Source: a virus
IMG/VR virus record: IMGVR_UViG_3300050503_000029
Length of the DNA stretch: 64,000 nucleotides
Direction: 5' to 3' (one strand)
The notes under the pieces were generated by a model. It saw only the letters and a list, made by a program, of their open reading frames with translations. It was not told where the DNA came from and ran no database searches. The position numbers were made by a program, and so were the translations under genes. Shown here one piece after another: positions 1 through 64,000 of the stretch; position 1 is the first letter of the stretch, and each line of letters starts with the position of its first letter.

Positions 1-154
1 GGTGGCAAGAGCAGTGCTCCGCCGTGCACGTCTCAGGGGTGTGGAGCAGGGCTTTAGCCCGCTCCTCTGCCATCTGGCTCGGCTTGGAGTAACCAACCTC
101 GTCGGGGTCGAGAGATGGTCTCTGTCCCTGACCAGGGAGCGGAAGTGCGGCCAT
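1..154 (-). CDS. hypothetical protein, N-terminal part only (gene runs off the left edge)
   Basis: Reverse-strand ATG at 154, just after the stop of ORF 156..647. The frame stays open to position 1 (MAALPLPGQGQRPSLDPDEVGYSKPSQMAEERAKALLHTPETCTAEHCSCH...). Too short for the ORF track. Confidence 0.35.
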   Translation of the reverse strand, partial: MAALPLPGQGQRPSLDPDEVGYSKPSQMAEERAKALLHTPETCTAEHCSCH

Positions 155-155
155 A

Positions 156-647
156 TCAGTTCTTTCCCATCGTGACGCCGGAGTGGAGCATGGTCTCTTC
201 CCGGATCCCGCAGTAGGGGCACACGGGGAACGCGGAGAAGTAGCGGTGGAGGTCGTCCCGGAGCGCGTGGTGCTTGCGCCTGGGGGCGAAGTGGACGGGA
301 CGCCGGCACATGATGCACCAGTCATAGCCGCGGGACTTGTAGTCCATGACCAGCTCCTCGGGACCGCGGAACCCGATGACACGCGAGGAGATGGACACGT
401 CCACGAACTTGGGCGAGGCCAGGAGCCGCTTGGCCTTGCCGAACGCCTCGCGGTAGTCCACGGCGGTGGTGCCCGCCCACTTGCCTGCGGGGGTGAGCGC
501 CCAGACCTTGAACGGGGCCAGGTGGTAGATGCCCTTCGGGATGATCGCGGGGCGCAGGAAGTACGCCTTGTACTTCGGGTCCTTGAGCAAGGTGGCGAGC
601 GTCGGGGAAGATGCGGTGGCGGGGTGATTGGCGGTCGTCGTCGTCAT
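156..647 (-). CDS. hypothetical protein with C-terminal 4-Cys zinc-ribbon
   Basis: 163-aa track ORF with high GC3. Has CIMC...CPYC (CxxC-N33-CxxC). Same strand as, and downstream of, the primase/helicase gene. Confidence 0.7.
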   Translation of the reverse strand: MTTTTANHPATASSPTLATLLKDPKYKAYFLRPAIIPKGIYHLAPFKVWALTPAGKWAGTTAVDYREAFGKAKRLLASPKFVDVSISSRVIGFRGPEELVMDYKSRGYDWCIMCRRPVHFAPRRKHHALRDDLHRYFSAFPVCPYCGIREETMLHSGVTMGKN

Positions 648-689
648 GTCTCGATCTTATGCTAGTGGGCGTGTGCGGGTCAACTGTGG

Positions 690-712
690 AAGCTCTGTGC
701 GCTCGTTAGGAG
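690..712 (+). repeat. 23-bp intergenic repeat AAGCTCTGTGCGCTCGTTAGGAG (copy 1)
   Basis: Identical 23-mer at 19926..19948. A related copy lies on the opposite strand at 63732..63753. The core GTTAGGAGCG also occurs at 4892..4901 and, reverse-complemented, at 58109..58120. Confidence 0.85.
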
Positions 713-714
713 CG

Positions 715-3159
715 CTAGGAGTCTCCGCGTGTACGACGAGACCGAGTGATGCGTCCACGTACCTTACGCGCCCACTCAGGACCGTCTGAGGGCTCACGAG
801 CGATACCCTCTTCCGCACACATCTTGCACCAACGTCGTCCCGGCTTGTACCCGATGTCATCTGGCATCGGGAAGTCGTCGGGGTAGGTGTGGTGATCTCC
901 ACAGTTGTGGCACTCTAGCGACCGCTTGGCTCCTCGCGGCATACGGTCTGCCTTGGAGAAGTCGAGGACCGTGCCCGAGACCAGGATGATCTTCTTGTCC
1001 GGGTCCTCGGCTGCCATCCCACGCTTGATCAGGCTGTTGACCGCGTTGGTGCAACGCTGGTTGTTCAGCTTGGTGACCTGGCGGAGGGAGTATCGAGTGA
1101 TCGGGCCACTCTGTGCCTTGAGGGCATCGAGGACGCGGATCTCGTGCTCAGCCAGCGGCGTGTCCTCCTCGGCCTCCTGGGTGGAATCGTCGTGGGTCGG
1201 AGTGAGCCCGCCGCGGTTGATCGGCTCGAACAGTGAGCGAGTGACCTTACCCTCTACGTCCGACGTCATGATGAACGTGGCAACGTCGTTCCACTGCTGG
1301 GTCTCCTCATCCTCGACATGGCGACGCTTCCAACGGATGACGCGGCCCACTCGATCTTTGACCGCGGCGAGGATCAAACGGCCGGTACCGCCCATGACGA
1401 GGGTGGAGGCGATCTTCTCGGGCCGGAGCTCATACTCGATGCCGGTGAGCTTGGCGCCCTTCTGGATCGTACCGCCGACTCGCCCACCTTGCTTCGTGCT
1501 GTGGTCGATCTGGAGCGTGGCGATGCCCGCGTCCAGGAACGGCTTGACTTGCTTGCCGTACCACCAAGCGTAGTCAGTGGCCTTGGAGCCGTCCAGAGCC
1601 ATGGAAGGCTTGTTCTCGTCATCCACCACAGACCAGTCGGCCATCGACGCGGACACACCATCAACCACGACAAGGTCCCAGCCCTTGAGCTGTTCAGCCA
1701 ACATGGTAATGGCGTCAATGGGCGAGATGGTCTCCACGCTCATGTCGATGCCGCCGAGGTACAGGAACTGGTTCCTGATCAGGTCCTCGGTGATGCCGTG
1801 CTGGTTCATCATGCGGTCACGGATGAACGTGTCGGCGCTGTCCTCAAAGTCGAAGTACGCCACGCGGCCGCCGCGCTTCATGATGTCATGGATCATGGCG
1901 ATGGTTACGTGGGTCTTGCCGAGGCCGCGGTCAGACGAGAGACCATGGGACTTGCCGGGGTACAGGAGGAAGTACTCCCCGCACGTGACGAGGGTGGGCT
2001 CCAACGGCTTGTAGTCGCCGGACAGGAGCACATCGAGGTCGGGACGTGCGAACGGGAAGCCGGATCCGAACTCAAGGCGCACGGGAGTGCCGGGCGGTTC
2101 AGTCTCGGGGGCTGGTGTGGTGCTGACCGGCGGGGTCGTCGTGGTCTTGTCCCTAGCCTCCTGGGCTTGAGGGGCCATCGCCACGTCCTCGGCGGTGAGG
2201 GTGCCGGACGGCTTCATGCCGGTCTCACGCCGCCACGTACGTGCCACGTCGACCTGGATGCGGTAACCGTTCTCTTCCTCTTGCTTGTCCAGCAGTGGCT
2301 CACACTCAAGGGCGAAGGCGTACGCTTCGTCCATGGTGAGCCCGTACTTAATCGCGTCCTTCACGATGGCGATGGTGGCCATGTAGCGACGGCACGAGCC
2401 AGACTGGAAGCGCCCGTTCCACTCACGGACGACCTTGCGCATCCGCTGGAACTTCAGGTCGGATGCCTTGTAGTTGAAGCCCTTCGGTACGGTGGGGAGG
2501 GTGAGCTTGGTGGCCGCGGGTGCCTCTGCGGTGTGCTCCACACCCAAGAACTTGGTCAGGTTCTCCGGGGTGTGCCGTGCGTCTGCCAGCCGCTCCACTC
2601 GAACCAGAGGAGACTTGGGGTACTTGTGGTTGCGGGTGCCAGGCAGACGGAGGAGCGTCGTGGAGTCGAACTTGTCGCCGCGGATGAACACCTTGAGGCC
2701 GCGGTTCAGAGTCTCCAGCTCCGGGGGTGTCACCTCCTTGGTCAGCAGGAGGTACACGTGGTACTTGGGCCCGTTGGTCGGGTGAATGCCGCCGGATCGA
2801 ACGAGGCAGGCACCAAGCTCGATGAGCTTGGCCTTAGCGTCTGCTGTCAGCCCCTCGTCGGCGTCCCCGAACACGACGACGTTGGGAAGTGCCTGCTCCT
2901 TCTTCCGGCCCTTGGTACCGCTCATGGGCGTCGGTGCGTAGAAGATCTCCGTGCCGGCGTCCGACTTCTTGATCATGCTGCGGGCCATGCCATCGATGGA
3001 CATGGACCACGGGCGGAGTCGTCCATCGCCCTCGTGGAACGTCTGGGTGGTCTTGCCACGGTCAGTGATCGTGGCCCGCGCCAGGGATACCTTCCTGTCG
3101 CCATACAGGTTGCGGAGGAAGCCGGTCAGCTCCTCGGCGCGGTCGTTTGTGTCCAACAC
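715..3159 (-). CDS. bifunctional DNA primase-polymerase / RepA-DnaB-like helicase
   Basis: 814 aa. N-terminal prim-pol signatures (VVVFGDADEG, YHVYLL, LRLPGTRNHKYP). Central P-loop GLGKTH and Walker B LVVVDG. C-terminal CHNC...CKMC zinc finger. Confidence 0.85.
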   Translation of the reverse strand: MLDTNDRAEELTGFLRNLYGDRKVSLARATITDRGKTTQTFHEGDGRLRPWSMSIDGMARSMIKKSDAGTEIFYAPTPMSGTKGRKKEQALPNVVVFGDADEGLTADAKAKLIELGACLVRSGGIHPTNGPKYHVYLLLTKEVTPPELETLNRGLKVFIRGDKFDSTTLLRLPGTRNHKYPKSPLVRVERLADARHTPENLTKFLGVEHTAEAPAATKLTLPTVPKGFNYKASDLKFQRMRKVVREWNGRFQSGSCRRYMATIAIVKDAIKYGLTMDEAYAFALECEPLLDKQEEENGYRIQVDVARTWRRETGMKPSGTLTAEDVAMAPQAQEARDKTTTTPPVSTTPAPETEPPGTPVRLEFGSGFPFARPDLDVLLSGDYKPLEPTLVTCGEYFLLYPGKSHGLSSDRGLGKTHVTIAMIHDIMKRGGRVAYFDFEDSADTFIRDRMMNQHGITEDLIRNQFLYLGGIDMSVETISPIDAITMLAEQLKGWDLVVVDGVSASMADWSVVDDENKPSMALDGSKATDYAWWYGKQVKPFLDAGIATLQIDHSTKQGGRVGGTIQKGAKLTGIEYELRPEKIASTLVMGGTGRLILAAVKDRVGRVIRWKRRHVEDEETQQWNDVATFIMTSDVEGKVTRSLFEPINRGGLTPTHDDSTQEAEEDTPLAEHEIRVLDALKAQSGPITRYSLRQVTKLNNQRCTNAVNSLIKRGMAAEDPDKKIILVSGTVLDFSKADRMPRGAKRSLECHNCGDHHTYPDDFPMPDDIGYKPGRRWCKMCAEEGIAREPSDGPEWARKVRGRITRSRRTRGDS

Positions 3160-3227
3160 CTGTCTCCTTGCCGGGTAATGCGGTGTAGCGTGCTGGGCGA
3201 TCGTACGTGACGACGTGCGGTGTGGTG

Positions 3228-3434
3228 TTACTTCTGGGGTCGGGCCGCCACCATCTTCAGAGAAGACAGCGGGCCGTGGTATTCCCAGGTCCCTGACTTG
3301 TGCAAGTGGTTGCCGGTGAAGTGGAACGAGTCCCCCTCAGCCATGAACGACTGGCGGCTGACCTGGTACCACTCACCGTCAGGCAGCATCACGCGGGCAA
3401 TGGAAGTGTAGGACGGCAGGGAGTTGATGTTCAT
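3228..3434 (-). CDS. hypothetical protein
   Basis: 68-aa track ORF. Its start overlaps the stop of the upstream ORF by 1 nt (ATGA-type coupling at 3434). Confidence 0.5.
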   Translation of the reverse strand: MNINSLPSYTSIARVMLPDGEWYQVSRQSFMAEGDSFHFTGNHLHKSGTWEYHGPLSSLKMVAARPQK

Positions 3435-3889
3435 CAGACGCCCACCTTCTCGTAGGTGCGGCGGGTGACAGGCTGGTGGAGGCGGACCCTGCGCTTCTTG
3501 GGCACGACCGCGGTGGGGCTCATGGGAGTGGGCGGCGGTTCCTCGGAGTCGTAGAACTGGAACGCGACCAGCTCATCCGAGACGACCTGGACCTTCACGC
3601 GGAGCACCTTGAAGTCCGGGACACGTCGGACCTTGTTGGTGCCGCGGACACGCATCACCTTGAGGGGAGCGTTCTTCTCGCGGGTTCGGGTCATCCGCTG
3701 AGCGCGGCTGTACAGGCTCGCACGGAAGTTAGACGTGGTCATCCTCGCGGGGAAGTCAACACCGCGCGAGGCCAGCCAGATGTCGCCGTGACCGTTGCGG
3801 TCCAGGAGCGCCCACTGTTCCCACGGGTACTCGAACTGGGCAGCGGCCGGAACTCTCGGGCCGGGCCACGTGTCGATCACTTCTGCCAT
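3434..3889 (-). CDS. hypothetical protein (first gene of the leftward operon)
   Basis: 151-aa track ORF. SD GAGGA lies 8 nt upstream. A promoter-like element sits about 40 nt upstream on the same strand. Confidence 0.65.
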   Translation of the reverse strand: MAEVIDTWPGPRVPAAAQFEYPWEQWALLDRNGHGDIWLASRGVDFPARMTTSNFRASLYSRAQRMTRTREKNAPLKVMRVRGTNKVRRVPDFKVLRVKVQVVSDELVAFQFYDSEEPPPTPMSPTAVVPKKRRVRLHQPVTRRTYEKVGV

Positions 3890-3917
3890 GATCGGAGGTC
3901 CTCACTCTGTGTAGCAC

Positions 3918-3946
3918 TTGACCACGTCATCGTAACATGCTAGTGC
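3918..3946 (+). promoter_or_regulatory. possible rightward promoter TTGACC-N17-TAGTGC
   Basis: -35 at 3918..3923, -10 at 3941..3946. The final base of the -10 is C rather than the usual T, so this is weak. It overlaps the leftward promoter. Confidence 0.3.
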
Positions 3947-3958
3947 ACCAAAGGTCAA
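3929..3958 (-). promoter_or_regulatory. leftward promoter TTGACC-N18-TACGAT
   Basis: Reverse strand: -35 at 3958..3953, -10 at 3934..3929, about 40 nt upstream of ATG 3889. Same -10 hexamer as the cassette promoter at 59129. Confidence 0.45.
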
Positions 3959-4031
3959 TGCGTGCTCATACAGCGCAGTGGCGGACGTTAATGGAGTCGG
4001 AGGTGCATAACTGGACACTTTCCCCACGGGT

Positions 4032-4222
4032 GTTTGCGGGTTGAGCTGCCGGCGTTCTGTTGCCGTTCGTTGCGTTCCGTTGCCAACTCTCCACAAATGT
4101 CTGAGTTTGTTGCCAACTCTGGTGATTCAGGGTTAGCCTCGCTGCGGTGTTCTGTTGCCGTCTGTTGCCAATTCTGGCGATTTGGTCGTTCCGTTGCCAA
4201 CTCTGGTAGTTTGCGGATTGAG
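4032..4222 (+). repeat. iteron block: GTTGCCAA(C/T)TCTGG x4 plus about 10-bp phased (C)TGTTGCC units, bracketed by GTTTGCGG(G/A)TTGAG
   Basis: GTTGCCAACTCT at 4079, 4109 and 4193, and GTTGCCAATTCTGG at 4164. TTCTGTTGCC/GTTCGTTGCG/TTCCGTTGCC run in tandem at 4055-4084, and CTGTTGCC occurs twice at 4152-4169. Bracket repeats lie at 4032..4045 and 4209..4222. Confidence 0.8.
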
Positions 4223-4256
4223 TGAGTCGGGCGTTAGGCGGGGAGAGCCAGAATAC

Positions 4257-4360
4257 TATTCCGATCTTGTTCCGAGCGACTATTCCGATCTTGTACCGCT
4301 GAAAGAATCGCAGCTCAGGACGTTAATGGAGAGGGACTATTCCGAGTATTCCGATCTTGT
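4257..4360 (+). repeat. second iteron family: TATTCCGATCTTGT x3 plus half-sites
   Basis: Full copies at 4257..4270, 4281..4294 and 4347..4360. Half-sites TATTCCGAG at 4338 and GTTCCGAG at 4269. The 13-mer GATCTTGTTCCGA (4263..4275) recurs on the reverse strand at 51.31 kb. Confidence 0.8.
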
Positions 4361-4631
4361 TCTCGTAGCTCATGCGCGTACGCGTAGGCGCGCTCTCTCG
4401 TGCATACACCTCAGCGAAGCTGAGGGTATTGCACGGAGAGATGCGCTGGCTACTACGCATGGCGGGGTCAAACCGCAGAGAGGGCGCTAGAGTATGACTA
4501 CGGAGAGTCACAGGATCTGAGGCTGTACACAACGGACCATGCTGTTAGGGTCCCCGATCGTGGGGAAACCGAAAGCGCGTCGCTCTCTGGGTGGGGTTTG
4601 CATGTGTGTACGAGGGAAGGGAGCCGGACAT

Positions 4632-4889
4632 ATGGCAATGGGTGGGGCAGTGAACACGGAGGCCCGAGGCGGGTCTGTGAGTGCGGGCCATGCCAAGCTG
4701 AGGAAGTACCAGATCCGGTACGTGGCTGGGTACTGGCTGGCTCGTGTGCCGTACGGGTCCTGGCGCAGGTTCGACACCTGGTCCATGGCGACCATCTACC
4801 TGAGGGGACGGCACGAGGAGCGCGTAGCGAAGGAGGCTGAGCTTGCGCGTCGTCGTGAAGATGCGACGCACGCTCACTACGAACCTTAG
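4632..4889 (+). CDS. small basic protein, possible DNA-binding regulator
   Basis: 85 aa inside track ORF 4539..4889. ATG 4632 lies 8 nt after GGGAAGGGAG. First rightward ORF after the iterons. W/Y/R-rich core KYQIRYVAGYWLARVPYGSWRRFDTWSMATIYLRG, with a by-eye resemblance to AP2-type DNA-binding domains only. Confidence 0.35.
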   Translation: MAMGGAVNTEARGGSVSAGHAKLRKYQIRYVAGYWLARVPYGSWRRFDTWSMATIYLRGRHEERVAKEAELARRREDATHAHYEP

Positions 4890-4997
4890 CCGTTAGGAGC
4901 GCGTGAGCGTACGTCTGGCGAGTCGAGAGTGTGAGTACGCGTGTACTCTCGCTCTCGCTTGCCGATCTATCCAGACAGCCGCTAGGAGCTTTTGATC

Positions 4998-5318
4998 ATG
5001 CCAAGCAAGGTAGGCCCGCCAGCGCCTTGTGTCTGTTGTGGGGTATGGGGTGGGATCATGGCTCGTGGGCTTAGGTCCACGTGCTACTTCCGCTGGCGGA
5101 ACAAGGGACAACTAGCCCGATGGCCGCTCCTGCGTAAGCGGGCCGTGTACTACCTGGAGCGAGAGTTCGCCATGGATCGTGCGCGGGAGTATGAGGCTAT
5201 GCGTCTCGGGCCGGGGTCGCTTAGCCGCAAGCGAGCGTGTATCGTCCTTGACATCACCGAGCGCACAGCCTACCGATACGAGGCCTGGCTGAGGCTCATG
5301 GCTGAGGCACAGAGGTAG
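4998..5318 (+). CDS. putative helix-turn-helix protein
   Basis: ATG 4998 lies 9 nt after TAGGAG. 106 aa. N-terminal Cys cluster (CVCC) and an HTH-like segment RKRACIVLDITERTAYRYEAWL. Confidence 0.55.
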   Translation: MPSKVGPPAPCVCCGVWGGIMARGLRSTCYFRWRNKGQLARWPLLRKRAVYYLEREFAMDRAREYEAMRLGPGSLSRKRACIVLDITERTAYRYEAWLRLMAEAQR

Positions 5319-5378
5319 CTGGAGGGAGGAATCGATGTACTGCCACTGTGGTAAGAGGTACCCCTGTTTCGACCACTA

Positions 5379-5729
5379 ATGGGCGGGCTCGGACAGAGGG
5401 TACGCCTAGAGTGGACGGGAGACGAGCCGGTTATGCCGGATGAGATAACGGACGTGCCGGCTCGTCGTACCTACAGGCGCTGGCCCTGGGACCAGTGGGC
5501 GTCAGGAGTGGAGCACAAGTTCGCGGGTGAGCACGGGGGCAAGACTCCTCGTGCCATGGCGAACTTCTGGCGCGCATGGGCTAAGCGGCATGGCAAGACC
5601 TGCCACGCGTACGTTGGGTGTGGTGCAGAGGGTGAGTACGTCCTTCTGTCCATGTCCGACTATGACCCGGACCATAAGCCGGAACAGTGTGACCAATGTG
5701 GAGATGAGGACTCACGATATGGCCAGTGA
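5379..5729 (+). CDS. hypothetical protein
   Basis: 116-aa track ORF with high GC3 and a C-terminal CDQC motif. Confidence 0.55.
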   Translation: MGGLGQRVRLEWTGDEPVMPDEITDVPARRTYRRWPWDQWASGVEHKFAGEHGGKTPRAMANFWRAWAKRHGKTCHAYVGCGAEGEYVLLSMSDYDPDHKPEQCDQCGDEDSRYGQ

Positions 5730-6063
5730 GAACGAGGCCGCCGAGAAGCACGTCCGCGCACTGTGCGTGGGTGGTCAGTACGACGGGCAGTGGAAGAGCA
5801 TCCCGAACCGGCTGAGGTACGACTACCAGGTACCGCGTGCCATGCGGCTCATGCCCGTGGTAACGAAGGAGCCCGACCTCTCGGTCGGCTTCCCGGAGTT
5901 CGACAGGTACCGCGTGGTGGGACCGATCTCCCTGTTCGGTGAGGGCGGTATCTGCCTCGCCCTGGAGCGCGGGGAACTGTTCGACAAGTACCGCGGCAGT
6001 GAGGAGCGGATGATCCTGAAGGCCATCCTCCAGCGTGACGTGAGCGCGGAGATGGGTCTCTGA
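5719..6063 (+). CDS. hypothetical protein
   Basis: ATG 5719 (MASENEAAEKH...) inside track ORF 5527..6063. The upstream part of that ORF overlaps gene 5379..5729 out of frame. Confidence 0.55.
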   Translation: MASENEAAEKHVRALCVGGQYDGQWKSIPNRLRYDYQVPRAMRLMPVVTKEPDLSVGFPEFDRYRVVGPISLFGEGGICLALERGELFDKYRGSEERMILKAILQRDVSAEMGL

Positions 6064-6338
6064 TGGAGGACTTCTTTGCCGGCCTGTTCGATGGGCTGGC
6101 AGACGCGGCCATTTGGCCTTGGAACTGGGGAGGTAACAGCGTGGGCAAGAAGGGTACGGCACGAGGCAAGAAGCCGGCACGTGCACGAGACGGTGTGACG
6201 GGCCGGGTGATCTACTGCGGCAACTGTGGCACGTCGGGTGAACACCTGACCGTGCGCGCCGTGCGGCAGTGCTACGGCCGACCCGTGAGCGAGGGCCCGG
6301 ACTACGGCTATGTGTCGGGGAGGATCAAGCCGGTATGA
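6063..6338 (+). CDS. hypothetical protein
   Basis: 91-aa track ORF. ATGA start/stop overlap with the upstream gene. Contains CGNC. Confidence 0.55.
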   Translation: MEDFFAGLFDGLADAAIWPWNWGGNSVGKKGTARGKKPARARDGVTGRVIYCGNCGTSGEHLTVRAVRQCYGRPVSEGPDYGYVSGRIKPV

Positions 6339-6613
6339 GTAGCGTGGGTGACGCGTTCCTGGGTGGGTTCCTACTGGTGCTCATGGCCATCATGTGCGCC
6401 AAGGGGGACTCCATCCAGAAGGCATGGGCAGCGCGTAGGCTTCGCCGGCACCACTGTCCCACACCCTGCCAGGAGTCAATGCGCTGCCGTTGCGGCTGTG
6501 GCGGACTGCACTCCGTGGGTGAGCGCCAGGAGTCATGTGGGGTGTGCGGTACTCCCATCGTGTATGATGAGGAGTCAGAGATCACCCAAGAGACGTACTG
6601 GAGGTACCCGTGA
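6335..6613 (+). CDS. small membrane protein, Cys-rich
   Basis: ATG 6335 overlaps the upstream stop. TM segment FLGGFLLVLMAIMCA followed by CPTPC...CRCGCGG...CGVCG. Confidence 0.55.
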   Translation: MSSVGDAFLGGFLLVLMAIMCAKGDSIQKAWAARRLRRHHCPTPCQESMRCRCGCGGLHSVGERQESCGVCGTPIVYDEESEITQETYWRYP

Positions 6614-6837
6614 GTGAGGGCACCGAGCCCGACGAGACAGAGGAGCCGGAGTGTAACGGCATCTGCCTGACGCCGGCCGATATCGGTCTGCCGGAGTATG
6701 GCGGTGCGGGTGTGATCGCCTATGCGCACCCGGACTGTCCTGCGCATGGCGACCCCCTGGAGGACGACGAGAACACGGAGACCTGTGGTGGCGGGGATGA
6801 GTCCTTGCGCTACGTGAGGGAAGAGGACATGGCATGA
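6610..6837 (+). CDS. acidic hypothetical protein
   Basis: 75-aa track ORF. GTGA coupling at both ends. Confidence 0.5.
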   Translation: MSEGTEPDETEEPECNGICLTPADIGLPEYGGAGVIAYAHPDCPAHGDPLEDDENTETCGGGDESLRYVREEDMA

Positions 6838-7403
6838 ACCAGCTTCCACCCGAACAGGACCCGGCCAACCTGACGGACGGGCAGCGGGCCAACATCGCTG
6901 CGGCACAGAGCCTGCATGATGACCTCCTGGCCGCAAGCACCGTGCCGGCAAGTCTCATCCCGGAGCCCGTCGTGAGTCGGGTTCCTACGTACGGGGATCT
7001 CATGGCCCTCATCAAGCGTATCGAGGACCAGCCGATGTACGGCGAGCCGGAGCCTGTACACCCGGACGTGTTCGAGGCCGCACGTCGTGAGGGCGAGACA
7101 CGTCGGCAGGCCAAGAGCCGGATCATGCTGGAGCACTACGCGCGGGAAGGGTTCACGGTACGTGACGGTGACCTGTGGGCCCTCCGTGCGCAGTACGTGG
7201 CTGTGAAGGAGTACGTCCAGGGACAGGGCGGCGGCCTGCCGTACAACACCCACAACTGGGTCCACTTCTACAACCGCTACGGCATGGGTGGGCAGGACCC
7301 GGTTCTCATGGTCGGCCTGCGGAAGGACACGGTCGAGGAGATGGGTCGTGCCGGCATCCTGGAGTCCGAGGCTCGCCGCACGCTGCGCATCCTGGGGCAT
7401 TGA
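6834..7403 (+). CDS. hypothetical protein
   Basis: 189-aa track ORF with high GC3, translationally coupled to the upstream gene. Confidence 0.65.
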   Translation: MNQLPPEQDPANLTDGQRANIAAAQSLHDDLLAASTVPASLIPEPVVSRVPTYGDLMALIKRIEDQPMYGEPEPVHPDVFEAARREGETRRQAKSRIMLEHYAREGFTVRDGDLWALRAQYVAVKEYVQGQGGGLPYNTHNWVHFYNRYGMGGQDPVLMVGLRKDTVEEMGRAGILESEARRTLRILGH

Positions 7404-7452
7404 CCTGATCGGTCAGTGGGGTGTATCGTGACGGTGAGTGAAGGAGGTGAAC

Positions 7453-7641
7453 ATGTCCGATACCGTACCCGAGGAGCCGATCCCCAGTGATCCGCCCGAG
7501 GAGGGGAACGACACTGTGGGTGTCGTGCCGACGGGAGGGCCCGTGACCGAGGGTGAGCCGCCCCCGCCACCGCCGCCCATCGTGACGCCCGACCCGGGAC
7601 CGCCGGATGAGAACTACCCGCCGGTGGACCAGCCCGGCTAG
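7453..7641 (+). CDS. proline-rich small protein
   Basis: ATG 7453 lies 5 nt after AAGGAGGTG. 62 aa with PPPPPPPIVTPDPGPPDENYPPVDQPG. Confidence 0.5.
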   Translation: MSDTVPEEPIPSDPPEEGNDTVGVVPTGGPVTEGEPPPPPPPIVTPDPGPPDENYPPVDQPG

Positions 7642-7649
7642 CAAGTGAA

Positions 7650-7697
7650 GAGGGGGCAGCCTGCGTGACTCCGGTCATATGCCAAGGCTGCCCCCTC
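7650..7697 (+). terminator. stem-loop (GAGGGGGCAGCC ... GGCTGCCCCCTC)
   Basis: Perfect 12-bp arms at 7650..7661 and 7686..7697 with a 24-nt loop, directly after the stop of 7453..7641. Confidence 0.4.
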
Positions 7698-7748
7698 GTG
7701 CTACAGTCGGTGTACGAGATGTGATGAGAGAGTGAAGGGAGTGGGACC

Positions 7749-7976
7749 GTGAAGTGCACAAGGCCTCAATGCGGGAAGGTCAGGTATACGGCGGAGACGA
7801 CGGCACAGCTTGCCTGTGTGAAGGCGGCCCTAGATGGGGATGCCTCTCTGTCCTGGTACTACAGCCAGGCGTGCGGGTGCTGGCATCTGACCTCTACGGC
7901 CAACAAGGGCAATACCGGAAAGCGCGTGAAGTGGGTGGAGGGTTTCAGTGAGAACGCAGGACGTGCCGCTGCCTGA
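7749..7976 (+). CDS. small Cys protein (CxxxxC ... CGCWH)
   Basis: 75-aa track ORF with a GTG start after GAAGGGAG. Its motif is shared with ORF 10575..10778. Confidence 0.55.
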   Translation: MKCTRPQCGKVRYTAETTAQLACVKAALDGDASLSWYYSQACGCWHLTSTANKGNTGKRVKWVEGFSENAGRAAA

Positions 7977-8262
7977 GGGCGACGAGACCGACGAGACGAC
8001 CAACAAGGGAACGGAGCCGGCACTCGAATACGGGTGGCGCGTCAGGTGGGGACGCACGATCGGCCAGCGCCAGCTCGCCAGTGGTGTGGTGCTCGCCTTC
8101 GAGCCGAACACGACCAAGGCGTCCCAGGCCTTCGATCGCAGGGCGAAGGAGTACCTCAAGGACATGGACGTGCGCAACGCATCTCCTGGCCGCGGGTACG
8201 TCGGAGACGTGCGTAGCGGGAAGTACGTGGAGATGGACTGGATCAGCAGGCCCAAGCCGTGA
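7948..8262 (+). CDS. hypothetical protein
   Basis: 104-aa track ORF. GTG start after GGAGGG. Overlaps the upstream gene by 29 nt. Confidence 0.5.
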   Translation: MRTQDVPLPEGDETDETTNKGTEPALEYGWRVRWGRTIGQRQLASGVVLAFEPNTTKASQAFDRRAKEYLKDMDVRNASPGRGYVGDVRSGKYVEMDWISRPKP

Positions 8263-8540
8263 AGCTGTACCGCGTAGATCCTGTGACAGGCGAGGCCATG
8301 GACGAGGTGTACTACCTCAAACAGCGGCTGGCCAAGGAGCCTGCCAACAAGGACGTGAGGGACCGCCTAAACGCCTTGAAGAGTCAGCGGCGTAGAAGCT
8401 ACTGGCTGACGCCGGTGTGTCCTACAAGCGCCCGTACAAGCGCTCGGACATCTCGTCGCTTGTGCTGGTCGCGTGCGTTCACGCGTACTCGTGGCGAGCG
8501 TATGAGGTCCTGTGCGAGACGTTCCCCGCGAAGGTCGTAG
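8259..8540 (+). CDS. hypothetical protein (3' end uncertain)
   Basis: GTGA coupling to the upstream gene. The N-terminal 50 aa look protein-like. The last 40 aa are R/S-rich and overlap the better-looking frame of 8417..8665. Confidence 0.35.
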   Translation: MKLYRVDPVTGEAMDEVYYLKQRLAKEPANKDVRDRLNALKSQRRRSYWLTPVCPTSARTSARTSRRLCWSRAFTRTRGERMRSCARRSPRRS

Positions 8541-8665
8541 AGGCCGCGTTCCTGCGGGACAACAACCGTGGGTATCTCAACTGTGGAACCTCCTTGGTCC
8601 GATGTTGGGTTGACCCGGACGGCGAACGGCTGATACGCTCCGAGCGTCAGAAAGTCATCTGTTAG
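8417..8665 (+). CDS. hypothetical protein
   Basis: 82-aa track ORF, GTG start, high GC3. Confidence 0.5.
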   Translation: MSYKRPYKRSDISSLVLVACVHAYSWRAYEVLCETFPAKVVEAAFLRDNNRGYLNCGTSLVRCWVDPDGERLIRSERQKVIC

Positions 8666-8679
8666 GGAGCGAGGAGCCC

Positions 8680-9018
8680 ATGCCGGCAGAGGGTGCACGT
8701 GAGAACCACGTGCCGTTCGTGGAAGAGCGTTGGACCTTGACGGTCACGTTCGACCTCATGGAGGACCAGGACAAGTCGGACCAGGGTGAGTACCGTGGCG
8801 TGGACGAGGCGTTCCGCTTCGCCCGCTACGCGGCCACTCTGTCGGGCGGTCTCTGGGAGGAGGTCCGCGAGATGATGAAGTGGCCCAAGGGGTCGCGCAC
8901 CGTGACCGTCACGTCGGACGTGCTGGACTACCTGTGCACGCTCCAGACCTGGGTCACGTACCACACCATCCCGCGTCAGATGAAGCTGGTCCGTAACGAC
9001 GGGAGCCGAGGAGTATGA
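8680..9018 (+). CDS. hypothetical protein
   Basis: 112-aa track ORF. SD GGGAGCGAGGAG upstream. Confidence 0.6.
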   Translation: MPAEGARENHVPFVEERWTLTVTFDLMEDQDKSDQGEYRGVDEAFRFARYAATLSGGLWEEVREMMKWPKGSRTVTVTSDVLDYLCTLQTWVTYHTIPRQMKLVRNDGSRGV

Positions 9019-9623
9019 CCGTTGCCCTGGACTTTGACGGGGTGATGCACGGTTACAGTCGTGGCTGGCAGGGCGGGGTCATCTACGACCCGCCCGTGCC
9101 GGGCACGGCTCAGGCTGTGCAGACCATCATGGACGCGGAAGCGACGTTCGTCCAGACCGCGCGGGAGAACCTCCACGACGTGGTCGAGTGGATCGAGCGG
9201 GAGCTGGGTATCCCGGCCATCGCTGACTCGCCGGTAACCGCGCGTACGTTCTGGAACGACCGCGGCATCCTCCTCGTCACCAACAAGAAGTACCCGGCTC
9301 GTGCCTACCTGGACGACCGCGCGGTGTACTTCGGTTCTGGTGGATGGGCCCAGGCTCTGGCAGACCTGGACCTGGACATCGCCGAGACTGTCCACATGTA
9401 CATCGTGACGGTGTCCATCGCGGGCATCCCGGGACACGACCCGCTGAACAAGATCACGGGTGAGTGCCAAGTGGCCGGGCAGTACTGCACGGACCGCACG
9501 GGCAAGCACCACACCTTCCTCGTGAAGTCGACCAAGAGCCTGGCCCAGGTTCGTGACCACTGCCGTGAGCAGTACGGCCACGTGACGCGCGTGGAGACGG
9601 TCGGCGAGATTCCCACCGTGTGA
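9015..9623 (+). CDS. HAD-superfamily phosphatase / 5'-nucleotidase-like protein
   Basis: N-terminal HAD motif I (ALDFDGVMHGY). ATGA coupling to the upstream gene. 202 aa with an extra C-terminal domain. Confidence 0.6.
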   Translation: MTVALDFDGVMHGYSRGWQGGVIYDPPVPGTAQAVQTIMDAEATFVQTARENLHDVVEWIERELGIPAIADSPVTARTFWNDRGILLVTNKKYPARAYLDDRAVYFGSGGWAQALADLDLDIAETVHMYIVTVSIAGIPGHDPLNKITGECQVAGQYCTDRTGKHHTFLVKSTKSLAQVRDHCREQYGHVTRVETVGEIPTV

Positions 9624-9649
9624 GCAGTGGGTGTAATGGTCATCCTGAA

Positions 9650-9679
9650 TTGACCGGGAGGCAGCTTGGGCGATAGCGT
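9650..9679 (+). promoter_or_regulatory. promoter-like TTGACC-N18-TAGCGT
   Basis: -35 at 9650..9655, -10 at 9674..9679, in the 96-bp gap upstream of the NlpC/P60 gene. Confidence 0.4.
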
Positions 9680-9719
9680 GTAACGGTCGGGTAACAGCTC
9701 GGCCGAAGCCTACGTTGGG

Positions 9720-10187
9720 ATGGACATGAAGACCAGAGCTGGAATCGTCGTCACGGGCGCTCTTGCCGCCCTTCTCGTCTCGCCGGCAGTAGAGGCGCAC
9801 GCCGCGCCGTCCCTCGCTCAGAGGGCCCTTTCTGTCGCCGCAGCACAGAAGGGAGACCCGTACAAGTGGGGGGCCACCGGGCCCGATCGTTTCGACTGCT
9901 CGGGCCTGACCTACTACTCGTACCGCAAGAGCGGGAAGACTTTGCCCCGTACGGCCCAGGCTCAGTACAACAAGTCCAAACACGTGGCGCCGGCGAACCG
10001 ACGTGTCGGGGACCTCGTGTTCATCGGCACGTCCTCGTCCAACATCTACCACGTCGGCATCTACGCCGGGTTCTCCAACGGGTACGGCTGGTTCTGGGAC
10101 TCTCCCAAGCCGGGCCGTACCGTCGGCAAGCACCGGATCAAGGACTACACCGCGGGTTCCCCGCGTGCGTATTACGGGAGGTTCTGA
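9720..10187 (+). CDS. secreted NlpC/P60 cell-wall endopeptidase
   Basis: Signal peptide (MDMKTRAGIVVTGALAALLVSPAVEAHA). Catalytic core GDPYKWGATGPDRFDCSGLTYYSY ... HVGIYAG. Confidence 0.85.
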   Translation: MDMKTRAGIVVTGALAALLVSPAVEAHAAPSLAQRALSVAAAQKGDPYKWGATGPDRFDCSGLTYYSYRKSGKTLPRTAQAQYNKSKHVAPANRRVGDLVFIGTSSSNIYHVGIYAGFSNGYGWFWDSPKPGRTVGKHRIKDYTAGSPRAYYGRF

Positions 10188-10439
10188 GTGAGCGGATGGA
10201 CGATCGCCTGGCTGGTCTGGCTGGGCGCGTTCGTGGCCATCGAGGGTCCGGCTCTGTTCAACAAGAAGCCGGACGACACGCTGTCCGAGCACGTCTGGAG
10301 ATGGTTCGCCACCAGGCGTGAGGACATGAGGAACGACCAGGGCAAGGCCAGCGCGTGGGTGAAGATCCGCCGCGTCGTGCTCGTCTCGTTCCTCGCCTGG
10401 CTGTCCCTGCACTTCGCCACAGGTGGCGAGTACGTGTAG
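10188..10439 (+). CDS. small membrane protein (2 TM)
   Basis: 83-aa track ORF. GTG start abuts the upstream stop. Hydrophobic segments WTIAWLVWLGAFVAI and VVLVSFLAWLSLHF. Confidence 0.6.
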   Translation: MSGWTIAWLVWLGAFVAIEGPALFNKKPDDTLSEHVWRWFATRREDMRNDQGKASAWVKIRRVVLVSFLAWLSLHFATGGEYV

Positions 10440-10469
10440 GAGAGGGGGCAGCCAGATGCGCCAGGTCCT

Positions 10470-10490
10470 CCACCCCGTCCTCTGGGGTGG
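10470..10490 (+). terminator. short stem-loop CCACCCC-N7-GGGGTGG
   Basis: 7-bp perfect arms 30 nt after the stop of 10188..10439. Confidence 0.35.
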
Positions 10491-10574
10491 GGGACTTTGG
10501 CGTGGATAGACCCGGGAGAGCGCTTGCTTTCGAGCGTCGATGGGTGTGGATCGTAACGGGGTAAGGGTGGTGAT

Positions 10575-10778
10575 ATGACACGAGGTGAGCCCTGCGGCGA
10601 CAAGCAAGGGCACGACACCAAGGAGCAGGCAAAGGCCCATCGGAACAATCTTATCCGCAGGGGCAATTCCTTACTGGAGGTTTACAAATGCCCGTGGTGT
10701 GATAAGTGGCATGTAGGCCATAGGCCGAAAGGGAAATCCTGGGGCCGGTCTACTAAGCGCCGAAGAGGGCGTGGCTAA
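10575..10778 (+). CDS. small basic Cys protein (CPWCDKWH)
   Basis: 67-aa track ORF. SD GGTAAGGGTGG upstream. C-terminal motif YKCPWCDKWHVGH resembles ACGCWHLTS of 7749..7976. Confidence 0.55.
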   Translation: MTRGEPCGDKQGHDTKEQAKAHRNNLIRRGNSLLEVYKCPWCDKWHVGHRPKGKSWGRSTKRRRGRG

Positions 10779-10794
10779 TAGAATCGGGCGTGGG

Positions 10795-10824
10795 TTGACA
10801 CGACTCGTGTCCGGTCGATAGTGT
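10795..10824 (+). promoter_or_regulatory. promoter TTGACA-N18-TAGTGT (same template as the right-arm cassette promoters)
   Basis: -35 at 10795..10800, -10 at 10819..10824. The downstream CTGTCCTGTCGGAGAG resembles TCTTCTTGTCAGCAAG of the cassette promoters. Confidence 0.6.
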
Positions 10825-10882
10825 CTGTCCTGTCGGAGAGAGCGTGTCGAACTTCGCGGTGATCGCGCTCCCGCCGAATAGT

Positions 10883-10918
10883 AGGGGCCCCGGGTAAACC
10901 CCCCCGCTCGGGGCCCCT
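10883..10918 (+). promoter_or_regulatory. strong leader hairpin (AGGGGCCCCG-N16-CGGGGCCCCT)
   Basis: 10-bp G/C stem lying between the promoter at 10795 and ATG 10956. Candidate attenuator, or the 3' end of a roughly 90-nt RNA. Confidence 0.45.
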
Positions 10919-10955
10919 CACTAACAAGGGGGGTACAGTGAGGGCAAGGAGCAGT

Positions 10956-11447
10956 ATGAGGGACGACGACCGGATCGGTTTCCGTGAGGGCGCGAAGTGG
11001 TACGCGAAGGGATGGGGCATCGCCCTCCTGACGCTCGCCACACTCCTCGTGTTCGGCACCATCACGACCTTCGCCACGGGCCAGCTCCAGAAGTGGACGG
11101 CTGACTTCCGCGGCGGCGTGAAGGCGAAGGAGCAGACCACGGGGAACGGCGCGTTCCGCGTCAACACCTACAACCACTTCTTCAACCTGTGCGCCTCGGT
11201 GCAGTCCACCGAGGACGCCATCAAGAACGCCCGGGACGAGATGGCGGACAAGGAGACGACGGCCGAGCGCAAGGCCAAGCTCCGGCAGAACATCACCGCC
11301 CTGAACAACTCCCGGGCCGAGGACATCCGCACGTACAACGCGGACAGCGCCAACGAGTACAAGGGCGCGTTCCAGTCCAACGACCTCCCGTTCACCCTGA
11401 ACGTGGCGGCCGAGCGCACAGAGTGCGCGTACAAGACCGCCGGCTGA
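10956..11447 (+). CDS. membrane-anchored protein
   Basis: ATG 10956 lies 5 nt after AAGGAG (the track ORF starts at GTG 10938). N-terminal TM GIALLTLATLLVFGTITTFA, then a helical soluble domain. Confidence 0.6.
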   Translation: MRDDDRIGFREGAKWYAKGWGIALLTLATLLVFGTITTFATGQLQKWTADFRGGVKAKEQTTGNGAFRVNTYNHFFNLCASVQSTEDAIKNARDEMADKETTAERKAKLRQNITALNNSRAEDIRTYNADSANEYKGAFQSNDLPFTLNVAAERTECAYKTAG

Positions 11448-11464
11448 CCTAGCCGGTAGTGGTA

Positions 11465-11499
11465 CCCAGCCCGACACTCGGCGGAGTGTCGGGCTTGGG
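11465..11499 (+). terminator. intrinsic-terminator-like hairpin
   Basis: CCCAGCCCGACACTC-GGCG-GAGTGTCGGGCTTGGG, directly after the stop at 11447. Confidence 0.6.
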
Positions 11500-11523
11500 G
11501 ACGTAGAAGAGAGGAGGATCCAA

Positions 11524-11640
11524 GTGCCGACGGATCCGATGGAAGTCCCGACCGAGGACAACGAGGACAGCCCGTGTATCGGGGCTGAGCCCACGCCCGA
11601 GATCATCGTGGTGCAGGGCAGCACGGACGACGACGCGTGA
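11524..11640 (+). CDS. 38-aa acidic mini-ORF
   Basis: GTG lies 5 nt after GAGAGGAGGA. High GC3 (VPTDPMEVPTEDNEDSPCIGAEPTPEIIVVQGSTDDDA). Its stop overlaps the next start (GTGA). Below the ORF-track size cut-off. Confidence 0.35.
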   Translation: MPTDPMEVPTEDNEDSPCIGAEPTPEIIVVQGSTDDDA

Positions 11641-11726
11641 CCGGCCGCTGTCCTACCTGTAAGAAGACGTTCGAGGACTGCACCTGCACGGGTGTGATCC
11701 GCTGGGTGAGGGGGTTGTTCCGGTGA
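11637..11726 (+). CDS. 29-aa Cys-rich mini-ORF (CPTC...CTC)
   Basis: VTGRCPTCKKTFEDCTCTGVIRWVRGLFR. GTGA overlaps at both ends link it to the 38-aa ORF and to thyX. Confidence 0.35.
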   Translation: MTGRCPTCKKTFEDCTCTGVIRWVRGLFR

Positions 11727-12490
11727 CTACTCCTGACCTCGCGGTAGACCAGGACGTCTCTGTCCGTCTCGTCCACGAGGACGCCGCCGACCTGCACGTG
11801 GTGCACGCCGCGCGAGTATCTACACTGGGCGAGGAGGTGATGGAGGAACTGGAGAGCCTGGGCCTGATCACGCCGGAGCAGTGGCGAACCCAGGAGATGA
11901 CCAAGCGGGATGAGGGCCTGATCAACTTCCTCACCCGTGAGCGTCATGGCTCGCCGTTCGAGCACAACTCCATGACGTTCTTCATCCAGGCCCCGATCTT
12001 CGTGTTCCGGGAGTTCCACCGGCACAGGGTCGGCTGGTCGTACAACGAGGAGTCGGGCCGGTACAAGGAGCTGGCTCCTCACCTGTACATGCCGCCGGCG
12101 TATCGCCCTCTCCAGCAGGTCGGCAAGGCCGGGGCCTATGAGTACGTCGCCGGCACGGCCGAGCAGTACGAGGTCATGACGGAAGAACTCATGGCCGTGT
12201 ACGAGCGGTGTTGGGTGGGATACCAGCGCATGTTGGGTGTGGGTATCTGTCGAGAGGTGGCTAGACTTTCGCTGCCCGTTGGTGTATTCTCTTCGATGTA
12301 CGCCACGTGCAACGCCCGGTCGCTCATGCACTTCCTGAGCCTCCGCACGAAGGACGAGCGTGCGAGGATCAAGTCCGGACCCCAGTGGGAGATCGACAAG
12401 CTGGTGGCCCGGCAGATGGAGAACGCCTTCGCCCGGCTCATGCCGGCGACCTACAAGGCGTTCAACGACAACGGGCGCGTAGCGCCCTAA
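11723..12490 (+). CDS. thyX: FAD-dependent thymidylate synthase
   Basis: ThyX signature FREFHRHRVGWSYNEESGRY (RHR...S...S.RY). 255 aa. Confidence 0.9.
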   Translation: MTTPDLAVDQDVSVRLVHEDAADLHVVHAARVSTLGEEVMEELESLGLITPEQWRTQEMTKRDEGLINFLTRERHGSPFEHNSMTFFIQAPIFVFREFHRHRVGWSYNEESGRYKELAPHLYMPPAYRPLQQVGKAGAYEYVAGTAEQYEVMTEELMAVYERCWVGYQRMLGVGICREVARLSLPVGVFSSMYATCNARSLMHFLSLRTKDERARIKSGPQWEIDKLVARQMENAFARLMPATYKAFNDNGRVAP

Positions 12491-12494
12491 CTGA

Positions 12495-13100
12495 GTGAGG
12501 ACTCCAACAGTGAAGATGGACCGTAAGAAGCTGATCCGCGGTGTGCTCATCCCGGCCGTGGGCGTGATCGTCCTGGCGACGACCGCCGGCGCGTGTGACG
12601 ACGAGAAGGACAACTCCAGCCGCGGCAAGGAGAAGGCCTCGGCCCAGTCCAACTACGACCGCCTCGTCGCCAACCAGCCGGCGCACACGGGCGACTACTC
12701 GCCGACCCGGGAGACCAAGAACTTCTGGATCGACACCTGGATGAAGAAGCCGGGGAAGCTCTCCTACGTCTACATCCAGAACGCCCAGGGCCAGTACGGG
12801 TACTACATCCTCAAGGGCCTCCCGGTCACCTACTGCGTGGGCCTGCTCCCGCCGGAGGTCAAGACCCGCGGCGACCTCGGCCAGTACGACGGCGACCTGA
12901 TCGTCCAGGGCCCGTCGATGGACGGCACGTACTCGTCGTCCTCCAACTGCAACACCATGTACGGGAAGGACGCCGAGACCGGCGCCTACCTGGAGTGGAC
13001 CGTCGGCATGAACCAGTCGTACTTCCTGTACGACCAGCCGATGGACCTGCCGCAGTACAAGAACGCCACGCCCCTGGGTGAGGCCAAGCTCAAGAACTGA
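12495..13100 (+). CDS. putative lipoprotein / exported protein
   Basis: Signal sequence MDRKKLIRGVLIPAVGVIVLATTAGAC with a Cys in lipobox position. Start may be GTG 12495 or ATG 12516. Confidence 0.6.
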   Translation: MRTPTVKMDRKKLIRGVLIPAVGVIVLATTAGACDDEKDNSSRGKEKASAQSNYDRLVANQPAHTGDYSPTRETKNFWIDTWMKKPGKLSYVYIQNAQGQYGYYILKGLPVTYCVGLLPPEVKTRGDLGQYDGDLIVQGPSMDGTYSSSSNCNTMYGKDAETGAYLEWTVGMNQSYFLYDQPMDLPQYKNATPLGEAKLKN

Positions 13101-13140
13101 CCCGAGGCCAGAAGGTCGCGGGCACAACCGAACCGATCAC

Positions 13141-13170
13141 AGGGCGGGGCTCCTTCCGGGGCCTCGCCCT
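13141..13170 (+). terminator. imperfect G/C hairpin
   Basis: AGGGCGGGGCTCC-TTCC-GGGGCCTCGCCCT followed by TTCGGG, 40 nt after the stop at 13100. Confidence 0.35.
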
Positions 13171-13194
13171 TCGGGCATGGAAGGAACCACAGTC

Positions 13195-13374
13195 ATGAAG
13201 TCTTACAAGGTAGTCGAGAAGCGTGGGGCCAACCATGGACTCCACCTCGTGCTCACCATCCTGACCGGTGGCCTTTGGGCCTTGACAGGGTGGCCCATCG
13301 CTGCGATGATGGGACGCAAGACAAAGACCCGCGTGCCTGTCGCGCTGGCCAACCAGGACATGACCGCCCGCTGA
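13195..13374 (+). CDS. small membrane protein
   Basis: ATG 13195 after GGAAGGAACC. 59 aa with TM LHLVLTILTGGLWALTGWPIAAMMG. Confidence 0.5.
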   Translation: MKSYKVVEKRGANHGLHLVLTILTGGLWALTGWPIAAMMGRKTKTRVPVALANQDMTAR

Positions 13375-13383
13375 GGGCAGAGA

Positions 13384-14127
13384 GTGAGGACCACAATGAT
13401 CCACGTTCGTACCTTCGCACTGGCCGGAGCCATAGCCGTGATAGCCACCGCGGTCTCGGTCGTCTCGCCGACGGCTGGTGTGGAGAGCACCACACCTGCC
13501 GCGTCGGTGTCGCCGTTCCCGACGAGTGGCACTGTGCCCGTCGTGACGGAAAGCGCTGTGCGCTCCTCTGGCGAGATCAACAAGAGTGCGCAGCACGAGA
13601 CACGCAACAGCAGTGCAAACGCTCCGTACGGCGACGCTGAGAGCGTTAGGAAGGAAGCACGCATCATCGCTGCGAACGCTGCGCGCTTGCAGTCGCCGAA
13701 CGTGCCCACCCCGAAGTGGACACTCATCAAGCCGTCGCCGTTCCCCAAGCTGACCCCGAGCCCGAGGGTGACCCCGCCCAAGCCGCCGGCCCCCAAGCCG
13801 CCCATCGTCTTCAAGCGGTACGACTTCTGCGGGTGGAAGGTGAGCCAGGCCCAGCGGTGCATCGACCAGGGGAAGCTGGTGCGGTACAAGCCGTCCGGCG
13901 TCAACACCCTGGCCGGCCACAACTACAAGGGGTGGTACTGGATCGATGACATCCCCACGGGGCGGAAGGTCGTCATCAAGTCCGGCCAGCTCAAGGGCAC
14001 GTACAAGGTGTACGGCCACGCCAAGGTCTACGACAAGAAGTTCCCCAAGTCGGGCCTGGGTGCGGACGTGGCGCTCCAGACGTGCGAGGGTTCGGGCATC
14101 GGCTTTTCGTTCTTGCGCCGGATCTAG
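13384..14127 (+). CDS. secreted protein with sortase-like C-terminal domain
   Basis: Signal peptide, then a Pro-rich linker (PSPFPKLTPSPRVTPPKPPAPKPP). C-terminal His/Cys/Arg pattern: LAGHNY ... TYKVYGHAKV ... ALQTCEGSG ... FLRRI. Function assigned by pattern only. Confidence 0.55.
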   Translation: MRTTMIHVRTFALAGAIAVIATAVSVVSPTAGVESTTPAASVSPFPTSGTVPVVTESAVRSSGEINKSAQHETRNSSANAPYGDAESVRKEARIIAANAARLQSPNVPTPKWTLIKPSPFPKLTPSPRVTPPKPPAPKPPIVFKRYDFCGWKVSQAQRCIDQGKLVRYKPSGVNTLAGHNYKGWYWIDDIPTGRKVVIKSGQLKGTYKVYGHAKVYDKKFPKSGLGADVALQTCEGSGIGFSFLRRI

Positions 14128-14142
14128 TGCGGCATGTAGTGT
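14113..14142 (+). promoter_or_regulatory. promoter-like TTGCGC-N18-TAGTGT
   Basis: -35 at 14113..14118 (inside the end of the upstream gene), -10 at 14137..14142. Confidence 0.4.
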
Positions 14143-14177
14143 CGTAGTGACGGAATCGAGTGGAAGGAACCGAGGGA

Positions 14178-14990
14178 ATGTCAAGGCTTCTGCGATGTAA
14201 CCGATGTGGGCAAGAGAAGGAAACGCCCATGCCGGTACCCAACCTCCTGGGCTTCACGGCTCCCGTGAAGGCCGAGGGCTGGGCCGTGATGACGCTGGGC
14301 CCCGGCCCGCTCCCCGCGCGCTACGACCTGTGCGAGGACTGTGCCGAGGTCCTGGTCGAACAGTTCATGGTGGGTGCGAACGTGCACGCCATCACCCAGC
14401 CGCCCGGCATGAACGTCCTCCCCCACGACAACGTGCCGTACCAGGACTGCCTCCTCGCGTTCGACCCGGACGCCGGCAAGTTCATCTGTGAGCACGACGA
14501 CCCGGAGCGGTTCCGGAAGTTGTGCACGGACCGCGCCCAGAACGTGGCGGAGGGCGTGCCGGAGCAGGTCGTTCCCGGCATCCCCGAGTGGGCCGAGAAG
14601 AAGCGCGGCGATGAGCTGGTCTCGTGCCCGGTGCTCCAGGGCGGATGCGGCGGTCGCCTGCCGGCTCGCCACCTGGAGCAGCACATGAGCGAGGTCCACG
14701 GCATCAAGCCGCTCCGGGAGAGGGCCGCCGAGCTGGTGGCCGACGTGCACACCTCGGGCTGGGCTCACAGCATCGTCCAGCGGTGCGGCGACGCGTGCTC
14801 GGAACAGCACACCTACACCAGCGGCTGCCTGCTGGATGGTGTGGTGCAGCCGGCTGATGGCCGGTGCCGGTACTGCCAGTGCACCGCGCACAACGGCCTG
14901 GCCTGCTCCTCGACCGGGTGCTCCTGCCAGGTGAGCACGCAGGGCGAGAACCTGACCGAGGCCTATTCGGAGCAGGAGGCGGCAGAGTGA
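14178..14990 (+). CDS. Cys/His-rich hypothetical protein
   Basis: ATG 14178 after GGAAGGAACCGAGGGA. 270 aa with several CxxC pairs (CNRC, CEDC, CRYCQC). Confidence 0.65.
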   Translation: MSRLLRCNRCGQEKETPMPVPNLLGFTAPVKAEGWAVMTLGPGPLPARYDLCEDCAEVLVEQFMVGANVHAITQPPGMNVLPHDNVPYQDCLLAFDPDAGKFICEHDDPERFRKLCTDRAQNVAEGVPEQVVPGIPEWAEKKRGDELVSCPVLQGGCGGRLPARHLEQHMSEVHGIKPLRERAAELVADVHTSGWAHSIVQRCGDACSEQHTYTSGCLLDGVVQPADGRCRYCQCTAHNGLACSSTGCSCQVSTQGENLTEAYSEQEAAE

Positions 14991-15526
14991 TGGAAGGTGC
15001 CGGACCGTTCTCGATGATGGCCGTGTCGGCCCTGGAGAACCACGTCAAGACTCTCCAGGTCGGCAGCAAGAAGTACGCGGCCGTGAGGCTGGAAGGCGGG
15101 GAGGGCTGGTACGGTGGGTGCAACATTACCACCGCCATGATCTTCTGCCTCGGCATCCTCGGGTACGACAAGGACCAGAAGCTCATCCTCCGCGACATGA
15201 TGGGCGGCGGCGACGAGGTACTGCCTGGTGACTGGATCGTCATGCTGTCCCGTACGTGCTTCCGGATCATGCGTGAGTCGGACAGTGAGTCTCTGTTCTC
15301 GCTCATGCCTGACGTGCCCCGTAGCACGCCCGACGAACGCCTCTCGCGCATCGCTCAGGCGCACAAGAAGGACGTAGACGAACAGGGCGGTACGCACGGC
15401 CTGTGCGTCGAGTGCTACCAGCCGTGGGGCGAGAAGGGCTGTCCGACGTACCGCTGGGCGACCGAGGACCTGGACGTGCTCGGTACGTGGGACCCCGACG
15501 ACAACGAGGTGGAAGATGAGACCTGA
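14990..15526 (+). CDS. hypothetical protein
   Basis: ATG 14990 overlaps the stop TGA 14988..14990. MEGAGPFSMMAVSALENH... lies inside track ORF 14864..15526. Confidence 0.6.
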   Translation: MEGAGPFSMMAVSALENHVKTLQVGSKKYAAVRLEGGEGWYGGCNITTAMIFCLGILGYDKDQKLILRDMMGGGDEVLPGDWIVMLSRTCFRIMRESDSESLFSLMPDVPRSTPDERLSRIAQAHKKDVDEQGGTHGLCVECYQPWGEKGCPTYRWATEDLDVLGTWDPDDNEVEDET

Positions 15527-16031
15527 GGACTTCCAGACCCAGAGGCTCCAGCTCCAGTGGAAGGACTTCGCCACCCGCATGATGGTGGACGCCGGTCTCT
15601 TCCTGGAGCCGGAGATCATGATCCGTCAGGATGACGCCATGTCGTTCATGATGGACCAGATCATGATCGGCTTCCGGGCCAAGATCCTGACCGACGACCT
15701 GCCGCCGGAGAGCGTCACCAACTCGACCGAGGTCGTGTTCCACGAGCCGGCATCCACGTGGCAGATGTGGAAGCGCAACAACCAGGGGAAGTGGTACACC
15801 AAGGGCTGGCTGCCGTGGCTTCTGGCACGGCGACCGGTGAAAACCCGCGAGGTCAAGAAGCTGGCCCACTGCACCATCAGCCTGGAGCGGCTCCGCTCGT
15901 ACCCCGAGGCGCAGTACCGAGCCTCTGACTTCCGCCTCGGGCGGGCCGTGCTCATGCACCATGTGGGCTCCCCCGTCTGGGACATCGAACACCTCACCGG
16001 GTACGAGCCGAAGCCGGAGAGTGGCGAGTGA
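15516..16031 (+). CDS. hypothetical protein
   Basis: 171-aa track ORF with an 11-nt overlap with the upstream gene. Confidence 0.6.
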   Translation: MRPEDFQTQRLQLQWKDFATRMMVDAGLFLEPEIMIRQDDAMSFMMDQIMIGFRAKILTDDLPPESVTNSTEVVFHEPASTWQMWKRNNQGKWYTKGWLPWLLARRPVKTREVKKLAHCTISLERLRSYPEAQYRASDFRLGRAVLMHHVGSPVWDIEHLTGYEPKPESGE

Positions 16032-16219
16032 GGATCAAGATCTCGGACGGTGTCCGAGAGGTCGAGGTGGAAGCCGCGTCGGACGAGAAGTGCGGGCACG
16101 ACCTGGAGGAGGTGGCCAAGCGGATGTACGAGCTGGTCGCCGCCAAGGGCGGGCCCGCCCCGATCGGCTTCACCTCTGCCACCACGTCAGACCATGAGCG
16201 CTCCTGGGAGCAGGAGTAA
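16028..16219 (+). CDS. hypothetical protein
   Basis: 63-aa track ORF with GTGA coupling. Confidence 0.5.
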   Translation: MRIKISDGVREVEVEAASDEKCGHDLEEVAKRMYELVAAKGGPAPIGFTSATTSDHERSWEQE

Positions 16220-16349
16220 GGAAGACCCACACCAGCCAGCGCTCGGCGATCTGTGACCCCATACGGGAGCCCTCGGAGTTGTGTCCGGGGGCTTCCTTGG
16301 TATATGATCAGGGTACCGAACATCGAACACGCTAGCTCGGCAGGCCCCC

Positions 16350-16610
16350 GTGAACTGGCTTAACGCTGCCATCACCGTCATCGACACCATCTCCGAAGCC
16401 ACTGCCACTCTCCGAGGACTCGACATGGACTCCGAATACGTCCCCCTTCTCGCCATCTGCCTCCTCGCCGGAGGGGTCATCTTCTGGCTGTTCCTCATCG
16501 GCGCCATCCTGCTGGGCGGCTGCCGTCTCGTGGCCCGAGGCTTCTGGGCCGTGGTGGACATCCTGCCGAACCGTCACGCGTCCGGTGGTTCGCTCCCGCA
16601 CGTCGAGTGA
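16350..16610 (+). CDS. small membrane protein
   Basis: 86-aa track ORF. TM LLAICLLAGGVIFWLFLIGAILLGG. Confidence 0.5.
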   Translation: MNWLNAAITVIDTISEATATLRGLDMDSEYVPLLAICLLAGGVIFWLFLIGAILLGGCRLVARGFWAVVDILPNRHASGGSLPHVE

Positions 16611-16645
16611 TACAGTCTTAGGGAAGATCAACCGAGGGAGACAAC

Positions 16646-16837
16646 GTGCTTACCCTGCTGTTCCTGGCAGTAGTCCTGACGCTCGCACTGGGCGCCTTCG
16701 CTGCGTTGGGTGTGGAGGACGCCAAGTTCCACGCGTCGCTCCAGCCCATCCGATACGACGCGTCGCCGGAGGTCATGACCTGGGAGGCCAGCCTGCCGGG
16801 TAAGCCCGCTCTTCCGTGGAGTGAGGACAAGAAGTGA
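16646..16837 (+). CDS. small membrane/exported protein
   Basis: 63-aa track ORF. N-terminal hydrophobic MLTLLFLAVVLTLALGAFAALGV. Confidence 0.5.
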   Translation: MLTLLFLAVVLTLALGAFAALGVEDAKFHASLQPIRYDASPEVMTWEASLPGKPALPWSEDKK

Positions 16838-17535
16838 CCGACGTATTCTCCACCCTGCTGGACCCGTTCTCGGCCCAGTTCCTGACGTACGACCTGGAGT
16901 TCGTGGACGACGGCAGGACCATCGACCTCGTGTCCGCCGGGTTCAAGTCGGGTGATGGTCGTACCCTGTACGTCATCAACCGCGAGATGAACCAGGAGAA
17001 GATCCTGGCCCACGACTGGATGCGGAACAACGTCTGGCCGCACCTGCCGCTCAAGGACCTCCCCGAGGTCCGAGGTGAACTCGGACAGTACCCGGTCAAG
17101 AAGTGCCGGTGTGCGTCCGCGGTCGAGGGCAAGAAGTACGAGTGGACCTGTTCGTGCATGAACGGCAAGCTGGACATGGACCACCCGGACGTCAGGCCGA
17201 TGGGTCAGATCCGGCGCATGGTGTCGGACTTCATCATGGCCTGCCACCCGAAGGGTCTCACCGGCGAGGTCAACCACCGGGACGACGTGAAGATGTGGGC
17301 GTGGTACGGGGCGTACGACCACGTCCGGCTGGCCCAGTGCTGGGGTCCGATGATCGACCTTCCGCCCCACGTCCCGATGCTGACCCACGACCTCAAGTCG
17401 GAGGCCATGCGTCTGGGCAACCCGAAGATGCCGGCGCAGAAGGGCAAGGAGCACAACGCCCTGGCCGACGCGGAGGGGAACCACCTGAAGGCCAAGTTCC
17501 TCTGGGGCCTGGCGACCGACAACCCGTACGAGTAG
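16834..17535 (+). CDS. DEDDh 3'-5' exonuclease
   Basis: Exo I YDLEFVDDG and Exo III HNALADAEGN (H-x4-D). 233 aa. GTGA coupling. Confidence 0.75.
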   Translation: MTDVFSTLLDPFSAQFLTYDLEFVDDGRTIDLVSAGFKSGDGRTLYVINREMNQEKILAHDWMRNNVWPHLPLKDLPEVRGELGQYPVKKCRCASAVEGKKYEWTCSCMNGKLDMDHPDVRPMGQIRRMVSDFIMACHPKGLTGEVNHRDDVKMWAWYGAYDHVRLAQCWGPMIDLPPHVPMLTHDLKSEAMRLGNPKMPAQKGKEHNALADAEGNHLKAKFLWGLATDNPYE

Positions 17536-17540
17536 GGGAT

Positions 17541-17945
17541 ATGCAGGCATCGGACACGGATGAGCTGGCGCGTAGGTTCGCCTACCACGCGCCGCTGAGT
17601 GACACGAGGCGACAGGCCCACGAGAACATCCGCGGGCAGATCGGCCGCCTGGCACAGTTCGTCGTGCACACCGTGCCGGCGGGACGTGAGCAGGCCCTGG
17701 CCGTGACCAAGCTGGAAGAGGCCATGATGTGGGCCAACGCCGGCCTGGCCCGAGCGGCCGACCCGGAGGCAGAGGAGCTGGTCGTCCTCACCCCGGTCGA
17801 GAAGGCACAGCGGGCGTACGAGGCGTACGGCGCCGTGACCGAGCACAAGAACTTCCAGGGTGATCCCATGCCGGCATGGGACGACCTGGGGGACACGATC
17901 CAGGCCGCGTGGGTTGCGGCCGCGAACATCGGAGGGAACCTGTGA
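17541..17945 (+). CDS. hypothetical helical protein
   Basis: ATG 17541 inside track ORF 17103..17945 (MQASDTDELARRFAYHAPLSDTRRQAHENIRG...). Sits immediately upstream of, and is coupled to, the endolysin gene. Confidence 0.6.
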   Translation: MQASDTDELARRFAYHAPLSDTRRQAHENIRGQIGRLAQFVVHTVPAGREQALAVTKLEEAMMWANAGLARAADPEAEELVVLTPVEKAQRAYEAYGAVTEHKNFQGDPMPAWDDLGDTIQAAWVAAANIGGNL

Positions 17946-18862
17946 CGACACTCACCGGCCCGCAGATCTACCCGGGCGCCGTGGCGTCTGGCTCATCGTG
18001 GTACGAGGACAACTGGGGCGGCGACCCGATGGAGGTCAACGTCGTCGTCCTCCACACCACCGAAGGCACGACGCTCCCGACGTACGACGGCGGCGCGGTC
18101 GCGCCCAACATCACGTTCGTCCCGGACTTCCGGAACAAGCGGCTCAAGGCGTACCAGCACTACCGCACGGACATCTCCTCGCGTGCCCTGGTGAACAAGC
18201 TGGGCGGCGTGGCGACGAACACCAACAACGTCACCCAGGCGGAGTTCGTCGGGACGTGCGACCCGGCAACGTCTCGCCGCTGGACAGCGGCTGGTGTGGA
18301 GCACATCTTCTGGCCGGACGCCCCCGACTGGGCGCTCCGCGAGATGGCCGAGTACCTGGCCTGGCTGTACGAGGAGCACGGCATCCCGCTCGTGGCGCCG
18401 GCGAAGTGGCCGGCCTACCCGACGTCCTACGCCAACGGCGGCGGGCAGCGGATGACCGAGGCGCAGTGGAACGCGTTCCACGGAGTGTGCGGTCACATGC
18501 ACCCGCCGGAGAACGTGCACGGCGACCCCGGCTCGCTCAACATCCAGAAGGTGCTGGCGTACGCGAAGGACCTGGCTGGCGACGGTGACGCGGACATCCC
18601 CGTGCCGACGCCGCCCAAGACCATCCCCGCGTTCCCGGGACGGAAGTACTTCCGTGCCGGCGCCAACAACAAGTACGTGACCCAGCTCGGCCAGCGCCTC
18701 GTGAAGAAGGGGTTCGGCCGGCACTACGTCGAGGGACCCGGGCCGAAGTGGGGAGAGGCCGACCGGCTGAACGTGCGGGACTTCCAGCGCTCGAAGGCTG
18801 CCCTCAAGGGTGACGCCGACGGGTACCCGGGTCCCCTGACCTGGAAGTTGCTGTTCTCGTAG
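17942..18862 (+). CDS. endolysin: N-acetylmuramoyl-L-alanine amidase with C-terminal peptidoglycan-binding domain
   Basis: GTG 17942 (GTGA overlap). Amidase-type VVVLHTTEGTTLPTY. C-terminal PG-binding repeat YVTQLGQRLVKKGFG ... DGYPGPLTWKLLF. Confidence 0.85.
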   Translation: MTTLTGPQIYPGAVASGSSWYEDNWGGDPMEVNVVVLHTTEGTTLPTYDGGAVAPNITFVPDFRNKRLKAYQHYRTDISSRALVNKLGGVATNTNNVTQAEFVGTCDPATSRRWTAAGVEHIFWPDAPDWALREMAEYLAWLYEEHGIPLVAPAKWPAYPTSYANGGGQRMTEAQWNAFHGVCGHMHPPENVHGDPGSLNIQKVLAYAKDLAGDGDADIPVPTPPKTIPAFPGRKYFRAGANNKYVTQLGQRLVKKGFGRHYVEGPGPKWGEADRLNVRDFQRSKAALKGDADGYPGPLTWKLLFS

Positions 18863-18865
18863 GTC

Positions 18866-18895
18866 TTGACCCTCGGCGCTTGTGGCGCTTAGAGT
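18866..18895 (+). promoter_or_regulatory. promoter TTGACC-N18-TAGAGT
   Basis: -35 at 18866..18871, -10 at 18890..18895, in the 76-bp gap after the endolysin gene. Confidence 0.55.
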
Positions 18896-18938
18896 CGAGT
18901 GAGTGAGCCCGACGACAACGACCTGGAGATGAGATCCC

Positions 18939-19451
18939 GTGATCATCGACCACGACACCATGACCCAGATGGGTCCCACCGACGAGACCATGCCGCTTCG
19001 CGTCATCCAGCAGGCGGAGCCCGCGGTGGACTACCCCGTGATGGAGAAGAGGATGCAGTGGGCGGGTCCGTTCCCGGTGCGTCCGGTGCGGTCGATGACG
19101 GGGCGTCTCTCCCTCCGGAAGTCGGCCCCGGCTGACGTCCCCGACCTGGAGACGTTCGCCAGGGAGGCGCCGATCGAGGACGTGGTGGAAGCGGTCAAGA
19201 TCCTCTCCTCCGAGGACACCGCCACTCACGCCCTGCCGGCGGTGGAGAAGCTGACCGGTGCGCCGTCTACCCAGAAGCTGGCGCACCGATCGGCCGCTCA
19301 TGTCCAGCGCGTGTTCAACGAGGCCGGCTGGCCGATCGCCGTCTGGTACGGCGAGGCCACGAAGGAGTACTGGGTGATGGACGAGAGCGGGCTCCACTCG
19401 TTCGAGTCTGTCACCGCCATGTACCAGGGCATGGGATGGGAAGCGCTGTAG
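18939..19451 (+). CDS. hypothetical protein
   Basis: 170-aa track ORF. GTG start after GGAGATGAG. Confidence 0.6.
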   Translation: MIIDHDTMTQMGPTDETMPLRVIQQAEPAVDYPVMEKRMQWAGPFPVRPVRSMTGRLSLRKSAPADVPDLETFAREAPIEDVVEAVKILSSEDTATHALPAVEKLTGAPSTQKLAHRSAAHVQRVFNEAGWPIAVWYGEATKEYWVMDESGLHSFESVTAMYQGMGWEAL

Positions 19452-19501
19452 GGTCTCCGTTCCCTCTGTTCGCTTCCCGCGACCAACCAGCGCCCAACGA
19501 C

Positions 19502-19537
19502 GAGAGCCCCCGACATTCCCCCCGGTCGGGGGCTCTC
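19502..19537 (+). terminator. intrinsic-terminator-like hairpin
   Basis: GAGAGCCCCCGAC-N10-GTCGGGGGCTCTC, a 13-bp perfect stem with the same GAGAG/CTCTC base as the right-arm terminators. Confidence 0.6.
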
Positions 19538-19548
19538 CGGCGGACGCC

Positions 19549-19583
19549 TTGACACCGTGTCGTGAGCGTGGGAGAGTTAGTCC
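19549..19583 (+). promoter_or_regulatory. cassette-type promoter relic or variant (TTGACA ... TTAGTC CTGTCAGCAAGACAACG)
   Basis: It carries the conserved downstream block CTGTCAGCAAGAC and the leader TAACTCAACAGGGAGC, shared with 58268..58283. The -35 to -10 spacing is 22 nt, so activity is doubtful. Confidence 0.3.
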
Positions 19584-19627
19584 TGTCAGCAAGACAACGC
19601 ACCACCTAACTCAACAGGGAGCATCCC

Positions 19628-19849
19628 ATGACCTGGGTAGCAGCCGAATCCGATGGCACTCCGCTCGCCGGCTTCGAGTACGGGACGTTCGTCGCGTACC
19701 AGATGGCAGACGGTACCGAGCGTACCGGGAAGATCATCGTCCAGGGAACGGACAAGATCGGGAGCGTCCACATGATCGAGGACGACGAGAACCCCGACGC
19801 TGAGATGGTGAAGATCTCGCCTCAGTTCGTGCGCCGGCTGAGCGACTGA
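19628..19849 (+). CDS. hypothetical protein (last rightward gene of the left arm)
   Basis: 73-aa track ORF. SD GGGAG lies 7 nt upstream. Followed by a terminator. Confidence 0.6.
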   Translation: MTWVAAESDGTPLAGFEYGTFVAYQMADGTERTGKIIVQGTDKIGSVHMIEDDENPDAEMVKISPQFVRRLSD

Positions 19850-19865
19850 TCCACACCAGCAGAGA

Positions 19866-19900
19866 AGCCCCTGACTCGGGAAACTGAGTCGGGGGCTTTT
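19866..19900. terminator. bidirectional terminator hairpin
   Basis: AGCCCCTGACTCGG-GAAA-CTGAGTCGGGGGCT followed by TTT. 14-bp stem. Confidence 0.65.
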
Positions 19901-19925
19901 CGGTGTCGGGCGTCTCTCGTGCGGA

Positions 19926-19948
19926 AAGCTCTGTGCGCTCGTTAGGAG
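19926..19948 (+). repeat. 23-bp intergenic repeat AAGCTCTGTGCGCTCGTTAGGAG (copy 2)
   Basis: Identical to 690..712. Lies between the two convergent terminators. Confidence 0.85.
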
Positions 19949-20094
19949 AGATCGATTAGCTCGCCTGAGAGTATCTGTCACTTCGCTATGCGCCTCGCCG
20001 AGAGACGCTGTTCTGTGCGTTTTGGAGCTAGGTCTCGACGTCTGACAGAGTGCACGCGACAGAATCAGAATGCGCTCTGGTCCTGTACACCATC

Positions 20095-20128
20095 GAGCCC
20101 CCGTCTGTACCTGACATGACGGGGGCTC
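20095..20128. terminator. terminator hairpin at the end of the leftward virion operon
   Basis: GAGCCCCCGTC-N12-GACGGGGGCTC, an 11-bp perfect stem, 28 nt beyond the stop at 20156. Confidence 0.55.
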
Positions 20129-20155
20129 TTTGGCGGTGCGAGGCGCGGGGCCGAA

Positions 20156-20395
20156 CTACTTCGGGACGGACTGGATGGCGGCGGCTACAGTGCTGCCGGC
20201 TCCCATCAGAAGGGCTACGCCGATGGCGTACCGCCAGTTCTCCAGGGACCCAGTGCGGGTCTCCAGCTTCTCGATGTCCGCCCGTACTCCGGCCATGTCG
20301 TTGTCGTGGGCGGTCCGATCCTCGACTGCCCGCTGGAGGCTGAGGTCTAGCTTCGCCTCGATGCGGACCAGTCTCTCCACGTCTTCTCTGGACAT
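20156..20395 (-). CDS. coiled-coil protein with C-terminal TM anchor (lysis-associated?)
   Basis: ATG 20395 (MSREDVERLVRIEAKLDL...) inside track ORF 20156..20635. C-terminal TM AIGVALLMGAGSTVAAAI. Last gene of the operon, next to the holin-like gene. Confidence 0.5.
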   Translation of the reverse strand: MSREDVERLVRIEAKLDLSLQRAVEDRTAHDNDMAGVRADIEKLETRTGSLENWRYAIGVALLMGAGSTVAAAIQSVPK

Positions 20396-20400
20396 GTCGC

Positions 20401-20703
20401 TCACTGGGCGTCTCCGGTGGGGTCGTTGTTCGCGGCCTTGTCGCCGGCACCACCTCCCGCGTTGGAGTAGGTCGGCGCCTTGGAAGATCCCAGCAGGTAG
20501 CGGCCGGCAGCCGGCCACTTGTGCTGGATCGCGCTGGCCGCGGTGTAGTAACCCGCGGTAGCGAGAGCCGTTCCCCCAGTCACGAGAAGGAGCTGGGTGT
20601 CGGTGTCGACCTCGACACCGCGAAGGGCAAGCCAAGAGATGAGAGCGCCGACTCCAGACGGGACGTAAGTACGGATCTGGGCAACCAGGTAGTCACGGAA
20701 CAT
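20401..20703 (-). CDS. holin-like 2-TM membrane protein
   Basis: 100-aa track ORF. Hydrophobic segments VPSGVGALISWLALRGV and LLLVTGGTALATAGYYTAASAI, with a charged Gly-rich tail. Confidence 0.5.
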   Translation of the reverse strand: MFRDYLVAQIRTYVPSGVGALISWLALRGVEVDTDTQLLLVTGGTALATAGYYTAASAIQHKWPAAGRYLLGSSKAPTYSNAGGGAGDKAANNDPTGDAQ

Positions 20704-20768
20704 GGGGTTCCTCCTGTGATGTACTGCGGTTGGGTGTGGGTCTGGTACGGGTAAGTATCGGCGATCTC

Positions 20769-21725
20769 CTAGAAGTACGTGGTAACGATGACAATGCCAG
20801 GGGCACCATCGCCACCATTGAGTGCGCCGTCAGCAGTGGTACCCGAGCAGGCACCTCCACCACCGGAGCCATAGCCCATGCCGGCAACACCGGCTACCTG
20901 GGCTCCAGCCGCGGAGCATCCGCGACCTCCACCACCGAGGTAGGAGTTACCTCCCATACCTCCCATGGTGACACCTGAGGGTTGCCTCATGCCAGCGCCG
21001 CCGCCCTGGCCGTTGATGGCAATGTCTGCCACGATGGTCTCGGATGCAGCCGTGGCACCAGAGATTCCAGCGTTGGACGCGCCCGTACCAGTCGATCCGC
21101 CGCCGGGTCCTCCGGTGGCAGAGACGTACGAGCCGAACGACGACGAGGTGCCATTGCCTCCCGTGCCTGTACCACCAGTGCCGCCGGAGCCGACTGTCAC
21201 AGTGACCGAGTCGTCAACCGAGTTGGCCAGGAGGGTGGACTCACCGTACCCGCCGCCGGCTCCGCCACCGCCGGCACAGACTTCACCTGCCGCGGTAGCA
21301 ACCACTCCGCCGCCTGCACCGCCACCGGCCTGTACCTGGACGCGGATCGAGCGTGCACCCTGCGGCTTCTCCCATGTGTCAGATCCGACCGTGGAGAAGA
21401 TGTCGATCTTGGGGTCCTGAGTGGCGGGACTCACGGTGCCGATGATCAGATACGTGGTACCGATCGGCAGGAGAACGACACGGTGGCCGGGCAGGGGGTA
21501 GTAACCGACCATGGTCTTGTACCGCTTCTGGCTGACGACCTTCTCGCCGTCGAACATGATCCTGGGGTAGATGCCTCCCAGGAAGTCGTTCGGGTCGTAG
21601 TCGTAGTCCACCGTACCAAGGCGGATCGGTCGGCCCTCGATGTTGGGGCCAGCGTTAGCCTCGGTGAAGCCGGCGATGGAGCGGAGGAAGTCATGAGCTT
21701 TGCGGCTCGAACCCGATCCAGACAT
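20769..21725 (-). CDS. glycine-rich minor tail protein
   Basis: 318 aa. Long GGxGG tracts (GGGGAGGGYG, GSGGTGGTGTGGNGT, GGPGGGSTGTG). Located distal to the tail fibre genes. Confidence 0.75.
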   Translation of the reverse strand: MSGSGSSRKAHDFLRSIAGFTEANAGPNIEGRPIRLGTVDYDYDPNDFLGGIYPRIMFDGEKVVSQKRYKTMVGYYPLPGHRVVLLPIGTTYLIIGTVSPATQDPKIDIFSTVGSDTWEKPQGARSIRVQVQAGGGAGGGVVATAAGEVCAGGGGAGGGYGESTLLANSVDDSVTVTVGSGGTGGTGTGGNGTSSSFGSYVSATGGPGGGSTGTGASNAGISGATAASETIVADIAINGQGGGAGMRQPSGVTMGGMGGNSYLGGGGRGCSAAGAQVAGVAGMGYGSGGGGACSGTTADGALNGGDGAPGIVIVTTYF

Positions 21726-21994
21726 CAGTCCTCCTCGAAGATCGGAACGGGGTTGGTCGGGGTGTCACACAACCCACACACCGCGCGGAAGACTCCGTCG
21801 CCGTTCTCGTGGAGCTTGACAGGGGACGCGATACCGAACGCCGCACAGGTAGGTGTGGTGCATGTCGAGGTCCCCGGGATGGACAGCCACTCGTCGTGCT
21901 CCGGCCACTCTCGCTCTTCCTCGGGACGCTGGGAGATCTCCTCCAGCAGGACCCGGAACTCGATGGCCTTCGCCTCGTACTCGGCCCGCTTCAT
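21725..21994 (-). CDS. hypothetical protein (4 Cys)
   Basis: 89-aa track ORF, coupled at both ends. CTTPTC ... CGLC. Confidence 0.55.
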   Translation of the reverse strand: MKRAEYEAKAIEFRVLLEEISQRPEEEREWPEHDEWLSIPGTSTCTTPTCAAFGIASPVKLHENGDGVFRAVCGLCDTPTNPVPIFEED

Positions 21995-22296
21995 GAGGTG
22001 AACTCCTGCCAGGACACCCAGTGCACGGTCGTGTCCACGTCGTTGGTACGGAAGATGTATGCGGTGAACCCGGTCGGTGTCGAGAAGCGATAGCCCACCT
22101 CACGAACACGAGACCACGGGAAAGCCGAGTGCGCGGTCAGCAATACCACCGGCTCGTTCGTGCCGGCGTGGTTGACCTTCACCTCGGATGCCGTGGCGGA
22201 GTTCGTCTGGGGACTCATGAGCACAGAGCCGAACAAGATGTTGGCCGCGCTCAAGGCGCCCGACACCACAAGGTCGTCGGCAATGGTCGTAGTCAT
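21991..22296 (-). CDS. stand-alone beta-rich domain protein (H-type-lectin-like), paralog 2
   Basis: 101 aa. Alignable by eye with 22466..22771 and with the last 95 aa of 22773..26192 (DDLVVSGAL..., ...HWVSWQ). Confidence 0.65.
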   Translation of the reverse strand: MTTTIADDLVVSGALSAANILFGSVLMSPQTNSATASEVKVNHAGTNEPVVLLTAHSAFPWSRVREVGYRFSTPTGFTAYIFRTNDVDTTVHWVSWQEFTS

Positions 22297-22358
22297 GGCA
22301 CCTCCTCACTTGAGCCGGTTTGACTTGAGGCCAAACTTTCAGCTTACTGTATGAGGGC

Positions 22359-22387
22359 ATGATAGCGCAAGTTCAGACTTTTGGCAA
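22359..22387 (-). promoter_or_regulatory. internal promoter-like TTGCCA-N17-TATCAT
   Basis: Reverse strand: -35 at 22387..22382, -10 at 22364..22359, in the 169-bp gap inside the tail operon. Confidence 0.4.
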
Positions 22388-22405
22388 CAAGGGCCCGTGG
22401 TCCCT

Positions 22406-22417
22406 GACAACGTTGCC
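22406..22417. repeat. GACAACGTTGCC palindromic motif
   Basis: The reverse strand reads TGGCAACGTTGTCAGG, identical to 60102..60117. Related copies at 63047..63058 and 63498..63509. Confidence 0.75.
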
Positions 22418-22465
22418 AATGTCCATACCAACCAGCCCCGGACTTGGGGATCCAGGGCTGGGAGG

Positions 22466-22771
22466 TCAGGTCCGCTTCCGCCACATGAGCCAGCCGACCT
22501 TGGTGGCTGTCGTGTTGTCGCGGTAGGTCCAGACGGTCATGCCGGTTGCCGACACAGACGAGATGCTGGACTCCAGGACGTCCGTGTTCGGCAGACTCGT
22601 GACCGAGGTGCACAGGCCGACGACGGTGCCGGTTCCCTTGAGACTCGGGACCGAGACTGCCACGGACGTGGGAGTGTTCGCCACAGGGGTGATGGTCACG
22701 AGACCCACGGCGATGTTGCCGGCCTTCAGCCGGCCGGAGATCCGGAGATCCCCGTTGCGGATCTGTGCCAT
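22466..22771 (-). CDS. stand-alone beta-rich domain protein (H-type-lectin-like), paralog 1
   Basis: 101 aa. NGDLRISGRLKAGNIAVGLVTITPVANTPTSVAVS... closely parallels the C-terminus of 22773..26192 (VVITGALEVGNIAVGVTTLTPVANKPTKVAVS...). Confidence 0.65.
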   Translation of the reverse strand: MAQIRNGDLRISGRLKAGNIAVGLVTITPVANTPTSVAVSVPSLKGTGTVVGLCTSVTSLPNTDVLESSISSVSATGMTVWTYRDNTTATKVGWLMWRKRT

Positions 22772-22772
22772 G

Positions 22773-25700
22773 TCAGGCTCCCCTCATTGCCATCCAGTGG
22801 ATGTTGGTCGCGGTGGTGTTCGTGCGGTAACCCCAGATGGAGAAGCCGTAGGGAGTGTGGTCGGCCGTGCAGACCTCGCGGAAGGTCGAGCCGGGGACGG
22901 ACGTCTCAGCAGTGGCAATGACACGGACAGGCCCGGTGCCCTGGAGGTTGAGACCAGAGACGGCGACCTTAGTCGGCTTGTTCGCCACTGGGGTGAGTGT
23001 GGTAACTCCCACGGCGATGTTGCCGACCTCCAGCGCCCCGGTGATCACCACATCATCATCCACGATGCTCGGGTCCGCGGTAGGCGTGAGCGAGATAACG
23101 CGGCGCGCGCGGTGGGTCATCTTCGCACCGGCCACTAGATCCATGTCCCAGGACACTTCCGCGTACTGGCCGTTCAGGCCCATCGGGTCGTACATGATGG
23201 TGTACACATCGTTACCCGAGTGGATCGGCATGAGGGCCGTGGAGAACTCGATGGCCTCGTATACCTGGCTGGCCTCGAATGCCTTCCGCGAGATCTTGGC
23301 GATCATGGTGGCTTCGCTGTCCGCGTCCTGGCCCTGCTCGAACGAGGTGATGGTCCTGCCTCGTCGGACAGTGCTGGTAGGGGACGCCGGGTCGTTGTTC
23401 GTGAAATCCATGGTGATCGTGTCGCGGTCCGGGTCGGACAGCGTCATGACCCAACGGTTGGGAACCCCGAACAGGTCGTACTCCTGCATGACCTCGGGGT
23501 ACATCACGGACAGTTCGTCGTCCTGGTAGGTGAACTCCGAGCCGCGATCCTGCGGGGAGATGTACGGCTTGACCACGGCGAACCCGTCCTCATCGAAAGA
23601 CAAGGACTCATAGTTGATGGCGGTCAACAGGTCGGCGATGATCTGCCGCTTACTCGTGCCCGCCTCCCACTCCTTCGGCACGGGGATCGTCGCGGTATTG
23701 GCCGTGATCTTCTTGGGGATGTTCGCCTCGGTCAGGAGGTGATCCACCACACCAGTGTAGGTGTTGCCCGGGTTCGGGTTGAGCTGGAACGAGTCGAACC
23801 GGATCTCCTGGTTTACGTTGGTGGTGCCCGAGAAGTTCGAGCCGGACACGCCCGTGTATCCGTACGTGATCTTGTACGGGTCGTCCACCTCTTCCTCGAT
23901 CATCCAGCCGGCAGGCTCCGAGACTCCCGACTTCCAGAGCTTGGCTCGCATGACGTGGCCGATGCACTGGGCGCGGAAGTTGAAGTATTCCCCGGCCGAG
24001 TAGGTAAGGCCCGTGTTCACGATGTCCCCGAAGGTGTGAACGGCTCCGCCGTTGGTGCTGGTGACGTTCAGGTGGACATCGAACCCAGACGCCGTGGTGT
24101 TGAAGTGGACACGGACGCGGTAGTAGTCGTTGGACGAGAACAGCCGGAAGATGGCACCGGCGATGAACGCGTTACCCGTGGAGAGCTGGCTGCACGCAAC
24201 CCGGCAGTAGATCTCGGAGTCCACCAGGATCTCTTGTGCCGTGTTGCCGGCCTGGGAGAGGCGGATGGCAGAGGAGTCATCCTGGATGCGTACGAACGCA
24301 TAGCCAGGCGACGCTGAGACGACTCCGCGGGTGGTGTTGGCTACGGTGTTGTGGAGCCAGACTGTACCGTCGTCAGAGGTGCCCCAGGAGCCCGTCACGT
24401 CCCGGGTGAAGTTGTCGTTCACCCGCAGGAGGTTGGCCGTGCTGAACCTCTCGGCGACGAGGTCGTCCTGGAGGATCTGTGCGAGGTCGTATCCCTGGAT
24501 GTCCCGGCTGATCACGTTGGCCTCGTCCGACTGCCTCTGCGGAGAGGACAGGATGAACACACCCTGGGGCCACTCCACGTAGTTGATCGAGTCGTCGGTG
24601 AAGCGCTGGTAGGTCTGAGGCTCAGTGATGAGGAGGTTGTCGAACCAGACGGGAGGTGTGGATGTAGGACCTCCGCCGTTGACCGTGACGGTGATCAGGG
24701 GCTCCCGCCCAGTGTTGTCCTCAGATGTCACGTAGTCCGGGGACGAGCCGGCAGGGTCAGTCCAGAACAGGCGGTAGATGGTGAGGGTGTCGGTGGTGAT
24801 GATCTCCAGCTTCACCAGCTTGTTGACCAGGTTCGTGGTAACCGATGCCGGCAGGCTCACCGAGCCGAGAGTGAATGATCCACCCGAGGCGTTGAGGGTG
24901 ATGTTATTGGACGTGTCGAGGGAGGCACCGTCCGGCTGGATGTAAAGCTGTCCGCCGGTCGGAATGTAGAAGTAACACCGCATGGACCAAAACGTGAGCG
25001 CGCTACGCAAGCGAGCGACGATAGTGCCGTCCGAAAGCGTGTCATCGCTTCCGAGCTTAGCCGCTTTACCACCGTCGGCAGTGTGACTGCCGTCGTAGAT
25101 TACGGTGCCCCTAACGTCGTCTAGGGCGTTTCCGTGTCGGGCGGAGTTGTTCTTGGTGACAGCCTCGCCCGTTACTCCCGGCGTACCGTTGAAGTTGTTG
25201 GACCATACCTGCTGGGGCATGAAGGCGGTCTCCACACCCTGCGGAGGCAAGCCGACGTTGTCCCACTCGGTGTAGTCCGTATCGTCCACGTTGCCCAGAG
25301 CCTGGAACAGCAGGCGGAGAGCACCAGTTCCCGAGATCACCCAGGAAGGTGTGGCAAGTGTCCGCTGGGTCTGCCACGTTCCAGGCAAGCCAGTTCGGCT
25401 CGTCTCCCAGAACACGGTGCCCGATGTCTCGCGGATACGGAACCACTTGTGCTCGTTCGGGTCATAGTCGATGATGACTGCGGCACCATCGGTACCGCCC
25501 GAGTTGCTGCAAAACTCCAGCTTGTTGAAGGAGCTGGTGCCAACCCGGCGGTACCGGATCATGAGGTTCGTGCCAGTGCCCAGCGCGTTGCCGTAGACGG
25601 ACACCGTGGTGGACACCGTGTCGACTCCGATGACCGAGCCTACCTGTGGAGGGCGGACGAACTGTGCAGTGACCGCGCTGCCGGTCAGTGTCCACGAGGC

Positions 25701-26192
25701 GTTCGAGCGGGCGGCCGGCGAGAAGGTCGTCATGGGAAGACGGAGGTGTCCACCCGTATTGATAGCGCCGTCCTCGTACGTTCCCCAGTTCGGTCCCATG
25801 GCGGCCGACTCAAAGTCGTCGGTGAACCCACCGAAGAACGGGGGAGACTGAGGCGCAGCGGGCAGGACCGGATCCGGCACGGGCAGTGCACGGGGCGGCA
25901 TGTGCAGACGGACCCACGGCTTGATCCGGTCGGACAGGTAGTCGATGGGGTCCTGGAACCCCGAGCGGAGCGAGAAGGTAGCGGTCCGCTTGATGTCCGC
26001 CAGCCAGTCCTGGGAGATCTTGGCCGCGGTCACCGTGTCAAGCTCACGCTTGACCTTGTTGGAGCTATCCAGGAGTTCGTATCGGAAGGACAGCTTCCGG
26101 GAGCCAGTGGCTCCCTTCAATGCCGCCTCGATCTCCGCAACCGTGTACTGGTTCGGGTTCCGGAACAGGTCCGGGATGTTGAGCGACTGCAC
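22773..26192 (-). CDS. minor tail protein in the Tal (tail-tip) position with jelly-roll and lectin-like domains
   Basis: 1139 aa, second large gene after the tape measure. DNFTRDVTGSWGTSDDGTVW domain shared with 26196..29942. C-terminal 95-aa domain shared with the two downstream genes. Confidence 0.8.
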   Translation of the reverse strand: MQSLNIPDLFRNPNQYTVAEIEAALKGATGSRKLSFRYELLDSSNKVKRELDTVTAAKISQDWLADIKRTATFSLRSGFQDPIDYLSDRIKPWVRLHMPPRALPVPDPVLPAAPQSPPFFGGFTDDFESAAMGPNWGTYEDGAINTGGHLRLPMTTFSPAARSNASWTLTGSAVTAQFVRPPQVGSVIGVDTVSTTVSVYGNALGTGTNLMIRYRRVGTSSFNKLEFCSNSGGTDGAAVIIDYDPNEHKWFRIRETSGTVFWETSRTGLPGTWQTQRTLATPSWVISGTGALRLLFQALGNVDDTDYTEWDNVGLPPQGVETAFMPQQVWSNNFNGTPGVTGEAVTKNNSARHGNALDDVRGTVIYDGSHTADGGKAAKLGSDDTLSDGTIVARLRSALTFWSMRCYFYIPTGGQLYIQPDGASLDTSNNITLNASGGSFTLGSVSLPASVTTNLVNKLVKLEIITTDTLTIYRLFWTDPAGSSPDYVTSEDNTGREPLITVTVNGGGPTSTPPVWFDNLLITEPQTYQRFTDDSINYVEWPQGVFILSSPQRQSDEANVISRDIQGYDLAQILQDDLVAERFSTANLLRVNDNFTRDVTGSWGTSDDGTVWLHNTVANTTRGVVSASPGYAFVRIQDDSSAIRLSQAGNTAQEILVDSEIYCRVACSQLSTGNAFIAGAIFRLFSSNDYYRVRVHFNTTASGFDVHLNVTSTNGGAVHTFGDIVNTGLTYSAGEYFNFRAQCIGHVMRAKLWKSGVSEPAGWMIEEEVDDPYKITYGYTGVSGSNFSGTTNVNQEIRFDSFQLNPNPGNTYTGVVDHLLTEANIPKKITANTATIPVPKEWEAGTSKRQIIADLLTAINYESLSFDEDGFAVVKPYISPQDRGSEFTYQDDELSVMYPEVMQEYDLFGVPNRWVMTLSDPDRDTITMDFTNNDPASPTSTVRRGRTITSFEQGQDADSEATMIAKISRKAFEASQVYEAIEFSTALMPIHSGNDVYTIMYDPMGLNGQYAEVSWDMDLVAGAKMTHRARRVISLTPTADPSIVDDDVVITGALEVGNIAVGVTTLTPVANKPTKVAVSGLNLQGTGPVRVIATAETSVPGSTFREVCTADHTPYGFSIWGYRTNTTATNIHWMAMRGA

Positions 26193-26195
26193 CCG

Positions 26196-29100
26196 TCACA
26201 CCTCCTCGATGTCGAACGAGACACGGCCGAACTTGAATCCCACGGTGACTCCCCACGACGCGTCCGACTGGCTAAACCCAGACATCGTACCATAAGCGGC
26301 ACGGCCTCGGTTGTCGCGGAGGAAGAGGGTCTTCTTCATCTCCATGAAGCCGCGGAGGTCAGCTTCCTCGGCCATGTGGGTGTCGCCGCCGGGGATGTCC
26401 ACGGAGATGGAGATGTCCTCGGTCTCGTACTCCCCGAAATCCGTTACGGGGAACGTACGGCCCGCGAACTGTTGCACCGTTGCCGCTGTGTCGATGGCGT
26501 GCGATCGGCTGTCCTTACCGTACACGAACTGCCGTACGGTCACCGCCGAGTCTGACGGGTCGTGGATCCAGACGCCGGTGAGGTCCAGCTCACGATCCGC
26601 CACGGTAGGTGTGGAGTCCTGGAAGAACTCACCCGCCGACGCTCGGACACGGTACTCGTACAGCACCCCGGATGCCGCGGTGTAGTCGAGGAACGTGCCG
26701 TTCGGGTCGGTGGTGCCGAGGATCTGGTAAGGAAGGTTGGGGTTACTCTGGCTGTAGACGCGGCGGTGGATCTGGTTCGTCGTCGGGTTCGGGCGGTCAC
26801 CGACCGGGTCCGGGTTGGTGATGTTCAGACCGATGTAACCCAGGTCGTCCTCGATGTCGAACGAGATGACCGGGACCTCGGGCCGGTTGTAGTTGGGGGT
26901 GATCTTGCGGTTGGCCGTGTTCGACTCGATCAGGGCCGCGTTCCTGATCTTGAGTGCCACGTTCCACTCGACGTCCGAGGCCATGCCGATCACAAGGTAC
27001 TGGAGGTCAGTGGACGTCACCCATCCCGTGGAGATGAGCGTGGCGCCAGTGTCGGTTCGAGTCACCACGATGTTGTACGCGGCTTGTGTGGTGTTCGAGA
27101 CCGTCCACCTGATCAGGTAGTTGGCGGTCACGATGTTGGGGTCATTGTCGATGGCCGGGTCCGTGATGTTGACCACGCCGGTGTTCGAGGTCGAGAAGAA
27201 CCCGTAATCCGACCACGGGCTCTCCACCACGTAGGAGTCCCAGGTCTTAACCCTCCACTTCCAGTCCTGGCCGTTGGGCAGGCCCGAGGCGGGAAGGGTG
27301 TAGTTGGAGGTGGAGCTCCCGTCCCGGAGGTACAGGTCATCGAACGTCAGGACAACGGGGAGGGTGTTGGTGTTCGTCGGCGAGACGTACGAACGGACAC
27401 CGATGTCTCCCGCAGCGGTCAGGTCCGTATCGGTGACCTGGATGTCCCAGTTGACCGGCTCGGTGTCCTGGGTCCTCCAGGCCTTGGCTCGGAGCGTGCT
27501 GCCCTTGGTGACGAACCGAACGAAGTAAGCCTGGCCCGCGGTGTGAGTGAGAGACGTTGACGCGGTGGCGAGCAAGGTCTCCGACGGCGTCCGCTTCCGA
27601 ACAGACAGGATGGCCGTGCCGGACGTGGTGAACTCCAGCCGGGCGAAGTAATACTGGTCCCCGGCCCCGTTGATCCTCGACCGGAAGTAGGTGTACATAC
27701 TGTCACCCGTGGGCACTACCGGGTTGGCCACGGTCCAGGTCATGTCCGAGTCAGCCACGGAGTGCGGCATACGCGACAGCCGGAACACGTCACGGGTGGT
27801 GTGGACGTGCCGACCAACGTTGCCCGTGGTGTCGTAGTCAGTCGAGACGGTACCGCCCGAGGACGTCCATGCACCGCCGCGGTCGGCCGTTCCCCAGCCA
27901 CCGGTGACCGAGCGGGTGAAGTTGTCGAACGCTCCCCAGCTATTCCACGCGATGAGGCCCGTGGTGTTGTTGTAGATCTCGACCTGGTAGAAACTCTGGG
28001 TGTCTCCCGCGTTCAGGTCGTGGAAGTCCCAGTCGAACAGGGCCGAGGTGGTGCCATCGAAGTTGGACCGCGTGATCAGGGTGGGCTGGCTCGGGGCCAC
28101 GTTGATGGTGTCGGCAACGGAGATCACGGAGTGGGTTCCGCTGGACAGATTCGCCACCGAGATGAGAACCTGTTCCCCGACGAGGGCTCCGCGGTGGACA
28201 CGGATCGCCAAGTTGGACGAGCCGGTCGCACCCACCGTGGCATTGACCTCGACCTGCTGGAGACCGGCCTGCCCAGTGTTCAGGTCGATGTCCGTACGCA
28301 TGAGCCGACGGCCGTCGCCCGTGGCGTCAAAGTAGTACACCCAGACGCGGTTGTCTCGCGGGTTGTAGATGGCATCCCACGTGTTGGTCACGGCGAGAGT
28401 CGCTGGGGCTGGCATGGTCGAGATACCCTGAGCGTCCAGGTCCACCTCGGAGATGACCGTGAACTGGTCCGCCTGCTGCTGCCGGTGCTTGACCACGATG
28501 CCGCGGGACGAGGTATTGGACGCGTTCACGGTCACGTACTGGGTGGACGAGACGGGAAGGACACGGGACTTGGCGTTGGCGTCCTTGACCGAGTAGCCGG
28601 TAAAGGAGTCGTAGAAGTTCCACACCTCTGCGAAGCCTGTGCCGCTGGAGTTCAGCGTGTACCGCGCGATGGACTGTCCCGCGTTCTGACCGAGCACGTG
28701 GTGCCGCGCGGTACTCATGACGAAACCAGTGTTGGATGTGATTCCGCCCGACTGGGAGATGTCGAGGAGAGTGCCGGTCTCGTTCGTGAAGTTGTGGAAG
28801 CCGTCGATAGACGTGGCGGCGACGAGAAGACCGACCGCGTTACCGGATCCGCGGAGGAGGGAGCCCGTGCCGTTCACGAGGTAGTCACAGGACAGCAGGA
28901 GGTATGACATCTCCGTGCCGGTGTTCGAGCCGGCCTGGTGACCGCAGATGACCACGATGGTACCGAGGCTGCCGCCGGCCGGGTGCCACGCGGCGACCAC
29001 GTTGTTGATGTCCGCGTCATGCGTCGGAAGTGCCTGCTTACCCGAGCGGACGGACAGCCAGGATCCCGCGTTCTTCTTGTACGTGAGGTACTGGAGGGAG

Positions 29101-29942
29101 TTCGCGGTGTCCGACTGGTAGAGGACGTACAGGTTGTCCGACGAGTCACGCACGATGGTGTGGGACTGGGCGCCCCGCTTGATCGGGCCACCGATGGTGT
29201 CGGAGATGGCCACGATGTTCGTGGTGGTACCCGCTACCGTGCGGTACTTCATGGTGAACGCATCGTTACCGAGGTTCGCCGACGAGTGCTCCAGGTAGAC
29301 GTGGCTACCGTCGGAGAGCTGGACCTGACCGCCCAGGCTCCGGTTCAGCATGGAGTCCAGGATCTCGGCTGCGAACAGAGCCGGGTCCGTGTCAGTGCCC
29401 GTGTAGTCGGCCGAGCGGAAGCCGTTGTACTCCAGCCCGGTGGGCGTGTTCTGGAGTCGGTTCCGGCTCGTGTTCATGACGTACCGCAGGGTCGCCGCCG
29501 CGTCCAGGTCGGTGAGCGTCAGGTATCCAGCGCGAACCGTGAGGTTCGAGGCGGACTGGATGTTGGCTACTCCGCCCAGGCGAGCGCTGCCGTACAGCGT
29601 GGAGAGCTGTGCCGGCGTGCGCCAGTCCGCGGTGGTGAGGGTGCCCCAGTCGAACTTGTTGATCTCCAGGGCCCGGCTCACAGACGTGCCGGTGACCTGG
29701 CTGGACGTCAGCCTGAGGTAACCCGCAACCGTGCTGGATGCGGCGGTGTCCGCGTACCCGAACTGGAGGAAGGCCTGCCAGATGGTGTACGGGGTACCCG
29801 ACTTCTGCTGGCCCACGAACAGCGTGGTGTCCGACACGGACGAGACACCATCTGCCGGCCCGGCGAGCGCGGTGGCATACGCGTTGTCGCCGGAGAACAG
29901 GTAGGCGTCGTTCGTGTTGGCAAAGGCGATGGTGGTAGTCAT
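26196..29942 (-). CDS. giant minor tail protein in the Dit position
   Basis: 1248 aa. The N-terminal two thirds carry repetitive beta-rich segments. DNFTRSVTGGWGTADRGGAW jelly-roll domain. The C-terminal roughly 250 aa (VWIHDPSD ... LFLRDNRGRAAYG ... FDIEEV) resemble a siphovirus distal-tail fold by eye. Confidence 0.8.
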   Translation of the reverse strand: MTTTIAFANTNDAYLFSGDNAYATALAGPADGVSSVSDTTLFVGQQKSGTPYTIWQAFLQFGYADTAASSTVAGYLRLTSSQVTGTSVSRALEINKFDWGTLTTADWRTPAQLSTLYGSARLGGVANIQSASNLTVRAGYLTLTDLDAAATLRYVMNTSRNRLQNTPTGLEYNGFRSADYTGTDTDPALFAAEILDSMLNRSLGGQVQLSDGSHVYLEHSSANLGNDAFTMKYRTVAGTTTNIVAISDTIGGPIKRGAQSHTIVRDSSDNLYVLYQSDTANSLQYLTYKKNAGSWLSVRSGKQALPTHDADINNVVAAWHPAGGSLGTIVVICGHQAGSNTGTEMSYLLLSCDYLVNGTGSLLRGSGNAVGLLVAATSIDGFHNFTNETGTLLDISQSGGITSNTGFVMSTARHHVLGQNAGQSIARYTLNSSGTGFAEVWNFYDSFTGYSVKDANAKSRVLPVSSTQYVTVNASNTSSRGIVVKHRQQQADQFTVISEVDLDAQGISTMPAPATLAVTNTWDAIYNPRDNRVWVYYFDATGDGRRLMRTDIDLNTGQAGLQQVEVNATVGATGSSNLAIRVHRGALVGEQVLISVANLSSGTHSVISVADTINVAPSQPTLITRSNFDGTTSALFDWDFHDLNAGDTQSFYQVEIYNNTTGLIAWNSWGAFDNFTRSVTGGWGTADRGGAWTSSGGTVSTDYDTTGNVGRHVHTTRDVFRLSRMPHSVADSDMTWTVANPVVPTGDSMYTYFRSRINGAGDQYYFARLEFTTSGTAILSVRKRTPSETLLATASTSLTHTAGQAYFVRFVTKGSTLRAKAWRTQDTEPVNWDIQVTDTDLTAAGDIGVRSYVSPTNTNTLPVVLTFDDLYLRDGSSTSNYTLPASGLPNGQDWKWRVKTWDSYVVESPWSDYGFFSTSNTGVVNITDPAIDNDPNIVTANYLIRWTVSNTTQAAYNIVVTRTDTGATLISTGWVTSTDLQYLVIGMASDVEWNVALKIRNAALIESNTANRKITPNYNRPEVPVISFDIEDDLGYIGLNITNPDPVGDRPNPTTNQIHRRVYSQSNPNLPYQILGTTDPNGTFLDYTAASGVLYEYRVRASAGEFFQDSTPTVADRELDLTGVWIHDPSDSAVTVRQFVYGKDSRSHAIDTAATVQQFAGRTFPVTDFGEYETEDISISVDIPGGDTHMAEEADLRGFMEMKKTLFLRDNRGRAAYGTMSGFSQSDASWGVTVGFKFGRVSFDIEEV

Positions 29943-30367
29943 CCCCGCTCGCTCCCGTTCTGCGAGGCGATGACCTCGGCGATGGCCTGGAGAGGATCGA
30001 CCCGGAACCGCCGGACAGTGTCTCGTCCGGTGGCCGGGTTCTTCTCGATAAGGACTTCCGTGCCCTGCGGGTCAGGGACCAGCATGGGCGGGTTGATCAG
30101 GCGAAAGGCGGGCGGCCCCTGCTGAGGGCCAACCCACACTTCCACGGAGTCGAGGTTGTCCGGGTTCGAGACGTGGCGGACATGGCCGATCTGTGCCTGA
30201 CCCGAGCGGGTCTGGAACGTCGCCAGCCCTTCCATGTTCTTGCCCTGGAAGTTGTCCCAGCGTGACTCCACCTCCTCAGCCTTGGCTCGGCTGATGGCTT
30301 GGAGAGCCTCGGCTGGTGTGGGACTCCCGTCTCGGATGTCCCGGATCTTGTCCGTGATCTCGGTCAT
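29939..30367 (-). CDS. hypothetical tail-associated protein
   Basis: 142-aa track ORF, coupled (4-nt overlaps) to the tape measure and to the 1248-aa gene. Confidence 0.6.
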   Translation of the reverse strand: MTEITDKIRDIRDGSPTPAEALQAISRAKAEEVESRWDNFQGKNMEGLATFQTRSGQAQIGHVRHVSNPDNLDSVEVWVGPQQGPPAFRLINPPMLVPDPQGTEVLIEKNPATGRDTVRRFRVDPLQAIAEVIASQNGSERG

Positions 30368-33300
30368 ACCCGCGCTCCGTGCTGACGAGAGGTGACCTTG
30401 AGGGCGTCGATCATGTCCACCACATCCTGGATGCTCTTGATCTTCGAGGCGTCCAGGACGATGGACCCCTCATTGAAGATGTAGGTCTGACCCTTTCCGG
30501 CAGCAACAAGGGCCTTCAGTTGATCGAGTGTACTCACTACCTCAGCCGTACCCGAAGTGTTGAGCGCGCCGACCCCGTCAGGCAGGATGCCGCCCATGTC
30601 ACGAGACACCCACGGAGCGTCGATGATGCCGCCCGTGGCAGCTCCAGCGCGGGCCGGCTTGAAGCCGTACCAGCTACCAAACATGGAGTTGTTGTAGCCG
30701 CGTGCACGAGAGCCGACGACAACACCGTCTCCGCCTCGGGACTCCACGTTGGTTCCTGCGAGAGTACCCGCGGTGTGACCGACGCCGGCATTGGTGATGC
30801 CGATCTTGAAGGGGGAGTTCAGGTGGTAGCCCCAACCCTTCGGGGCAGTGCTGCCGCTGAAGGAGTGTGTGGACCAGAGGCGGCCCTTCGGGTTCAGACC
30901 CTCGATGACCTTGGAGATGGAGGACATGAAGCCGGAGCAGTCGAACGAGGGGTTAAACGCTCCACCCCATTGGTACGGCTTGCCGGCCTGGGACTTGGCC
31001 CACTTGAGTGCGCCGGCCACTCCCTTGCTCGGAGCGAAGCCGCCCTCCTTGTTGCCCTTGTCACCCGCACCGATCAGCCGGTCCACGAGACTGTGGGCCG
31101 TGTCCTTGAGCATCCCGGAGAACCCGGACTTCCCGGGGATCTTGTTGATGAGCGGGTTAACCACGGTCTTGACGCCGGCGCGGATGGCTCCACCGAACGT
31201 GTCCTTCAACCACGAGTATCCGGACTTGACCTTGTCCCAGGCACCAGAGGCCACGTCGCCGATGCCATCGAAGATGCCACCGAGGGCGAAGCCGGCCGGG
31301 CCCCGAGTGCTACCGCTACCCTGGAACTTGTCGAGGGGCTGACCCGACATGGCAGCCTTGTTGACGGCGTACAGACGGGCCCGCTCATACGGGTCCTTCA
31401 TGGCCTCCGAGACGTAGACACCCTCACCCTTCCGCATGGGCACAAGCTGGTCGTCCCCCTGGCGGTAGGTGCTGTGACCGGGCAGGATACCGCCGCCGGC
31501 AAAGCCCTTGACCTCGCCGAGCTTCTTGCCGCCGAAGGCACCGACTACTGCGTTCCACACCTTCCGGATGCCGTTGTTGTAAACCGTGTCGATGACGAAC
31601 TGGACGGGCGCCTTGGCGATTCCCTTGATCTTGTCCCACGCCGTCTTGATGCCTTCCTTGGCGGCGTTGAAGGCAGCCACGGACTTGTCTCGGAACGTGT
31701 TGAACGCGCCGACGACCTTGTCCCGCAGGTCACGAGCCTTGGTCACCACCCAGTCCCGAGCGGTACCCATGATGCCGTTGATCCGGTCACGGATCGAGGT
31801 CACGACGTTGACCACGGAGTTCTTCATCGACGTGACCTTGTCCACCACGTCGGTCTTCATGCCGGAGACCTTGCCGACCACCCAGTCCCACATGTTCTGG
31901 AACAGCTTGGCCGCGGTCTTACCCATGCCGGTGAACCAGCCAATGATCCCGTTGACCAGGTCCGGGATGATGGAGTGGCCGATCAGGACATCGTACAGGT
32001 ACTTGAAGATGTCCACGATGGTGTCGATGATGGCCCCGATGACATCACCGATGGCAGAGAACGTACCCGTGAGGTAGTCCCACACTCCCACGAACACACT
32101 CTTCAGACCCTCCCATGCACCGGCAAAGTCTCCCGAGAACACGGCGGCCAGGGTCTGGATCACGGGGATGATCACGTTGGTGATGACGTTCGCCAACTGG
32201 TCCGCGAGGATCGTGGCCAGCTTACCCACCAGTTCGATGATGGGGATCAGCAGGGGGGCCATGGCCGTGAGCACTCCACCGAGGAGCTGGGCCAGGACGG
32301 TGATGAGCGGGGACAGAGCCACGAGGAGCTGGCCGAATGTCTGCCCGAGGGAGGCGATGGACGGAGCCAGAGCCAGGAGGAGCTGGCTGAGGATCGGGAA
32401 CAGGATCTCCGTCATCGTGGTGAAGTGCTCGATCAGGGGCTGGAGGATCGGACCCAACTGGTCGAGGATCGGGACCAACAGACTCTGGAGCATCTTGCCC
32501 ACCTGCTGAACCAGGGGACCGAACTGGACGAACGCGTCGGCCAGCGCCTGGAACAACGGCATGAGCGGGGGCAGGAGCGAGGCGATCAGGTCACCGATGA
32601 CGGGCAGGATCGGGGCGAACGCGACGACCAGGTTACCGATCGCCTGGGCCGCCACGGCGAGCACAGGTCCCAGCGCCTTGATGATCGGGGTCAGTGCGTC
32701 ACCCAGCGCCTTGATGAGGATGTTGAGCGGCGGGGCCAGCGCGGTGATGATCGGCTCGATGGCCTCCAGCACTGTACCGAGCAGGGGAGCCGCGGTCGTG
32801 GCGAAGGTGTTGAACACCGAGGCCAGGGCGGACATGGCGTCCTGGAATCCCTTGGTCGCGGTGAACCCGACGAGGGCATCGGTGATGGTCTTCAGTACGT
32901 TGATCATCCCTCCGCCCTCTTCCTGGAACTGCCCGAAGATGTTCCCGATGATCTGGAACACATTCATGAAGACCGCGCCCAGGTCCTTGATCAGACCCAT
33001 GGCCATCGTGATCGAGTCCGTCAGGGCACCCGACTTGAACGCGGTTCCCAGCTTGTCCGTGATGGCGGTGACCTTGTCGGCGATGCCGGCGGTCAGAGAC
33101 TCGAACACAGGAGAACCGGCAGCACCGAGTTGGGTGATGGCGGTGAGGATCTTGCCCGGGAGAGGGATGAGGTTGGCCATGCCAGCGTTGGCGCCGGCCA
33201 TCGCCTTGCCGAGGGTACCGTCCGCTCCCACCTGTGTGGCTGCGTCCATCGCGCCCTTGGCCATCTGGTTCAGGATGCCCGCGGTGTTGGTGAGGTTCGT

Positions 33301-34596
33301 ACGCAGGACAGGCAGAACAGACCCGGCCATGGTACGGAGCCGATCGGCTAGACCGGCGAACAGGGCGTCCTGGACATCCAACTTGAGGTTGTCCCACGCG
33401 GGCTTCAAGCGGATGATCTCGTTGACGAACGCACGCGCGTTAGGAGACAGCTTCGCCATCGCGTCGCCGAGAGCGTTACTGCCGGCGGCGGCCTTCTCCG
33501 TAGCAGTGTTCAGGGACTCCATGGCGGCGGCCACTTGCTTCTGGCCGTCGGCTGCTGTCTGTGCTTGCTGCTGGCGAGCCTCCGCCAGTGCCTTCTCCTG
33601 GTCGGCCACGTTCTTGTTGGCCTGGGCGTTCTTGTCCTTCCACTGCGTCATGGCCTGGGTACCGTCGATACCCTCCTTATTGGCCTTGGCAGTGTCTTCC
33701 CTCAGACGCTTGGTCTCCGTCTGCTGGTCCTTGAGCGCAAGCTGGGCCTCCTGGAGTCGGAGGAGTGCCTCCTCCTGCTCCTTCTTCGTGGCCGTCGAGT
33801 TGATCGCGGTCTTGTCGCGGTAGTCCTGCTCGGCGTCGGCGAGGTCCTGCTGGGCCTGCTTGAGGTCGAGTTCGCCGTGGGCCAACGCGGAGTTGAGGTC
33901 TTCCAGCTCACGCTTGGCGTCCTCGCGTGCCTGGCTCAACTCCTTCTGTACGGCGATGGCTTCCTTCTGCGCATCGACCAGGTTTTGCTCGGCCTCCTTG
34001 ACCCGCTTGGCCGCATCCGCGTTGGCACGAGCCGCCGACTCCGTGGCGTCCTGTACACCCTGCATGGCCTTGGCGTGGTTGTTCGCCGCGGAGGTTGCCG
34101 AGCTGGCCGCGGAAGCGGTCGGAGCAAAGGCCGCCTTGACCGCATCACCGATACCGGATGTACCGATCTTGATGGCGGCCATGCCCTGGGCGAAGGCAAA
34201 GACGGCGGTGACAGCTCCGGCCGCTGCCGGGGCGATGTTCTGGAGTGCGGTGATGATGCCGGCGATGGCCGGGATGGCCCCGCCCGCCATGAGCCCGAAC
34301 TTACCGAACTGCATGGCGGCGGTGCCGATGGCCCGACCGACCGTGGCGAACACGCCGGTGAGGCCGCGTACGTTCCGGCTGAAGGAGTTGGTCCTGTTGC
34401 CGGCGTCGTTCATCGCACCGCCGAGGGCGCGCGACTGAGAGACGAACCGCCCGCGAACGTCTCGGAGTCGCCCGTCCATACCCCGAACGAAGGCGTCACC
34501 AGTACGCTGGCCGACCTGGTTTGCGGCTCGAACCACGCCCGACTCGTCGATGTCCGGCTGGACGGTGACTACACCGGTGGCGATGGTAACTGCCAT
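30364..34596 (-). CDS. tail tape measure protein with embedded NlpC/P60 domain
   Basis: 1410 aa, directly downstream of the G/G-T chaperone genes. Ala/Gln-rich coiled-coil and hydrophobic Gly/Ala-rich central part. GKPYQWGGAFNPSFDCSGFMSS near the C-terminus. Confidence 0.9.
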   Translation of the reverse strand: MAVTIATGVVTVQPDIDESGVVRAANQVGQRTGDAFVRGMDGRLRDVRGRFVSQSRALGGAMNDAGNRTNSFSRNVRGLTGVFATVGRAIGTAAMQFGKFGLMAGGAIPAIAGIITALQNIAPAAAGAVTAVFAFAQGMAAIKIGTSGIGDAVKAAFAPTASAASSATSAANNHAKAMQGVQDATESAARANADAAKRVKEAEQNLVDAQKEAIAVQKELSQAREDAKRELEDLNSALAHGELDLKQAQQDLADAEQDYRDKTAINSTATKKEQEEALLRLQEAQLALKDQQTETKRLREDTAKANKEGIDGTQAMTQWKDKNAQANKNVADQEKALAEARQQQAQTAADGQKQVAAAMESLNTATEKAAAGSNALGDAMAKLSPNARAFVNEIIRLKPAWDNLKLDVQDALFAGLADRLRTMAGSVLPVLRTNLTNTAGILNQMAKGAMDAATQVGADGTLGKAMAGANAGMANLIPLPGKILTAITQLGAAGSPVFESLTAGIADKVTAITDKLGTAFKSGALTDSITMAMGLIKDLGAVFMNVFQIIGNIFGQFQEEGGGMINVLKTITDALVGFTATKGFQDAMSALASVFNTFATTAAPLLGTVLEAIEPIITALAPPLNILIKALGDALTPIIKALGPVLAVAAQAIGNLVVAFAPILPVIGDLIASLLPPLMPLFQALADAFVQFGPLVQQVGKMLQSLLVPILDQLGPILQPLIEHFTTMTEILFPILSQLLLALAPSIASLGQTFGQLLVALSPLITVLAQLLGGVLTAMAPLLIPIIELVGKLATILADQLANVITNVIIPVIQTLAAVFSGDFAGAWEGLKSVFVGVWDYLTGTFSAIGDVIGAIIDTIVDIFKYLYDVLIGHSIIPDLVNGIIGWFTGMGKTAAKLFQNMWDWVVGKVSGMKTDVVDKVTSMKNSVVNVVTSIRDRINGIMGTARDWVVTKARDLRDKVVGAFNTFRDKSVAAFNAAKEGIKTAWDKIKGIAKAPVQFVIDTVYNNGIRKVWNAVVGAFGGKKLGEVKGFAGGGILPGHSTYRQGDDQLVPMRKGEGVYVSEAMKDPYERARLYAVNKAAMSGQPLDKFQGSGSTRGPAGFALGGIFDGIGDVASGAWDKVKSGYSWLKDTFGGAIRAGVKTVVNPLINKIPGKSGFSGMLKDTAHSLVDRLIGAGDKGNKEGGFAPSKGVAGALKWAKSQAGKPYQWGGAFNPSFDCSGFMSSISKVIEGLNPKGRLWSTHSFSGSTAPKGWGYHLNSPFKIGITNAGVGHTAGTLAGTNVESRGGDGVVVGSRARGYNNSMFGSWYGFKPARAGAATGGIIDAPWVSRDMGGILPDGVGALNTSGTAEVVSTLDQLKALVAAGKGQTYIFNEGSIVLDASKIKSIQDVVDMIDALKVTSRQHGARV

Positions 34597-34610
34597 GAGG
34601 CCCTACCCTC

Positions 34611-35362
34611 CTAGTCGAAATAGGGAGTTAGTTCGGGGTTGTGGCTGATGTCCGAATAGTAGGTCTTACCGTCGACCTTCGTACCTGACACCAGGTGAGG
34701 GTTAGCTTCCTTCGGCCTTACGGCTGCCGGCGCTGGATCGCTTGTACGAGCGTTAGGCGCGTTGGTGAGACTCGCCGAGGGATTCTCACGCTCGTACTCC
34801 ATTCGGCCCCTCAGCGCGCCCTGATAGTGCATGAGGCGCAACGCTAGCGAGAAGAAGCGATACGCAGAGAGCGAGTCAACGTCATCGGGTTCGATCCGAT
34901 GGATTGCCGACAGGTCGCTCTCCACGTCCTCCATGTAGTATGGGATCCACCCGACCTCGATGAGGCGGTCGGAGGGGACTCGCCAGAAACCTACCTCGCC
35001 TTGATCTTGTGCCGTGCTGAGCCACGGGACTTTCCCCCCGGCACCGCGCCGAGGACCTTCTTCTCGATGTGGCCGATGATGGCGTCCATCTGCTCACGCT
35101 CCAGGTCGGGGTGGTCGCGGAGGGCCTCGAAGCCCTCCTCACCCAGCATCTCGACCATCATCCAGTACACGGCCGCGTCGGCACCCAGGGTGGACTGCTT
35201 CTCCAGGTAGCCGAGCGCCAGACCCGCGGACGGCTTGGCGGGGATCTGGTAGAGATCGCCGTCCAGCTCGAACACGGGCTCCATCTCGACCTCGACGGCG
35301 GCGCCGTCATCGGTCTTGGTGGACTTGAGGACGATGGGAGTGAACGAGTCGTTTACCGACAT
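34611..35362 (-). CDS. tail assembly chaperone G-T fusion (programmed -1 frameshift)
   Basis: The -1 frame is open from the slippery site GGGAAAG (35036..35030) to the stop at 34611. It runs through ...VPWLSTAQDQGEVGFWRVPSDRLIEVGWIPYYMEDVESD..., joining track ORF 34611..34934. Confidence 0.65.
34991..35362 (-). CDS. tail assembly chaperone (G)
   Basis: 123-aa acidic ORF between the major tail and tape measure genes. It ends 39 nt after the slippery heptamer. Confidence 0.8.
   Translation of the reverse strand: MSVNDSFTPIVLKSTKTDDGAAVEVEMEPVFELDGDLYQIPAKPSAGLALGYLEKQSTLGADAAVYWMMVEMLGEEGFEALRDHPDLEREQMDAIIGHIEKKVLGAVPGGKSRGSARHKIKAR
35030..35036 (-). other. slippery heptamer G GGA AAG
   Basis: Reverse strand CCG GGG GGA AAG TCC in the G frame. 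Same heptamer as the lambda G/GT site. Confidence 0.65.
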
Positions 35363-35422
35363 GGAGCTTCTCCTAGCAGAGTGGACGCCGTTTACGGGCG
35401 ACCGAGGTGTGTGGGTCTTGGG

Positions 35423-35467
35423 CTACCCGGGGCCGGGAGGTGACGACAGCCAGCCGGCCCCGGGTAG
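35423..35467 (-). terminator. strong hairpin after the major tail gene (attenuator/terminator)
   Basis: Perfect 14-bp arms CTACCCGGGGCCGG / CCGGCCCCGGGTAG at 35423..35436 and 35454..35467, in the gap between the major tail and chaperone genes. Confidence 0.6.
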
Positions 35468-35506
35468 GTCTTGCTCCACACCAGCGTGAGCTGGCGGGAT
35501 GTCCGA

Positions 35507-36076
35507 TCAGGTCTGGTCGATGTACCGGAACGGGCGGATCGTCTTGCTCACGTAGTGGCACGAGAACTCGACGGGGAACAGCGTCTGGCTGTCCTTCATG
35601 TACTCCTGGCCGACCGTGGCCACGTTGAGGACACGCCGGGCGATGACGCGCCGACGCTTGGAGTTCGGGCCGAAGCCGTCGAACACCAGCGCGGAGTACG
35701 TCGGGGTGTTGCCCGAGTTGTCCGAGGACGGCTCGTAGGTGCGGTACCCGGAGCCCGTGGTGATCGTGCCGCCGTTGGAGGCCAGCTGGTAGTTCTCCAG
35801 CGTGACCTCGGCCAGGTTGGTGTTGATCTTGAACTCGCGCTTGGTGAGCCGGCGGCCGGGGATGTCGACCACCTGGTCGACCTCCAGCTCCGTGTACTCC
35901 TGGTTCAGCTCCAGGGTGATGCCGCCCTGGGTGCCGCCCATGTCGGTCCACGAGCCGGACACGGTCGTGCCGGTCATGTCGTTGACGACCTCGGAGTCCG
36001 CGGGCTCCGTGGTGCCGAACGCACCCTTGAACATCTCACCCGGCCCGAGGGTCAGGTTGGTGACGGTGACAGCCAT
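35507..36076 (-). CDS. major tail (tube) protein
   Basis: 189 aa. Immediately upstream of the chaperone pair and downstream of the connector genes. Followed by a strong hairpin. Confidence 0.75.
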   Translation of the reverse strand: MAVTVTNLTLGPGEMFKGAFGTTEPADSEVVNDMTGTTVSGSWTDMGGTQGGITLELNQEYTELEVDQVVDIPGRRLTKREFKINTNLAEVTLENYQLASNGGTITTGSGYRTYEPSSDNSGNTPTYSALVFDGFGPNSKRRRVIARRVLNVATVGQEYMKDSQTLFPVEFSCHYVSKTIRPFRYIDQT

Positions 36077-36078
36077 TG

Positions 36079-36258
36079 TTATGCCTCCTCAGGCTTGGCC
36101 TTGGTGGAGGTGACCTTCACCGTAGCGGTGTTGGTCACGGGCTCCACGGGTCCGTATACGACCTCCTGGATCAGGCCCAGCCGGTCGAGGTCGGTGAACT
36201 CCTGCTCGGTCACCTTGATGATGGTGCCGGGCTGGAGGGTGGTCCTCACGTCTGGCAT
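36079..36258 (-). CDS. hypothetical small protein
   Basis: ATG 36258 (MPDVRTTLQPGTIIKVTEQEFTDLDRLGL...) inside track ORF 36079..36453. 59 aa. Confidence 0.4.
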   Translation of the reverse strand: MPDVRTTLQPGTIIKVTEQEFTDLDRLGLIQEVVYGPVEPVTNTATVKVTSTKAKPEEA

Positions 36259-36509
36259 CGGAACGCGCTCCTGTCGATGGGGAACTCCACGGCTTCCATT
36301 CCGCGAAGGTACTGGACGGGGATGCCCTCCAGCGGGCTCACGTCGACCGGCTTCACCGGGGTTCCCGGGAACAGGAACTCCAGCTCTTCCCGGCTGGTGT
36401 GGAAGATCACCCTGCCGCCCTGGGTCAGGAACTGCCCCGACTTCTCGCCCCACAGGCCGTACAGTTGGCCGGTCGGAAGCTGGATCGCCTCGGCGTCTAT
36501 CGTGGTCAT
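36246..36509 (-). CDS. hypothetical protein
   Basis: 87-aa track ORF, coupled to the upstream gene by a 4-nt overlap. Confidence 0.5.
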   Translation of the reverse strand: MTTIDAEAIQLPTGQLYGLWGEKSGQFLTQGGRVIFHTSREELEFLFPGTPVKPVDVSPLEGIPVQYLRGMEAVEFPIDRSAFRCQT

Positions 36510-36952
36510 AGTTCCCTCACCCAGAACAGTTGGAGGTCGAATGTGTAACAGGCGAACCTGGCCTCGTCCCCTTGGACTCGTCGCGGTTCCGTCGCGGCAA
36601 CTGACCCGAGGACGCGGACGTTCTCGTGTGTTGCCGGCAAGGCTAGATGACCCCAGTACCGCTTCTCATAGGTCGCGGCCTTGATGATCTCAGCCAAGTT
36701 GTTGGCCTTACCCCACGGCGGCTTCTCCGAATTGGGCTTAGCGGCCCAACAGTCAATCTGGAGAACCGGCTGGTTCTGTGGGGTATAGAGGTCGGGACTT
36801 CCGCCGGCGAGCCCAACCTGGATGAAGCCGGAGGCTTCCCAGGTCGAGTTGTCGGACGGGAGCTGGGTGTTCACCGAGTTAGCGGGGATGCCCTCAAGGG
36901 AACGGATCCAGTGGATCCCAACCAGTTCGTTGGTGGGAAGTTTCAGGGCCAT
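36506..36952 (-). CDS. tail terminator-like protein
   Basis: ATG 36952 (MALKLPTNELVGIHW...). 148 aa. Assigned by position between the gp10-like and major tail genes. Confidence 0.55.
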   Translation of the reverse strand: MALKLPTNELVGIHWIRSLEGIPANSVNTQLPSDNSTWEASGFIQVGLAGGSPDLYTPQNQPVLQIDCWAAKPNSEKPPWGKANNLAEIIKAATYEKRYWGHLALPATHENVRVLGSVAATEPRRVQGDEARFACYTFDLQLFWVREL

Positions 36953-36956
36953 GGTG

Positions 36957-37352
36957 TCACACCCTATCCACATCGACACCGACGCCGCGGCGGAGACGAC
37001 GCTGGCGCGTGGCCGCAGGACGGATGAACGGCTGGGCCTTGGTGCCCGGGTGGTAGACGCTCTTGACCGGGTGGTCGGCGTCAGGCCACCAGAGGGCACG
37101 CTTCACACGAGGCCGGATGATGTGCGGTCGCGTACCGTACTCCACGAAGTGCCAGTGTTCGGCCTCGATGGTGATTGTGGTACCGCGTCGCTTGATAGAC
37201 CGCACCAGCTCGCCAGTGTCAACGGGCGCATTCCGACGGATGTCTGCCTCGATGTCAGCGGCGACGTTCTCCATCGTGGGGCGGATCGCCTCGTGAAGTC
37301 GGGCGAAGAATCCACCGTCCATACGCACTCGGACGCGTGCTGTGCTTGCCAT
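36957..37352 (-). CDS. HK97 gp10-family head-tail connector (tail completion) protein
   Basis: ATG 37352 (MASTARVRVRMDGGFF...). Signature NAPVDTGELVRSI ... HWHFVEYGT. Confidence 0.75.
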   Translation of the reverse strand: MASTARVRVRMDGGFFARLHEAIRPTMENVAADIEADIRRNAPVDTGELVRSIKRRGTTITIEAEHWHFVEYGTRPHIIRPRVKRALWWPDADHPVKSVYHPGTKAQPFIRPAATRQRRLRRGVGVDVDRV

Positions 37353-37392
37353 GTTCTCCGCCTCCTTTACGTTGGCAGTAGAGTGGTGCTGG

Positions 37393-37755
37393 TTAGAGCT
37401 TGGTCTGTTGGATCCGCTTGAGGATGAAGCTCTGGGCCGCAGCACCGATCGGATCCTGTGGGTGGACCACAGACTCGATCATGTAAATGAAGCCGGTACG
37501 CTCGTCCTTGAGGCGGTCCGTGTTCTTTACGTCCACGTTCGCCCGGCAACGGCCGAGGATTGTTTCGACCGTCGTGGTTCGATTCTCGGACGGCAGGAAT
37601 TGCCGTTTGGACTGAAGGATGATGCTGAACGGGTGACCTGACGACGCTACCGTTTCGTTGTCCTCAGGATCCCCGAACTCGTCCGTGAGGTCACTGGGCG
37701 ACGTACGCAGTACGCTTACGTACGTCGTCGGCCTGAAGTTCGCGGAGGTACTCAT
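37393..37755 (-). CDS. head closure / head-tail joining protein
   Basis: ATG 37755 overlaps the upstream TAA (TAATG) after GGAGG. 120 aa. Assigned mainly by position. Confidence 0.55.
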   Translation of the reverse strand: MSTSANFRPTTYVSVLRTSPSDLTDEFGDPEDNETVASSGHPFSIILQSKRQFLPSENRTTTVETILGRCRANVDVKNTDRLKDERTGFIYMIESVVHPQDPIGAAAQSFILKRIQQTKL

Positions 37756-38528
37756 TAGATCGGCCTCCAAGGGTTACTGGAGAAGTCGTTCTCCAGATCC
37801 TCAGCGCCGGTGATTCCCACCGTCTCCGCCACAGCCTTGCCCCGAAGGACGAGGGCCTGCTGGGGAGTGAGCGGGTCGATGGTACGAGTCCGCATCCACG
37901 ACAACTTGCCGAGGGCCTTCTTCGCCAACGGGCCAAGGATGTGCATGTCCTCGGAACCCTTGCTGTACTGGAGACCGTCCTGGCTGACCAGCGTGGCATC
38001 CGACCTGCCGGTGAGGTCGATCTGAGCCGCCATCCATGCAGCCTGGTAGGACTCCGCCTTCTTGAGGAGGCGATGATCCCGATTGACCAGGCTCGGCCTT
38101 GCGTCGATGATCACTCCCGCGAACATCTCGATCACGTGGTAGGCCGCGTCCAGTTGAGACTGGGTGATGGTCTGACCCGTGATCGCCGACGCTTCGGCTG
38201 GTGTGGCCCAGGTCCCGGCAAGAGCCGCAGTAACCGTGACCTCGACAACCTCCGACGCGGAGACCGCCTGGGACTGAGCGTCGGTTCCGCTCCACACCAC
38301 CAGGTAGTTGCCGAGCTGTGCGTCGGTTGCCGGCGTCCAGTTGTAGGTGTAGATACCGACCGCAGGGTGGTTGATCCCAGCCGTGGTGGCAGGCACCGTG
38401 TTGTCGTTGTCAGACAGCCGGATGATGTGGACGGTGGGACCGGAGACGAGGTCAACCGACGGGCCGCCGCCGTACTCGTACCACTGTGACAGGAGGGTGA
38501 TCGTGGAACCCTGGGGTACGCTGGTCAT
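37755..38528 (-). CDS. head-tail adaptor with N-terminal Ig-like domain
   Basis: 257 aa. N-terminal beta-rich domain (ITLLSQWYEYGGGPSVDLVSGPTVHIIRL ... YLVVWSGTD). C-terminal helical part (QSQLDAAYHVIEMFAG). Confidence 0.55.
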   Translation of the reverse strand: MTSVPQGSTITLLSQWYEYGGGPSVDLVSGPTVHIIRLSDNDNTVPATTAGINHPAVGIYTYNWTPATDAQLGNYLVVWSGTDAQSQAVSASEVVEVTVTAALAGTWATPAEASAITGQTITQSQLDAAYHVIEMFAGVIIDARPSLVNRDHRLLKKAESYQAAWMAAQIDLTGRSDATLVSQDGLQYSKGSEDMHILGPLAKKALGKLSWMRTRTIDPLTPQQALVLRGKAVAETVGITGAEDLENDFSSNPWRPI

Positions 38529-39703
38529 GGCGTCGGAAACCTCCCAGGGTGAACGAACGTGGCTTGGGCCGGGTCGTTCAAGGCAGTGGCTGTACGGACC
38601 ACACAGATGTACGCGATGAGGACCGCGTCACTAGCGAGTGGGTGGGGAGTGAACGCGCCGGTTCCGATTGCTGCCACCGCGGCTGACAGAGAGGAGTACA
38701 CCTGCTGGCCGTACTGAACCATGTAATCCGCGTTGGTGTCAGACGTCGGGATGAGCCAGACACGCTGGATCGTTGTTGAACCGGCGCCGCCTCCTACCGC
38801 GGTGAGGACGCCGTTCAGGTCGTAGTTAGCAGGGTCCAGCACATTGACCACCGGAGGTGTGGATACTCCCGGCTCACGGAGAACCCGACGGAACGACAGA
38901 GCCACCTCGGCCGCGTCGTTCTGGACGTGCGGGTCACGAGTCAGTGTCGGACCGTTGTAGTGGTTGAACGCCCGGGCGAACACGGCACCGGTGGCATGGT
39001 CAATCGACAGGTTGGCCCCATTGGGGCTGACCCGGAGACCGGACACGCGGAACGGGCCGAGGCTGTTGAGGAGATCCCCGAACTGGTTGAGCGGGGTCAT
39101 GGCGATGTCCGGCAGGGTCTGGCACTGAACCAGCGCGCCGGCCACCGTGTCGTACGCGGTGACGCCCAACTGGAGAGACGTCCGCCGCTCCGAGTTCGTG
39201 GGCTTGGTGGCCTGCTGGATGATCGAGCCGTCGGCCGCCATCCGCCACCAGGTGATGCTACGGGTCAGACTCGCACCGGTGAGGGCGGGAGTCAGGTTGC
39301 TTGACTGCACCCTGGTTACGGTCGGGTTGTTGAAGTCGGTCACCGTGTCCACGATGTAACCGGTCAACCCCGAGATAGCCACGGTGGTGTTGTCCCAGAT
39401 GTTCATCTCTCCGCCGCGGATCACGCCCGTGGAGAGAGTCGAGGCGAAGGCCTCTTGGACATCTACGTCCACGCCGCCGGCAGACAGGTTCAGGGGCCCC
39501 GTCATCGTGTCGCCGGCGGCGTTGACGTACCGCGTCTCAGACGCGGCGGTGATCGCCTGTGCGGAGTTGTCCACGTATCCACGTGAAGCCGCCGCCAGTG
39601 CAGTGTCGGGGGAGGAGTCAGGCAGAACCAGCTCGCCGGTCATGGTGTCGCCAGAGGTGTCCACCTTCTGGGGATCGCCTGATGTGTAGCCGGTCGCTGC
39701 CAT
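38525..39703 (-). CDS. fibre-like protein in the head module (possible head fibre/decoration)
   Basis: 392 aa. Two copies of the tail-fibre-type motif GDTMTG(E/P)L (TSGDTMTGELVLP, AAGDTMTGPLNLS). Located between the capsid and connector genes. Confidence 0.6.
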   Translation of the reverse strand: MAATGYTSGDPQKVDTSGDTMTGELVLPDSSPDTALAAASRGYVDNSAQAITAASETRYVNAAGDTMTGPLNLSAGGVDVDVQEAFASTLSTGVIRGGEMNIWDNTTVAISGLTGYIVDTVTDFNNPTVTRVQSSNLTPALTGASLTRSITWWRMAADGSIIQQATKPTNSERRTSLQLGVTAYDTVAGALVQCQTLPDIAMTPLNQFGDLLNSLGPFRVSGLRVSPNGANLSIDHATGAVFARAFNHYNGPTLTRDPHVQNDAAEVALSFRRVLREPGVSTPPVVNVLDPANYDLNGVLTAVGGGAGSTTIQRVWLIPTSDTNADYMVQYGQQVYSSLSAAVAAIGTGAFTPHPLASDAVLIAYICVVRTATALNDPAQATFVHPGRFPTP

Positions 39704-39727
39704 GACTCCTCCTCTCGACTCGTGGTG

Positions 39728-40222
39728 TTACTTGACCGGGACGGCGTAGTGGACGTGGATCACGTCACCCGCCGGCACCGTGTCGGTGTGCTCGGCCTCA
39801 CCGCCGGCGAGGGTGTGTCCCGCCTGCTGTGCGACCATCGCCGCCATCTTCGCGTTCTCGTGGTGCCACGCGGAGTCCGCGAGGTACGGGCACGAGTGCG
39901 AGACGGTGACGGTGTGAACGAACGTGGCGACGGATGACGAGGCAACGCCCTGTGTGCCCGTCTCGGGCTCCGTCGGCGTCGCCGGGTCAGTCTGGTCGGC
40001 CGGCCCCTGTTCGTCGTCCTGCGGGCTCTCCAGCTCCGCGAACGGGTCTCCCTTGTCGAGACCTTCGGGGTCGGTGTCGGTAGACGGCACTTCGGTCTCG
40101 GATCCGTCGCATCGCTCTCCGGCGACCTTGTGGACCTTGATCTTGGTGCCGTTCTCCTTCGTGCCAACCGGGTGGCCGCACTCGGGACAGTCGACCTTGA
40201 CTTCCTCGTCCATGTTGTTCAC
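39728..40222 (-). CDS. hypothetical protein with N-terminal zinc ribbon
   Basis: 164 aa. CPECGHP ... ERCDG, an acidic Pro/Thr linker, then a C-terminal domain. Immediately downstream of the capsid gene. Confidence 0.6.
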   Translation of the reverse strand: MNNMDEEVKVDCPECGHPVGTKENGTKIKVHKVAGERCDGSETEVPSTDTDPEGLDKGDPFAELESPQDDEQGPADQTDPATPTEPETGTQGVASSSVATFVHTVTVSHSCPYLADSAWHHENAKMAAMVAQQAGHTLAGGEAEHTDTVPAGDVIHVHYAVPVK

Positions 40223-40256
40223 CTCCTTAGGGTGTCAGGCTGGTGTGGTACCTGGC

Positions 40257-41183
40257 TTACGCCAGGACCTCCAGCACGGCCGCGGCCTTCTCGTGGGTGA
40301 GGGCGAAGGCGCGGCGAGCGCGCATCTTCAGCAGGGCCTCGTCCGTGAGGAACGCGGCACCCGTGTCGGGACCGGCGACGCGAGACTCCGGGCCGGAGCG
40401 CTTGCCGATGGCGAGGAACTCCCGGTTGACCACGATCATGAGCGGGTTGCCGGTCGGGTTGTGGACGGCCGTCGCCGACGTCCGCGCACCGAGGCTCCAC
40501 CGGATGCGGTGACCGAACAGGGTGTCGGGGGTGCCCGAGTCGCCGCCCTGACCGCGGACGAAGATCGGCTCGTTCTGGTCGTCCTTGATGTTCCGCAGCT
40601 TCTCGCGGAGGGAGGGGTGGGCGATGACCAGGGTCAGTCCCTCCTCCCAGTAGTCGCCGACCTCGACCTTGCCCAGGAGGCTGGAGAGGTTGTTGTACGT
40701 GACGACGCCGCCGGTCGCGGTGGCCACGTAGTTGGTGTCCGCGGTGTAGCCCGTGTTGGCGTTCGTGGTGCGGATCGCCTTGTACACCGAGGTGTACGGG
40801 ACGGTGACACCCGACTCCGCGGCGGTGACGGCCAGGCACGCGTTGTCCAGGTACTTGGCCCACGAGGTGGCCCAGTCCACGCGCTTCTGCTCGATGATGG
40901 CGACGTTGGAGTCCTGGAGGTCCTCGTCCGCGATGCGGATGGCGCGACCGGCCTTCTTGGCCGTCAGGAGGACCTCGTCGTTCGTGGAGGTGTCCTCGTC
41001 GTACGCGGAGCCCTTCGCCACGCCGTTGACGTCCACGCCGGCGGACCGGGGGATGTGACGGGTGTCGGTGGCCATCGGGTACTCACGTGCCTCGGACTCG
41101 ATGACCGAGACCTGCTGGACGCGCTGGACGACCTGGGAGTCCCACTCTTCCGGGATCCAGGCCTCGAAGGTGTTACGTGCCAT
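40257..41183 (-). CDS. major capsid protein (HK97 fold)
   Basis: 308 aa. Position after the scaffold gene. Typical HK97-type N-terminus and C-terminal LLKMRARRAF segment. Confidence 0.85.
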   Translation of the reverse strand: MARNTFEAWIPEEWDSQVVQRVQQVSVIESEAREYPMATDTRHIPRSAGVDVNGVAKGSAYDEDTSTNDEVLLTAKKAGRAIRIADEDLQDSNVAIIEQKRVDWATSWAKYLDNACLAVTAAESGVTVPYTSVYKAIRTTNANTGYTADTNYVATATGGVVTYNNLSSLLGKVEVGDYWEEGLTLVIAHPSLREKLRNIKDDQNEPIFVRGQGGDSGTPDTLFGHRIRWSLGARTSATAVHNPTGNPLMIVVNREFLAIGKRSGPESRVAGPDTGAAFLTDEALLKMRARRAFALTHEKAAAVLEVLA

Positions 41184-41410
41184 TGGGGTCTACCCTCCTT
41201 CAAGGGTTAGAGGAGATCACGTAGCGAAGGAGGAGACCACCACAAAGCCCTCATGGAGAGTGTTCGGGTCTCGTCTTCCGACGCTTCGCCGCCCACTATC
41301 CAGAGGGCTTATGGGTCTTGCAATGGATCAAGGTTAACGGTACAGGCTCTGGGTTGTCAAGGGCCTATGGGTTTACTTGTCAAGTGCAGGACTGAACCGT
41401 TACACGATCG

Positions 41411-42133
41411 TTACTCGTCGCCGCGCATCCGGGCGAGGATGAGCTCCGAGGTGGACCGCTTCTTCGGCGGGGTCTTCTTGTCCGCGCCGTCCTGGGAGCG
41501 AGAGGTGGCGGGACGACGACGGGCGGCAGGCTTCTTCTCCTCCTCGTCCTCCTTGTCGTCCTTGGCCGGCTCCTCGCCGAACAGCTCGGGGAACTCCTCC
41601 TGGAGGCGGGTGACCTCGTCCTCCACACCCTCCAGTTCCAGCTCCTCGTTCACCTCGATGGCGGAGAGGTCCATGAGCTTGATGAGCCGCGGGATACCCG
41701 CCTTGCCCTTCTTGGGCTGGGCCGCGAGGAGAGCCGCCTCCGCGCCGGTCTTGATGAGAGCCGGCAGGTACTTCTCCGTCAGGGACTTGGAGACCTTCTC
41801 GGTGGCCTCGCGGAGCTTGGCCTCGGCCTCGGTCTCGTTCTTCCGGGCCTGCTCGTCCAGCTTGGCCTGGAGCTCACGGGCCTTGGCCTTCGCCGCCTGA
41901 CGTGCCTTGATGGCCTTGATCATCTCGGCCCGCGGAACGGTGTCAGACGCGCCGGCCTCGGCCTCGGCGGTGAGGTCGTCTTCCTCCTCGTCGTCCACCT
42001 CCTCGGCCTTCTTGCCGGCAGGCTTCTTGCCCTGCGCCGCAGCGAGGATCCGCTGGGCGGTGCTGTCCTCGTCCTCGTCCGACTCCTCGGCCTCGGTGCC
42101 CTCGGGCTTGGTGTCGTCGTTTTCCTTGGCCAT
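41411..42133 (-). CDS. scaffolding protein
   Basis: ATG 42133 (MAKENDDTKPEG...). Highly charged Glu/Lys/Ala-rich helical protein between the MuF-like and capsid genes. Confidence 0.75.
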   Translation of the reverse strand: MAKENDDTKPEGTEAEESDEDEDSTAQRILAAAQGKKPAGKKAEEVDDEEEDDLTAEAEAGASDTVPRAEMIKAIKARQAAKAKARELQAKLDEQARKNETEAEAKLREATEKVSKSLTEKYLPALIKTGAEAALLAAQPKKGKAGIPRLIKLMDLSAIEVNEELELEGVEDEVTRLQEEFPELFGEEPAKDDKEDEEEKKPAARRRPATSRSQDGADKKTPPKKRSTSELILARMRGDE

Positions 42134-42214
42134 GGTGAGCCCTCTCACGTGTGTACGAAGTGAAGGGAGCGGCGGTCGTGAACCGCTCCCCACACGTTGG
42201 GTGTGGTGCGTTGG

Positions 42215-42490
42215 TCAGCTCTTGGTGGTGCCGTCGGGGTTCCAGTTCGGGGGGATCATGCTGGAGAGGTCGAGGGCACGGGCCCGCTTCATGATGAAGC
42301 GGCGAACCTTGGCCTGGTCCTCAGGCGACCCGGCACGGCCCACGGCCTGGATCGCGTCCTTGAGCTCCGCCCGGTTGCGAACCGGGTAGGAACCCCCACT
42401 GTCCTTGTTCGGAATCGCTTGCCCCTTCTTGGCGAGCGCCTTCCTCTGTGCCATGCTCGGGTCAGCCATGACGGCCATCATTCCCTTCAC
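42215..42490 (-). CDS. hypothetical protein
   Basis: 91-aa track ORF between the MuF-like and scaffold genes. Confidence 0.55.
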   Translation of the reverse strand: MKGMMAVMADPSMAQRKALAKKGQAIPNKDSGGSYPVRNRAELKDAIQAVGRAGSPEDQAKVRRFIMKRARALDLSSMIPPNWNPDGTTKS

Positions 42491-42502
42491 TGGAATTCCA
42501 GG

Positions 42503-43402
42503 TCATGTTACATCATTGCCAGGAAAGTTTCTACCCTGTGGGAAGTTCCGGTCTTGGAGTGCACGGCGAGCACGCCGGACAACACTGGGCGGAAGTCTCA
42601 GGGTAGGAGACTGGAGGAGCTTGTCGAGAGCACGGAGACGAGCCGCGTTGGATTCAGTCGGGAGGGACCACCCACGCGCCACACTCCTCTCCGCTTCTCG
42701 TTTCAGCGCCTCCGGTGTTTCTGTTCCACCGTCCCACGGGATGATCCGGCAACGGCAGTTCGGGTGACGAGGCGGTCGGCCGTTGTAGCCAGGCCACGCC
42801 AGTTGCTTCTCCGCGTACGGAGAGAACGAGGTGAAGGGCTCACCGAACCTGGCAACCTCGCCGGCAAGACCGATGCAGTGGACGCACGCGTCCCGCTCGG
42901 AAACCCAGACGATACCCTCAGCCCCGAGCTGGTAGGCGGAGAGTTCTGCCGCGATGGCCGCAGTACGGTTGACCTCGGCTCGTGACAGGTTCTGGGTAGA
43001 GACGTTGGCCCTGGTGTAGATCGGCTCGGCCAGGTCGGGGTTGTTCGCCATGGCTTGCTCGGCTAGGGCGATGATGGCCTCCAGTTGCTGGTCGAACGTG
43101 GAGGCCTGGGAGGGTGGAGCTTGAGACGCGGCACCGGCTCGTCGGGTAATCGGTCGGCGCCCCGTAATGAGTCGCCAGGCGCTGGAAGCGATAGCTGTAC
43201 CGACGACACGCACCTGATCTACTACGCCCCTAATGAATCCCCTAACACTCGTCTGGGCGTTACGTAGCGCCGTCGGCGTGAAGCCGTCAGCTTGTGCGGC
43301 GAGGCGGAAAGCCTCGTTGACTCCGTTAGCCGCGTGGTCTTCCCAGCGGATAAGGGAATCGCTGGCGTCGTTGTTGCCCAGGATCTCGTCTTCCAGCGCC
43401 AT
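42503..43402 (-). CDS. MuF-like / SPP1 gp7-family head morphogenesis protein
   Basis: 299 aa, directly after the portal gene. Signature RPPRHPNCRCRIIPW. Confidence 0.8.
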   Translation of the reverse strand: MALEDEILGNNDASDSLIRWEDHAANGVNEAFRLAAQADGFTPTALRNAQTSVRGFIRGVVDQVRVVGTAIASSAWRLITGRRPITRRAGAASQAPPSQASTFDQQLEAIIALAEQAMANNPDLAEPIYTRANVSTQNLSRAEVNRTAAIAAELSAYQLGAEGIVWVSERDACVHCIGLAGEVARFGEPFTSFSPYAEKQLAWPGYNGRPPRHPNCRCRIIPWDGGTETPEALKREAERSVARGWSLPTESNAARLRALDKLLQSPTLRLPPSVVRRARRALQDRNFPQGRNFPGNDVT

Positions 43403-43405
43403 GGC

Positions 43406-45166
43406 TTACACTCCTGCCGGCTGAGCGGGAGGTGTGGGAGCGACCTCGGGAAGTGCGGTGCCCGCGGCCAGGGCCTGCTGGTTCTGGGCCACGGCAGCCG
43501 GCGACGAACCGAAGGAGTTGCCGGGCAGCGGGACACCCGACATGTCGAGGTTGTCAGCGGCGCCGGAGCCATCGGGGTTGTCCTCGGTGTAGCCCCACGA
43601 CGTGACCTCGGCCTCGGTGTAGCCGGCCTCCAGCAGAGTCTGACGCACGGGAACGCCGGCCTTCTGCTGTGCCTGCACAGCCTCCCAGCCCTCCTTGCCG
43701 GAGACGACTTGGACCGGAGCCCAGCGGACCTTGACCTCAGCTTCCAGCCCGAGGAGCTTGAGGCCGTACGACACGGCATCCTGCCACGTGGCCTCGGCGG
43801 AGAGCTGGCGGGCGTTCACCTTGGAGATGAACGGGGACTCACCCTTCCTCTGAGACTCGCCGGAGGCAGGTGTGGCGGTAGCTCCGAGAGTCACGAGGAA
43901 GTACGACACGGGGGTGGCGGTCACCGCAGCCATGAGGCCGGTGAACTTGTCGAGGGGCTGGAGGAACTGGCTGACGTCCGCGGCGGTGAACTGACCGACC
44001 GCCTTCATGTTCCGGAGAGGCCAGATCCGACCCGGTCCCGAGATGAGCTGGGACTGGAGGTCGCTCGGGTTCTTCGTGTCCGCGGTTGCGCCGTTGTCGC
44101 CCTCGTCCCAGTCGAGGTCGTCATCCGTCGTGGTGCCCGTCTCCTGGAGAGCCCACCGCTGGGGGAACGCGGCGAAGTCGGAGGTGGACATCATGTTGGT
44201 GATGATCTTGGTCAGGGCGTCCTGGCAGCCATAGGCCTTCAGGTGCTCGGGCCGGCCGTACGGCCTCGCGGTGCGGAAGTGGAAGAACGGGATCTCTCCG
44301 GTGTCGTTCGGGAGGAATCCCTTCTCGTCCGTGGAGTCGTCGGTGAAGACCTGGAAGTCGGCCGCGCCGGAGCGGTCGGAGGCACCCTTGGAGATGAACT
44401 TGTAGGTGCCATCCTTGTAGTACAGGTTCAAGCGGATCCGCTTGTTCGCCTTGGGCCCGACTTCCCAGCGCTTGATGGACAGCCGCTTCTTCCGCGGGTT
44501 CTCGTCCTCGTACAGGATGCGGACGTTCTTCGGGGAGTTGAAGAACAGGTCCACTCGGTTACTGTCCGGCTCGTCCTCGTCGTCACAGAGGCCGACGAAC
44601 AGGTAGGCGTCCCCGTATTCCAACATCTTCTCGTGAACCTCGGGCGCCTCGATGTCCATCTCATTGTCGCGCCAGATCTTGGAGACGGCCTCATCCAGGG
44701 CCTTCTCCTCGTCGGACATCTCCTCGTCGTCGGGCTGTTCCACACCAGCCGGCATGATGCCCGATGCGCCCGTGCCTGAGTTGTCCGACTCGGCGGCGTC
44801 GTCCTCGGTGTCGTCTTCCTCGTCCTCGCCGTCATCGATCGGCTCCGCGGTAACGGCGGCGATCTCCATACGGTCCTGTACGGCGTCCACGACGCGGCCG
44901 GCCAGGTTGACATTGAAGTCGGTGTCCGACCCCGTGAGGAGAGCCTGTACGGCCCGGCTGAGGAACTTCTCCTTGACCGTGCCGTCGTAGTAGGCCTCGG
45001 CCTTGTCGTACCCCGGGAGGGCGTCGTGGAGACTCTCCAGGGCCTCGTCCAGATCCAACCAGATCTGGGGGTCGGGCATGTTCGCGGCGGCGGGTGTTTC
45101 ACCACCCTCACCCTCTACGGCGGTGGGCACGACGTACCCGTCCACCACCCTGTCTTCCATGGCCAC
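43406..45166 (-). CDS. portal protein
   Basis: 586 aa. Position after TerL. SPP1 Gp6-like N-terminal region (LPGYDKAEAYYDGTVKEKFLS). Confidence 0.9.
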   Translation of the reverse strand: MAMEDRVVDGYVVPTAVEGEGGETPAAANMPDPQIWLDLDEALESLHDALPGYDKAEAYYDGTVKEKFLSRAVQALLTGSDTDFNVNLAGRVVDAVQDRMEIAAVTAEPIDDGEDEEDDTEDDAAESDNSGTGASGIMPAGVEQPDDEEMSDEEKALDEAVSKIWRDNEMDIEAPEVHEKMLEYGDAYLFVGLCDDEDEPDSNRVDLFFNSPKNVRILYEDENPRKKRLSIKRWEVGPKANKRIRLNLYYKDGTYKFISKGASDRSGAADFQVFTDDSTDEKGFLPNDTGEIPFFHFRTARPYGRPEHLKAYGCQDALTKIITNMMSTSDFAAFPQRWALQETGTTTDDDLDWDEGDNGATADTKNPSDLQSQLISGPGRIWPLRNMKAVGQFTAADVSQFLQPLDKFTGLMAAVTATPVSYFLVTLGATATPASGESQRKGESPFISKVNARQLSAEATWQDAVSYGLKLLGLEAEVKVRWAPVQVVSGKEGWEAVQAQQKAGVPVRQTLLEAGYTEAEVTSWGYTEDNPDGSGAADNLDMSGVPLPGNSFGSSPAAVAQNQQALAAGTALPEVAPTPPAQPAGV

Positions 45167-46791
45167 TAGGACCTCCCATTGTAGGGCACCGACGTGCCAC
45201 CCGCGGACTTGTTCGGCTTGAGGAAGAACGAGACACCAGCGCCGACGGCATCAACCATATCATCGTTGAGCACGTTCGGAAAAGCGCACATCTGGGCCTC
45301 AAGCTCGGGCATAGGCTGGATATGCTTTACCCGATAACGCTGGTAGTGGTTGAGGAGGTGCGAGGCTCGAACCTTCTTGGGCACCTGCTCATTATGGATG
45401 ATGACCTTAACCGGCATGTCGTGGAATACGGAATGCCACGTCTCGCCGCCCTGGTTGGCCTCGACTCGGATCCGCCCGATCTCCGGAAAGGCCTCGCAGA
45501 TTTCCAGCGCCTTCAACCGCATGGCCTTTGGAGCCAGCTTGAATTGCCGGCAGTACAGGACGGTGCACTTCTTGGTCTCGCGGTCGAACGCGATAACCGC
45601 CACGCCGTAATAGTCGGAGCTGGTCTTGCTGGTCGTCGCCGGGTCAATCTGGAGAAGGGTGTGGGTCCGTGTCGGGACGTCCCCGTACACAAAGTCCTCC
45701 TCCACCCAGTAGTCACCGTCCATGCGGACGGGCTGGTTGAGGAAGTTCTTCTTATAGGACCTCGTGTGCTTGATCTCCGAGAGGTATTCCATGGGCCACT
45801 TGTATGGCCAGATGGACCTCTCGGTGCCGTCCTCGTTCTGGAGGATCGGCTCGATGTAGACCACCTGGAACTTCTCGTCGGTGATCCACTGCGGGGTGTC
45901 CTTGGTCGTGGTGACAGTCTCGACCAACTGGTGGACGATCGAACCCGGCATGGTGACCGTGCCGATCAGTGCTACGTGCGCCCGCTCGTTCATCGCCAGG
46001 ACGGTATCGATGATCGTGGTAAGGCGCTTCTTCATCTGGTACTGGCTGTAGTTGGACTCATCCGGCTCGATGTCATCGAGGATGATGAGGTCCGGCCGCC
46101 GGTTCTGAGGGTCAACCAGACCCAGGATCTCAGAGTCGAGGCCAGCCGCGGTGAACGTGAACTCCGACTGGGAGTGGTACATCTCCTGGGTGTCGGCGAC
46201 GTTGCCACCGCTCGGCCTCTTTGCCGGCGTGCACAGCTTGGGGAAGTCGTTCCGGATGAGCTGGTTGGTGTCCACCTGGCGCTTGAAGCCGGACAGGTGC
46301 TTCTGTGCCTGGGTCGCCGACGAGGAAAACGCGGCGATGAACTTCACGTGTTCGTGGGACGACGCCCACAGAGGCAGGATCTTGAACACCCACGAGGACT
46401 TGCCGGCCTCACGAGGAGCAACGAAGGCGGTCCGCGATTCGCGGGCCTTGATCGGATCCTTCCACTTCTGGACATACCGACACAGCTCTAGGTGCAGCTC
46501 AGCAAACGAGATGTGTCCCGCATCGTCCGTAATGAGCGTACGGCAGTAGACGAGAGCGAACAGCATCGGATCGTTGCGCGTCATGTACACGCGCCCCGTA
46601 GACGTGAACACGCGCTCCGACGAGCCGTCCGGAAGATCGACCAAGTACGTCAGGGGCTTGTCTGCGTCTGGCCGTAGCTTGTCGATGGCGGCCGCGAACG
46701 TGATAGCGTTCGCCAGGTACACCTCATGGTTGAAGGTGGTGGCGTTCACGCTGGGGCCGAGCGGGTCATCCGCGAGAGTGGTTACTCCCAT
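45166..46791 (-). CDS. terL: terminase large subunit
   Basis: 541 aa. Walker A VAPREAGKSS, Walker B DLIILDDIE, C-terminal nuclease-type region. Confidence 0.9.
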   Translation of the reverse strand: MGVTTLADDPLGPSVNATTFNHEVYLANAITFAAAIDKLRPDADKPLTYLVDLPDGSSERVFTSTGRVYMTRNDPMLFALVYCRTLITDDAGHISFAELHLELCRYVQKWKDPIKARESRTAFVAPREAGKSSWVFKILPLWASSHEHVKFIAAFSSSATQAQKHLSGFKRQVDTNQLIRNDFPKLCTPAKRPSGGNVADTQEMYHSQSEFTFTAAGLDSEILGLVDPQNRRPDLIILDDIEPDESNYSQYQMKKRLTTIIDTVLAMNERAHVALIGTVTMPGSIVHQLVETVTTTKDTPQWITDEKFQVVYIEPILQNEDGTERSIWPYKWPMEYLSEIKHTRSYKKNFLNQPVRMDGDYWVEEDFVYGDVPTRTHTLLQIDPATTSKTSSDYYGVAVIAFDRETKKCTVLYCRQFKLAPKAMRLKALEICEAFPEIGRIRVEANQGGETWHSVFHDMPVKVIIHNEQVPKKVRASHLLNHYQRYRVKHIQPMPELEAQMCAFPNVLNDDMVDAVGAGVSFFLKPNKSAGGTSVPYNGRS

Positions 46792-47314
46792 CCTGGTCAG
46801 CCCTCCCCCGGCGGATCATCTCGGCCAGCTCCATGTCCACGTTGTCCATGGTGTGAATGGTCGCTTCCACACGAACCGGCTTGTCGAGGCCGAGGAGCTT
46901 GGACCTGCGCTCCATCACCTTCAGGAGGCGGTCGATGATCTTCATCACGGGGTCGATGTCGGGGACCGGGTCACCCGTGTCCATGTAGACCACGTGGCCC
47001 TGGCTGACCGTGTAGTAGTCCTCATCGATCATGGTCCAGAGCCGTTCCTCCAGGAGGTCCAGCTTCCCGATCTCGATGTCTCGGTGGTGGCTGGCGTCCT
47101 TCTCCAGGAGCTTGGGCGTGTACTTGTTGAGGAGCTTCTGGACCCGGAAGACGGAGCACTCCATGATGTCCGCCACCCGGGCCAGCGTGTACTTGGTGCC
47201 GTCCTCCTCGCCTGTCCGGAGAGCGAACATCCGCGCCGCGTCGGCCGCTTCCTTCTCCTTGTTGTACCGTGAGGAGGTGGGGAACGACTTGGTTCCCGGC
47301 GCGTTCTTTCCCAT
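46766..47314 (-). CDS. terS: terminase small subunit
   Basis: 182 aa, overlaps terL by 26 nt. HTH-like YTLARVADIMECSVFRVQKLL. Confidence 0.7.
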   Translation of the reverse strand: MGKNAPGTKSFPTSSRYNKEKEAADAARMFALRTGEEDGTKYTLARVADIMECSVFRVQKLLNKYTPKLLEKDASHHRDIEIGKLDLLEERLWTMIDEDYYTVSQGHVVYMDTGDPVPDIDPVMKIIDRLLKVMERRSKLLGLDKPVRVEATIHTMDNVDMELAEMIRRGRADQDGSNHSRG

Positions 47315-47323
47315 GACGGGCTC

Positions 47324-47361
47324 CCATAGTCTGGTTCTGGACGGTAGCTACCAGACTATGG
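47324..47361. promoter_or_regulatory. 12-bp perfect inverted repeat CCATAGTCTGGT-N14-ACCAGACTATGG (operator-like)
   Basis: Arms at 47324..47335 and 47350..47361. It spans the promoter spacer, the -10 and the start region of the terS promoter, and abuts the terS SD. Confidence 0.6.
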
Positions 47362-47373
47362 TAAGCCTGTCAA
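47345..47373 (-). promoter_or_regulatory. promoter TTGACA-N17-TAGCTA upstream of terS
   Basis: Reverse strand: -35 at 47373..47368, -10 at 47350..47345. A second CTTGACA lies 13 nt further upstream (47386..47381). Confidence 0.5.
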
Positions 47374-47382
47374 GGCCCTCTG

Positions 47383-48381
47383 TCAAGACGTGATGGCGTT
47401 CAGCCACATGGGAGCGGTATGGGTCGTCGTCCTGTTGTCAGCCACGTACTTCTTCGCGGCCCGACCGATCTCGGCGAACATCTCCGGGTCGTCCACCGAG
47501 GCCTTCAGATGACGGCTCCACATGTGGTCGTCCTTGACGAGGAGGCCAGTCTCGCCGTGAACGATCGAGCGGTACGGCGCCACGTCAGAGGCGATGGTCG
47601 GGATACCCAGGGCGGCCAGCTCCAGGTACTTGATGTCCGACTTGGACTGGTTGAAGTGGCTGTCCGCGAGAGGTGCCACCCCCACCGTGTAGTCGATGGT
47701 GCGGAAGAAGTCCTCCGGCGTCGGCACCCACTTCGTATGATGGCACTGTGCCGGCGGGAGCTTCATCCACTCCGCGTAGTCCATGCCGATCGTGTGGAAG
47801 GTCTTGCCGGGGTTCCTCTTCAGGAACGTGGACATCCCGTGGCGGAGCCTCGTGAAGTCACCGTGGTGTGTGGGGCTCCCGCCCCAGCCGACGTGGTGGT
47901 TCTTCTCCGCCTCGTGTTCAAGGAGCCAGGCCGGCACCGCGTTCGGAACCACGTGGATGTTCCGGTGACCGGTCTGTCGGAACACCTCGTCGCCCAGCTC
48001 GGGAGTCGAGACGGTGACCACGTGCGCCACCTGGATGTTCTCCTTGAGCCGCTTCTGGATGCCCATGTCCCGGAAGAAGTAATAGGCCTTCTCGTTCGCC
48101 GGGTCGATGTTCCAGAGGTCGTCGTCCAGCTCATAGACCAGCTTCTTCTGGCCCTCGCGGGCCCAGCGCTGCCAGAGCTTGGACGGTCCCTCCATGCACA
48201 CCCGCTGGCCGATCACGATGTTGGCCAGGTCCTTGGCCTTGTCGGTGATCGTGGAACCGAGACCCAGCACCAGGTTCGGGTCCATCTCCTTCATGGCCAT
48301 GAACGGGAAGCGGATGCGGTAGGCCTGACAGCCGGAGGCGTCTGCCGCCCAGCCCCAGATGCGAAGAGGTTGGGTCGTCAC
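47383..48381 (-). CDS. glycosyltransferase (GT4/GT1-like, GT-B fold)
   Basis: GTG 48381 (GTGA overlap with the upstream stop). C-terminal sugar-donor motif LAALGIPTIASDVAPYRSIVHGETGLLV. Confidence 0.8.
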   Translation of the reverse strand: MTTQPLRIWGWAADASGCQAYRIRFPFMAMKEMDPNLVLGLGSTITDKAKDLANIVIGQRVCMEGPSKLWQRWAREGQKKLVYELDDDLWNIDPANEKAYYFFRDMGIQKRLKENIQVAHVVTVSTPELGDEVFRQTGHRNIHVVPNAVPAWLLEHEAEKNHHVGWGGSPTHHGDFTRLRHGMSTFLKRNPGKTFHTIGMDYAEWMKLPPAQCHHTKWVPTPEDFFRTIDYTVGVAPLADSHFNQSKSDIKYLELAALGIPTIASDVAPYRSIVHGETGLLVKDDHMWSRHLKASVDDPEMFAEIGRAAKKYVADNRTTTHTAPMWLNAITS

Positions 48382-48893
48382 GGCTTGGCCTCCAGACTGG
48401 CGATCATGGCGCACTGCCAGTCCACTCGACTGGTGACAGGCCACGCGGAGAGTTCAGCGCTGGCGATGCTGACGTGTCGCACGTCTTGCACCCCAGAACG
48501 CCTCAGGACGCGCTCTAGGCGATCGGGGGTGCACTCCCAGAGGTGTACGTCGTTCGCCCAGCGACCGGCGCCGTGGACGACGTCCTGGAGCTTGATGCCG
48601 TACAGCCTGCCGGCGCGGTCGAGTGCCCGAGCACGGTCACAGTCCGGACCCACCACGGCGATCTCGACTCCCGGCACGCATCGCTCCCACAGCTTGGAGA
48701 GCGCCGGCGCGATGGTGCCGAGGGCGAGGTGTTCGAGGACGTGACCGAGGTAGACGTGGGTCACCCCCTGGATCTCGTCGGGGAGGTTCATGAGGTCACC
48801 CTGGATGTCCGGCTTGACCTCGTCGTTCCTCTCGATATCCATGTTGGTCCAGCCGTCGGCACGGTGGTTACCACACCCAACGTTGAGCTTCAC
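48378..48893 (-). CDS. class I SAM-dependent methyltransferase
   Basis: 171 aa. Motif I KLNVGCGNH and post-I/II LGHVLEHL. Confidence 0.7.
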   Translation of the reverse strand: MKLNVGCGNHRADGWTNMDIERNDEVKPDIQGDLMNLPDEIQGVTHVYLGHVLEHLALGTIAPALSKLWERCVPGVEIAVVGPDCDRARALDRAGRLYGIKLQDVVHGAGRWANDVHLWECTPDRLERVLRRSGVQDVRHVSIASAELSAWPVTSRVDWQCAMIASLEAKP

Positions 48894-49942
48894 TGGCCGA
48901 CCTCCAGTGCACGCGGGTTGTCCTGGTACCAGTGGACGGTCTGGATGAGGCGGTCCACGAGATTGACCGGCGGGGTCCAGCCGAAGTTGGCGAGCTTGGT
49001 CCCGTCCAGGCCATAGTGCATGTCATGCCCCGGCCGGCTGGTGTGGAAGTTCACCATCTCGAAGTTGCCGTCCACTCCGATGATCTCGGCCAGGGTCTCG
49101 GCCACCTCCAGGTTGGTCGCCCGCTGACCCACGATGTTGAACCGGTGAGGCTCCGCCGGCATGTCGGGGTAGTACGTCAGGTGGCCGGCGTGGCGAGGCG
49201 ACGAGGTGATGAGGTCGAACTTCTGGGTTAGCCACAGCCAGGCGTCGGCAAAGTCCTCGATGCCGATCCAGCAGCGGCTCCCACTCTCGCCCTCGGGAGA
49301 CGAGTGGATGGTCACCGGCTCGCCGGCGGTGAGGGCGCGGATGGTCTTGGGGATGAACTTCTCCGGGTGCTGCCGCGGACCGATGAGGTTCATGGTGTTG
49401 GTGATGACCAGCGGGATACCGAACGCCCGCCAGTACGAGTAGGCGATGGCCTCCTGAGCGGCCTTGCTGGCGGCGTAGGGGTTGCTCGGCTTGAGCGGCG
49501 ACCACTCCGTGTGCGGCGCGTCCTTCGAGTCGTCCAGCGGGCCGAACACCTCGTCCGTGGACATGTGCAGGAAGATCCGCGGCTGGACCTCCCGGGCGAA
49601 CTCCAGGACGTTGGTGATCAACGCCACGTTGTTCCAGATGAACGGCGCCGGGTCGGTGAGGCTGCGGTCGACGTGGGACTCCGAGGCGATGTTCCAGATG
49701 AAGTCGATGGTCGGCAGGTCGTCCCCGAACAGGTCCGCGGTGAACGGCATGGACAGGTCGCACGGGACGACACGGATCCGGTCCGGGAACTGGTCACGGA
49801 GAGCCACCAGGTTGGACTGGCTTCCCATGTGCCGCATGGTCGTGGGGCACACCACGTACCAGTCGGTCGACTGTATGACCCGCTCCAGGGCAGCGGATCC
49901 TACGAAGCCGGAGGCTCCCGTGAGGAAAAGGGTCTTACTCAT
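48890..49942 (-). CDS. NAD-dependent sugar-nucleotide 4,6-dehydratase/epimerase (SDR, RmlB-like)
   Basis: 350 aa. Rossmann LFLTGASGFVGSA, STDEVFG, catalytic YAASKAAQE. Confidence 0.85.
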   Translation of the reverse strand: MSKTLFLTGASGFVGSAALERVIQSTDWYVVCPTTMRHMGSQSNLVALRDQFPDRIRVVPCDLSMPFTADLFGDDLPTIDFIWNIASESHVDRSLTDPAPFIWNNVALITNVLEFAREVQPRIFLHMSTDEVFGPLDDSKDAPHTEWSPLKPSNPYAASKAAQEAIAYSYWRAFGIPLVITNTMNLIGPRQHPEKFIPKTIRALTAGEPVTIHSSPEGESGSRCWIGIEDFADAWLWLTQKFDLITSSPRHAGHLTYYPDMPAEPHRFNIVGQRATNLEVAETLAEIIGVDGNFEMVNFHTSRPGHDMHYGLDGTKLANFGWTPPVNLVDRLIQTVHWYQDNPRALEVGQ

Positions 49943-50258
49943 TGGCGGGTCCGTTCTCTCGCTCCTGGGCGGCGATGCCTTCCAGGTATAGGTTCCTCAT
50001 CTTGTCCGCACGCATGACGGCGGTGTGTTCGATGGTGTCAGTCTTGACCACCGCCCCGTCACCCTCGAAGGTGGTGAAGTCGATGGTCTTGCCGCGGAGT
50101 TCCATCCACCCCTTGGCCTCGGCGGTGGCCTTCTCGATGCTGACCCAGGCTTCCGGCTCGGAGTCGATGACCGCTCCGCCCTGGGTCACGATCTGGAAGC
50201 ACACCATGATGTGACCCTCGGGCGGCTCGGGGATGCCGTCCTTGATGTAGTCAGTCAT
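49935..50258 (-). CDS. hypothetical protein
   Basis: 107-aa track ORF with an 8-nt overlap with each neighbour. Confidence 0.55.
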   Translation of the reverse strand: MTDYIKDGIPEPPEGHIMVCFQIVTQGGAVIDSEPEAWVSIEKATAEAKGWMELRGKTIDFTTFEGDGAVVKTDTIEHTAVMRADKMRNLYLEGIAAQERENGPANE

Positions 50259-50778
50259 CCGACTTGACCTCCGGGAGCTGCCGCCCCTTGCCCGGGGTGA
50301 TGAGCTGGATGGACATGAAGGAGGTGATCAGTCCCGAGGCCAGGAACTTCCACTGGTAGTCGTCTGCCCAGATGGCAGAGAACATCAGGGCGAAGGCCAG
50401 CAGGCCGACGAGGCGACCGGAGACGAGACGCCAGCGGGGGAGTGTGGTGCTGTGAAGCTCCGCGGGTACCTCGTCCCGGAACCACTCGAACCCAGGCGGG
50501 ACACCCTGGCCCAGGAAGTCCAGCTTGCCGCTCGGGTCAGCGGACAGATGCGGGATCCGGATCTTCGCCTCGCGGCCGTCGGACAGGGACAGGTCGAAGA
50601 ACCCGCCCGGCTTGAAGTTCTTGGGCGCGGCACCCATCCACTCGAAGTGGCCGTACCACCTCACGATGCGGCCGATGCCCTGGACCTCCGCGGTCAGGTA
50701 GACATCGTGAGCCACACCCTCGACATCGACAGAGGCGATGCCCTCGAACAGGATGACCGTGGCTTCCTTCTCGTCCAT
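50251..50778 (-). CDS. membrane protein (soluble N-domain plus 2 C-terminal TM)
   Basis: 175 aa. TM segments LVGLLAFALMFSAIWA and FLASGLITSFMSIQLI. Confidence 0.6.
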   Translation of the reverse strand: MDEKEATVILFEGIASVDVEGVAHDVYLTAEVQGIGRIVRWYGHFEWMGAAPKNFKPGGFFDLSLSDGREAKIRIPHLSADPSGKLDFLGQGVPPGFEWFRDEVPAELHSTTLPRWRLVSGRLVGLLAFALMFSAIWADDYQWKFLASGLITSFMSIQLITPGKGRQLPEVKSDD

Positions 50779-51140
50779 CAGATACCGTCCTCACTCGTCG
50801 GCTTGTACGACTCGTGGCCCCAGCCCTGCGGTGACTTGAAGATCCCGGGGGCCTTGTCACCCAGCAGATTGACGCCGAGGGCGAGGAACAGACGGCGGCC
50901 GTAGTTGCGTCGCCACCAGACGCCGGCGCGACCGCACATGCCGTGACGCTGCCAGCCCCAGTAGGAGTGCTGTTCGCCCCACCCGAACGACCGGGTACGC
51001 GCGGTCTTCTGAGACCGGCACTCACACTCCTTGCCCTTGGGGTCCTCGTACACACCCACCACTCGCTGGGGTGTCGTGTCGATGAACTCCTGGGCCTTCT
51101 CCTCGTCTCCGAAATACAGGAGGACGATCCGTCCGGCCAT
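50778..51140 (-). CDS. hypothetical Trp/Arg-rich protein (first gene of the leftward block)
   Basis: ATG 51140 (MAGRIVLLYFGDEEKAQEF...) inside track ORF 50778..51212. 120 aa. Confidence 0.55.
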   Translation of the reverse strand: MAGRIVLLYFGDEEKAQEFIDTTPQRVVGVYEDPKGKECECRSQKTARTRSFGWGEQHSYWGWQRHGMCGRAGVWWRRNYGRRLFLALGVNLLGDKAPGIFKSPQGWGHESYKPTSEDGI

Positions 51141-51290
51141 GTAGCCCTCACTCGTCGTAACGGTTGTGTCGGTGCAGTCTATCAAAGAATGGGCCCAAGA
51201 TCGAGACCGCACAGATTGTCACCGTGAGTGATTCAGACATTTGGGGACGGAACACCGATTCCTGCTGGTCAGGTGCTGTTTTCGAGACGC

Positions 51291-51327
51291 TGTTCCGATC
51301 ATGTTCCGATCGTCGGAACAAGATCAT
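51291..51327. promoter_or_regulatory. operator-like cluster: TGTTCCGATC x2 and palindrome GATCATGTTCCGA-TCG-TCGGAACAAGATC
   Basis: Direct repeats at 51291..51300 and 51303..51312. 7-bp perfect arms GTTCCGA/TCGGAAC at 51304..51320, extendable to 13 bp with 1 mismatch. It shares GATCTTGTTCCGA with 4263..4275. Confidence 0.7.
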
Positions 51328-51546
51328 CTTTCACTCTGCGTAGTCGAAAACGTCCTGACGTGCAGGAATAGAGCCGCAGAGGGCGCATTGACCAGTGTCT
51401 GTTAGGCTGCTCCCTGCGGGAGTCGCGCTCTCGTTGCCCGGCGGAGCCGGTGCGCAACGCGAGGCGATGCGAAGCACAGCATAACAGCTCTGTCAATAGC
51501 GAGTCGGGAACAGATAGGAGGGAACGATGAACACCGATCATGAAAG

Positions 51547-51562
51547 TGTGACGCACGTCACA
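51547..51562. promoter_or_regulatory. perfect CRP/FNR-type palindrome TGTGA-N6-TCACA
   Basis: TGTGACGCACGTCACA (7-bp arms TGTGACG/CGTCACA), about 105 bp upstream of the -35 at 51666. Confidence 0.45.
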
Positions 51563-51665
51563 TCCACTGTGATCATGAGGTTCCGACGCGTGTCGGGCAT
51601 AAGACGAACGCGCGCACGTGAGTAGGACGAGACATGGCTGCCGGGAAGTCGATGGAATGAAGGGT

Positions 51666-51694
51666 TTGACACATCGGCCGAGAGGAGCTAATGT
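51666..51694 (+). promoter_or_regulatory. promoter TTGACA-N17-TAATGT
   Basis: -35 at 51666..51671, -10 at 51689..51694. The downstream TGTCTCCATCGCAGCAACACG resembles the cassette leaders. Confidence 0.6.
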
Positions 51695-51789
51695 TGTCTC
51701 CATCGCAGCAACACGAGGTCACAACGACTCGTGAGAAGCGCCCACCAACTTGCATTAACCAACACACACCCGTGAGAGGGGCCACAGAG

Positions 51790-52518
51790 ATGGCAACGCG
51801 AGGACGCACCCAGGAAGTCGCCGACGAGGTCGAGGAGTTCGAGGAGTTCGAGGAGTTCGAGGACGTCGAGGCCGAGGACGAGGACATCGAGGGCACCGGC
51901 GACGAGCTGGACGACCTGGAGCTGGAGGAGGTCGAGGACGAGGACGAGGAGGAGCCCGTCGAGGAGGCCGCCCCCCAGAAGAAGGGCCGCAAGCCCGCCG
52001 CGAAGAAGGCGCCGGCCGAGAAGAAGAAGCCGGCCAACGCGGTCGAGTTCGGCACCGCCGAGCTCCTGGCCCTCATCGAGAAGGAGCACGGCAAGGCGTA
52101 CGACGGCCGCCAGCTCCGCGTCCTGCTCCGCAAGATGAAGGCCGCCGGCGAGCTGCCGGGCGAGGCCGCGGACGGCAAGCGCTACTCCTTCACCGGCGCC
52201 GACGACCCGCAGGTCCAGGCGATCATCCAGCGCGTCAAGTCCGGCGAGATCGACGAGGCCACGCAGGCCGCCCTCCAGAAGCTCAAGGAGGACGCCGAGA
52301 AGAAGCGGGCCGCGAAGAAGGCGGAGCGCGAGGCGGCCGAGGCCAAGGCCGCGGAGACCGAGGAGGTCACCGAGGACGAGGTCGAGGAGGAGGCCCCGGC
52401 CCCCAAGAAGCCGGCCGCGCGGCGTGCCCCCGCCAAGAAGGCGACCACGACCCGTCGGGCGCCGGCGCGCAAGAAGGCCACCGACGTGGCCGAGGACGAC
52501 GGCGACGACGAGGAGTGA
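51790..52518 (+). CDS. acidic/basic nucleoid-associated-like protein
   Basis: ATG 51790. 242 aa. Acidic N- and C-terminal tracts (EEFEEFEEFEDVEAEDED..., DDGDDEE). Histone-H1/HupB-like tails (KKGRKPAAKKAPAEKKKPA, PAPKKPAARRAPAKKATTTRRAPARKKA). Central module shared with the next two genes. Confidence 0.7.
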   Translation: MATRGRTQEVADEVEEFEEFEEFEDVEAEDEDIEGTGDELDDLELEEVEDEDEEEPVEEAAPQKKGRKPAAKKAPAEKKKPANAVEFGTAELLALIEKEHGKAYDGRQLRVLLRKMKAAGELPGEAADGKRYSFTGADDPQVQAIIQRVKSGEIDEATQAALQKLKEDAEKKRAAKKAEREAAEAKAAETEEVTEDEVEEEAPAPKKPAARRAPAKKATTTRRAPARKKATDVAEDDGDDEE

Positions 52519-52549
52519 CCCTCACCCCCACCGCGTGACTCCTCTCCCG

Positions 52550-52582
52550 GGAACCCCTGGCGCCCCCAGCGTCGGGGGTTCC
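52550..52582 (+). terminator. hairpin GGAACCCC-N17-GGGGTTCC
   Basis: 8-bp perfect arms 32 nt after the stop at 52518. Confidence 0.4.
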
Positions 52583-52610
52583 TCGGTGGATAGACCATGC
52601 TGCGTGCGGG

Positions 52611-52640
52611 TTGACACATGCGGGACCACGGTACTAGACT
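52611..52640 (+). promoter_or_regulatory. promoter TTGACA-N18-TAGACT
   Basis: -35 at 52611..52616, -10 at 52635..52640. The ATG at 52648 follows almost immediately, so the mRNA would be near-leaderless. Confidence 0.5.
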
Positions 52641-52647
52641 CGGAGAC

Positions 52648-53415
52648 ATGAGACGAGATGAAGCCGCGGCGATGATGACCAACCTCCTGGTTGAGAATGG
52701 TCTGTACCAGAAGGGATGGCGGTTCAATTGGATGAACCGTCGTAACACCTACGGTCTTTGCCGCTACGGCCCCAAGCTGGTCCAGCTCTCCGTGATGTTC
52801 GTGGACCACAACGACGAGGACAAGGTCCTCGAAGTGTGCCGGCACGAGGTCGCGCACGCTCTCACCCCCGGCGCCAAGCACGGCTGGGAGTGGCAGATGA
52901 TCGCTCGCCAGTTGGGTGTGGATGACCCGCGTCCCTGCACCACTGCCGCGGAGCTCCCGCCCGCTCGCTACCAGGCGACGTGCCCGTCCTGCACCAAGCT
53001 GTACTCCAAGGCCCGTCCGCCTAAGGTCGGCAATGGCCGCTTCTACTACTGCCCGCCCTGCTGGCGCTCTCGGGGGCACCTGCCGATGGACGAGCGCAAG
53101 GCTGCCGCGGAGCTCACGTACACTGACTCTCTCGCGTCGCACGTCGTGAGTGTCCCGAGAAAGCACGAGAGGGAGCCTGTGAGCGCCGCACAGAGTGCGC
53201 CTAGTGTCTCTCTTCAGTCGTCGTCTGCTGACGTCCCTAACAGCTTCTCAGCGCCCCAGCTTGCAGCCGCCATGAAGATCGACCCGAAGAAGTTCCGCGC
53301 GTGGCTGAGGCGCTGGAGCCTCGCGTCGAACTACCAGGTTGGGCCGGGCGGAGCGTACGCCTTCACCCCCGACCAGGTCGCGGATGTCGTTCGAGCGTGG
53401 AACGCCACCCACTGA
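52648..53415 (+). CDS. SprT-like zinc metalloprotease with zinc ribbon and C-terminal DNA-binding-like module
   Basis: HExxH in VCRHEVAHALTPGAKHGWEW. CPSC...CPPC ribbon. C-terminal FSAPQLAAAMKIDPKKFRAWLRR ... YAFTPDQVADVVRAW. Confidence 0.75.
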   Translation: MRRDEAAAMMTNLLVENGLYQKGWRFNWMNRRNTYGLCRYGPKLVQLSVMFVDHNDEDKVLEVCRHEVAHALTPGAKHGWEWQMIARQLGVDDPRPCTTAAELPPARYQATCPSCTKLYSKARPPKVGNGRFYYCPPCWRSRGHLPMDERKAAAELTYTDSLASHVVSVPRKHEREPVSAAQSAPSVSLQSSSADVPNSFSAPQLAAAMKIDPKKFRAWLRRWSLASNYQVGPGGAYAFTPDQVADVVRAWNATH

Positions 53416-53428
53416 CCGACGCTGACAG

Positions 53429-53460
53429 AGGGGTGTGGGACTGACTCGCTCCACACCCCT
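53429..53460 (+). terminator. terminator hairpin preceded by GCTGACAGAG
   Basis: AGGGGTGTGG-N12-CCACACCCCT, a 10-bp perfect stem. Confidence 0.55.
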
Positions 53461-53480
53461 CGTAACCGAGGGAGAGAGTC

Positions 53481-53693
53481 ATGGCAAAGAGCGGTGCACA
53501 GGTCGCCCGAGATGCCGGCCTGGATCCGAAGGAGTTCCGTCGCTATCTGCGGTCGGTCCCGTCGTGGAACAACCCGGGGACTGGCAAGCGGTACATGTTC
53601 AGCGACCGGGACGAGGCGGCCGCACTCAAGGGGTACAAGGCGTGGAAAGCGGCACGCCAACCCGTCACCCGCACTAAGAAAGTCGAGGGTTGA
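53481..53693 (+). CDS. small protein carrying the shared DPK-FR-LR module
   Basis: 70 aa. SGAQVARDAGLDPKEFRRYLRS ... GKRYMFSDRDEAAALKGYKAW parallels segments in 51790..52518 and 52648..53415. Confidence 0.6.
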   Translation: MAKSGAQVARDAGLDPKEFRRYLRSVPSWNNPGTGKRYMFSDRDEAAALKGYKAWKAARQPVTRTKKVEG

Positions 53694-53719
53694 CAGACAC
53701 ATGTGATGGTCTGTAGTGT
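53690..53719 (+). promoter_or_regulatory. promoter TTGACA-N18-TAGTGT driving the tRNA cluster
   Basis: -35 at 53690..53695, -10 at 53714..53719, followed by TCTTCTCGTCAGTCCGACTGAC (cassette-type leader). Confidence 0.6.
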
Positions 53720-53798
53720 TCTTCTCGTCAGTCCGACTGACGCTCCTTGCCGGTCCCCTGCACTTCCCCCGAGGTGCAGGGGGCTAAGGAGAAGACTT

Positions 53799-53872
53799 GC
53801 CCTCATGGTCTAGAGGCTTAGGACGCTGCCCTCTCAAGGCAGAGGCCGCCGGTTCGAATCCGGCTGGGGGTA
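53799..53872 (+). tRNA. tRNA-Glu (anticodon CTC)
   Basis: Manual fold: acceptor GCCCTCA/TGGGGGT. D arm GTCTAGAGGCTTAGGAC. Anticodon stem CTGCC/GGCAG with loop CTCTCAA. T arm GCCGG-TTCGAAT-CCGGC. Discriminator A, no encoded CCA. Confidence 0.8.
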
Positions 53873-53993
53873 CGGTAGCCCGCTCCTCGGACGGGTGAAG
53901 GGAAGCACGGTCAGAAGGTTATGGGTGGCCGTGCACGGAGTCGGGGTTGAGAAGGGTTTCCCGGATCCACTAATTGCATAGTGTGAGAGTGAG

Positions 53994-54066
53994 GGCGGCA
54001 TACCTCAGTTGGTAGAGGAGTTCCCTTATAAGGTTCCAGTCGCGGGTTCGAGCCCCGCTGCCGCTA
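53994..54066 (+). tRNA. tRNA-like gene, anticodon TAT (Ile2-type), aberrant anticodon stem
   Basis: Acceptor GGCGGCA/TGCCGCT. D arm CCTC-AGTTGGTA-GAGG. T arm GCGGG-TTCGAGC-CCCGC. Loop CTTATAA. The anticodon stem GTTCC/GGTTC has two T:T mismatches. Confidence 0.55.
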
Positions 54067-54440
54067 CTCAGGAGTAGGCACCGATGCCATGAATCAATCC
54101 CCCTGGAAGTGGGGAGCGAATGAGCTAAGGATACTCCGAGAAGACCCTCCGCGGGGTTGCGTCCCTGTTGAGTGGCCATGGTCTGTGAGTCCCGAGTAAC
54201 GCCCTGGGCGAGAGTCCAGCCAGTCTCTGGCATGACGCGATGGCCAACCCCCTAGCTGGTGAGATTTGGTTCCCGCCGCTAGTCGACCGTCCGTGGGTCG
54301 TTGCCTCTTGGGGGAGGTCATGCGATCCACGGGCGGTTTTCGATAGACTCTCGTGGGGCTGGGGGTTGCGTCAACCGACGTGTCCACGGGCCCGGCCCCA
54401 CGAGAATGATTCACCCCCTCCCGAGACGAGTGAGGACTAG

Positions 54441-54572
54441 ATGAGGGCACGTGTACGCGGCGCCATCGTGTCGATGGGCGACCACGACAAGAACGACGAC
54501 GGCGACTCGGACGGCGGCAGCGGGACGACCAACCCGCAGGACGGCGACCACTGGGAAGACGAGGACGACTGA
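54441..54572 (+). CDS. 43-aa acidic mini-protein
   Basis: ATG after GAGTGAGGAC. Very high GC3. MRARVRGAIVSMGDHDKNDDGDSDGGSGTTNPQDGDHWEDEDD. Its stop overlaps the next ATG (ATGA type). Below the track size cut-off. Confidence 0.45.
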   Translation: MRARVRGAIVSMGDHDKNDDGDSDGGSGTTNPQDGDHWEDEDD

Positions 54573-54736
54573 TGTCCACTGACGTCCCCCGCCAGCACGA
54601 CGGCCACGAGGCGGCAACGCCTCCCGAGGCTGACCCGGTGATCCAGCAGGAGACCCGGGAGCACAACCCGGCGGAGCAGGTGCAGCCGCCGGACGCCGAC
54701 GCCGAGGACCTGTACGGACCTCCGCCCGGCATGTAG
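54572..54736 (+). CDS. 54-aa acidic Pro-rich mini-protein
   Basis: MSTDVPRQHDGHEAATPPEADPVIQQETREHNPAEQVQPPDADAEDLYGPPPGM. High GC3. Translationally coupled to the preceding mini-ORF. Confidence 0.45.
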   Translation: MSTDVPRQHDGHEAATPPEADPVIQQETREHNPAEQVQPPDADAEDLYGPPPGM

Positions 54737-54811
54737 TACCGCACGAGGGTGGGCCTCAGCCAAGGTGCTGGGGCTGTTATCTCTGGCAGGTCCCTAAAGC
54801 CTGCCCGCAAG

Positions 54812-54884
54812 CGCCCGTAGCTCAGTTGGCAGAGCAGGGGATTCTTAATCCTCGTGTCACTGGTTCAAGTCCAGTCGGGCGTAC
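54812..54884 (+). tRNA. tRNA-Lys (anticodon CTT)
   Basis: Acceptor GCGCCCG/CGGGCGT. D arm GCTC-AGTTGGCA-GAGC. Anticodon stem GGGGA/TCCTC with loop TTCTTAA. T arm ACTGG-TTCAAGT-CCAGT. Discriminator A. Confidence 0.85.
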
Positions 54885-54887
54885 AAG

Positions 54888-54956
54888 GTCGGGCAGGATT
54901 GGGGAGGCTGCTTCCACTCTATGCCCGGGCGGCTCTCGCCCGCTCCTGCCCGACCG
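54888..54956 (+). terminator. long structured hairpin after tRNA-Lys
   Basis: Perfect 12-bp outer arms GGTCGGGCAGGA / TCCTGCCCGACC (54888..54899 and 54945..54956) enclosing an inner GGGCG/CGCCC stem. Confidence 0.5.
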
Positions 54957-55143
54957 GTAGCCCCTCGTGTCCGCTGTTCGTACGGCAGCGCCGGCGTTAC
55001 GGTTGTCGGAGACCAAGCCGAGTGAAGTCCGACGACACGGGGATTAACGGGAGAGGTTCCCACTAGTGTAGGTCTGTGGGAAGTGAGTGGCCGGGACAGA
55101 CAAATACCGGTCGGCCTCTCCCGTCCTCATGGAAGGATTGGAC

Positions 55144-55788
55144 ATGGTCCTTTTCACACCGGACCAGCACAGGGCGTTCCGCAACGCGGAGCCGTTCCCG
55201 CATCTCGTCGTGGACGGCTTCTGGTCCGACGACGAACTCTCCATGGCGGCAGCCGAGTTCCCCGAGCCGGCGGACCCCAGGTGGAAGACGTACCGCGACC
55301 CCAAGGAGTACGGCAAGCGGTGTATGGATGAGCCCAGCACCTGGTCGAGGGGTGTGGGACAGCTTCTTGCCCACATGGCCTCCGAGGTCTTCTGTGAGTC
55401 CCTGGAAGACCTGACCGGCTTCGCCCCACTCACGGCGGACGCGGTCGGTGGCGGCATGCACATGACCGGCGAGGGTGGCCGGCTGGACATGCACGTGGAC
55501 TTCAACGTCCACCCCGACGGCAAGCGCCACCGCCGGCTCAACGTCCTCACCTTCCTGAACCCCGAGTGGGAGAAGGAGTGGGGAGGTGTCCTGTACCTGG
55601 GACCGAACCGGGACATCGAGGTCCTGCCGGTCTTCAACCGGATGGTGATCTTCGCGTGTTCGGACGAGTCGTGGCACGGGCACCCCGAGCCGATCGTGGG
55701 TGGGCACTGGCGGAAGAGCCTGGCCTGTTACTTCTACACCCCCGTGGCCGAGGAGCTCATCCCCCACACCACCACGTGGTTGACGTGA
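55144..55788 (+). CDS. 2OG-Fe(II) oxygenase (prolyl-4-hydroxylase-like)
   Basis: ATG 55144 after GGAAGGATTGG. HxD in RLDMHVDFN, distal His in ESWHGHPEP, basic residue in WRKSLACYFY. Confidence 0.8.
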   Translation: MVLFTPDQHRAFRNAEPFPHLVVDGFWSDDELSMAAAEFPEPADPRWKTYRDPKEYGKRCMDEPSTWSRGVGQLLAHMASEVFCESLEDLTGFAPLTADAVGGGMHMTGEGGRLDMHVDFNVHPDGKRHRRLNVLTFLNPEWEKEWGGVLYLGPNRDIEVLPVFNRMVIFACSDESWHGHPEPIVGGHWRKSLACYFYTPVAEELIPHTTTWLT

Positions 55789-56483
55789 CGGCGCCGTACC
55801 GAGTGGCGGTGATCCCGACCCGCGACCGCCACCGGATGCTGTTCGACGCGGTGCTCCCCCTCGTCTCGCAGGTCGACCGCGTGATCATCGTGGACAACCG
55901 CTCGGCACCGTACATCTCCCGCCACACGTGGGGCCTCGTGGAGTGGTGGGACGAGGACCTGATCCACGTCATCCCTCACAACGAGGACCCGCCCAACATC
56001 TCTCGCCTGTGGAACCTCGGCCTGGTCGCGGCTCAGCACATGGCGGAGGAAGAGGGCCTGTCGCAGTGGGACGTGGCCGTCCTGAACTCCGACGTGGTCG
56101 TGCCGTACGAGTGGGTGGAGAAGCTGTCCGCGGCGATGCGTTCAACGGACGCTGTCCTCGCGTACCCCGACCAGTTCGGGGGCAGCCAGCGCGTACTCCA
56201 CAAGGTCGCCGAGCCGGTGCCGCTCAACCAGAGGATCACGGGGTACGCCCACATGATCCGCGGTGAGTCGGGTCTCAGGTACGACGAGACCATGGCCTGG
56301 TGGTACTCCGACGACGACCTGGACTGGACGGCTCGCCAGCGCGGCGGAGCTCTCCTCGTGCCGGGGTTGAGTGTGGAACACCGTGACCCGAACGGGTCCA
56401 CGAACGCACGGCCCGAGCTCCAGGAGCAGGCCGGCCGCGACCGCCAGACGTTCATCACCAAGTGGGGAAGGGCACCGCACTAA
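55785..56483 (+). CDS. glycosyltransferase family 2
   Basis: GTG 55785 (GTGA overlap). VAVIPTRDRH N-terminus and DxD-type YSDDDLD. Confidence 0.8.
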   Translation: MTAPYRVAVIPTRDRHRMLFDAVLPLVSQVDRVIIVDNRSAPYISRHTWGLVEWWDEDLIHVIPHNEDPPNISRLWNLGLVAAQHMAEEEGLSQWDVAVLNSDVVVPYEWVEKLSAAMRSTDAVLAYPDQFGGSQRVLHKVAEPVPLNQRITGYAHMIRGESGLRYDETMAWWYSDDDLDWTARQRGGALLVPGLSVEHRDPNGSTNARPELQEQAGRDRQTFITKWGRAPH

Positions 56484-57025
56484 TGCACCTTGAGGCAAGA
56501 GCCGGTCTGGACCGGATGATCGACCACGTCGGCATCGACCGACAGTACCCGTACCGCTGCCTGGACCTGGGCGGGCGGGACATCAACGGTGGCATCCGCG
56601 ACCTCATCCCGAACGGGAAGTGGCAGGGAGTGGACATCGAGGCCGGCCCGGGAGTGGACCTCGTCCGCGACTGCACCATGGGTTGGCTGGACACCCTGCC
56701 GCGGTTCGACATCGTGGTGTGCACGGAGGTCCTGGAGCACGTGGAGAAGTGGCGGGACATCCTCCGCACCTGTGCCCAGGCCCTCGACACGATGGGCAGC
56801 CAGCTCCTGTTCGTGACCGCGGCGTCCACGGGACGACGTGCGCACGGAGCGAGTGGGGCAATGGACCCGGCCCCCGGCGAGTGGTACCGCAACGTGCCGG
56901 CAGAGGACGTGGCCGAGGAGCTGGGCCACCTGTTCAACAACTCCGGCGCGGAGTACAACCCGGTGCCTGGGGACGTGTACGCGTGGGCGACGCTGCCGCG
57001 ATGGGGAGTGGTCAACGGTGAGTAA
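56483..57025 (+). CDS. class I SAM-dependent methyltransferase
   Basis: ATG 56483 overlaps the TAA (TAATG). Motif I RCLDLGGRD, motif II-III IVVCTEVLEHVEKW. Confidence 0.75.
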   Translation: MHLEARAGLDRMIDHVGIDRQYPYRCLDLGGRDINGGIRDLIPNGKWQGVDIEAGPGVDLVRDCTMGWLDTLPRFDIVVCTEVLEHVEKWRDILRTCAQALDTMGSQLLFVTAASTGRRAHGASGAMDPAPGEWYRNVPAEDVAEELGHLFNNSGAEYNPVPGDVYAWATLPRWGVVNGE

Positions 57026-57617
57026 GCCGGAGATCACGGTGGTGGTCCCGTTCCACACCCACCGTGAAGTGAACGGCTACCTCCAGCGTGCGGTTGCCTC
57101 GATCCAGCGTCAGACCATGCCTGACGTCCAGGTGATCGCCATCCGCGACGAGGAGCGGCAGGGGGCGCCGGCCACGCGTCATGCCGGGCTCATGCTCGTG
57201 GACACGCCCTGGGTCGCGTTCCTCGACTCCGACGACGAGATGGACCCGTGCCACCTGGAGCGGATCTACGCGTGCGCCCAGGAGACGGGAGCGGACTACG
57301 TCTACCCGTGGTTCCGTGTGCAGGGCGGGAGCGACCCGTTCCCTCAGTTCTTCGGCCAGCCGTGGGACAACGCCCAGCCGCACCAGACCACAGTGGTGAC
57401 GCTCGTCCGTACTGAGCTGGCCCAGGCCGTCGGCTTCCACGACCCCTCGGGCAAGGGCAACTGGCCGGACGGCCAGCAGTACGGGGAGGACTGGCTGTTC
57501 ACCCTGGGGTGCATGGACAAGGGCGCGAAGATCGTCCACCACCCCGAGCGCACCTGGACGTGGCATCACCACGGGGCCAACTCCTCTGGCATGCCGGGTC
57601 GCGGGGACGCTCGCTAG
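57018..57617 (+). CDS. glycosyltransferase family 2
   Basis: GTG 57018. ITVVVPFHTH N-terminus, DxD in VAFLDSDDEMD. 199 aa. Confidence 0.8.
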   Translation: MSKPEITVVVPFHTHREVNGYLQRAVASIQRQTMPDVQVIAIRDEERQGAPATRHAGLMLVDTPWVAFLDSDDEMDPCHLERIYACAQETGADYVYPWFRVQGGSDPFPQFFGQPWDNAQPHQTTVVTLVRTELAQAVGFHDPSGKGNWPDGQQYGEDWLFTLGCMDKGAKIVHHPERTWTWHHHGANSSGMPGRGDAR

Positions 57618-57623
57618 TCCGCC

Positions 57624-57652
57624 TTGACACGGGGGAGCGCGGGGGATACTGT
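57624..57652 (+). promoter_or_regulatory. cassette promoter TTGACA-N17-TACTGT
   Basis: CGCCTTGACA context, -10 followed by TGTCCTTGTCAGCAAGAC. Confidence 0.55.
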
Positions 57653-57692
57653 TGTCCTTGTCAGCAAGACCGACGAGAGAAGGGCACACAGC

Positions 57693-58016
57693 ATGACCCG
57701 CGCGAACCCGAGTAATACGGACATCGCCCAGCAGTGGGCGGATCGCTACGTCGCCCAGCACGACTACCTCACTCGTGTGTACGCGGCACTGACCAACGAG
57801 TCTGGGCACCAGCTCATGACCACGGACAAGTGCACGGAGTGTGACTACGCCGTGACGGCCGACTACTTCGAGAACAGCGCCCACTGGATCATGTGGGACC
57901 CCCAGAGCCAGACCCACATCGTGGTGATCGGCTGTGAAGGGTACTGGCTGATCAACCCCGCGTCAGTGGGTCTCGACCCTCAGATGTGGTCGGGTATCGA
58001 GGGCGTCAACATCTGA
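57693..58016 (+). CDS. cassette 1 protein (107 aa), hypothetical
   Basis: ATG 57693 after GAGAGAAGGG, inside track ORF 57624..58016. Contains CTEC. Confidence 0.6.
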   Translation: MTRANPSNTDIAQQWADRYVAQHDYLTRVYAALTNESGHQLMTTDKCTECDYAVTADYFENSAHWIMWDPQSQTHIVVIGCEGYWLINPASVGLDPQMWSGIEGVNI

Positions 58017-58032
58017 TCAAGCCCTGACAGAG

Positions 58033-58073
58033 AGAGCGGGAGTCGCGCGACATGAGCGCGTGACTCTCGCTCT
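58033..58073 (+). terminator. cassette terminator
   Basis: Preceded by CCTGACAGAGAG. Stem AGAGCGGGAGTC.../...GACTCTCGCTCT. Followed by TTCGCATG. Confidence 0.55.
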
Positions 58074-58195
58074 TTCGCATGTCTGAGACGTCCTGAGAGC
58101 GCGTCTCACGCTCCTAACGCACTAGCGCGAGTCTCTGTGTCGAGTGCAGCGCGAGAGCGCGTCAGACGCGCGCACAGAGACTTCCTCGCTACGTG

Positions 58196-58224
58196 TTGAC
58201 ATGAGAGCCGGGACCGGGTAGTGT
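58196..58224 (+). promoter_or_regulatory. cassette promoter TTGACA-N17-TAGTGT
   Basis: -10 followed by TCTTCTTGTGAGCAAG. Confidence 0.65.
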
Positions 58225-58290
58225 TCTTCTTGTGAGCAAGCGAGACCGGCTCACAGAGCAAGGATTGTTAACTCAACAGGGAGCGTCACG

Positions 58291-58581
58291 ATGGCTGAGA
58301 GCATCAACCGGCTTACGAACGACGAGGCGCGCGAGGCGTTCGAGAACATGATCAACGTTCTCGGCTGCGAGGGTGCGGCGAGCATCGCGGAGAACTTCAT
58401 CGAGCGTGAGGCGGAGAAGGTCGCCGCTGACATCAAGGATCCTCAGAAGAGGAGGGCCGCTGAGCTGGTCGTCTTCCGGATCATCCTTGACAAGCTGGAG
58501 GCAGCGTATGCGGAAGAGCTTCACGTGAACGAGACCGGCGAACAGCCCCGCTACGACGCGGGTCCCGGCAACGTCGGCTGA
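58291..58581 (+). CDS. cassette 2 protein (96 aa), acidic helical
   Basis: ATG after CAGGGAGCGTCACG. Its leader TAACTCAACAGGGAGC is identical to the one before gene 19628. Confidence 0.6.
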   Translation: MAESINRLTNDEAREAFENMINVLGCEGAASIAENFIEREAEKVAADIKDPQKRRAAELVVFRIILDKLEAAYAEELHVNETGEQPRYDAGPGNVG

Positions 58582-58588
58582 CGAACAG

Positions 58589-58625
58589 AGAGGCCCCCTG
58601 TGTGTGACGGCACAGGCGGGCCTCT
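58589..58625 (+). terminator. cassette terminator
   Basis: AGAGGCCCCCTGTG-N8-CACAGGCGGGCCTCT with one bulge. Confidence 0.6.
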
Positions 58626-58645
58626 CGCGCGTTGCTGCGGACAGC

Positions 58646-58661
58646 GGATACCCGGCATACC
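58646..58661 (+). repeat. 16-bp quasi-palindrome GGATACCCGGCATACC (copy 1)
   Basis: Lies between the cassette terminator and the next promoter. Confidence 0.85.
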
Positions 58662-58712
58662 GGTGGTGTGGGTCAGGCTCTGAGACCGGCTCACAACGCC
58701 GGCGCGTCCTCC

Positions 58713-58741
58713 TTGACTCACGAGCCGGGCCCGTGTAGTCT
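58713..58741 (+). promoter_or_regulatory. cassette promoter TTGACT-N17-TAGTCT
   Basis: CTCCTTGACT context. Confidence 0.55.
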
Positions 58742-58782
58742 TTAGATGTGAGCCCGACAAGCGGGCCCCGAAGGGAGCGACA

Positions 58783-59034
58783 GTGGACGCCACTCAGAAG
58801 AAGATCGCCGAGATCATGGGGACGATCAACCTGGAAGAGCTGGCCCAGCAGATGGTCGACAAGATCTCCGCCGAGATCTGCGACCACGCCGACCTCATCG
58901 CGCTTGCGCGCATGGAGGAGAAGAAGATCAAGGACGCTGACAGCCACGACGCGCACAAGATCTACGACGCCGCCGAGGCCATGATCATCGCCGCCGTGCT
59001 CCGCCACATGACCAACATCAACGCCAAGAAGTGA
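58783..59034 (+). CDS. cassette 3 protein (83 aa), helical
   Basis: GTG after GAAGGGAGCGACA. Track ORF. Confidence 0.6.
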   Translation: MDATQKKIAEIMGTINLEELAQQMVDKISAEICDHADLIALARMEEKKIKDADSHDAHKIYDAAEAMIIAAVLRHMTNINAKK

Positions 59035-59047
59035 TCGGCCGCAAGTA

Positions 59048-59083
59048 GAGGGGGCCCCTGCTCACCCGAGGGGGGGCCTCCTC
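59048..59083 (+). terminator. cassette terminator
   Basis: GAGGGGGCCCC-N14-GGGGCCTCCTC followed by GTTTGGGTTT. Confidence 0.6.
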
Positions 59084-59104
59084 GTTTGGGTTTCACGTCC
59101 CGCC

Positions 59105-59134
59105 TTGCGCTGAGCGCGGAGCACGTGGTACGAT
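59105..59134 (+). promoter_or_regulatory. cassette promoter TTGCGC-N18-TACGAT
   Basis: CGCCTTGCGC context, followed by GACTATGTCAGCAAGCG. Confidence 0.5.
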
Positions 59135-59167
59135 GACTATGTCAGCAAGCGAACGAAGGAGCCCGAA

Positions 59168-59500
59168 GTGTACGAGATCGAGAACCCGAAGCGCGTGGAG
59201 ATCATCATCGCCACCGCGAAGATCGTGGGATTCCCCGTCACTGAACTGTCCGCCCTCGTGCTCGATGCCCTCGACGCCGACCACGACACCACGCTGTTCC
59301 CGATCTACAACGTCCTCCCCGACGCCGAGAACGCCGACCCGCGCGCGTTCATGATCTTCTTCCTCCACAACATGATCGGATCCGACGACGACCACGACTA
59401 CATCAGCCACGACCTCGACCACGCCACTCAGTCTCTCGACCCGTGCCCCGCTCACGCGACCGAGTGCGCCACGTGCTGTGAGCCCTGCCTGAACGACTGA
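59168..59500 (+). CDS. cassette 4 protein (110 aa), acidic, C-terminal Cys cluster
   Basis: GTG after GAAGGAGCCCGAA. Ends ...CPAHATECATCCEPCLND. Confidence 0.6.
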   Translation: MYEIENPKRVEIIIATAKIVGFPVTELSALVLDALDADHDTTLFPIYNVLPDAENADPRAFMIFFLHNMIGSDDDHDYISHDLDHATQSLDPCPAHATECATCCEPCLND

Positions 59501-59515
59501 CGCACCACACCAGCC

Positions 59516-59552
59516 GAGAGCGCGTCTCCTCACCCGAGGGGGCGCGCCCTCT
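59516..59552 (+). terminator. cassette terminator
   Basis: AGAGCGCGTCTCC-N8-GGGGGCGCGCCCTCT with a 2-nt bulge. Confidence 0.55.
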
Positions 59553-59599
59553 GGTGAGCGAAGGCCTGAGAGCGGCTGTGACAGCCGGCGACGGTCAGC

Positions 59600-59615
59600 G
59601 GATACCCGGGTATCG
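59600..59615 (+). repeat. 16-bp quasi-palindrome GGATACCCGGGTATCG (copy 2)
   Basis: 15 of 16 positions palindromic. Confidence 0.85.
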
Positions 59616-59667
59616 AGCGGGCAGCTAGCGCGGCTCAGATCGCCGTAGGATTCATCGGCGTGCCGCC

Positions 59668-59696
59668 TTGCATAGCGAGGGGAGAGCGGATAGACT
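59668..59696 (+). promoter_or_regulatory. cassette promoter TTGCAT-N17-TAGACT (class B leader CTTAC-TAC-GTAAG)
   Basis: CGCCTTGCAT context. The inverted repeat CTTAC/GTAAG at 59695..59707 overlaps the start region. Confidence 0.55.
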
Positions 59697-59737
59697 TACT
59701 ACGTAAGCAAGACAAGCCCGAGCGAGAGGCAAGATCC

Positions 59738-60031
59738 ATGACTGACCGCGCACCCCTCGACCACGCGAAGATCGCCGTCCGCGCCGCTGACATCGCCGCG
59801 CACCACCTGACCGCGTTCAACCCCGGCGACTTCCTCGACGCCCTTGAGATGTTCGGCAACAGCCTGACCCGCTTCGTCTGGGCGGCGATCGATGACAGCC
59901 GCGACGACGAGAAGCTGGACGACTACTTCACCGAGCTGTCCAGTGAAGAGTTCGCCGAGCGTTACGACGCCGTCGCCGAGATCCTGCTCACGATCTTCAC
60001 CGCGTTCCTCGCGCGACTGCCCCGCCGCTGA
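59738..60031 (+). CDS. cassette 5 protein (97 aa), acidic helical
   Basis: ATG 59738 after GAGAGGCAAG, inside track ORF 59660..60031. Confidence 0.6.
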   Translation: MTDRAPLDHAKIAVRAADIAAHHLTAFNPGDFLDALEMFGNSLTRFVWAAIDDSRDDEKLDDYFTELSSEEFAERYDAVAEILLTIFTAFLARLPRR

Positions 60032-60041
60032 CACCCTGACA

Positions 60042-60075
60042 GAGAGCGCCTCCTCTTCCGAGAGGGGGCGCCCTC
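60042..60075 (+). terminator. cassette terminator
   Basis: Preceded by CCTGACAGAGAG. Stem GAGAGCGCCTCCTCT-TCCG-AGAGGGGGCGCCCTC. Followed by GCATGG. Confidence 0.6.
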
Positions 60076-60102
60076 GCATGGGGAGCGCGGGGAATTTTGG
60101 AT

Positions 60103-60114
60103 GGCAACGTTGTC
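60103..60114. repeat. GGCAACGTTGTC palindromic motif abutting the -35
   Basis: Part of the conserved block TTTTGGATGGCAACGTTGTCAGGCCTTGC (compare 63036..63066). Confidence 0.75.
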
Positions 60115-60119
60115 AGGCC

Positions 60120-60148
60120 TTGCGCGGCACGACGCGGGGTGGTAAGCT
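60120..60148 (+). promoter_or_regulatory. cassette promoter TTGCGC-N17-TAAGCT (class B)
   Basis: The -10 is embedded in GGTAAGCTTACCTTGTAAGC. Confidence 0.55.
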
Positions 60149-60183
60149 TACCTTGTAAGCGAGAGAGCAGAGAGAGGGAGATC

Positions 60184-60405
60184 ATGGAGAAGCCCAGCCA
60201 CTTCGAGCGCAAGAACCCCGACGTGATCGGCAAGTTCATCAGCCTGACCGCCGAGCTCCTGTCCGCCGACATGACCCAGGCTGACTACGACAAGCTCCGC
60301 GAGATCGCCGGCATCCTGAACCCGGGCGGGGGAGCGTTCGGCTTCGTCGCTCGCCTGAACGGCGACGTGGAGCGTCTGCACCCCCACATCCAGCGCCGCG
60401 ACTGA
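60184..60405 (+). CDS. cassette 6 protein (73 aa)
   Basis: ATG 60184 after AGAGGGAGATC, inside track ORF 60097..60405. Confidence 0.6.
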   Translation: MEKPSHFERKNPDVIGKFISLTAELLSADMTQADYDKLREIAGILNPGGGAFGFVARLNGDVERLHPHIQRRD

Positions 60406-60417
60406 CCGCCCCTGACA

Positions 60418-60451
60418 GAGAGCCCGTCCTCACCTGAGAGGGCGGGTTCTC
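60418..60451 (+). terminator. cassette terminator
   Basis: Preceded by CCTGACA. 14-bp stem GAGAGCCCGTCCTC/GAGAGGGCGGGTTCTC. Followed by GCATGG. Confidence 0.65.
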
Positions 60452-60499
60452 GCATGGGCGCGGCCCTGAGAGCGCGCGAGACGAGGTGTGTGGGGCACA

Positions 60500-60515
60500 G
60501 GATACCCGGCATACC
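60500..60515 (+). repeat. 16-bp quasi-palindrome GGATACCCGGCATACC (copy 3)
   Basis: Identical to copy 1. Confidence 0.85.
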
Positions 60516-60587
60516 AGGCTCCGTCGCCGGCTCGCACGCGGCCGCTGAGAGCCTCCTAAGTTACTTGTCGGTAAGGCCCGTCTCGCC

Positions 60588-60616
60588 TTGACGCGGCTCC
60601 GCGTGGTTGGTAAGCT
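60588..60616 (+). promoter_or_regulatory. cassette promoter TTGACG-N17-TAAGCT (class B)
   Basis: CGCCTTGACG context. The -10 is embedded in GGTAAGCTTACTCCGTAAGC. The upstream block CTAAGTTACTTGTCGGTAAGG is shared with 61972..61990. Confidence 0.6.
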
Positions 60617-60655
60617 TACTCCGTAAGCACGAAACGCCGAGCAAGGAGAGATCAC

Positions 60656-60865
60656 GTGGGTATCCTCGACCGCTTCCGCCGCACTGCCGACTCGGGCGAC
60701 GGGCCGGGCGTTCCCGAGCCCGACCTGGGCCGCCCCTACGCGACCGTCCGTTACAAGAACGAGACGGGTGGGTACACCGAGGTTCAGGCGTACAGCGCCG
60801 TCCAGGCTGACGAGATCAAGGCCGATCACCCCGACGCGAAGATCACGCCGAAGCGCGGGCGCTGA
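60656..60865 (+). CDS. cassette 7 protein (69 aa)
   Basis: GTG after CAAGGAGAGATCAC. Track ORF. Confidence 0.55.
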   Translation: MGILDRFRRTADSGDGPGVPEPDLGRPYATVRYKNETGGYTEVQAYSAVQADEIKADHPDAKITPKRGR

Positions 60866-60874
60866 TCGGGTAGC

Positions 60875-60908
60875 AGGGGGCGAGTCGAGAAGTCATCGGC
60901 TCGCCCCT
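60875..60908 (+). terminator. cassette terminator overlapping the next -35
   Basis: AGGGGGCGAG-N15-CTCGCCCCT. The last stem base is the first T of TTGCGC. Confidence 0.55.
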
Positions 60909-60937
60909 TGCGCATGACGTCAGGCCCGTGGTAAGCT
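60908..60937 (+). promoter_or_regulatory. cassette promoter TTGCGC-N18-TAAGCT (class B)
   Basis: The -10 is embedded in GGTAAGCTTACTCCGTAAGC. Confidence 0.55.
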
Positions 60938-60975
60938 TACTCCGTAAGCAAGAACGACGACGAGAGGAACCGACC

Positions 60976-61110
60976 ATGATGAACCACCGCCAGCGCGACC
61001 CCGAGGGTCTGTGGGTGTTGCTCGCCGGCATGACCTTCATCGTGTTCCTGACCACCGGCGTGATCCTCGGCCCCGACGGGATCGCCGCCCTGTGGAACAT
61101 GATCTTCTGA
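60976..61110 (+). CDS. cassette 8 protein (44 aa), single-TM mini-protein
   Basis: ATG 60976 after GAGAGGAACCGACC. MMNHRQRDPEGLWVLLAGMTFIVFLTTGVILGPDGIAALWNMIF. Confidence 0.45.
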   Translation: MMNHRQRDPEGLWVLLAGMTFIVFLTTGVILGPDGIAALWNMIF

Positions 61111-61123
61111 TCCGCCGCTGACA

Positions 61124-61159
61124 GAGTGCCCCTGCCCTCGAAAGAGGGTGGGGGCGCTC
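61124..61159 (+). terminator. cassette terminator
   Basis: Preceded by GCTGACA. 16-bp stem GAGTGCCCCTGCCCTC-GAAA-GAGGGTGGGGGCGCTC. Confidence 0.6.
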
Positions 61160-61209
61160 GTATGGAGCGAGGCCCTGAGTCGTCCTGTGAGCCGGCGACG
61201 AGCCGCAGA

Positions 61210-61225
61210 GGATACCCGGGTATCC
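61210..61225 (+). repeat. 16-bp perfect palindrome GGATACCCGGGTATCC (copy 4)
   Basis: Fully self-complementary. Confidence 0.9.
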
Positions 61226-61299
61226 ACCGGCGGGGCTGACGGGCGCAGAGAGCCGCACAGGACTTTCTAAAGAATCTTGGAAGTCCCCCTCGTTTCGCC

Positions 61300-61328
61300 T
61301 TGACGGAGCGAGCGCGGTGCCGTAGTGT
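61300..61328 (+). promoter_or_regulatory. cassette promoter TTGACG-N17-TAGTGT
   Basis: CGCCTTGACGG context, followed by TATCCATGTCAGCACGACA. Confidence 0.65.
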
Positions 61329-61380
61329 TATCCATGTCAGCACGACAGAGCAACACAAACCCTGAGAGCGAGTGATTCAA

Positions 61381-61755
61381 ATGTCCGCCAAGAACTTCTC
61401 CCACGCCGCTTGCGACCACGCCTCCACCAAGGTCGCTCGTGCGAAGTGCCGCCGTGAGATGGCCCGCTCCATCGCCGCCCTCGTGAGCGTCGCCACCGTC
61501 GTCACCGAGTCCCCGATCATCACCGCGTGGAACTCGATGAAGACCGGCCCGCTGGAGCTGCTCCCCGCCCCCGTTCGCACCGACGTGACCGCCGAGAACT
61601 GGAGGGAGTTCAAGGGTCAGACCGTCTCCGTCGACCTGATCGGCGAGACCATCGAGGGTGAGATCACCGGGTGGAGCGCGAAGAACGTGCAGATCAAGAC
61701 CGACGGCAAGACCGTCCGCCACCCCGTCAGCATCGTGATCCGCGCGACCGTCTGA
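61381..61755 (+). CDS. cassette 9 protein (124 aa) with N-terminal H-x2-C-x-H-x9-C module
   Basis: ATG 61381 after GAGAGCGAGTGATTCAA. MSAKNFSHAACDHASTKVARAKCRRE... Confidence 0.6.
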   Translation: MSAKNFSHAACDHASTKVARAKCRREMARSIAALVSVATVVTESPIITAWNSMKTGPLELLPAPVRTDVTAENWREFKGQTVSVDLIGETIEGEITGWSAKNVQIKTDGKTVRHPVSIVIRATV

Positions 61756-61768
61756 TCCGACGCTGATA

Positions 61769-61809
61769 GAGAGCCCCTGAGAGACGCTGAGAGCGTCCCA
61801 GGGGCTCTC
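61769..61809 (+). terminator. cassette terminator
   Basis: Preceded by GCTGATA. 11-bp perfect outer stem GAGAGCCCCTG/CAGGGGCTCTC plus an inner GACGC/GCGTC stem. Followed by GCATGG. Confidence 0.65.
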
Positions 61810-61915
61810 GCATGGACGCGCCGGCACTCTCGTACACGCGAGACGTGCGAGGCGCTTAGAGGCGCGCACAGGGCCTCGGCTCTGTACGGCGCTCAGACGG
61901 AGGGTGTGGGACGCC

Positions 61916-61931
61916 GGATACCCGGCATACC
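61916..61931 (+). repeat. 16-bp quasi-palindrome GGATACCCGGCATACC (copy 5)
   Basis: Identical to copies 1 and 3. Confidence 0.85.
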
Positions 61932-62004
61932 TCCCCGCCTCACGCCGGCTCAGATCGCCGCCTGTGGCTTTCTAAGTTACTCGTGGGTAACCCCTCGATC
62001 TGCC

Positions 62005-62033
62005 TTGACGGCCCCGGGCTGGGCGCGTAGTGT
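62005..62033 (+). promoter_or_regulatory. cassette promoter TTGACG-N17-TAGTGT
   Basis: TGCCTTGACGG context, followed by TATCCATGTCAGCACGACA. Confidence 0.65.
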
Positions 62034-62073
62034 TATCCATGTCAGCACGACAACGACGACGAGGGAGCAAGCC

Positions 62074-62340
62074 ATGACGAAGACCACGACCTACACCGTC
62101 CGGATGATCATGGGGAACGACAAGTGCACCACTCAGACCACCGTCGAGAGCGACACCACCGAGAACGCGGCGCGTGAGGCGGAGATGAAGTGGACGGGGA
62201 TCACGGTTCGGATCGTCACCGTCGAGGGGCCCGACGGGTGTGACGTTGAGCTGTGCGAGGACGACGACCACTGGTGCACGACGGACGAGCGCCACGGGCA
62301 CCTGGAGAGCGACGGGACGTGCATGAACTGCCACTACTGA
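62074..62340 (+). CDS. cassette 10 protein (88 aa), Cys/His-rich
   Basis: ATG 62074 after GAGGGAGCAAGCC, inside track ORF 61906..62340. Ends ...HWCTTDERHGHLESDGTCMNCHY. Confidence 0.6.
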   Translation: MTKTTTYTVRMIMGNDKCTTQTTVESDTTENAAREAEMKWTGITVRIVTVEGPDGCDVELCEDDDHWCTTDERHGHLESDGTCMNCHY

Positions 62341-62361
62341 GAGAGGGAGAGAGACGCCGTT

Positions 62362-62392
62362 AGAGGGCCCTGAGCGTAGCTCAGGGCCTCTC
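62362..62392 (+). terminator. cassette terminator
   Basis: GAGGGCCCTGAGC-GTA-GCTCAGGGCCTC followed by TCGCATGG. Confidence 0.6.
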
Positions 62393-62471
62393 GCATGGAC
62401 GACCGGGCACTGAGAGACGCGCGCCGGCTGAGAGGCGCTTAGACGGGCGCACAGGAAGTTTCGGTCTCGCC

Positions 62472-62500
62472 TTGACGGAGCCGGCGGGACCGTGTAGTGT
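62472..62500 (+). promoter_or_regulatory. cassette promoter TTGACG-N17-TAGTGT
   Basis: CGCCTTGACGG context, followed by TCTTCTTGTCAGAACG. Confidence 0.65.
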
Positions 62501-62540
62501 TCTTCTTGTCAGAACGAAACGCCGAGCAAGGAGCCCGACC

Positions 62541-62882
62541 ATGAGCGAGATCATCGTCCGCGAGATGACCGACGTGACCCCCACTTGCGCCCTCTGCGGG
62601 TTCGTCATCGAGGACATCGACCTCTCCGAGGAGACTGCCCGAGGCCTGATCCACTTCGACCGCCAGTGCCCGAAGGGCGCCGAGAAGAAGGCCAAGCCGG
62701 CTCGCAAGATCGCCGCCGCGCCGAAGAAGTCCCCGGAGCGCGTCCTCGCCGAGGGTGCGGGAATCGTCGTCAAGGAGATGAAGATCGTGGGTGTCCGTGG
62801 CGCTCACGCCGAGTGCGACCACGCCGCGACCAAGAGCGCGCGTGCCGCGTGCCGCAAGGCGAAGGCTGCCGCCGCGAAGTGA
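62541..62882 (+). CDS. cassette 11 protein (113 aa) with C-terminal H-x2-C-x-H-x9-C module
   Basis: ATG 62541 after CAAGGAGCCCGACC. N-terminal CALC...CPKG, a lysine-rich linker, then C-terminal GAHAECDHAATKSARAACRKAKAAAAK. Confidence 0.6.
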   Translation: MSEIIVREMTDVTPTCALCGFVIEDIDLSEETARGLIHFDRQCPKGAEKKAKPARKIAAAPKKSPERVLAEGAGIVVKEMKIVGVRGAHAECDHAATKSARAACRKAKAAAAK

Positions 62883-62890
62883 CCAAGATC

Positions 62891-62926
62891 GAGAGCCCCT
62901 GCTCCCAGACGGGAGTGGGGGCCCTC
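62891..62926 (+). terminator. cassette terminator
   Basis: GAGAGCCCCTGCTCCC-AGAC-GGGAGTGGGGGCCCTC. Confidence 0.6.
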
Positions 62927-62974
62927 AGGTGGGCGAGGCTCTGAGAGCCCGCCTAAGAGCCTGTCGTGGGCCCA

Positions 62975-62990
62975 GGATACCCGGCATTCC
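62975..62990 (+). repeat. 16-bp quasi-palindrome GGATACCCGGCATTCC (copy 6)
   Basis: One substitution relative to copy 1. Confidence 0.8.
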
Positions 62991-63046
62991 ACCGAGGCGC
63001 TGCCGGCGTCAGAACGCCGTACAGGCCTCCCCAAGATTTTTTGGAT

Positions 63047-63058
63047 GACAACGTTGCC
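63047..63058. repeat. GACAACGTTGCC palindromic motif abutting the -35
   Basis: Part of TTTTGGATGACAACGTTGCCAGGCCTTGC. Confidence 0.75.
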
Positions 63059-63063
63059 AGGCC

Positions 63064-63092
63064 TTGCATCTGCCGTGGCACCCGTGTAATGT
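63064..63092 (+). promoter_or_regulatory. cassette promoter TTGCAT-N17-TAATGT
   Basis: Followed by TCTTCTTGTCAGCAAGACAACG. Confidence 0.6.
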
Positions 63093-63136
63093 TCTTCTTG
63101 TCAGCAAGACAACGACCCAGAGAGCGAGTGATCCAA

Positions 63137-63445
63137 ATGGCCGCCAAGAAGTGCAACTCTTGCAAGACCCGCCGCGCCTCCTCCGAGAACATGGCCGACC
63201 TTTGCAACCTGTGCTACGAATACGGCGCCTGGGAGAACCAGCACGAGGACGACAACCACGAGGGCGGCGAGAACCTGACCCCTGACTGCCTCGTCTGCCA
63301 CGGCACCGACCCCGCCACCGTCGAGCCGAAGGGTCACTCCAACGGGATCGCCAAGACCCACACCAGCCACGCTGAGTGCAGCCACCCGCGCACGAAGGCC
63401 GCGCGTGCGAAGTGCCGCAAGGAGCGCGCCCAGTCGGGCGAGTGA
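63137..63445 (+). CDS. cassette 12 protein (102 aa) with C-terminal H-x2-C-x-H-x9-C module
   Basis: ATG 63137 after GAGAGCGAGTGATCCAA, the same leader as cassette 9. CNSC...CNLC...CLVC, then SHAECSHPRTKAARAKCRKERAQSGE. Confidence 0.6.
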   Translation: MAAKKCNSCKTRRASSENMADLCNLCYEYGAWENQHEDDNHEGGENLTPDCLVCHGTDPATVEPKGHSNGIAKTHTSHAECSHPRTKAARAKCRKERAQSGE

Positions 63446-63455
63446 ATCCCCAGTA

Positions 63456-63486
63456 GAGGAGCCCCCGCGTGAGCGGGGGTTTCCTC
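63456..63486 (+). terminator. cassette terminator
   Basis: GAGGAGCCCCCGC-GTGA-GCGGGGGTTTCCTC followed by GTTTGGG. Confidence 0.6.
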
Positions 63487-63497
63487 GTTTGGGACGT

Positions 63498-63509
63498 GGC
63501 AACGTTGCC
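63498..63509. repeat. GGCAACGTTGCC perfect 12-bp palindrome
   Basis: Directly after the terminator. Fully self-complementary. Confidence 0.75.
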
Positions 63510-63556
63510 ATTCCGCGAGGCTCTGAGCGGCCGTCTAAGCGCCTCTGTGGGACCTT

Positions 63557-63572
63557 GGTATGCCGGGTATCC
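63557..63572 (-). repeat. 16-bp quasi-palindrome, inverted orientation (GGTATGCCGGGTATCC; copy 7)
   Basis: Exact reverse complement of GGATACCCGGCATACC. Confidence 0.85.
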
Positions 63573-63731
63573 ACCCCGGACACTGAGGCCGTCAGAGAGC
63601 CGCGCCGGCTAGAGCGTGTCAAGTGCGCGCGACGAGAGAGACGAGGAACGCCCCAGACGGCGCTCAGGCGTGTCTCTGACGTCCTGTGACGTGTCGCCGG
63701 CACGAGAGACTAGAGGCGCGTGTCGAGGCGC

Positions 63732-63753
63732 CCTAGCGAGCGCACAGAGCTTC
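63732..63753 (-). repeat. copy 3 (reverse strand) of the GAAGCTCTGTGCGCTCG element
   Basis: The reverse strand reads GAAGCTCTGTGCGCTCGCTAGG. The first 17 nt are identical to 689..705. Confidence 0.75.
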
Positions 63754-63809
63754 TTTGTACCGCGGATTGTACTGACCTAAAAAATCTTGGTCGTGACGGC
63801 TATCTCGCC

Positions 63810-63838
63810 TTGACGGCCGACGACGACCCGGGTAATGT
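63810..63838 (+). promoter_or_regulatory. cassette promoter TTGACG-N17-TAATGT
   Basis: CGCCTTGACGG context, followed by TCTTCCTGTCAGCACAACG. Confidence 0.65.
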
Positions 63839-63880
63839 TCTTCCTGTCAGCACAACGCAGCAACCGAGGGAGACACCGAG

Positions 63881-64000
63881 ATGAGCAAGATCCAGAGCCA
63901 CGAGAACTGCACCCACGAGTCCTCGAAGGCCGCCCGCGCCAAGTGCCGCCGCTCCCGCGCCAAGTTCGCCGACGCGTTCGCCAGCGCCCTGACCGACGGC
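63881..64000 (+). CDS. cassette 13 protein, N-terminal part (runs off the window), with N-terminal H-x2-C-x-H-x9-C module
   Basis: ATG 63881 after GAGGGAGACACCGAG. MSKIQSHENCTHESSKAARAKCRRSRAKFADAFASALTDG... Confidence 0.55.
   Translation, partial: MSKIQSHENCTHESSKAARAKCRRSRAKFADAFASALTDG

Follow-up and report, generated by a model that had tools for sequence, protein, structure and literature searches.

A conserved, orientation-free 16-bp intergenic element in the small-gene array of a Zukovirus-type Streptomyces phage: a putative operator-type site

What purpose is served by a 16-bp word that recurs, spacer after spacer, between the terminator of one small phage gene and the promoter of the next? 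The question is raised by a 64,000-nucleotide stretch of viral DNA (IMGVR_UViG_3300050503_000029, here called the window), which is related, in circularly permuted form, to the cluster BR Streptomyces phage KimJongPhill (genus Zukovirus). On balance we favour the reading in which the 16-mer is a putative double-stranded-DNA site of a sequence-specific protein, of phage or host origin, that is coupled to the downstream promoter. We infer that a protein binds here, and what is said below of its identity and of the sign of regulation is worded conditionally, while the sequence, distribution and spacing of the sites are reported as observed.

Copies, placement and conservation of the 16-mer

A pattern search of the window returned nine strand-matches, corresponding to seven sites, against 0.15 expected, a number that none of 100 shuffles reached. 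These are the seven copies listed in the preliminary description, all of them located where it had placed them (Table 1), and its account of them proved accurate in several respects: one copy is a perfect palindrome, three are identical and asymmetric, one is that same variant inverted, and there is no other copy in the window, the closest look-alikes (18821, 35421 and 54649) matching one degenerate half and all lying in coding DNA. The placement between terminator and promoter was likewise borne out, with each copy lying 3' of a strong, GC-rich hairpin located beyond a stop codon and 5' of a TTGAC-N18-TAnnnT promoter. Its title consensus, ending in (C/G)(A/T)ATCC, misfits the majority of copies, the actual 3' part being CATACC, CATTCC, GTATCC or GTATCG, and the window copies generalise to GGATACCCGG-S-W-W-W-C-S.

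Table 1. Sites, promoter-like sequences, flanking boxes and candidate binder in the window
Feature	Position	Strand	Remarks
16-mer site GGATACCCGGCATACC, strict half first	58646..58661	+	centre 59 bp upstream of -35
16-mer site GGATACCCGGGTATCG, near-palindrome	59600..59615	.	centre 60 bp upstream of -35
16-mer site GGATACCCGGCATACC	60500..60515	+	centre 80 bp upstream of -35
16-mer site GGATACCCGGGTATCC, perfect palindrome	61210..61225	.	centre 82 bp upstream of -35
16-mer site GGATACCCGGCATACC	61916..61931	+	centre 81 bp upstream of -35
16-mer site GGATACCCGGCATTCC	62975..62990	+	centre 81 bp upstream of -35
16-mer site, GGATACCCGGCATACC inverted, reading GGTATGCCGGGTATCC on + strand	63557..63572	-	next promoter 245 bp downstream
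Promoter-like TTGAC-N18-TAGTCT, downstream of site 58646	58713..58741	+	regex
Promoter-like TTGCA-N18-TAGACT, downstream of site 59600	59668..59696	+	regex
Promoter-like TTGAC-N18-TAAGCT, downstream of site 60500	60588..60616	+	regex
Promoter-like TTGAC-N18-TAGTGT, downstream of site 61210	61300..61328	+	regex
Promoter-like TTGAC-N18-TAGTGT, downstream of site 61916	62005..62033	+	regex
Promoter-like TTGCA-N18-TAATGT, downstream of site 62975	63064..63092	+	regex
Promoter-like TTGAC-N18-TAATGT, first promoter after site 63557	63810..63838	+	regex
Left flanking boxes CTGAGAGCC, CTAAGAGCC, weakly conserved (example)	62941..62961	+	
Candidate binder (putative): 70-aa stand-alone MerR-like winged-helix protein, KimJongPhill gp116 homologue	53481..53693	+	

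The array runs past the end of the window: the near-identical phage KimJongPhill carries 11 sites against the seven seen here, Zuko carries 10, and each of four metagenomic relatives carries 3-9. All copies are intergenic and confined to the same small-gene array of ~10 kb. An equal frequency in phage coding DNA, which the preliminary description had named as an outcome that would speak against its own reading, is not what is found, there being no coding copies in the window, KimJongPhill or Zuko; the coding DNA of three genomes of ~82 kb is free of sites, and the 11 of KimJongPhill and the 10 of Zuko all fall in array spacers. A host regulon may also carry the 16-mer (host-genome scan, at least 120 rows). 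The word is kept in relatives of just 68-80% identity (the IMG/VR contig and the metagenome contigs L246, L273 and L281), and in aligned orthologous spacers it forms an island of conservation.

Gene content varies among the relatives, and this, together with the cassette-like gene organisation, the presence of sites in both orientations and whole half-site swaps between orthologues that resemble conversion between copies (GGTATGCC to GGATACCC, KimJongPhill 68465 versus Zuko 68433), would suit a recombination site for cassette shuffling in the manner of integron attC, or else a selfish REP- or MITE-like repeat. We consider this very improbable, because the orthologous positions of the copies at 68-80% identity indicate that they were inherited and are not mobile. 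Homology breakpoints between relatives, moreover, do not fall at the 16-mer, which most alignments cross unbroken; a hairpin is impossible for most copies; no recombinase or transposase is annotated in KimJongPhill or Zuko, nor an integrase, an immunity repressor or a phage sigma factor; and no phiC31-type integrase homologue was found.

Sequence, symmetry and orientation

The wider comparison rests on a catalogue of 48 non-redundant sites, in every one of which the centre is CCGG, as the catalogue search itself required. One half of the 16-mer is almost invariant (GGATACCC), and the second half is mostly GG(T/A)ATGCC, being replaced by another GGATACCC in 10 palindromic sites, so that the consensus of the 48 reads GGATACCCGG-S-W-W-W-C-C and holds ~23.8 bits over its 16 positions, as compared with ~0.3 bit per flank position. 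The term quasi-palindrome, by which the element had been introduced, is apt for two of the seven window copies and for 10 of the 48 in the wider set, which are palindromic or nearly so, and overstates the symmetry of the others; the associated proposal of a dimeric HTH protein on a 16-bp dyad is weakened by the asymmetry of most sites. At the strong/weak level the 16-mer is equally readable as a dyad. It can also be divided into two 7-bp units whose starts lie 9 bp apart, a strict GGATACC and a relaxed G-S-W-W-W-C-C, and this pairing of a strict with a relaxed unit suggests that either a pair of protomers or a strong contact next to a weaker one is involved, with recognition perhaps depending in part on the pattern of strong and weak pairs (GC versus AT) rather than on exact bases.

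The sites occur in both orientations (25 forward, 13 reverse, 10 palindromic or nearly so; binomial p = 0.07), and between orthologous spacers the 16-mer flips with the orientation of its flanks unchanged, a pattern consistent with duplex DNA, and not a transcript or a directional promoter, being what is recognised. The operator-type site originally proposed is upheld to this extent: the 16-mer behaves as a selected, orientation-free, intergenic element of double-stranded DNA.

These flips within fixed flanks also bear on an RNA-level element within the preceding gene's 3' UTR (a hairpin, a processing site or part of a terminator), a reading that is largely refuted and that we find scarcely credible. 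Palindromic copies could fold into a 6-bp stem capped by CCGG as the loop, and minimum-free-energy folds often place the site inside long helices; yet self-complementarity is lacking in 36 of the 48 sites, the z-scores of the folds lie close to zero, left and right flanks of cognate pairs are no more complementary than non-cognate ones (permutation p = 0.74-0.99), an Rfam search gave no match for the site, and strong terminator hairpins stand upstream of it. The lack of self-complementarity and of cognate flank pairing, along with the want of an annotated transposase, likewise led us to reject a REP/BIME-like palindrome. With regard to alternative sigma factors, the SigB/SigF-type -10 consensus GGGTAT is present on one strand in all sites, within the invariant CCGGGTATCC. 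A promoter element of this kind is nevertheless extremely unlikely, given that no conserved GTTT-type -35 is present 14-17 nt upstream of GGGTAT, where the flanks are unconserved, that most sites would drive antisense transcription into the terminator before them, in a direction that changes between orthologues, and that no phage sigma factor is annotated.

Spacing from the promoters and a candidate binder

Promoters were called by regular expression, on consensus match alone. The centre of the 16-mer lies 59-60 bp (15 sites), 69-71 bp (6) or 80-82 bp (17) upstream of the -35 of a TTGAC-N18-TAGTGT-type promoter and always after a terminator-like hairpin, the overall range being 46-130 bp; no 16-mer overlaps a promoter, the closest centre lying 46 bp upstream of a -35. 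For periods of 10.5-11.5 bp the distances give a Rayleigh R of 0.74-0.82, and site positions relative to the promoter differ by integral helical turns among sites that are related by descent. Being paralogous or orthologous, the sites are not independent, and the quantised spacing could in part be a legacy of duplicated spacer modules. In favour of a meaningful spacing, equal length is found in spacers with unrelated sequence. Relative to the inferred transcription start the centres fall at ~-95, -105 or -116, so that one helix face is kept relative to the promoter. Classical direct-contact activator sites (class-I-like) usually occupy the range -61 to -93, and the inferred positions, from -95 to -116, lie beyond it. 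A protein bound at the 16-mer would act on the downstream promoter from afar, whether by DNA bending, by looping or by contact with an upstream-bound RNA polymerase.

About half of the array promoters are without a 16-mer, a point that weighs against our preferred reading, and long spacers that carry one alternate with short spacers that do not. Under that reading, the 16-mer would mark roughly half of the promoters in an array whose small genes each have a promoter and a terminator of their own and presumably serve early functions or host takeover (the early timing is assumed), and a subset of array promoters would be switched together during infection. The same alternation, which places the sites at the borders of units of one or two genes, would fit a stoperator-like roadblock or insulator, in which a bound protein halts RNA polymerase that reads through U-tail-poor hairpins and thereby insulates those units; every 16-mer does lie 3' of a terminator-like hairpin, mostly one without a T-run, and the multi-copy intergenic placement is reminiscent of L5 stoperators. 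We judge such a roadblock unlikely: by itself it has no need of a fixed helical phase relative to the promoter that follows, whereas the distances observed are quantised; L5 sites are orientation-dependent and spread genome-wide through transcribed DNA, whereas the 16-mers are orientation-free and confined to one array; and a gp71 homologue and a lysogeny module are absent.

The helical phase of the promoter spacing would also agree with an architectural element, in which the 16-mer, together with its flanking boxes, makes up ~70 bp of bendable or wrapped DNA that is bound by a nucleoid-type protein or acts as a supercoil barrier, and that boosts or buffers strong neighbouring promoters without specific switching. 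The nearer left box ends 13 nt 5' of the 16-mer, and mirror boxes of the GCCGGCGTCAGA type lie ~11-14 nt 3' of it, giving a weakly dyad-symmetric layout (cc.TCTGAG.GCC - N13 - 16-mer - N13 - GGC.CTYAGA); A/T positions in the spacers are periodic at ~11.5 bp, and in the 80-82 class AT-rich, UP-like tracts lie between module and -35. We rate this distinctly unlikely, as a core of ~24 bits with a near-invariant 10-mer is far more specific than the usual sites of nucleoid proteins, the periodicity is weak and possibly a product of the shared box layout, and the flanking boxes are present also in spacers without a 16-mer.

For the operator-type site that we prefer, the preliminary description had proposed several regulators, among which the protein at 53481 acquires weak support as a DNA-binding protein, while none accrues to those at 4632 and 4998 or to the H-x2-C-x-H proteins. 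The 53481 product has a weak HTH match in PHROG (E = 6e-5), and its AF2 model (pLDDT 80) finds its best PDB matches, all weak (Foldseek E 0.05-0.7, TM ~0.55), in the MerR-family proteins NmlR, BmrR, RacA and BldC. Its gene lies ~5 kb from the 16-mer sites. Against this candidate, the gene has no 16-mer nearby, and none is present within 10 kb of a 69%-identical homologue in an integrative element of Streptomyces hirsutus.

Comparison with known systems

The stoperators of L5, to which the sites had been likened, are reportedly multi-copy and intergenic (Brown et al. 1997), and the 16-mers resemble them in being many copies of one short intergenic phage word, presumably serving one regulator and many transcription units. 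The analogy goes no further. L5 stoperators are asymmetric 13-bp words dispersed genome-wide in transcribed DNA and oriented with transcription, whereas the 16-mers occupy one ~10-kb array, between hairpins and promoters, in free orientation and with flips between orthologous spacers; the L5 sites are bound by gp71, the immunity repressor of a temperate phage, whereas here no lysogeny genes are found, L5 gp71 reaches a best tblastn E of 0.70 against the window, KimJongPhill and Zuko, and the Zukovirus-type phage appears lytic; and one L5 site overlaps the early lytic promoter, whereas most 16-mer centres are 59-82 bp from the -35. Membership of the L5-type stoperators is rejected on gp71, orientation, dispersal and promoter overlap alike.

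The conserved inverted repeats (CIRs) of phiC31 are closer in setting, being likewise a multi-copy motif of ~16-17 bp in the early-region spacers of a Streptomyces phage, near promoters and terminators, and the 16-mer too has multiple intergenic copies (7 in the window, 10-11 per complete genome) between terminator hairpin and promoter. CIRs are, however, inverted repeats bound by the large repressor c of a temperate phage, whereas the 16-mer is palindromic in about one case in five (10 of 48, the majority combining GGATACCC with GG(T/A)ATGCC) and unrelated in sequence. No homologue of c was detected by tblastn (best E 1.2 in the window, 2.0 in KimJongPhill, 5.1 in Zuko), and membership of this class is rejected as well. 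With regard to layout, the KorB OB sites of RK2 and the C1 operators of P1 provide many operators per regulator, a number of which lie tens to hundreds of bp away from their target promoters. By analogy, the 16-mers would resemble these in one regulator, many distant operators and action at a distance; neither KorB, which is ParB-type, nor P1 C1 has a detectable counterpart here.

The palindromic 16-mers also share an ATACCC...GGGTAT look, a G/C tract with a TAC/GTA dyad, with the CsoR type-2 operator of Streptomyces ATATACCCCTNAGGGGTATAT, a TAC-N9-GTA dyad around G/C tracts (PMC3902906); this class is rejected because the 16-mer spacing is TAC-N4-GTA and most copies lack the second GTA arm. 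BldC, a stand-alone MerR-like winged-helix protein, binds head-to-tail repeats spaced by 9 bp, in each of which a C-G pair lies a few bp downstream of an A/T tract, with the unit AATTxxxxC (PMC5859096). Its binding is directional and can extend to four or more units, whereas the 16-mer has two units and no conserved extension, and AATTxxxxC and G-S-W-W-W-C-C differ in sequence while being compatible in logic. The 16-mer is readable as a pair of units at 9-bp spacing, in each of which C/G pairs come after an A/T triplet; the second of them retains the strong/weak pattern alone, as would be expected of minor-groove or shape readout, and the phage codes for a predicted 70-aa MerR-like winged-helix-only protein, the likeness of which to BldC rests on the weak fold match. 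A further scheme, which we consider improbable, is the following: the gp116 homologue, as a MerR-like, winged-helix-only relative of the BldC family, would bind the two 9-bp-spaced units as a nucleation point upstream of the promoter, reading one unit base-specifically and the other by strong/weak shape, and hence in either orientation; held in strict helical register ~9-11 turns upstream of the start, it would switch every second promoter of the host-takeover array and partition that array into one- or two-gene units.

Anatomy and distribution of the 16-mer

The 16-mer is a real, strongly selected and orientation-free DNA element, positionally coupled to a subset of the promoters of the array, the run of small genes, each with its own promoter and terminator, whose spacers carry all of its copies. 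A degenerate pattern with up to two mismatches allowed matches exactly the seven copies of the preliminary description (see the table), with 0.15 matches expected and no shuffle coming close; that description was also right about the perfect palindrome, the three identical asymmetric copies and the inverted copy, and about the rest of the window, as the remaining 58 kb have no comparable site and the near-matches, all inside genes, have one degenerate half in common only. Its printed consensus needs correction: the 10-mer GGATACCCGG does not vary, and what remains is CATACC, CATTCC, GTATCC or GTATCG.

Features of the window discussed in the text
Feature	Position	Remark
16-mer	58646, 59600, 60500, 61916, 62975
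16-mer	61210	perfect palindrome
16-mer	63557	inverted copy
Winged-helix protein, MerR-like, 70 aa	53481-53693	homologue of KimJongPhill gp116, annotated MerR-like HTH
SprT-like protease	52618-53415
Acidic, Lys/Ala/Pro-rich protein	51691-52518
S-H-x2-C-x-H cassette proteins	61381-61755, 62541-62882, 63137-63445, 63881-64000
tRNA genes (Rfam)	53799-53872, 53994-54066, 54811-54883	KimJongPhill annotation at matching positions: Glu(ctc), Ile(tat), Lys(ctt)
Iteron-like direct repeats	4050-4365	divergent intergenic region
CGTTCCGTTGCCAACTCT, five copies	4073, 4103, 4148, 4158, 4187
ACTATTCCGATCTTGT, three copies	4255, 4279, 4345
GGCAACGTTGCC	63498-63509	perfect
GGCAACGTTGCC	60103, 63047, 22406, 46195	one mismatch
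Ends of the KimJongPhill record joined (BLAST)	51140/51141
Indel relative to KimJongPhill	60058-60064	spacer without 16-mer

By megablast, positions 57000-64000 are 96.7% identical to the Streptomyces phage KimJongPhill (MW822144, 82,521 bp) and 81% identical to phage Zuko (MN204493), both of the genus Zukovirus and placed in Actinobacteriophage cluster BR in a paper citing both (PMC10690885). Whole-window BLAST identifies the window as the reverse complement of a circularly permuted KimJongPhill-like genome; the ends of the deposited genome are joined within it, so the source sequence is circularly permuted, or circular in assembly, with respect to the isolate record. The array corresponds to the leftward small-gene block of KimJongPhill genes 86-106, all annotated as hypothetical, and runs past the end of the window, which breaks off within it; among isolated phages, it occurs in KimJongPhill and Zuko only. 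About 370 bp of KimJongPhill (record 73246-73618, overlapping gene 101) are absent from the window, an indel at the level of a cassette.

KimJongPhill carries 11 sites (64674-75021) and Zuko 10 (64252-74512), every one in spacers of the array and none elsewhere across the 82 kb of either genome. Seven more lie in IMGVR_UViG_3300037470_000126 (loci L005 and L011), and the metagenome contigs L246, L273 and L281 hold eight (within 5.4 kb), nine and three, respectively, all of these sequences being 68-80% identical to the window. Exact-word scans covering the IMG/VR, metagenome and GTDB genome collections gave, among the matches listed, no clusters outside these phage relatives, the remaining matches being single and due to chance; on these matches, which have no Streptomyces excess, clusters of the word in host or other genomes are improbable. 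In KimJongPhill (record 72025; L001 ~32025), the gene-98 promoter has a degenerate partial copy, GGATACTCGG, immediately ahead of its -35; this copy is missing from the orthologous stretch of the window (~61270-61290) and is probably a chance occurrence.

Our catalogue comprises 48 non-redundant sites. The strict half, GGATACCC, is present in every site and exact in 41, and the CCGG centre is found in all 48, a figure that is not independent, since the search demanded it. Read on the other strand, the relaxed half is GGTATGCC in 23 sites and GGAATGCC in 11, with three further variants ending in ATGCC; the second half is also GGATACCC-like in the palindromic sites (10/48), and none of the 48 is built from two relaxed halves. 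The one-strand consensus, GGATACC-CG-G-S-W-W-W-C-C, comprises two units of 7 bp each, with 9 bp from one start to the next. The second unit keeps only the strong/weak pattern and is displaced by one base in two sites (L246 1415 and L273 11543). Over the 48 sites, the 16 positions hold ~23.8 bits and the flanks ~0.3 bit per position, and in alignments of orthologous spacers the 16-mer stands out as an island of conservation.

Of the 48 sites, 25 run forward with respect to the genes, 13 run in reverse and 10 are palindromes (forward versus reverse, binomial p = 0.07). Between orthologues the 16-mer can be inverted while its flanks keep their orientation (e.g., window 63557 versus L273 9393), and a whole half can be exchanged (GGTATGCC at KimJongPhill 68465 versus GGATACCC at Zuko 68433). 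Because such flips and exchanges would be tolerable to a protein that reads duplex DNA and not to a transcript-level signal or a directional promoter, they fit the former. The most economical explanation is a site bound by a sequence-specific protein that would modulate the site-bearing promoters jointly.

Several other readings of the word were weighed and rejected. A long hairpin or cruciform with the word at its tip is what minimum-free-energy folds often look like, enclosing it in long helices with z-scores around zero; however, a left flank pairs as well with the right flanks of other sites as with its cognate one (permutation p = 0.74-0.99 over five window sizes). There is hence no compensatory evolution, the apparent pairing being due to shared boxes and GC content; 36 of the 48 cores are unable to self-pair. 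A known RNA family is rejected as well: with E values up to 1 allowed, Rfam matches nothing in the spacers, its only matches being the three tRNAs. The GGGTAT of the core resembles a SigB/F-type -10, and a promoter of that type is contradicted by the lack of a conserved -35 partner and by inconsistent direction. For a recombination site, the points where homology between relatives breaks off are not concentrated at the 16-mer, no recombinase is annotated in KimJongPhill or Zuko, and a homology search found no phiC31 integrase homologue.

Spacer layout and distance to the promoter

The placement of the copies between a terminator and the next promoter holds. Each motif-bearing spacer opens, right behind the stop codon, with a strong GC-rich hairpin (12-16-bp stem, mostly without a T-run) followed by CTCGCATGG; the 16-mer comes 45-110 nt further on, and a promoter of the form cgCC-TTGAC-N18-TAGTGT with a conserved leader comes after it. 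Promoters were located with a regular expression of our own and hairpins with RNAfold, a simple promoter/terminator scanner being too stringent for promoters of this form and for T-run-less terminators. Over all array spacers of the window (58017-64000), the layout is modular: the stop codon is followed by CTGACAGAGAG, the GC hairpin and CTCGCATGG, and then come a CTGAGAGCC-type box, the 16-mer where there is one, a GCCGGCTCAGA box and CACAGG. An AT-rich UP-like tract (TTTCTAAGTTAC or AAGATTTTTT) may intervene before cgCCTTGAC-N18-TAGTGT, behind which stands the leader, either TGTCAGCA or CGTAAGCA. The weak mirror-image boxes that flank the 16-mer (cc.TCTGAG.GCC - N13 - site - about N13 - GGC.CTYAGA) are enriched in the array, yet they also occur in spacers without it.

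A site lies at most 135 bp from roughly half of the promoters in the array, and its presence often alternates from promoter to promoter (n Y n Y n Y n Y Y n Y along the window), so that the long site-bearing spacers bound units of one or two genes. Counted to where the -35 begins, the distance from the site centre falls into classes of 59-60 bp (15 sites), 69-71 bp (6) and 80-82 bp (17); a few outliers are at 46, 62, 84, 104, 120, 127 and more than 240 bp. Periods of 10.5-11.5 bp give a Rayleigh R of 0.74-0.82, where nominal p-values overstate independence because the sites share descent. Outside the boxes, spacers from one class may have unrelated sequences, which argues for a constraint on length. 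With a start assumed 7 nt after the -10, the site centres would lie near -95, -105 and -116. The A/T positions in the spacers have a weak periodicity of ~11.5 bp.

The window holds other repeats as well. The palindromic word GGCAACGTTGCC has 15 matches with up to two mismatches versus 3.7 expected, two of its single-mismatch copies (60103 and 63047) lie just upstream of a -35, and it is a candidate for a more classical operator than the 16-mer. Its half-site GTTGCC is common to the iterons at 4073-4204, part of the direct repeats between the leftward and rightward gene blocks that may constitute an origin or an operator cluster.

Candidate binding proteins

No cassette protein has a Pfam, PHROG or PDB match naming a regulator. 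The small proteins at 4632 and 4998, put forward earlier as regulators, are unsupported, as searches of the same three resources gave nothing, and the H-x2-C-x-H...ARAKCRR proteins, suggested likewise, are assigned to PHROGs of unknown function. Four cassette proteins have in common an N- or C-terminal motif, S-H-x2-C-x-H-x5-6-A-R-A-x-C-R-(K/R); three match PHROG 18656 or 1342, and none of the four has a Pfam or PDB relative.

Of the regulators put forward, the protein at 53481 is the sole one with the look of a DNA-binding protein (PHROG HTH, E = 6e-5); its own gene has no site nearby. The closest structural matches of its AlphaFold model (pLDDT 80) are winged-helix domains of the MerR family, RacA and BldC among them, and these matches are weak (E 0.05-0.7, TM ~0.55). 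BldC is a 68-aa MerR-like domain that binds 9-bp head-to-tail units consisting of an A/T tract and a C-G pair (PMC5859096), a logic that would suit the two 9-bp-spaced G-S-W-W-W-C-C units of the 16-mer. The neighbouring SprT-like protease carries the same domain in its last ~50 residues, which are homologous to the winged-helix protein (hmmsearch E = 1.2e-4); the acidic protein has a segment similar by eye, the match not being significant. The three tRNA genes separate the winged-helix gene from a glycosyltransferase/methyltransferase block.

Homologues of gp116 are nearly confined to this phage group. One that is 69% identical is encoded by a chromosomal integrative element of Streptomyces hirsutus (L426; JBEYFU010000008.1, 71940-92173), together with a tyrosine integrase, a GntR-type regulator and an AAA_25 protein, and no 16-mer lies within 10 kb of it. 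The gp116 homologue is offered as a candidate binder of the 16-mer, and as a lead only.

Significance and comparison with known systems

With ~20 orphan small genes, each under a strong promoter and closed by a terminator, the array is probably a host-takeover module, and one conserved word before half of its promoters gives direct experimental access to the regulator that would time it. Cluster BR (Zukovirus) Streptomyces phages have so far been uncharacterised; literature searches found no paper on repeats in these phages and none with the motif string as a regulatory site, and no description of the 16-mer itself was found in the searchable literature; multi-copy phage regulatory sites as such are known. 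The 16-mer may also be of use in Streptomyces engineering, as a part for promoter control that is compact and orthogonal.

Among known operators, that of Streptomyces CsoR is defined by TAC-N9-GTA (PMC3902906); palindromic 16-mers are superficially alike, but their spacing is N4, not N9, and a CsoR-type operator is rejected. The comparison with the stoperators of L5-type phages drawn in the preliminary description does not hold either. No homologue of L5 gp71 (best tblastn E 0.70) or of the phiC31 repressor c (best tblastn E 1.2) was found in the window, KimJongPhill or Zuko, neither phage has an annotated integrase or immunity repressor, and the sites are free in orientation, confined to one array and placed after terminators, with no copy overlapping a promoter; the defining features of stoperators are therefore lacking, and the likeness stops at a multi-copy word in intergenic DNA. 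By these features the 16-mer is neither a stoperator nor a phiC31 CIR. Its combination of a strict and a relaxed half, free orientation and quantised far-upstream spacing is unusual among phage operators, and this design and spacing would inform on action at a distance in actinobacterial transcription.

What the first reader, a model, noticed from the sequence alone, without database searches (positions are those of the whole stretch)
61402..63952. A portable 18-aa H-x2-C-x-H-x9-C module (H.xC.H..(T/S)K.ARA.CR(K/R)) on four otherwise different cassette proteins
The module reads SHAACDHASTKVARAKCRR (61402-61455, N-terminal) and AHAECDHAATKSARAACRK (62805-62858, C-terminal). It also reads SHAECSHPRTKAARAKCRK (63368-63421, C-terminal) and SHENCTHESSKAARAKCRR (63899-63952, N-terminal). 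The spacing of His, Cys, His and Cys is invariant, and the residues between them form a basic helix-like stretch. The module sits at either end of proteins whose remaining sequence differs, which implies domain shuffling. An HCHC arrangement could bind one Zn. The basic face could bind nucleic acid or a host target such as RNA polymerase. I do not recognise it as a named domain.
Basis: seen in the sequence. Interest (0 to 1): 0.7.

Follow-up and report, generated by a model that had tools for sequence, protein, structure and literature searches.

The report
Portable His-Cys mini-domain on actinophage early proteins
A 19-residue His/Cys-plus-basic-helix module, absent from the domain libraries searched, is attached to many unrelated small early proteins of Streptomyces phages; it is probably a tiny zinc finger that tethers them to nucleic acid, though that is inferred, not shown.

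Summary
The window is a cluster-BR Streptomyces phage, 96% identical to KimJongPhill. It holds exactly four H-x2-C-x-H-x9-C modules at the stated coordinates, against 0.085 expected by chance. The window end cuts the array: KimJongPhill has 10 copies in 11 consecutive genes and Zuko has 11.

A module profile finds 630 clusters (50% identity) among 1.84 billion proteins. All 237 proteins fetched keep the four His/Cys. The other near-invariant positions are Thr, Lys, Arg, Ala and Arg.

The 244 modules in those proteins are N-terminal in 198 cases, C-terminal in 26 and internal in 20, and some form tandem arrays. Recognisable partner domains are rare and mostly act on nucleic acid: HNH_3, endonuclease VII, Phage_zn_bind_8 and an Hfq/Sm-like barrel. 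Genomic copies were found only in Actinomycetota, and the one locus examined (L014) lies beside an integrase.

Pfam, NCBIfam, PDB sequences and Foldseek give no match. Only the function-unknown PHROGs 18656 and 1342 match. AlphaFold2 predicts a knuckle followed by a helix (pLDDT 84).

My best reading is a new short zinc-binding module whose basic helix tethers diverse early effectors to DNA or RNA. The module and its portability are shown. Zinc binding and the target are inferred.

"Otherwise different" is only partly right, because proteins 1 and 4 are also paralogous outside the module.

The parts
61399..61455 (+). Module copy 1 (SHAACDHASTKVARAKCRR), residues 7-25 of the 124-aa protein.
   Evidence: Regex hit. 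HMM score 41.8 bits. H8, C11, H13, T16, K17, R20, C23 and R25 are invariant in 45 homologues.
62802..62858 (+). Module copy 2 (AHAECDHAATKSARAACRK), 8 residues from the C-terminus of the 113-aa protein.
   Evidence: 37.0 bits. The orthologues in KimJongPhill gp96 and Zuko gp94 keep it.
63365..63421 (+). Module copy 3 (SHAECSHPRTKAARAKCRK), 7 residues from the C-terminus of the 102-aa protein.
   Evidence: 46.4 bits. It is invariant in 12 homologues retrieved with the N-terminal 75 aa only, and in 3 locus orthologues at 37-75% identity to the window protein.
63896..63952 (+). Module copy 4 (SHENCTHESSKAARAKCRR), residues 6-24 of a protein cut by the window end.
   Evidence: 52.5 bits. The first 40 aa are 100% identical to KimJongPhill gp94.
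61381..61755 (+). Gene 1 (gp98-like, 124 aa): N-terminal module, helical linker, C-terminal Sm/Hfq-like five-strand barrel.
   Evidence: Orthologue annotated in KimJongPhill. AF2 mean pLDDT 80.8, barrel about 95. Best Foldseek hits are Hfq, Lsm and RimP, E 2.5e-3, TMt 0.7-0.8.
62541..62882 (+). Gene 2 (gp96-like, 113 aa): N-terminal CxxC...H...C region, Lys/Ala-rich linker, C-terminal module.
   Evidence: Only weak sub-threshold Zn-ribbon matches.
63137..63445 (+). Gene 3 (gp95-like, 102 aa): two further invariant Cys/His clusters (C6 C9 C23 C26; H36 H41 C51 C54), then the C-terminal module.
   Evidence: Alignment A6. Full-length match to phrog_18656, E 1.9e-14.
63881..64000 (+). Gene 4 (gp94-like), 5' part only. 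It is a paralogue of gene 1.
61300..61328 (+). Host-type promoter-like site of gene 1 (TTGACG-N17-TAGTGT). Equivalent sites lie at 62005-62033, 62472-62500 and 63810-63838, with a degenerate one near 63064-63092.
   Evidence: Repeat family D1. Pattern search gives 10 hits against 1.5 expected; 9 of the 10 lie on the + strand between 51.6 and 64 kb.
61769..61809 (+). G+C-rich hairpin directly after the gene 1 stop codon. Equivalents lie at about 62363-62393, 62891-62926 and 63456-63486.
   Evidence: RNA folds of -32 to -48 kcal/mol, z-scores -2.1 to -5.1.

Best explanation
The module is an autonomous mini-domain of about 19-25 residues. A short knuckle (H-x2-C-x-H) is followed by an alpha-helix that starts at the invariant Thr-Lys and carries the fourth ligand, Cys.

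I infer that His, Cys, His and Cys chelate one structural Zn(II), which pins the knuckle onto the helix. The helix displays a conserved basic stripe: K+9, R+12, R+16 and R/K+19, counted from the first His. I infer that this stripe contacts a polyanion, most likely DNA and possibly RNA.

The module has been shuffled onto many unrelated effector domains. In this phage it sits on 10 of 11 consecutive small genes. Each gene has its own host-sigma-type promoter and hairpin terminator, so these are probably early, host-takeover genes. The module would act as a common address tag that concentrates different effectors on the same nucleic-acid target.

Shown: the module is real, is conserved at the protein level, is portable, is restricted so far to actinophages and actinobacterial genomes (beside an integrase at the one locus examined), and is not in the curated libraries searched.
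Inferred: Zn binding (about 0.7), nucleic-acid binding (about 0.45) and early expression.
For: Ligand conservation:
- H, C, H and C are invariant in 22 phage paralogues and in all 237 proteins fetched by profile searches.
- They are also invariant in families retrieved independently of the module: the gp98 family found by full-length search and the gp95 family found with N-terminal residues 1-75 only.

Selection acts on the protein:
- Paralogue identity by codon position is 0.67, 0.70 and 0.56.
- Arg is encoded by CGT, CGC, CGA and AGG.

Extent: 630 clusters at E <= 1e-3 among 1.84 billion representatives.

Fold: AF2 on the module alone gives pLDDT 83.8, with a turn at H-A-A and a helix from Lys onward. 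The same elements appear in the full-length model.

Basic positions: K 94%, R 99%, R 99%, R/K 91% and R/K 71% at +9, +12, +16, +17 and +19.

Partner domains:
- HNH_3 in two independent proteins, with a module before each nuclease domain (P0116; L004 4681-5574).
- Two Endonuclease_7 domains plus four modules (P0140).
- Phage_zn_bind_8, described as a putative DNA-binding zinc finger.
- An Sm/Hfq-like barrel.

Tandem arrays with a period of about 22 aa resemble zinc-finger arrays: L013 9031-9306 and L014 10729-10929.

Near-stand-alone proteins of 42-54 aa exist: P0064, P0144 and P0123.

Promoters and hairpins.
Against: - No metal, geometry or binding test was possible. The AF2 coordinates could not be inspected.
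- Foldseek found no structural analogue.
- Module pLDDT drops to 67-78 in the full-length model.
- Only about 9 of 87 longer carrier proteins have any Pfam partner, so the nucleic-acid theme rests on few cases.
- One carrier is a DUF2637 membrane protein.
- The strong terminal bias, 92% within 15 residues of an end, is not required for a DNA-binding finger.
- Conservation percentages from profile-selected hits are partly circular.
- The generic sigma-70 scan found no promoters. The promoter call rests on my own Streptomyces-style pattern.
Confidence: 0.45

Rival explanations
1. The module is a protein-protein docking domain, zinc-stabilised or not. It would bring many different early effectors to one shared host or phage protein, such as RNA polymerase or a sigma factor, a chaperone or protease, or an acidic surface of a nucleoid protein.
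For: The invariant exposed K/R/R residues across 630 clusters imply one conserved ligand. Most carriers are tiny proteins with no nucleic-acid domain. They sit in an apparently early, host-takeover-like gene array. The terminal position suits a docking tag.
Against: No candidate partner emerged. Fusion to HNH and endonuclease VII nucleases, and tandem arrays, are easier to explain by nucleic-acid binding.
Confidence: 0.25
2. The His2Cys2 set binds a redox-active cofactor or acts as a thiol switch. Possibilities are a Rieske-like or other Fe-S centre, Cu, or a labile Zn. This would make the carrier proteins responsive to the host's redox or metal state.
For: Two His plus two Cys is also the Rieske ligand set, and the module contains C-x-H (sequence). 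Labile HCHC zinc fingers exist in other viruses: the RYMV P1 preprint 10.1101/2020.02.24.963488 appeared, and I read its abstract only.
Against: The spacing does not fit the Rieske motif C-x-H-x15-17-C-x2-H. A 19-residue knuckle-helix cannot form the Rieske beta fold. No Fe-S family match was found.
Confidence: 0.08
3. The module is a terminal processing or degradation tag (a degron or cleavage signal) that times the removal of early proteins.
For: 224 of 244 modules (92%) lie within 15 residues of a terminus.
Against: Internal copies and tandem arrays exist, and stand-alone 42-aa proteins would then be nothing but tag. The invariant metal-ligand pattern and confident fold are unusual for a degron.
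Confidence: 0.07
4. It is a chance pattern, a low-complexity effect, or a nucleotide-level element (regulatory RNA or recombination site) whose translation is incidental.
For: The copies form a DNA repeat family of 61-70% identity (D2). They lie in a region with much repeated regulatory DNA.
Against: Four matches were observed against 0.085 expected. Third codon positions are the least conserved and synonymous codons vary. The module occurs at the 5' or 3' end of genes, always in frame. There are 630 protein clusters.
Confidence: 0.01

Closest known systems
PHROG families phrog_18656 and phrog_1342 (function unknown)
   Same: All ten KimJongPhill carrier proteins hit phrog_18656 and nine of them also hit phrog_1342, through the module region, at E 1e-2 to 1e-14. 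The sequences are therefore already clustered in a phage protein catalogue.
   Different: PHROGs are whole-protein clusters with no annotation. The module is not delineated there as a portable domain, and no function or metal site is recorded.
Short zinc-binding modules: the retroviral-type CCHC zinc knuckle, treble-clef fingers and 'short zinc-binding loops' (classification recalled from my own knowledge: Krishna, Majumdar and Grishin 2003)
   Same: The size is about 20 residues. There are four Cys/His ligands, three of them close together in a loop and one on a following helix. The flanks are basic. Tandem arrays occur, as do fusions to nucleases.
   Different: The ligand order and spacing, H-x2-C-x-H-x9-C, match none of these; CCHC is C-x2-C-x4-H-x4-C. 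There is no Pfam, NCBIfam or PDB sequence match and no Foldseek match. Metal binding is unproven.
Pfam PF24623 Phage_zn_bind_8 (putative DNA-binding phage zinc finger)
   Same: It is a small actinophage Cys/His domain. It is found in the same proteins as the module (P0069, P0078).
   Different: It is a separate domain. In those proteins it occupies residues 7-60, and the HCHC module follows at the C-terminus. The module itself does not match the PF24623 profile.
DNA-binding add-on modules of homing endonucleases (NUMODs, the I-TevI zinc finger, AP2; recalled from my own knowledge)
   Same: Small modules are placed before or after HNH-type catalytic domains, sometimes repeated. L004 4681-5574 is (module + HNH_3) x 2, and P0116 has the same layout.
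   Different: There is no sequence relationship. Most carriers of this module are not nucleases.
N-terminal arginine-rich motifs of lambdoid N antiterminators (recalled from my own knowledge)
   Same: A short, N-terminal, Arg-rich helix on early phage proteins. The cassette transcripts here carry conserved hairpins.
   Different: N-type motifs have no His/Cys ligands. No RNA target was tested.

Membership tests
phrog_18656 / phrog_1342 (uncharacterised phage protein clusters) | A significant profile match to the PHROG HMM. | tested here: met
   Window gene 3's orthologue scores E 1.9e-14 over residues 6-100. The other carriers score E 1e-2 to 1e-7, through the module only.
Any curated Pfam or NCBIfam zinc-finger family | A profile match above the curated cut-off that covers the module. 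| tested here: not met
   No family covers the module, even at E <= 1. Weak sub-threshold hits such as Zn_Ribbon_TF and HVO_0649 lie in other parts of gene 2.
CCHC zinc knuckle | Ligand pattern C-x2-C-x4-H-x4-C. | tested here: not met
   The observed invariant pattern is H-x2-C-x-H-x9-C in 244 of 244 instances.
ZAS anti-sigma motif | H-x3-C-x2-C with an upstream Cys or His, in an anti-sigma helical domain. | tested here: not met
   The spacing differs, and there is no anti-sigma (zf-HC2 / RsrA-type) Pfam match.
Rieske-type 2Fe-2S centre | C-x-H-x15-17-C-x2-H on a beta-sandwich fold. | tested here: not met
   Only the C-x-H element is shared. AF2 predicts a knuckle plus helix, not a beta fold.
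Structural zinc finger (generic) | Four Cys/His ligands invariant across divergent homologues. | tested here: met
Structural zinc finger (generic) | Stoichiometric Zn(II) with tetrahedral ligand geometry. | not testable with these tools
   There is no access to model coordinates and no experiment. AF2 gives only pLDDT and secondary structure.
Nucleic-acid-binding domain (generic) | Direct binding to DNA or RNA. | not testable with these tools
   The support is indirect only: the basic stripe, nuclease and Sm-like partners and tandem arrays.

The most novel reading that the evidence does not exclude
The HCHC module is a previously unrecognised class of mini zinc finger. Actinophages would use it as a universal address tag: one conserved docking surface that delivers a combinatorially shuffled repertoire of early host-takeover effectors to a single host target, such as the nucleoid, a specific DNA or RNA structure, or the transcription machinery. 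Defining its ligand would then reveal the targeting logic of several hundred protein families of unknown function at once.
Probability: 0.3. Interest if true: 0.75.

Novelty: new variant of a known kind. Interest (0 to 1): 0.6.

Why it matters
Most early genes of actinobacteriophages are small proteins with no known function. Here one short, sharply conserved module links at least 630 such protein clusters, including about ten genes per cluster-BR phage genome. It gives a single, cheap experimental handle: a 20-40-residue peptide for metal analysis, nucleic-acid binding and pull-downs. If the module is a targeting tag, identifying its ligand would show where a large share of Streptomyces-phage early proteins act. 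It would also supply a compact fusion tag for Streptomyces biology. At minimum it deserves a curated domain entry, since it is absent from Pfam and NCBIfam.

Tried and rejected
- Pfam, NCBIfam, PDB sequence search and Foldseek (PDB) on the module gave no match.
- Foldseek against BFVD with the gene 1 model returned only its own orthologue, the paralogue gp92 and generic small barrels.
- tblastn of short module queries against the INPHARED phage collection found nothing or only the direct orthologue, probably because of the low-complexity filter. It therefore gave no survey of isolated phages.
- The generic sigma-70 and terminator scan found no promoters, because the -10 element here is TAGTGT-like. 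I replaced it with a pattern search.
- The intergenic palindrome GGATACCCGGCATACC as a possible target of the module: it occurs only in BR-like phages, not in the 59-kb phages that also carry module arrays. It does not co-vary with the module.
- A weak cytochrome c3 hit of gene 3 (E 0.006): I rejected it as Cys/His compositional similarity (CxxCH) in a protein I take to be cytoplasmic (my inference).
- Literature searches for the motif, the PHROG or Pfam identifiers and cluster-BR phages found no description of the module.
- A DNA-level explanation was rejected by codon analysis.
- A Tat-signal-like reading of 'CRR + hydrophobic helix' in gene 1 was rejected, because C-terminal and most other copies have no hydrophobic segment after the module.
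Full report
**What the window is.** Window 58000-64000 is 96.4% identical to Streptomyces phage KimJongPhill (MW822144, genus Zukovirus) and 81% identical to phage Zuko, in reverse-complement orientation. Window 1-25000 matches KimJongPhill 51109-26141. The window is therefore a circularly permuted copy of a closely related phage of about 82 kb, and the record's end junction lies near window 51,150. The two isolates are the representative members of Actinobacteriophage cluster BR (PMC10690885). A protein 100% identical to window gene 1 lies on an 82,377-base metagenome contig.

**Checking the observation.**
- A six-frame scan gives exactly four H..C.H.{9}C matches, all on the + strand at 61402, 62805, 63368 and 63899, with the sequences the finder reported.
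- Triplet shuffles of the window give a mean of 0.085 matches.
- A profile HMM of the module scores the four sites at 37-52 bits, and nothing else in the six-frame window exceeds 8.5 bits.
- The genes are 61381-61755 (124 aa), 62541-62882 (113 aa), 63137-63445 (102 aa) and 63881 to beyond 64000. All have annotated orthologues in KimJongPhill (gp98, 96, 95, 94) and in Zuko.
- The window end hides most of the array. KimJongPhill carries the module in gp98, 96, 95, 94, 93, 92, 91, 90, 89 and 88, which is 10 of 11 consecutive genes. Zuko carries it in 11 genes.
- With the module masked, gene 1 and gene 4 still align at 32% identity over 90 aa (E 8e-6), and gene 1 aligns weakly to gp92. "Otherwise different" therefore holds for genes 2 and 3 but not for the pair 1 and 4.

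**Anatomy of the module.**
- In 22 phage copies the invariant residues are H, C, H, R, C and R, and the near-invariant ones are T, K and A.
- Over 244 instances the consensus, numbered from the first His as 0, is (T/S)(S/A)-H-A-N-C-T-H-P-A-T-K-A-A-R-A-(K/A)-C-R-(R/K)-x-R.
- The frequencies are T+8 98%, K+9 94%, R+12 99%, A+13 93%, R+16 99%, R/K+17 91% and R/K+19 71%.
- These percentages are partly circular, because the proteins were retrieved with the profile.
- Two independent tests remove that circularity. The gp98 family was retrieved by full-length search and is dominated by its C-terminal barrel. It keeps H8, C11, H13, T16, K17, R20, C23 and R25 invariant in 45 sequences, although the linker is full of indels.
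- The gp95 family was retrieved with residues 1-75 only, so the module was excluded from the query. It keeps the module invariant in all 12 hits, in Zuko, in L016, and in a 37%-identical protein of a different, 59.8-kb phage.
- Selection acts on the protein. Paralogue identity is 0.67, 0.70 and 0.56 at codon positions 1, 2 and 3, and the invariant Arg uses CGT, CGC, CGA and AGG.

**Predicted fold.**
- AlphaFold2 on the module alone (32 aa, 100-sequence alignment) gives mean pLDDT 83.8, with about 90 over the core. It predicts a one-turn element at H-A-A, a loop, and a helix that begins at the Lys after the invariant Thr and runs through the last Cys.
- The full-length gene 1 model shows the same elements at lower confidence (67-78). 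A helical linker follows, then a five-strand barrel at pLDDT about 95.
- On a helical wheel (my inference), K+9, R+12, R+16 and R+19 fall within an arc of about 80 degrees. They lie next to the face that carries Cys+15 and the small residues A+11 and A+18.
- This fits a zinc-pinned knuckle that packs on one face of the helix, with a conserved basic stripe exposed beside it.
- Foldseek finds no PDB analogue for the 32-residue model.

**Distribution.**
- An exhaustive HMMER search of 1.84 billion representative proteins finds 630 clusters at E <= 1e-3.
- The indexed search finds 107 proteins. The only names given by a source are hypothetical proteins of Streptomyces sp. OP7 and Frankia casuarinae.
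- All 237 fetched proteins keep the four ligands. Among the 244 module instances, 198 are N-terminal (within 15 residues of the start), 26 are C-terminal and 20 are internal. The median protein length is 92 aa.
- In GTDB species genomes, a single-pattern scan finds 13 loci, all in Actinomycetota: Streptomyces, Frankia, Pseudonocardia, Nocardiopsis and Actinacidiphila.
- L014 has a tyrosine integrase, HTH_31/DUF5753 and DUF6879 just upstream of five modules, so it is an integrated element.
- IMG/VR yields BR-like contigs (L016, nine modules) and a second phage group of about 59 kb (L018, eight modules in tandem genes).

**What it is fused to.** Most carriers have no recognisable partner. Of 87 carriers of at least 100 aa, only about nine have a Pfam hit: Phage_zn_bind_8 in three, DUF2786 in two, and Endonuclease_7, HNH_3 and Anti-TRAP/DnaJ-CxxCxGxG in one each. 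The informative cases are these:
- P0116 and L004 4681-5574 place a module before each HNH_3 nuclease domain. L004 is (module + HNH_3) x 2, E 2.7e-14.
- P0140 has two endonuclease VII domains and four modules, three of them in tandem at the C-terminus.
- L013 9031-9306 packs three consecutive modules into 91 aa, and L014 10729-10929 packs two into 66 aa, with a period of about 22 residues.
- Gene 1's barrel best matches Hfq, Lsm and RimP in Foldseek: E 2.5e-3, TMt 0.7-0.8, rmsd 1.5-1.9 A.
- Several element-borne carriers have repeated segments that look like winged helices by eye; Pfam gives only sub-threshold wHTH hits for two of them (FaeA, DUF977).
- One carrier is a DUF2637 membrane protein.
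- Proteins of 42-54 aa are little more than the module.

**Genomic setting.**
- Each window gene is preceded by a member of a repeat family, GCCTTGAC-N18-TAGTGTT...TGTCAGCA. TTGAC-N18-TA(G/A)TNT occurs 10 times against 1.5 expected, and 9 of the 10 sites lie on the + strand between 51.6 and 64 kb.
- From my own knowledge this resembles the Streptomyces HrdB consensus. It implies transcription by unmodified host polymerase, and therefore early expression. That is an inference.
- Each gene is followed by a strong G+C hairpin.

**Interpretation.**
- Shown: a real, ancient, protein-level module that is portable between termini and between unrelated proteins. So far it is confined to actinophages and actinobacterial genomes (beside an integrase at the one locus examined). 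It is absent from Pfam, NCBIfam and the PDB, and is represented only inside two function-unknown PHROGs.
- Inferred with fair confidence: a structural Zn site formed by the invariant H, C, H and C.
- Inferred with moderate confidence: the basic helix binds nucleic acid, and the module acts as a shared tether for diverse early effectors. The nuclease fusions, the zinc-finger-like tandem arrays and the Sm-like partner point this way, but they are few.
- The main rival is a protein-docking tag for a common host target. A redox or Fe-S role and a terminal degron are less likely.
- Chance and DNA-level explanations are excluded.

**Literature.** I found no description of the motif.

Noticed in passing
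window 58646-58661, 60500-60515, 61210-61225, 61916-61931, 62975-62990, 63557-63572: A near-palindromic 16-mer, GGATACCCGG(C/G)(A/T)AT(A/C)CC, recurs in the spacers between cassette genes: 7 strand-hits against 0.08 expected. It is also present in KimJongPhill, Zuko and L016, but not in the 59-kb phages. It is a candidate operator for an unknown regulator.
   Followed up: partly
window 51666-63838, + strand: There is an array of host-type promoter-like sites, TTGAC-N18-TA(G/A)TNT, each followed by a conserved TGTCAGCA(A/C)GA leader. Each small gene ends in a strong G+C hairpin without a U tract. A second leader class, TGGTAAGCTTACNNCGTAAGCA, lies at 59126-60954 (family D9).
   Followed up: partly
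window 61381-61755 (residues about 70-124): The C-terminal domain is confidently predicted as a helix plus a five-strand barrel. Its best structural matches are Hfq, Lsm and RimP. Paralogues are gp94 and gp92. From my own knowledge, Actinomycetota lack a recognisable Hfq, so a phage-borne Sm-like protein there is notable.
   Followed up: partly
window 63137-63445: Besides the module, this 102-aa protein has two more invariant Cys/His clusters: C6 C9 C23 C26, and H36 H41 C51 C54. That suggests three metal sites in one tiny protein. A weak cytochrome c3 hit is probably compositional.
   Followed up: partly
window 62075-62340: The one gene inside the array without the module is the gp97 orthologue by position. 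It has a Cys/His-rich C-terminus, CDVELCEDDDHWCTTDERHGHLESDGTCMNCHY, of unknown nature.
   Followed up: no
window about 51150: The window runs across the position that corresponds to the ends of the linear KimJongPhill record. Window 1 corresponds to record 51109 and window 58000 to record 75676. The source sequence is therefore circularly permuted or assembled across the termini.
   Followed up: partly
window 61359-61394 and 63115-63150: The 5'UTR plus the first five codons of gene 1 and gene 3 are 92% identical over 36 nt, although their modules sit at opposite ends of the proteins (family D19). Cassette 5' ends seem to have been duplicated independently of the coding bodies.
   Followed up: no
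L004 4681-5574; L013 9031-9306; L014 10729-10929: Streptomyces and Nocardiopsis genome loci (L014 beside an integrase) hold (module + HNH_3) x 2 endonucleases and mini-proteins made only of two or three tandem, more divergent modules.
   Followed up: partly
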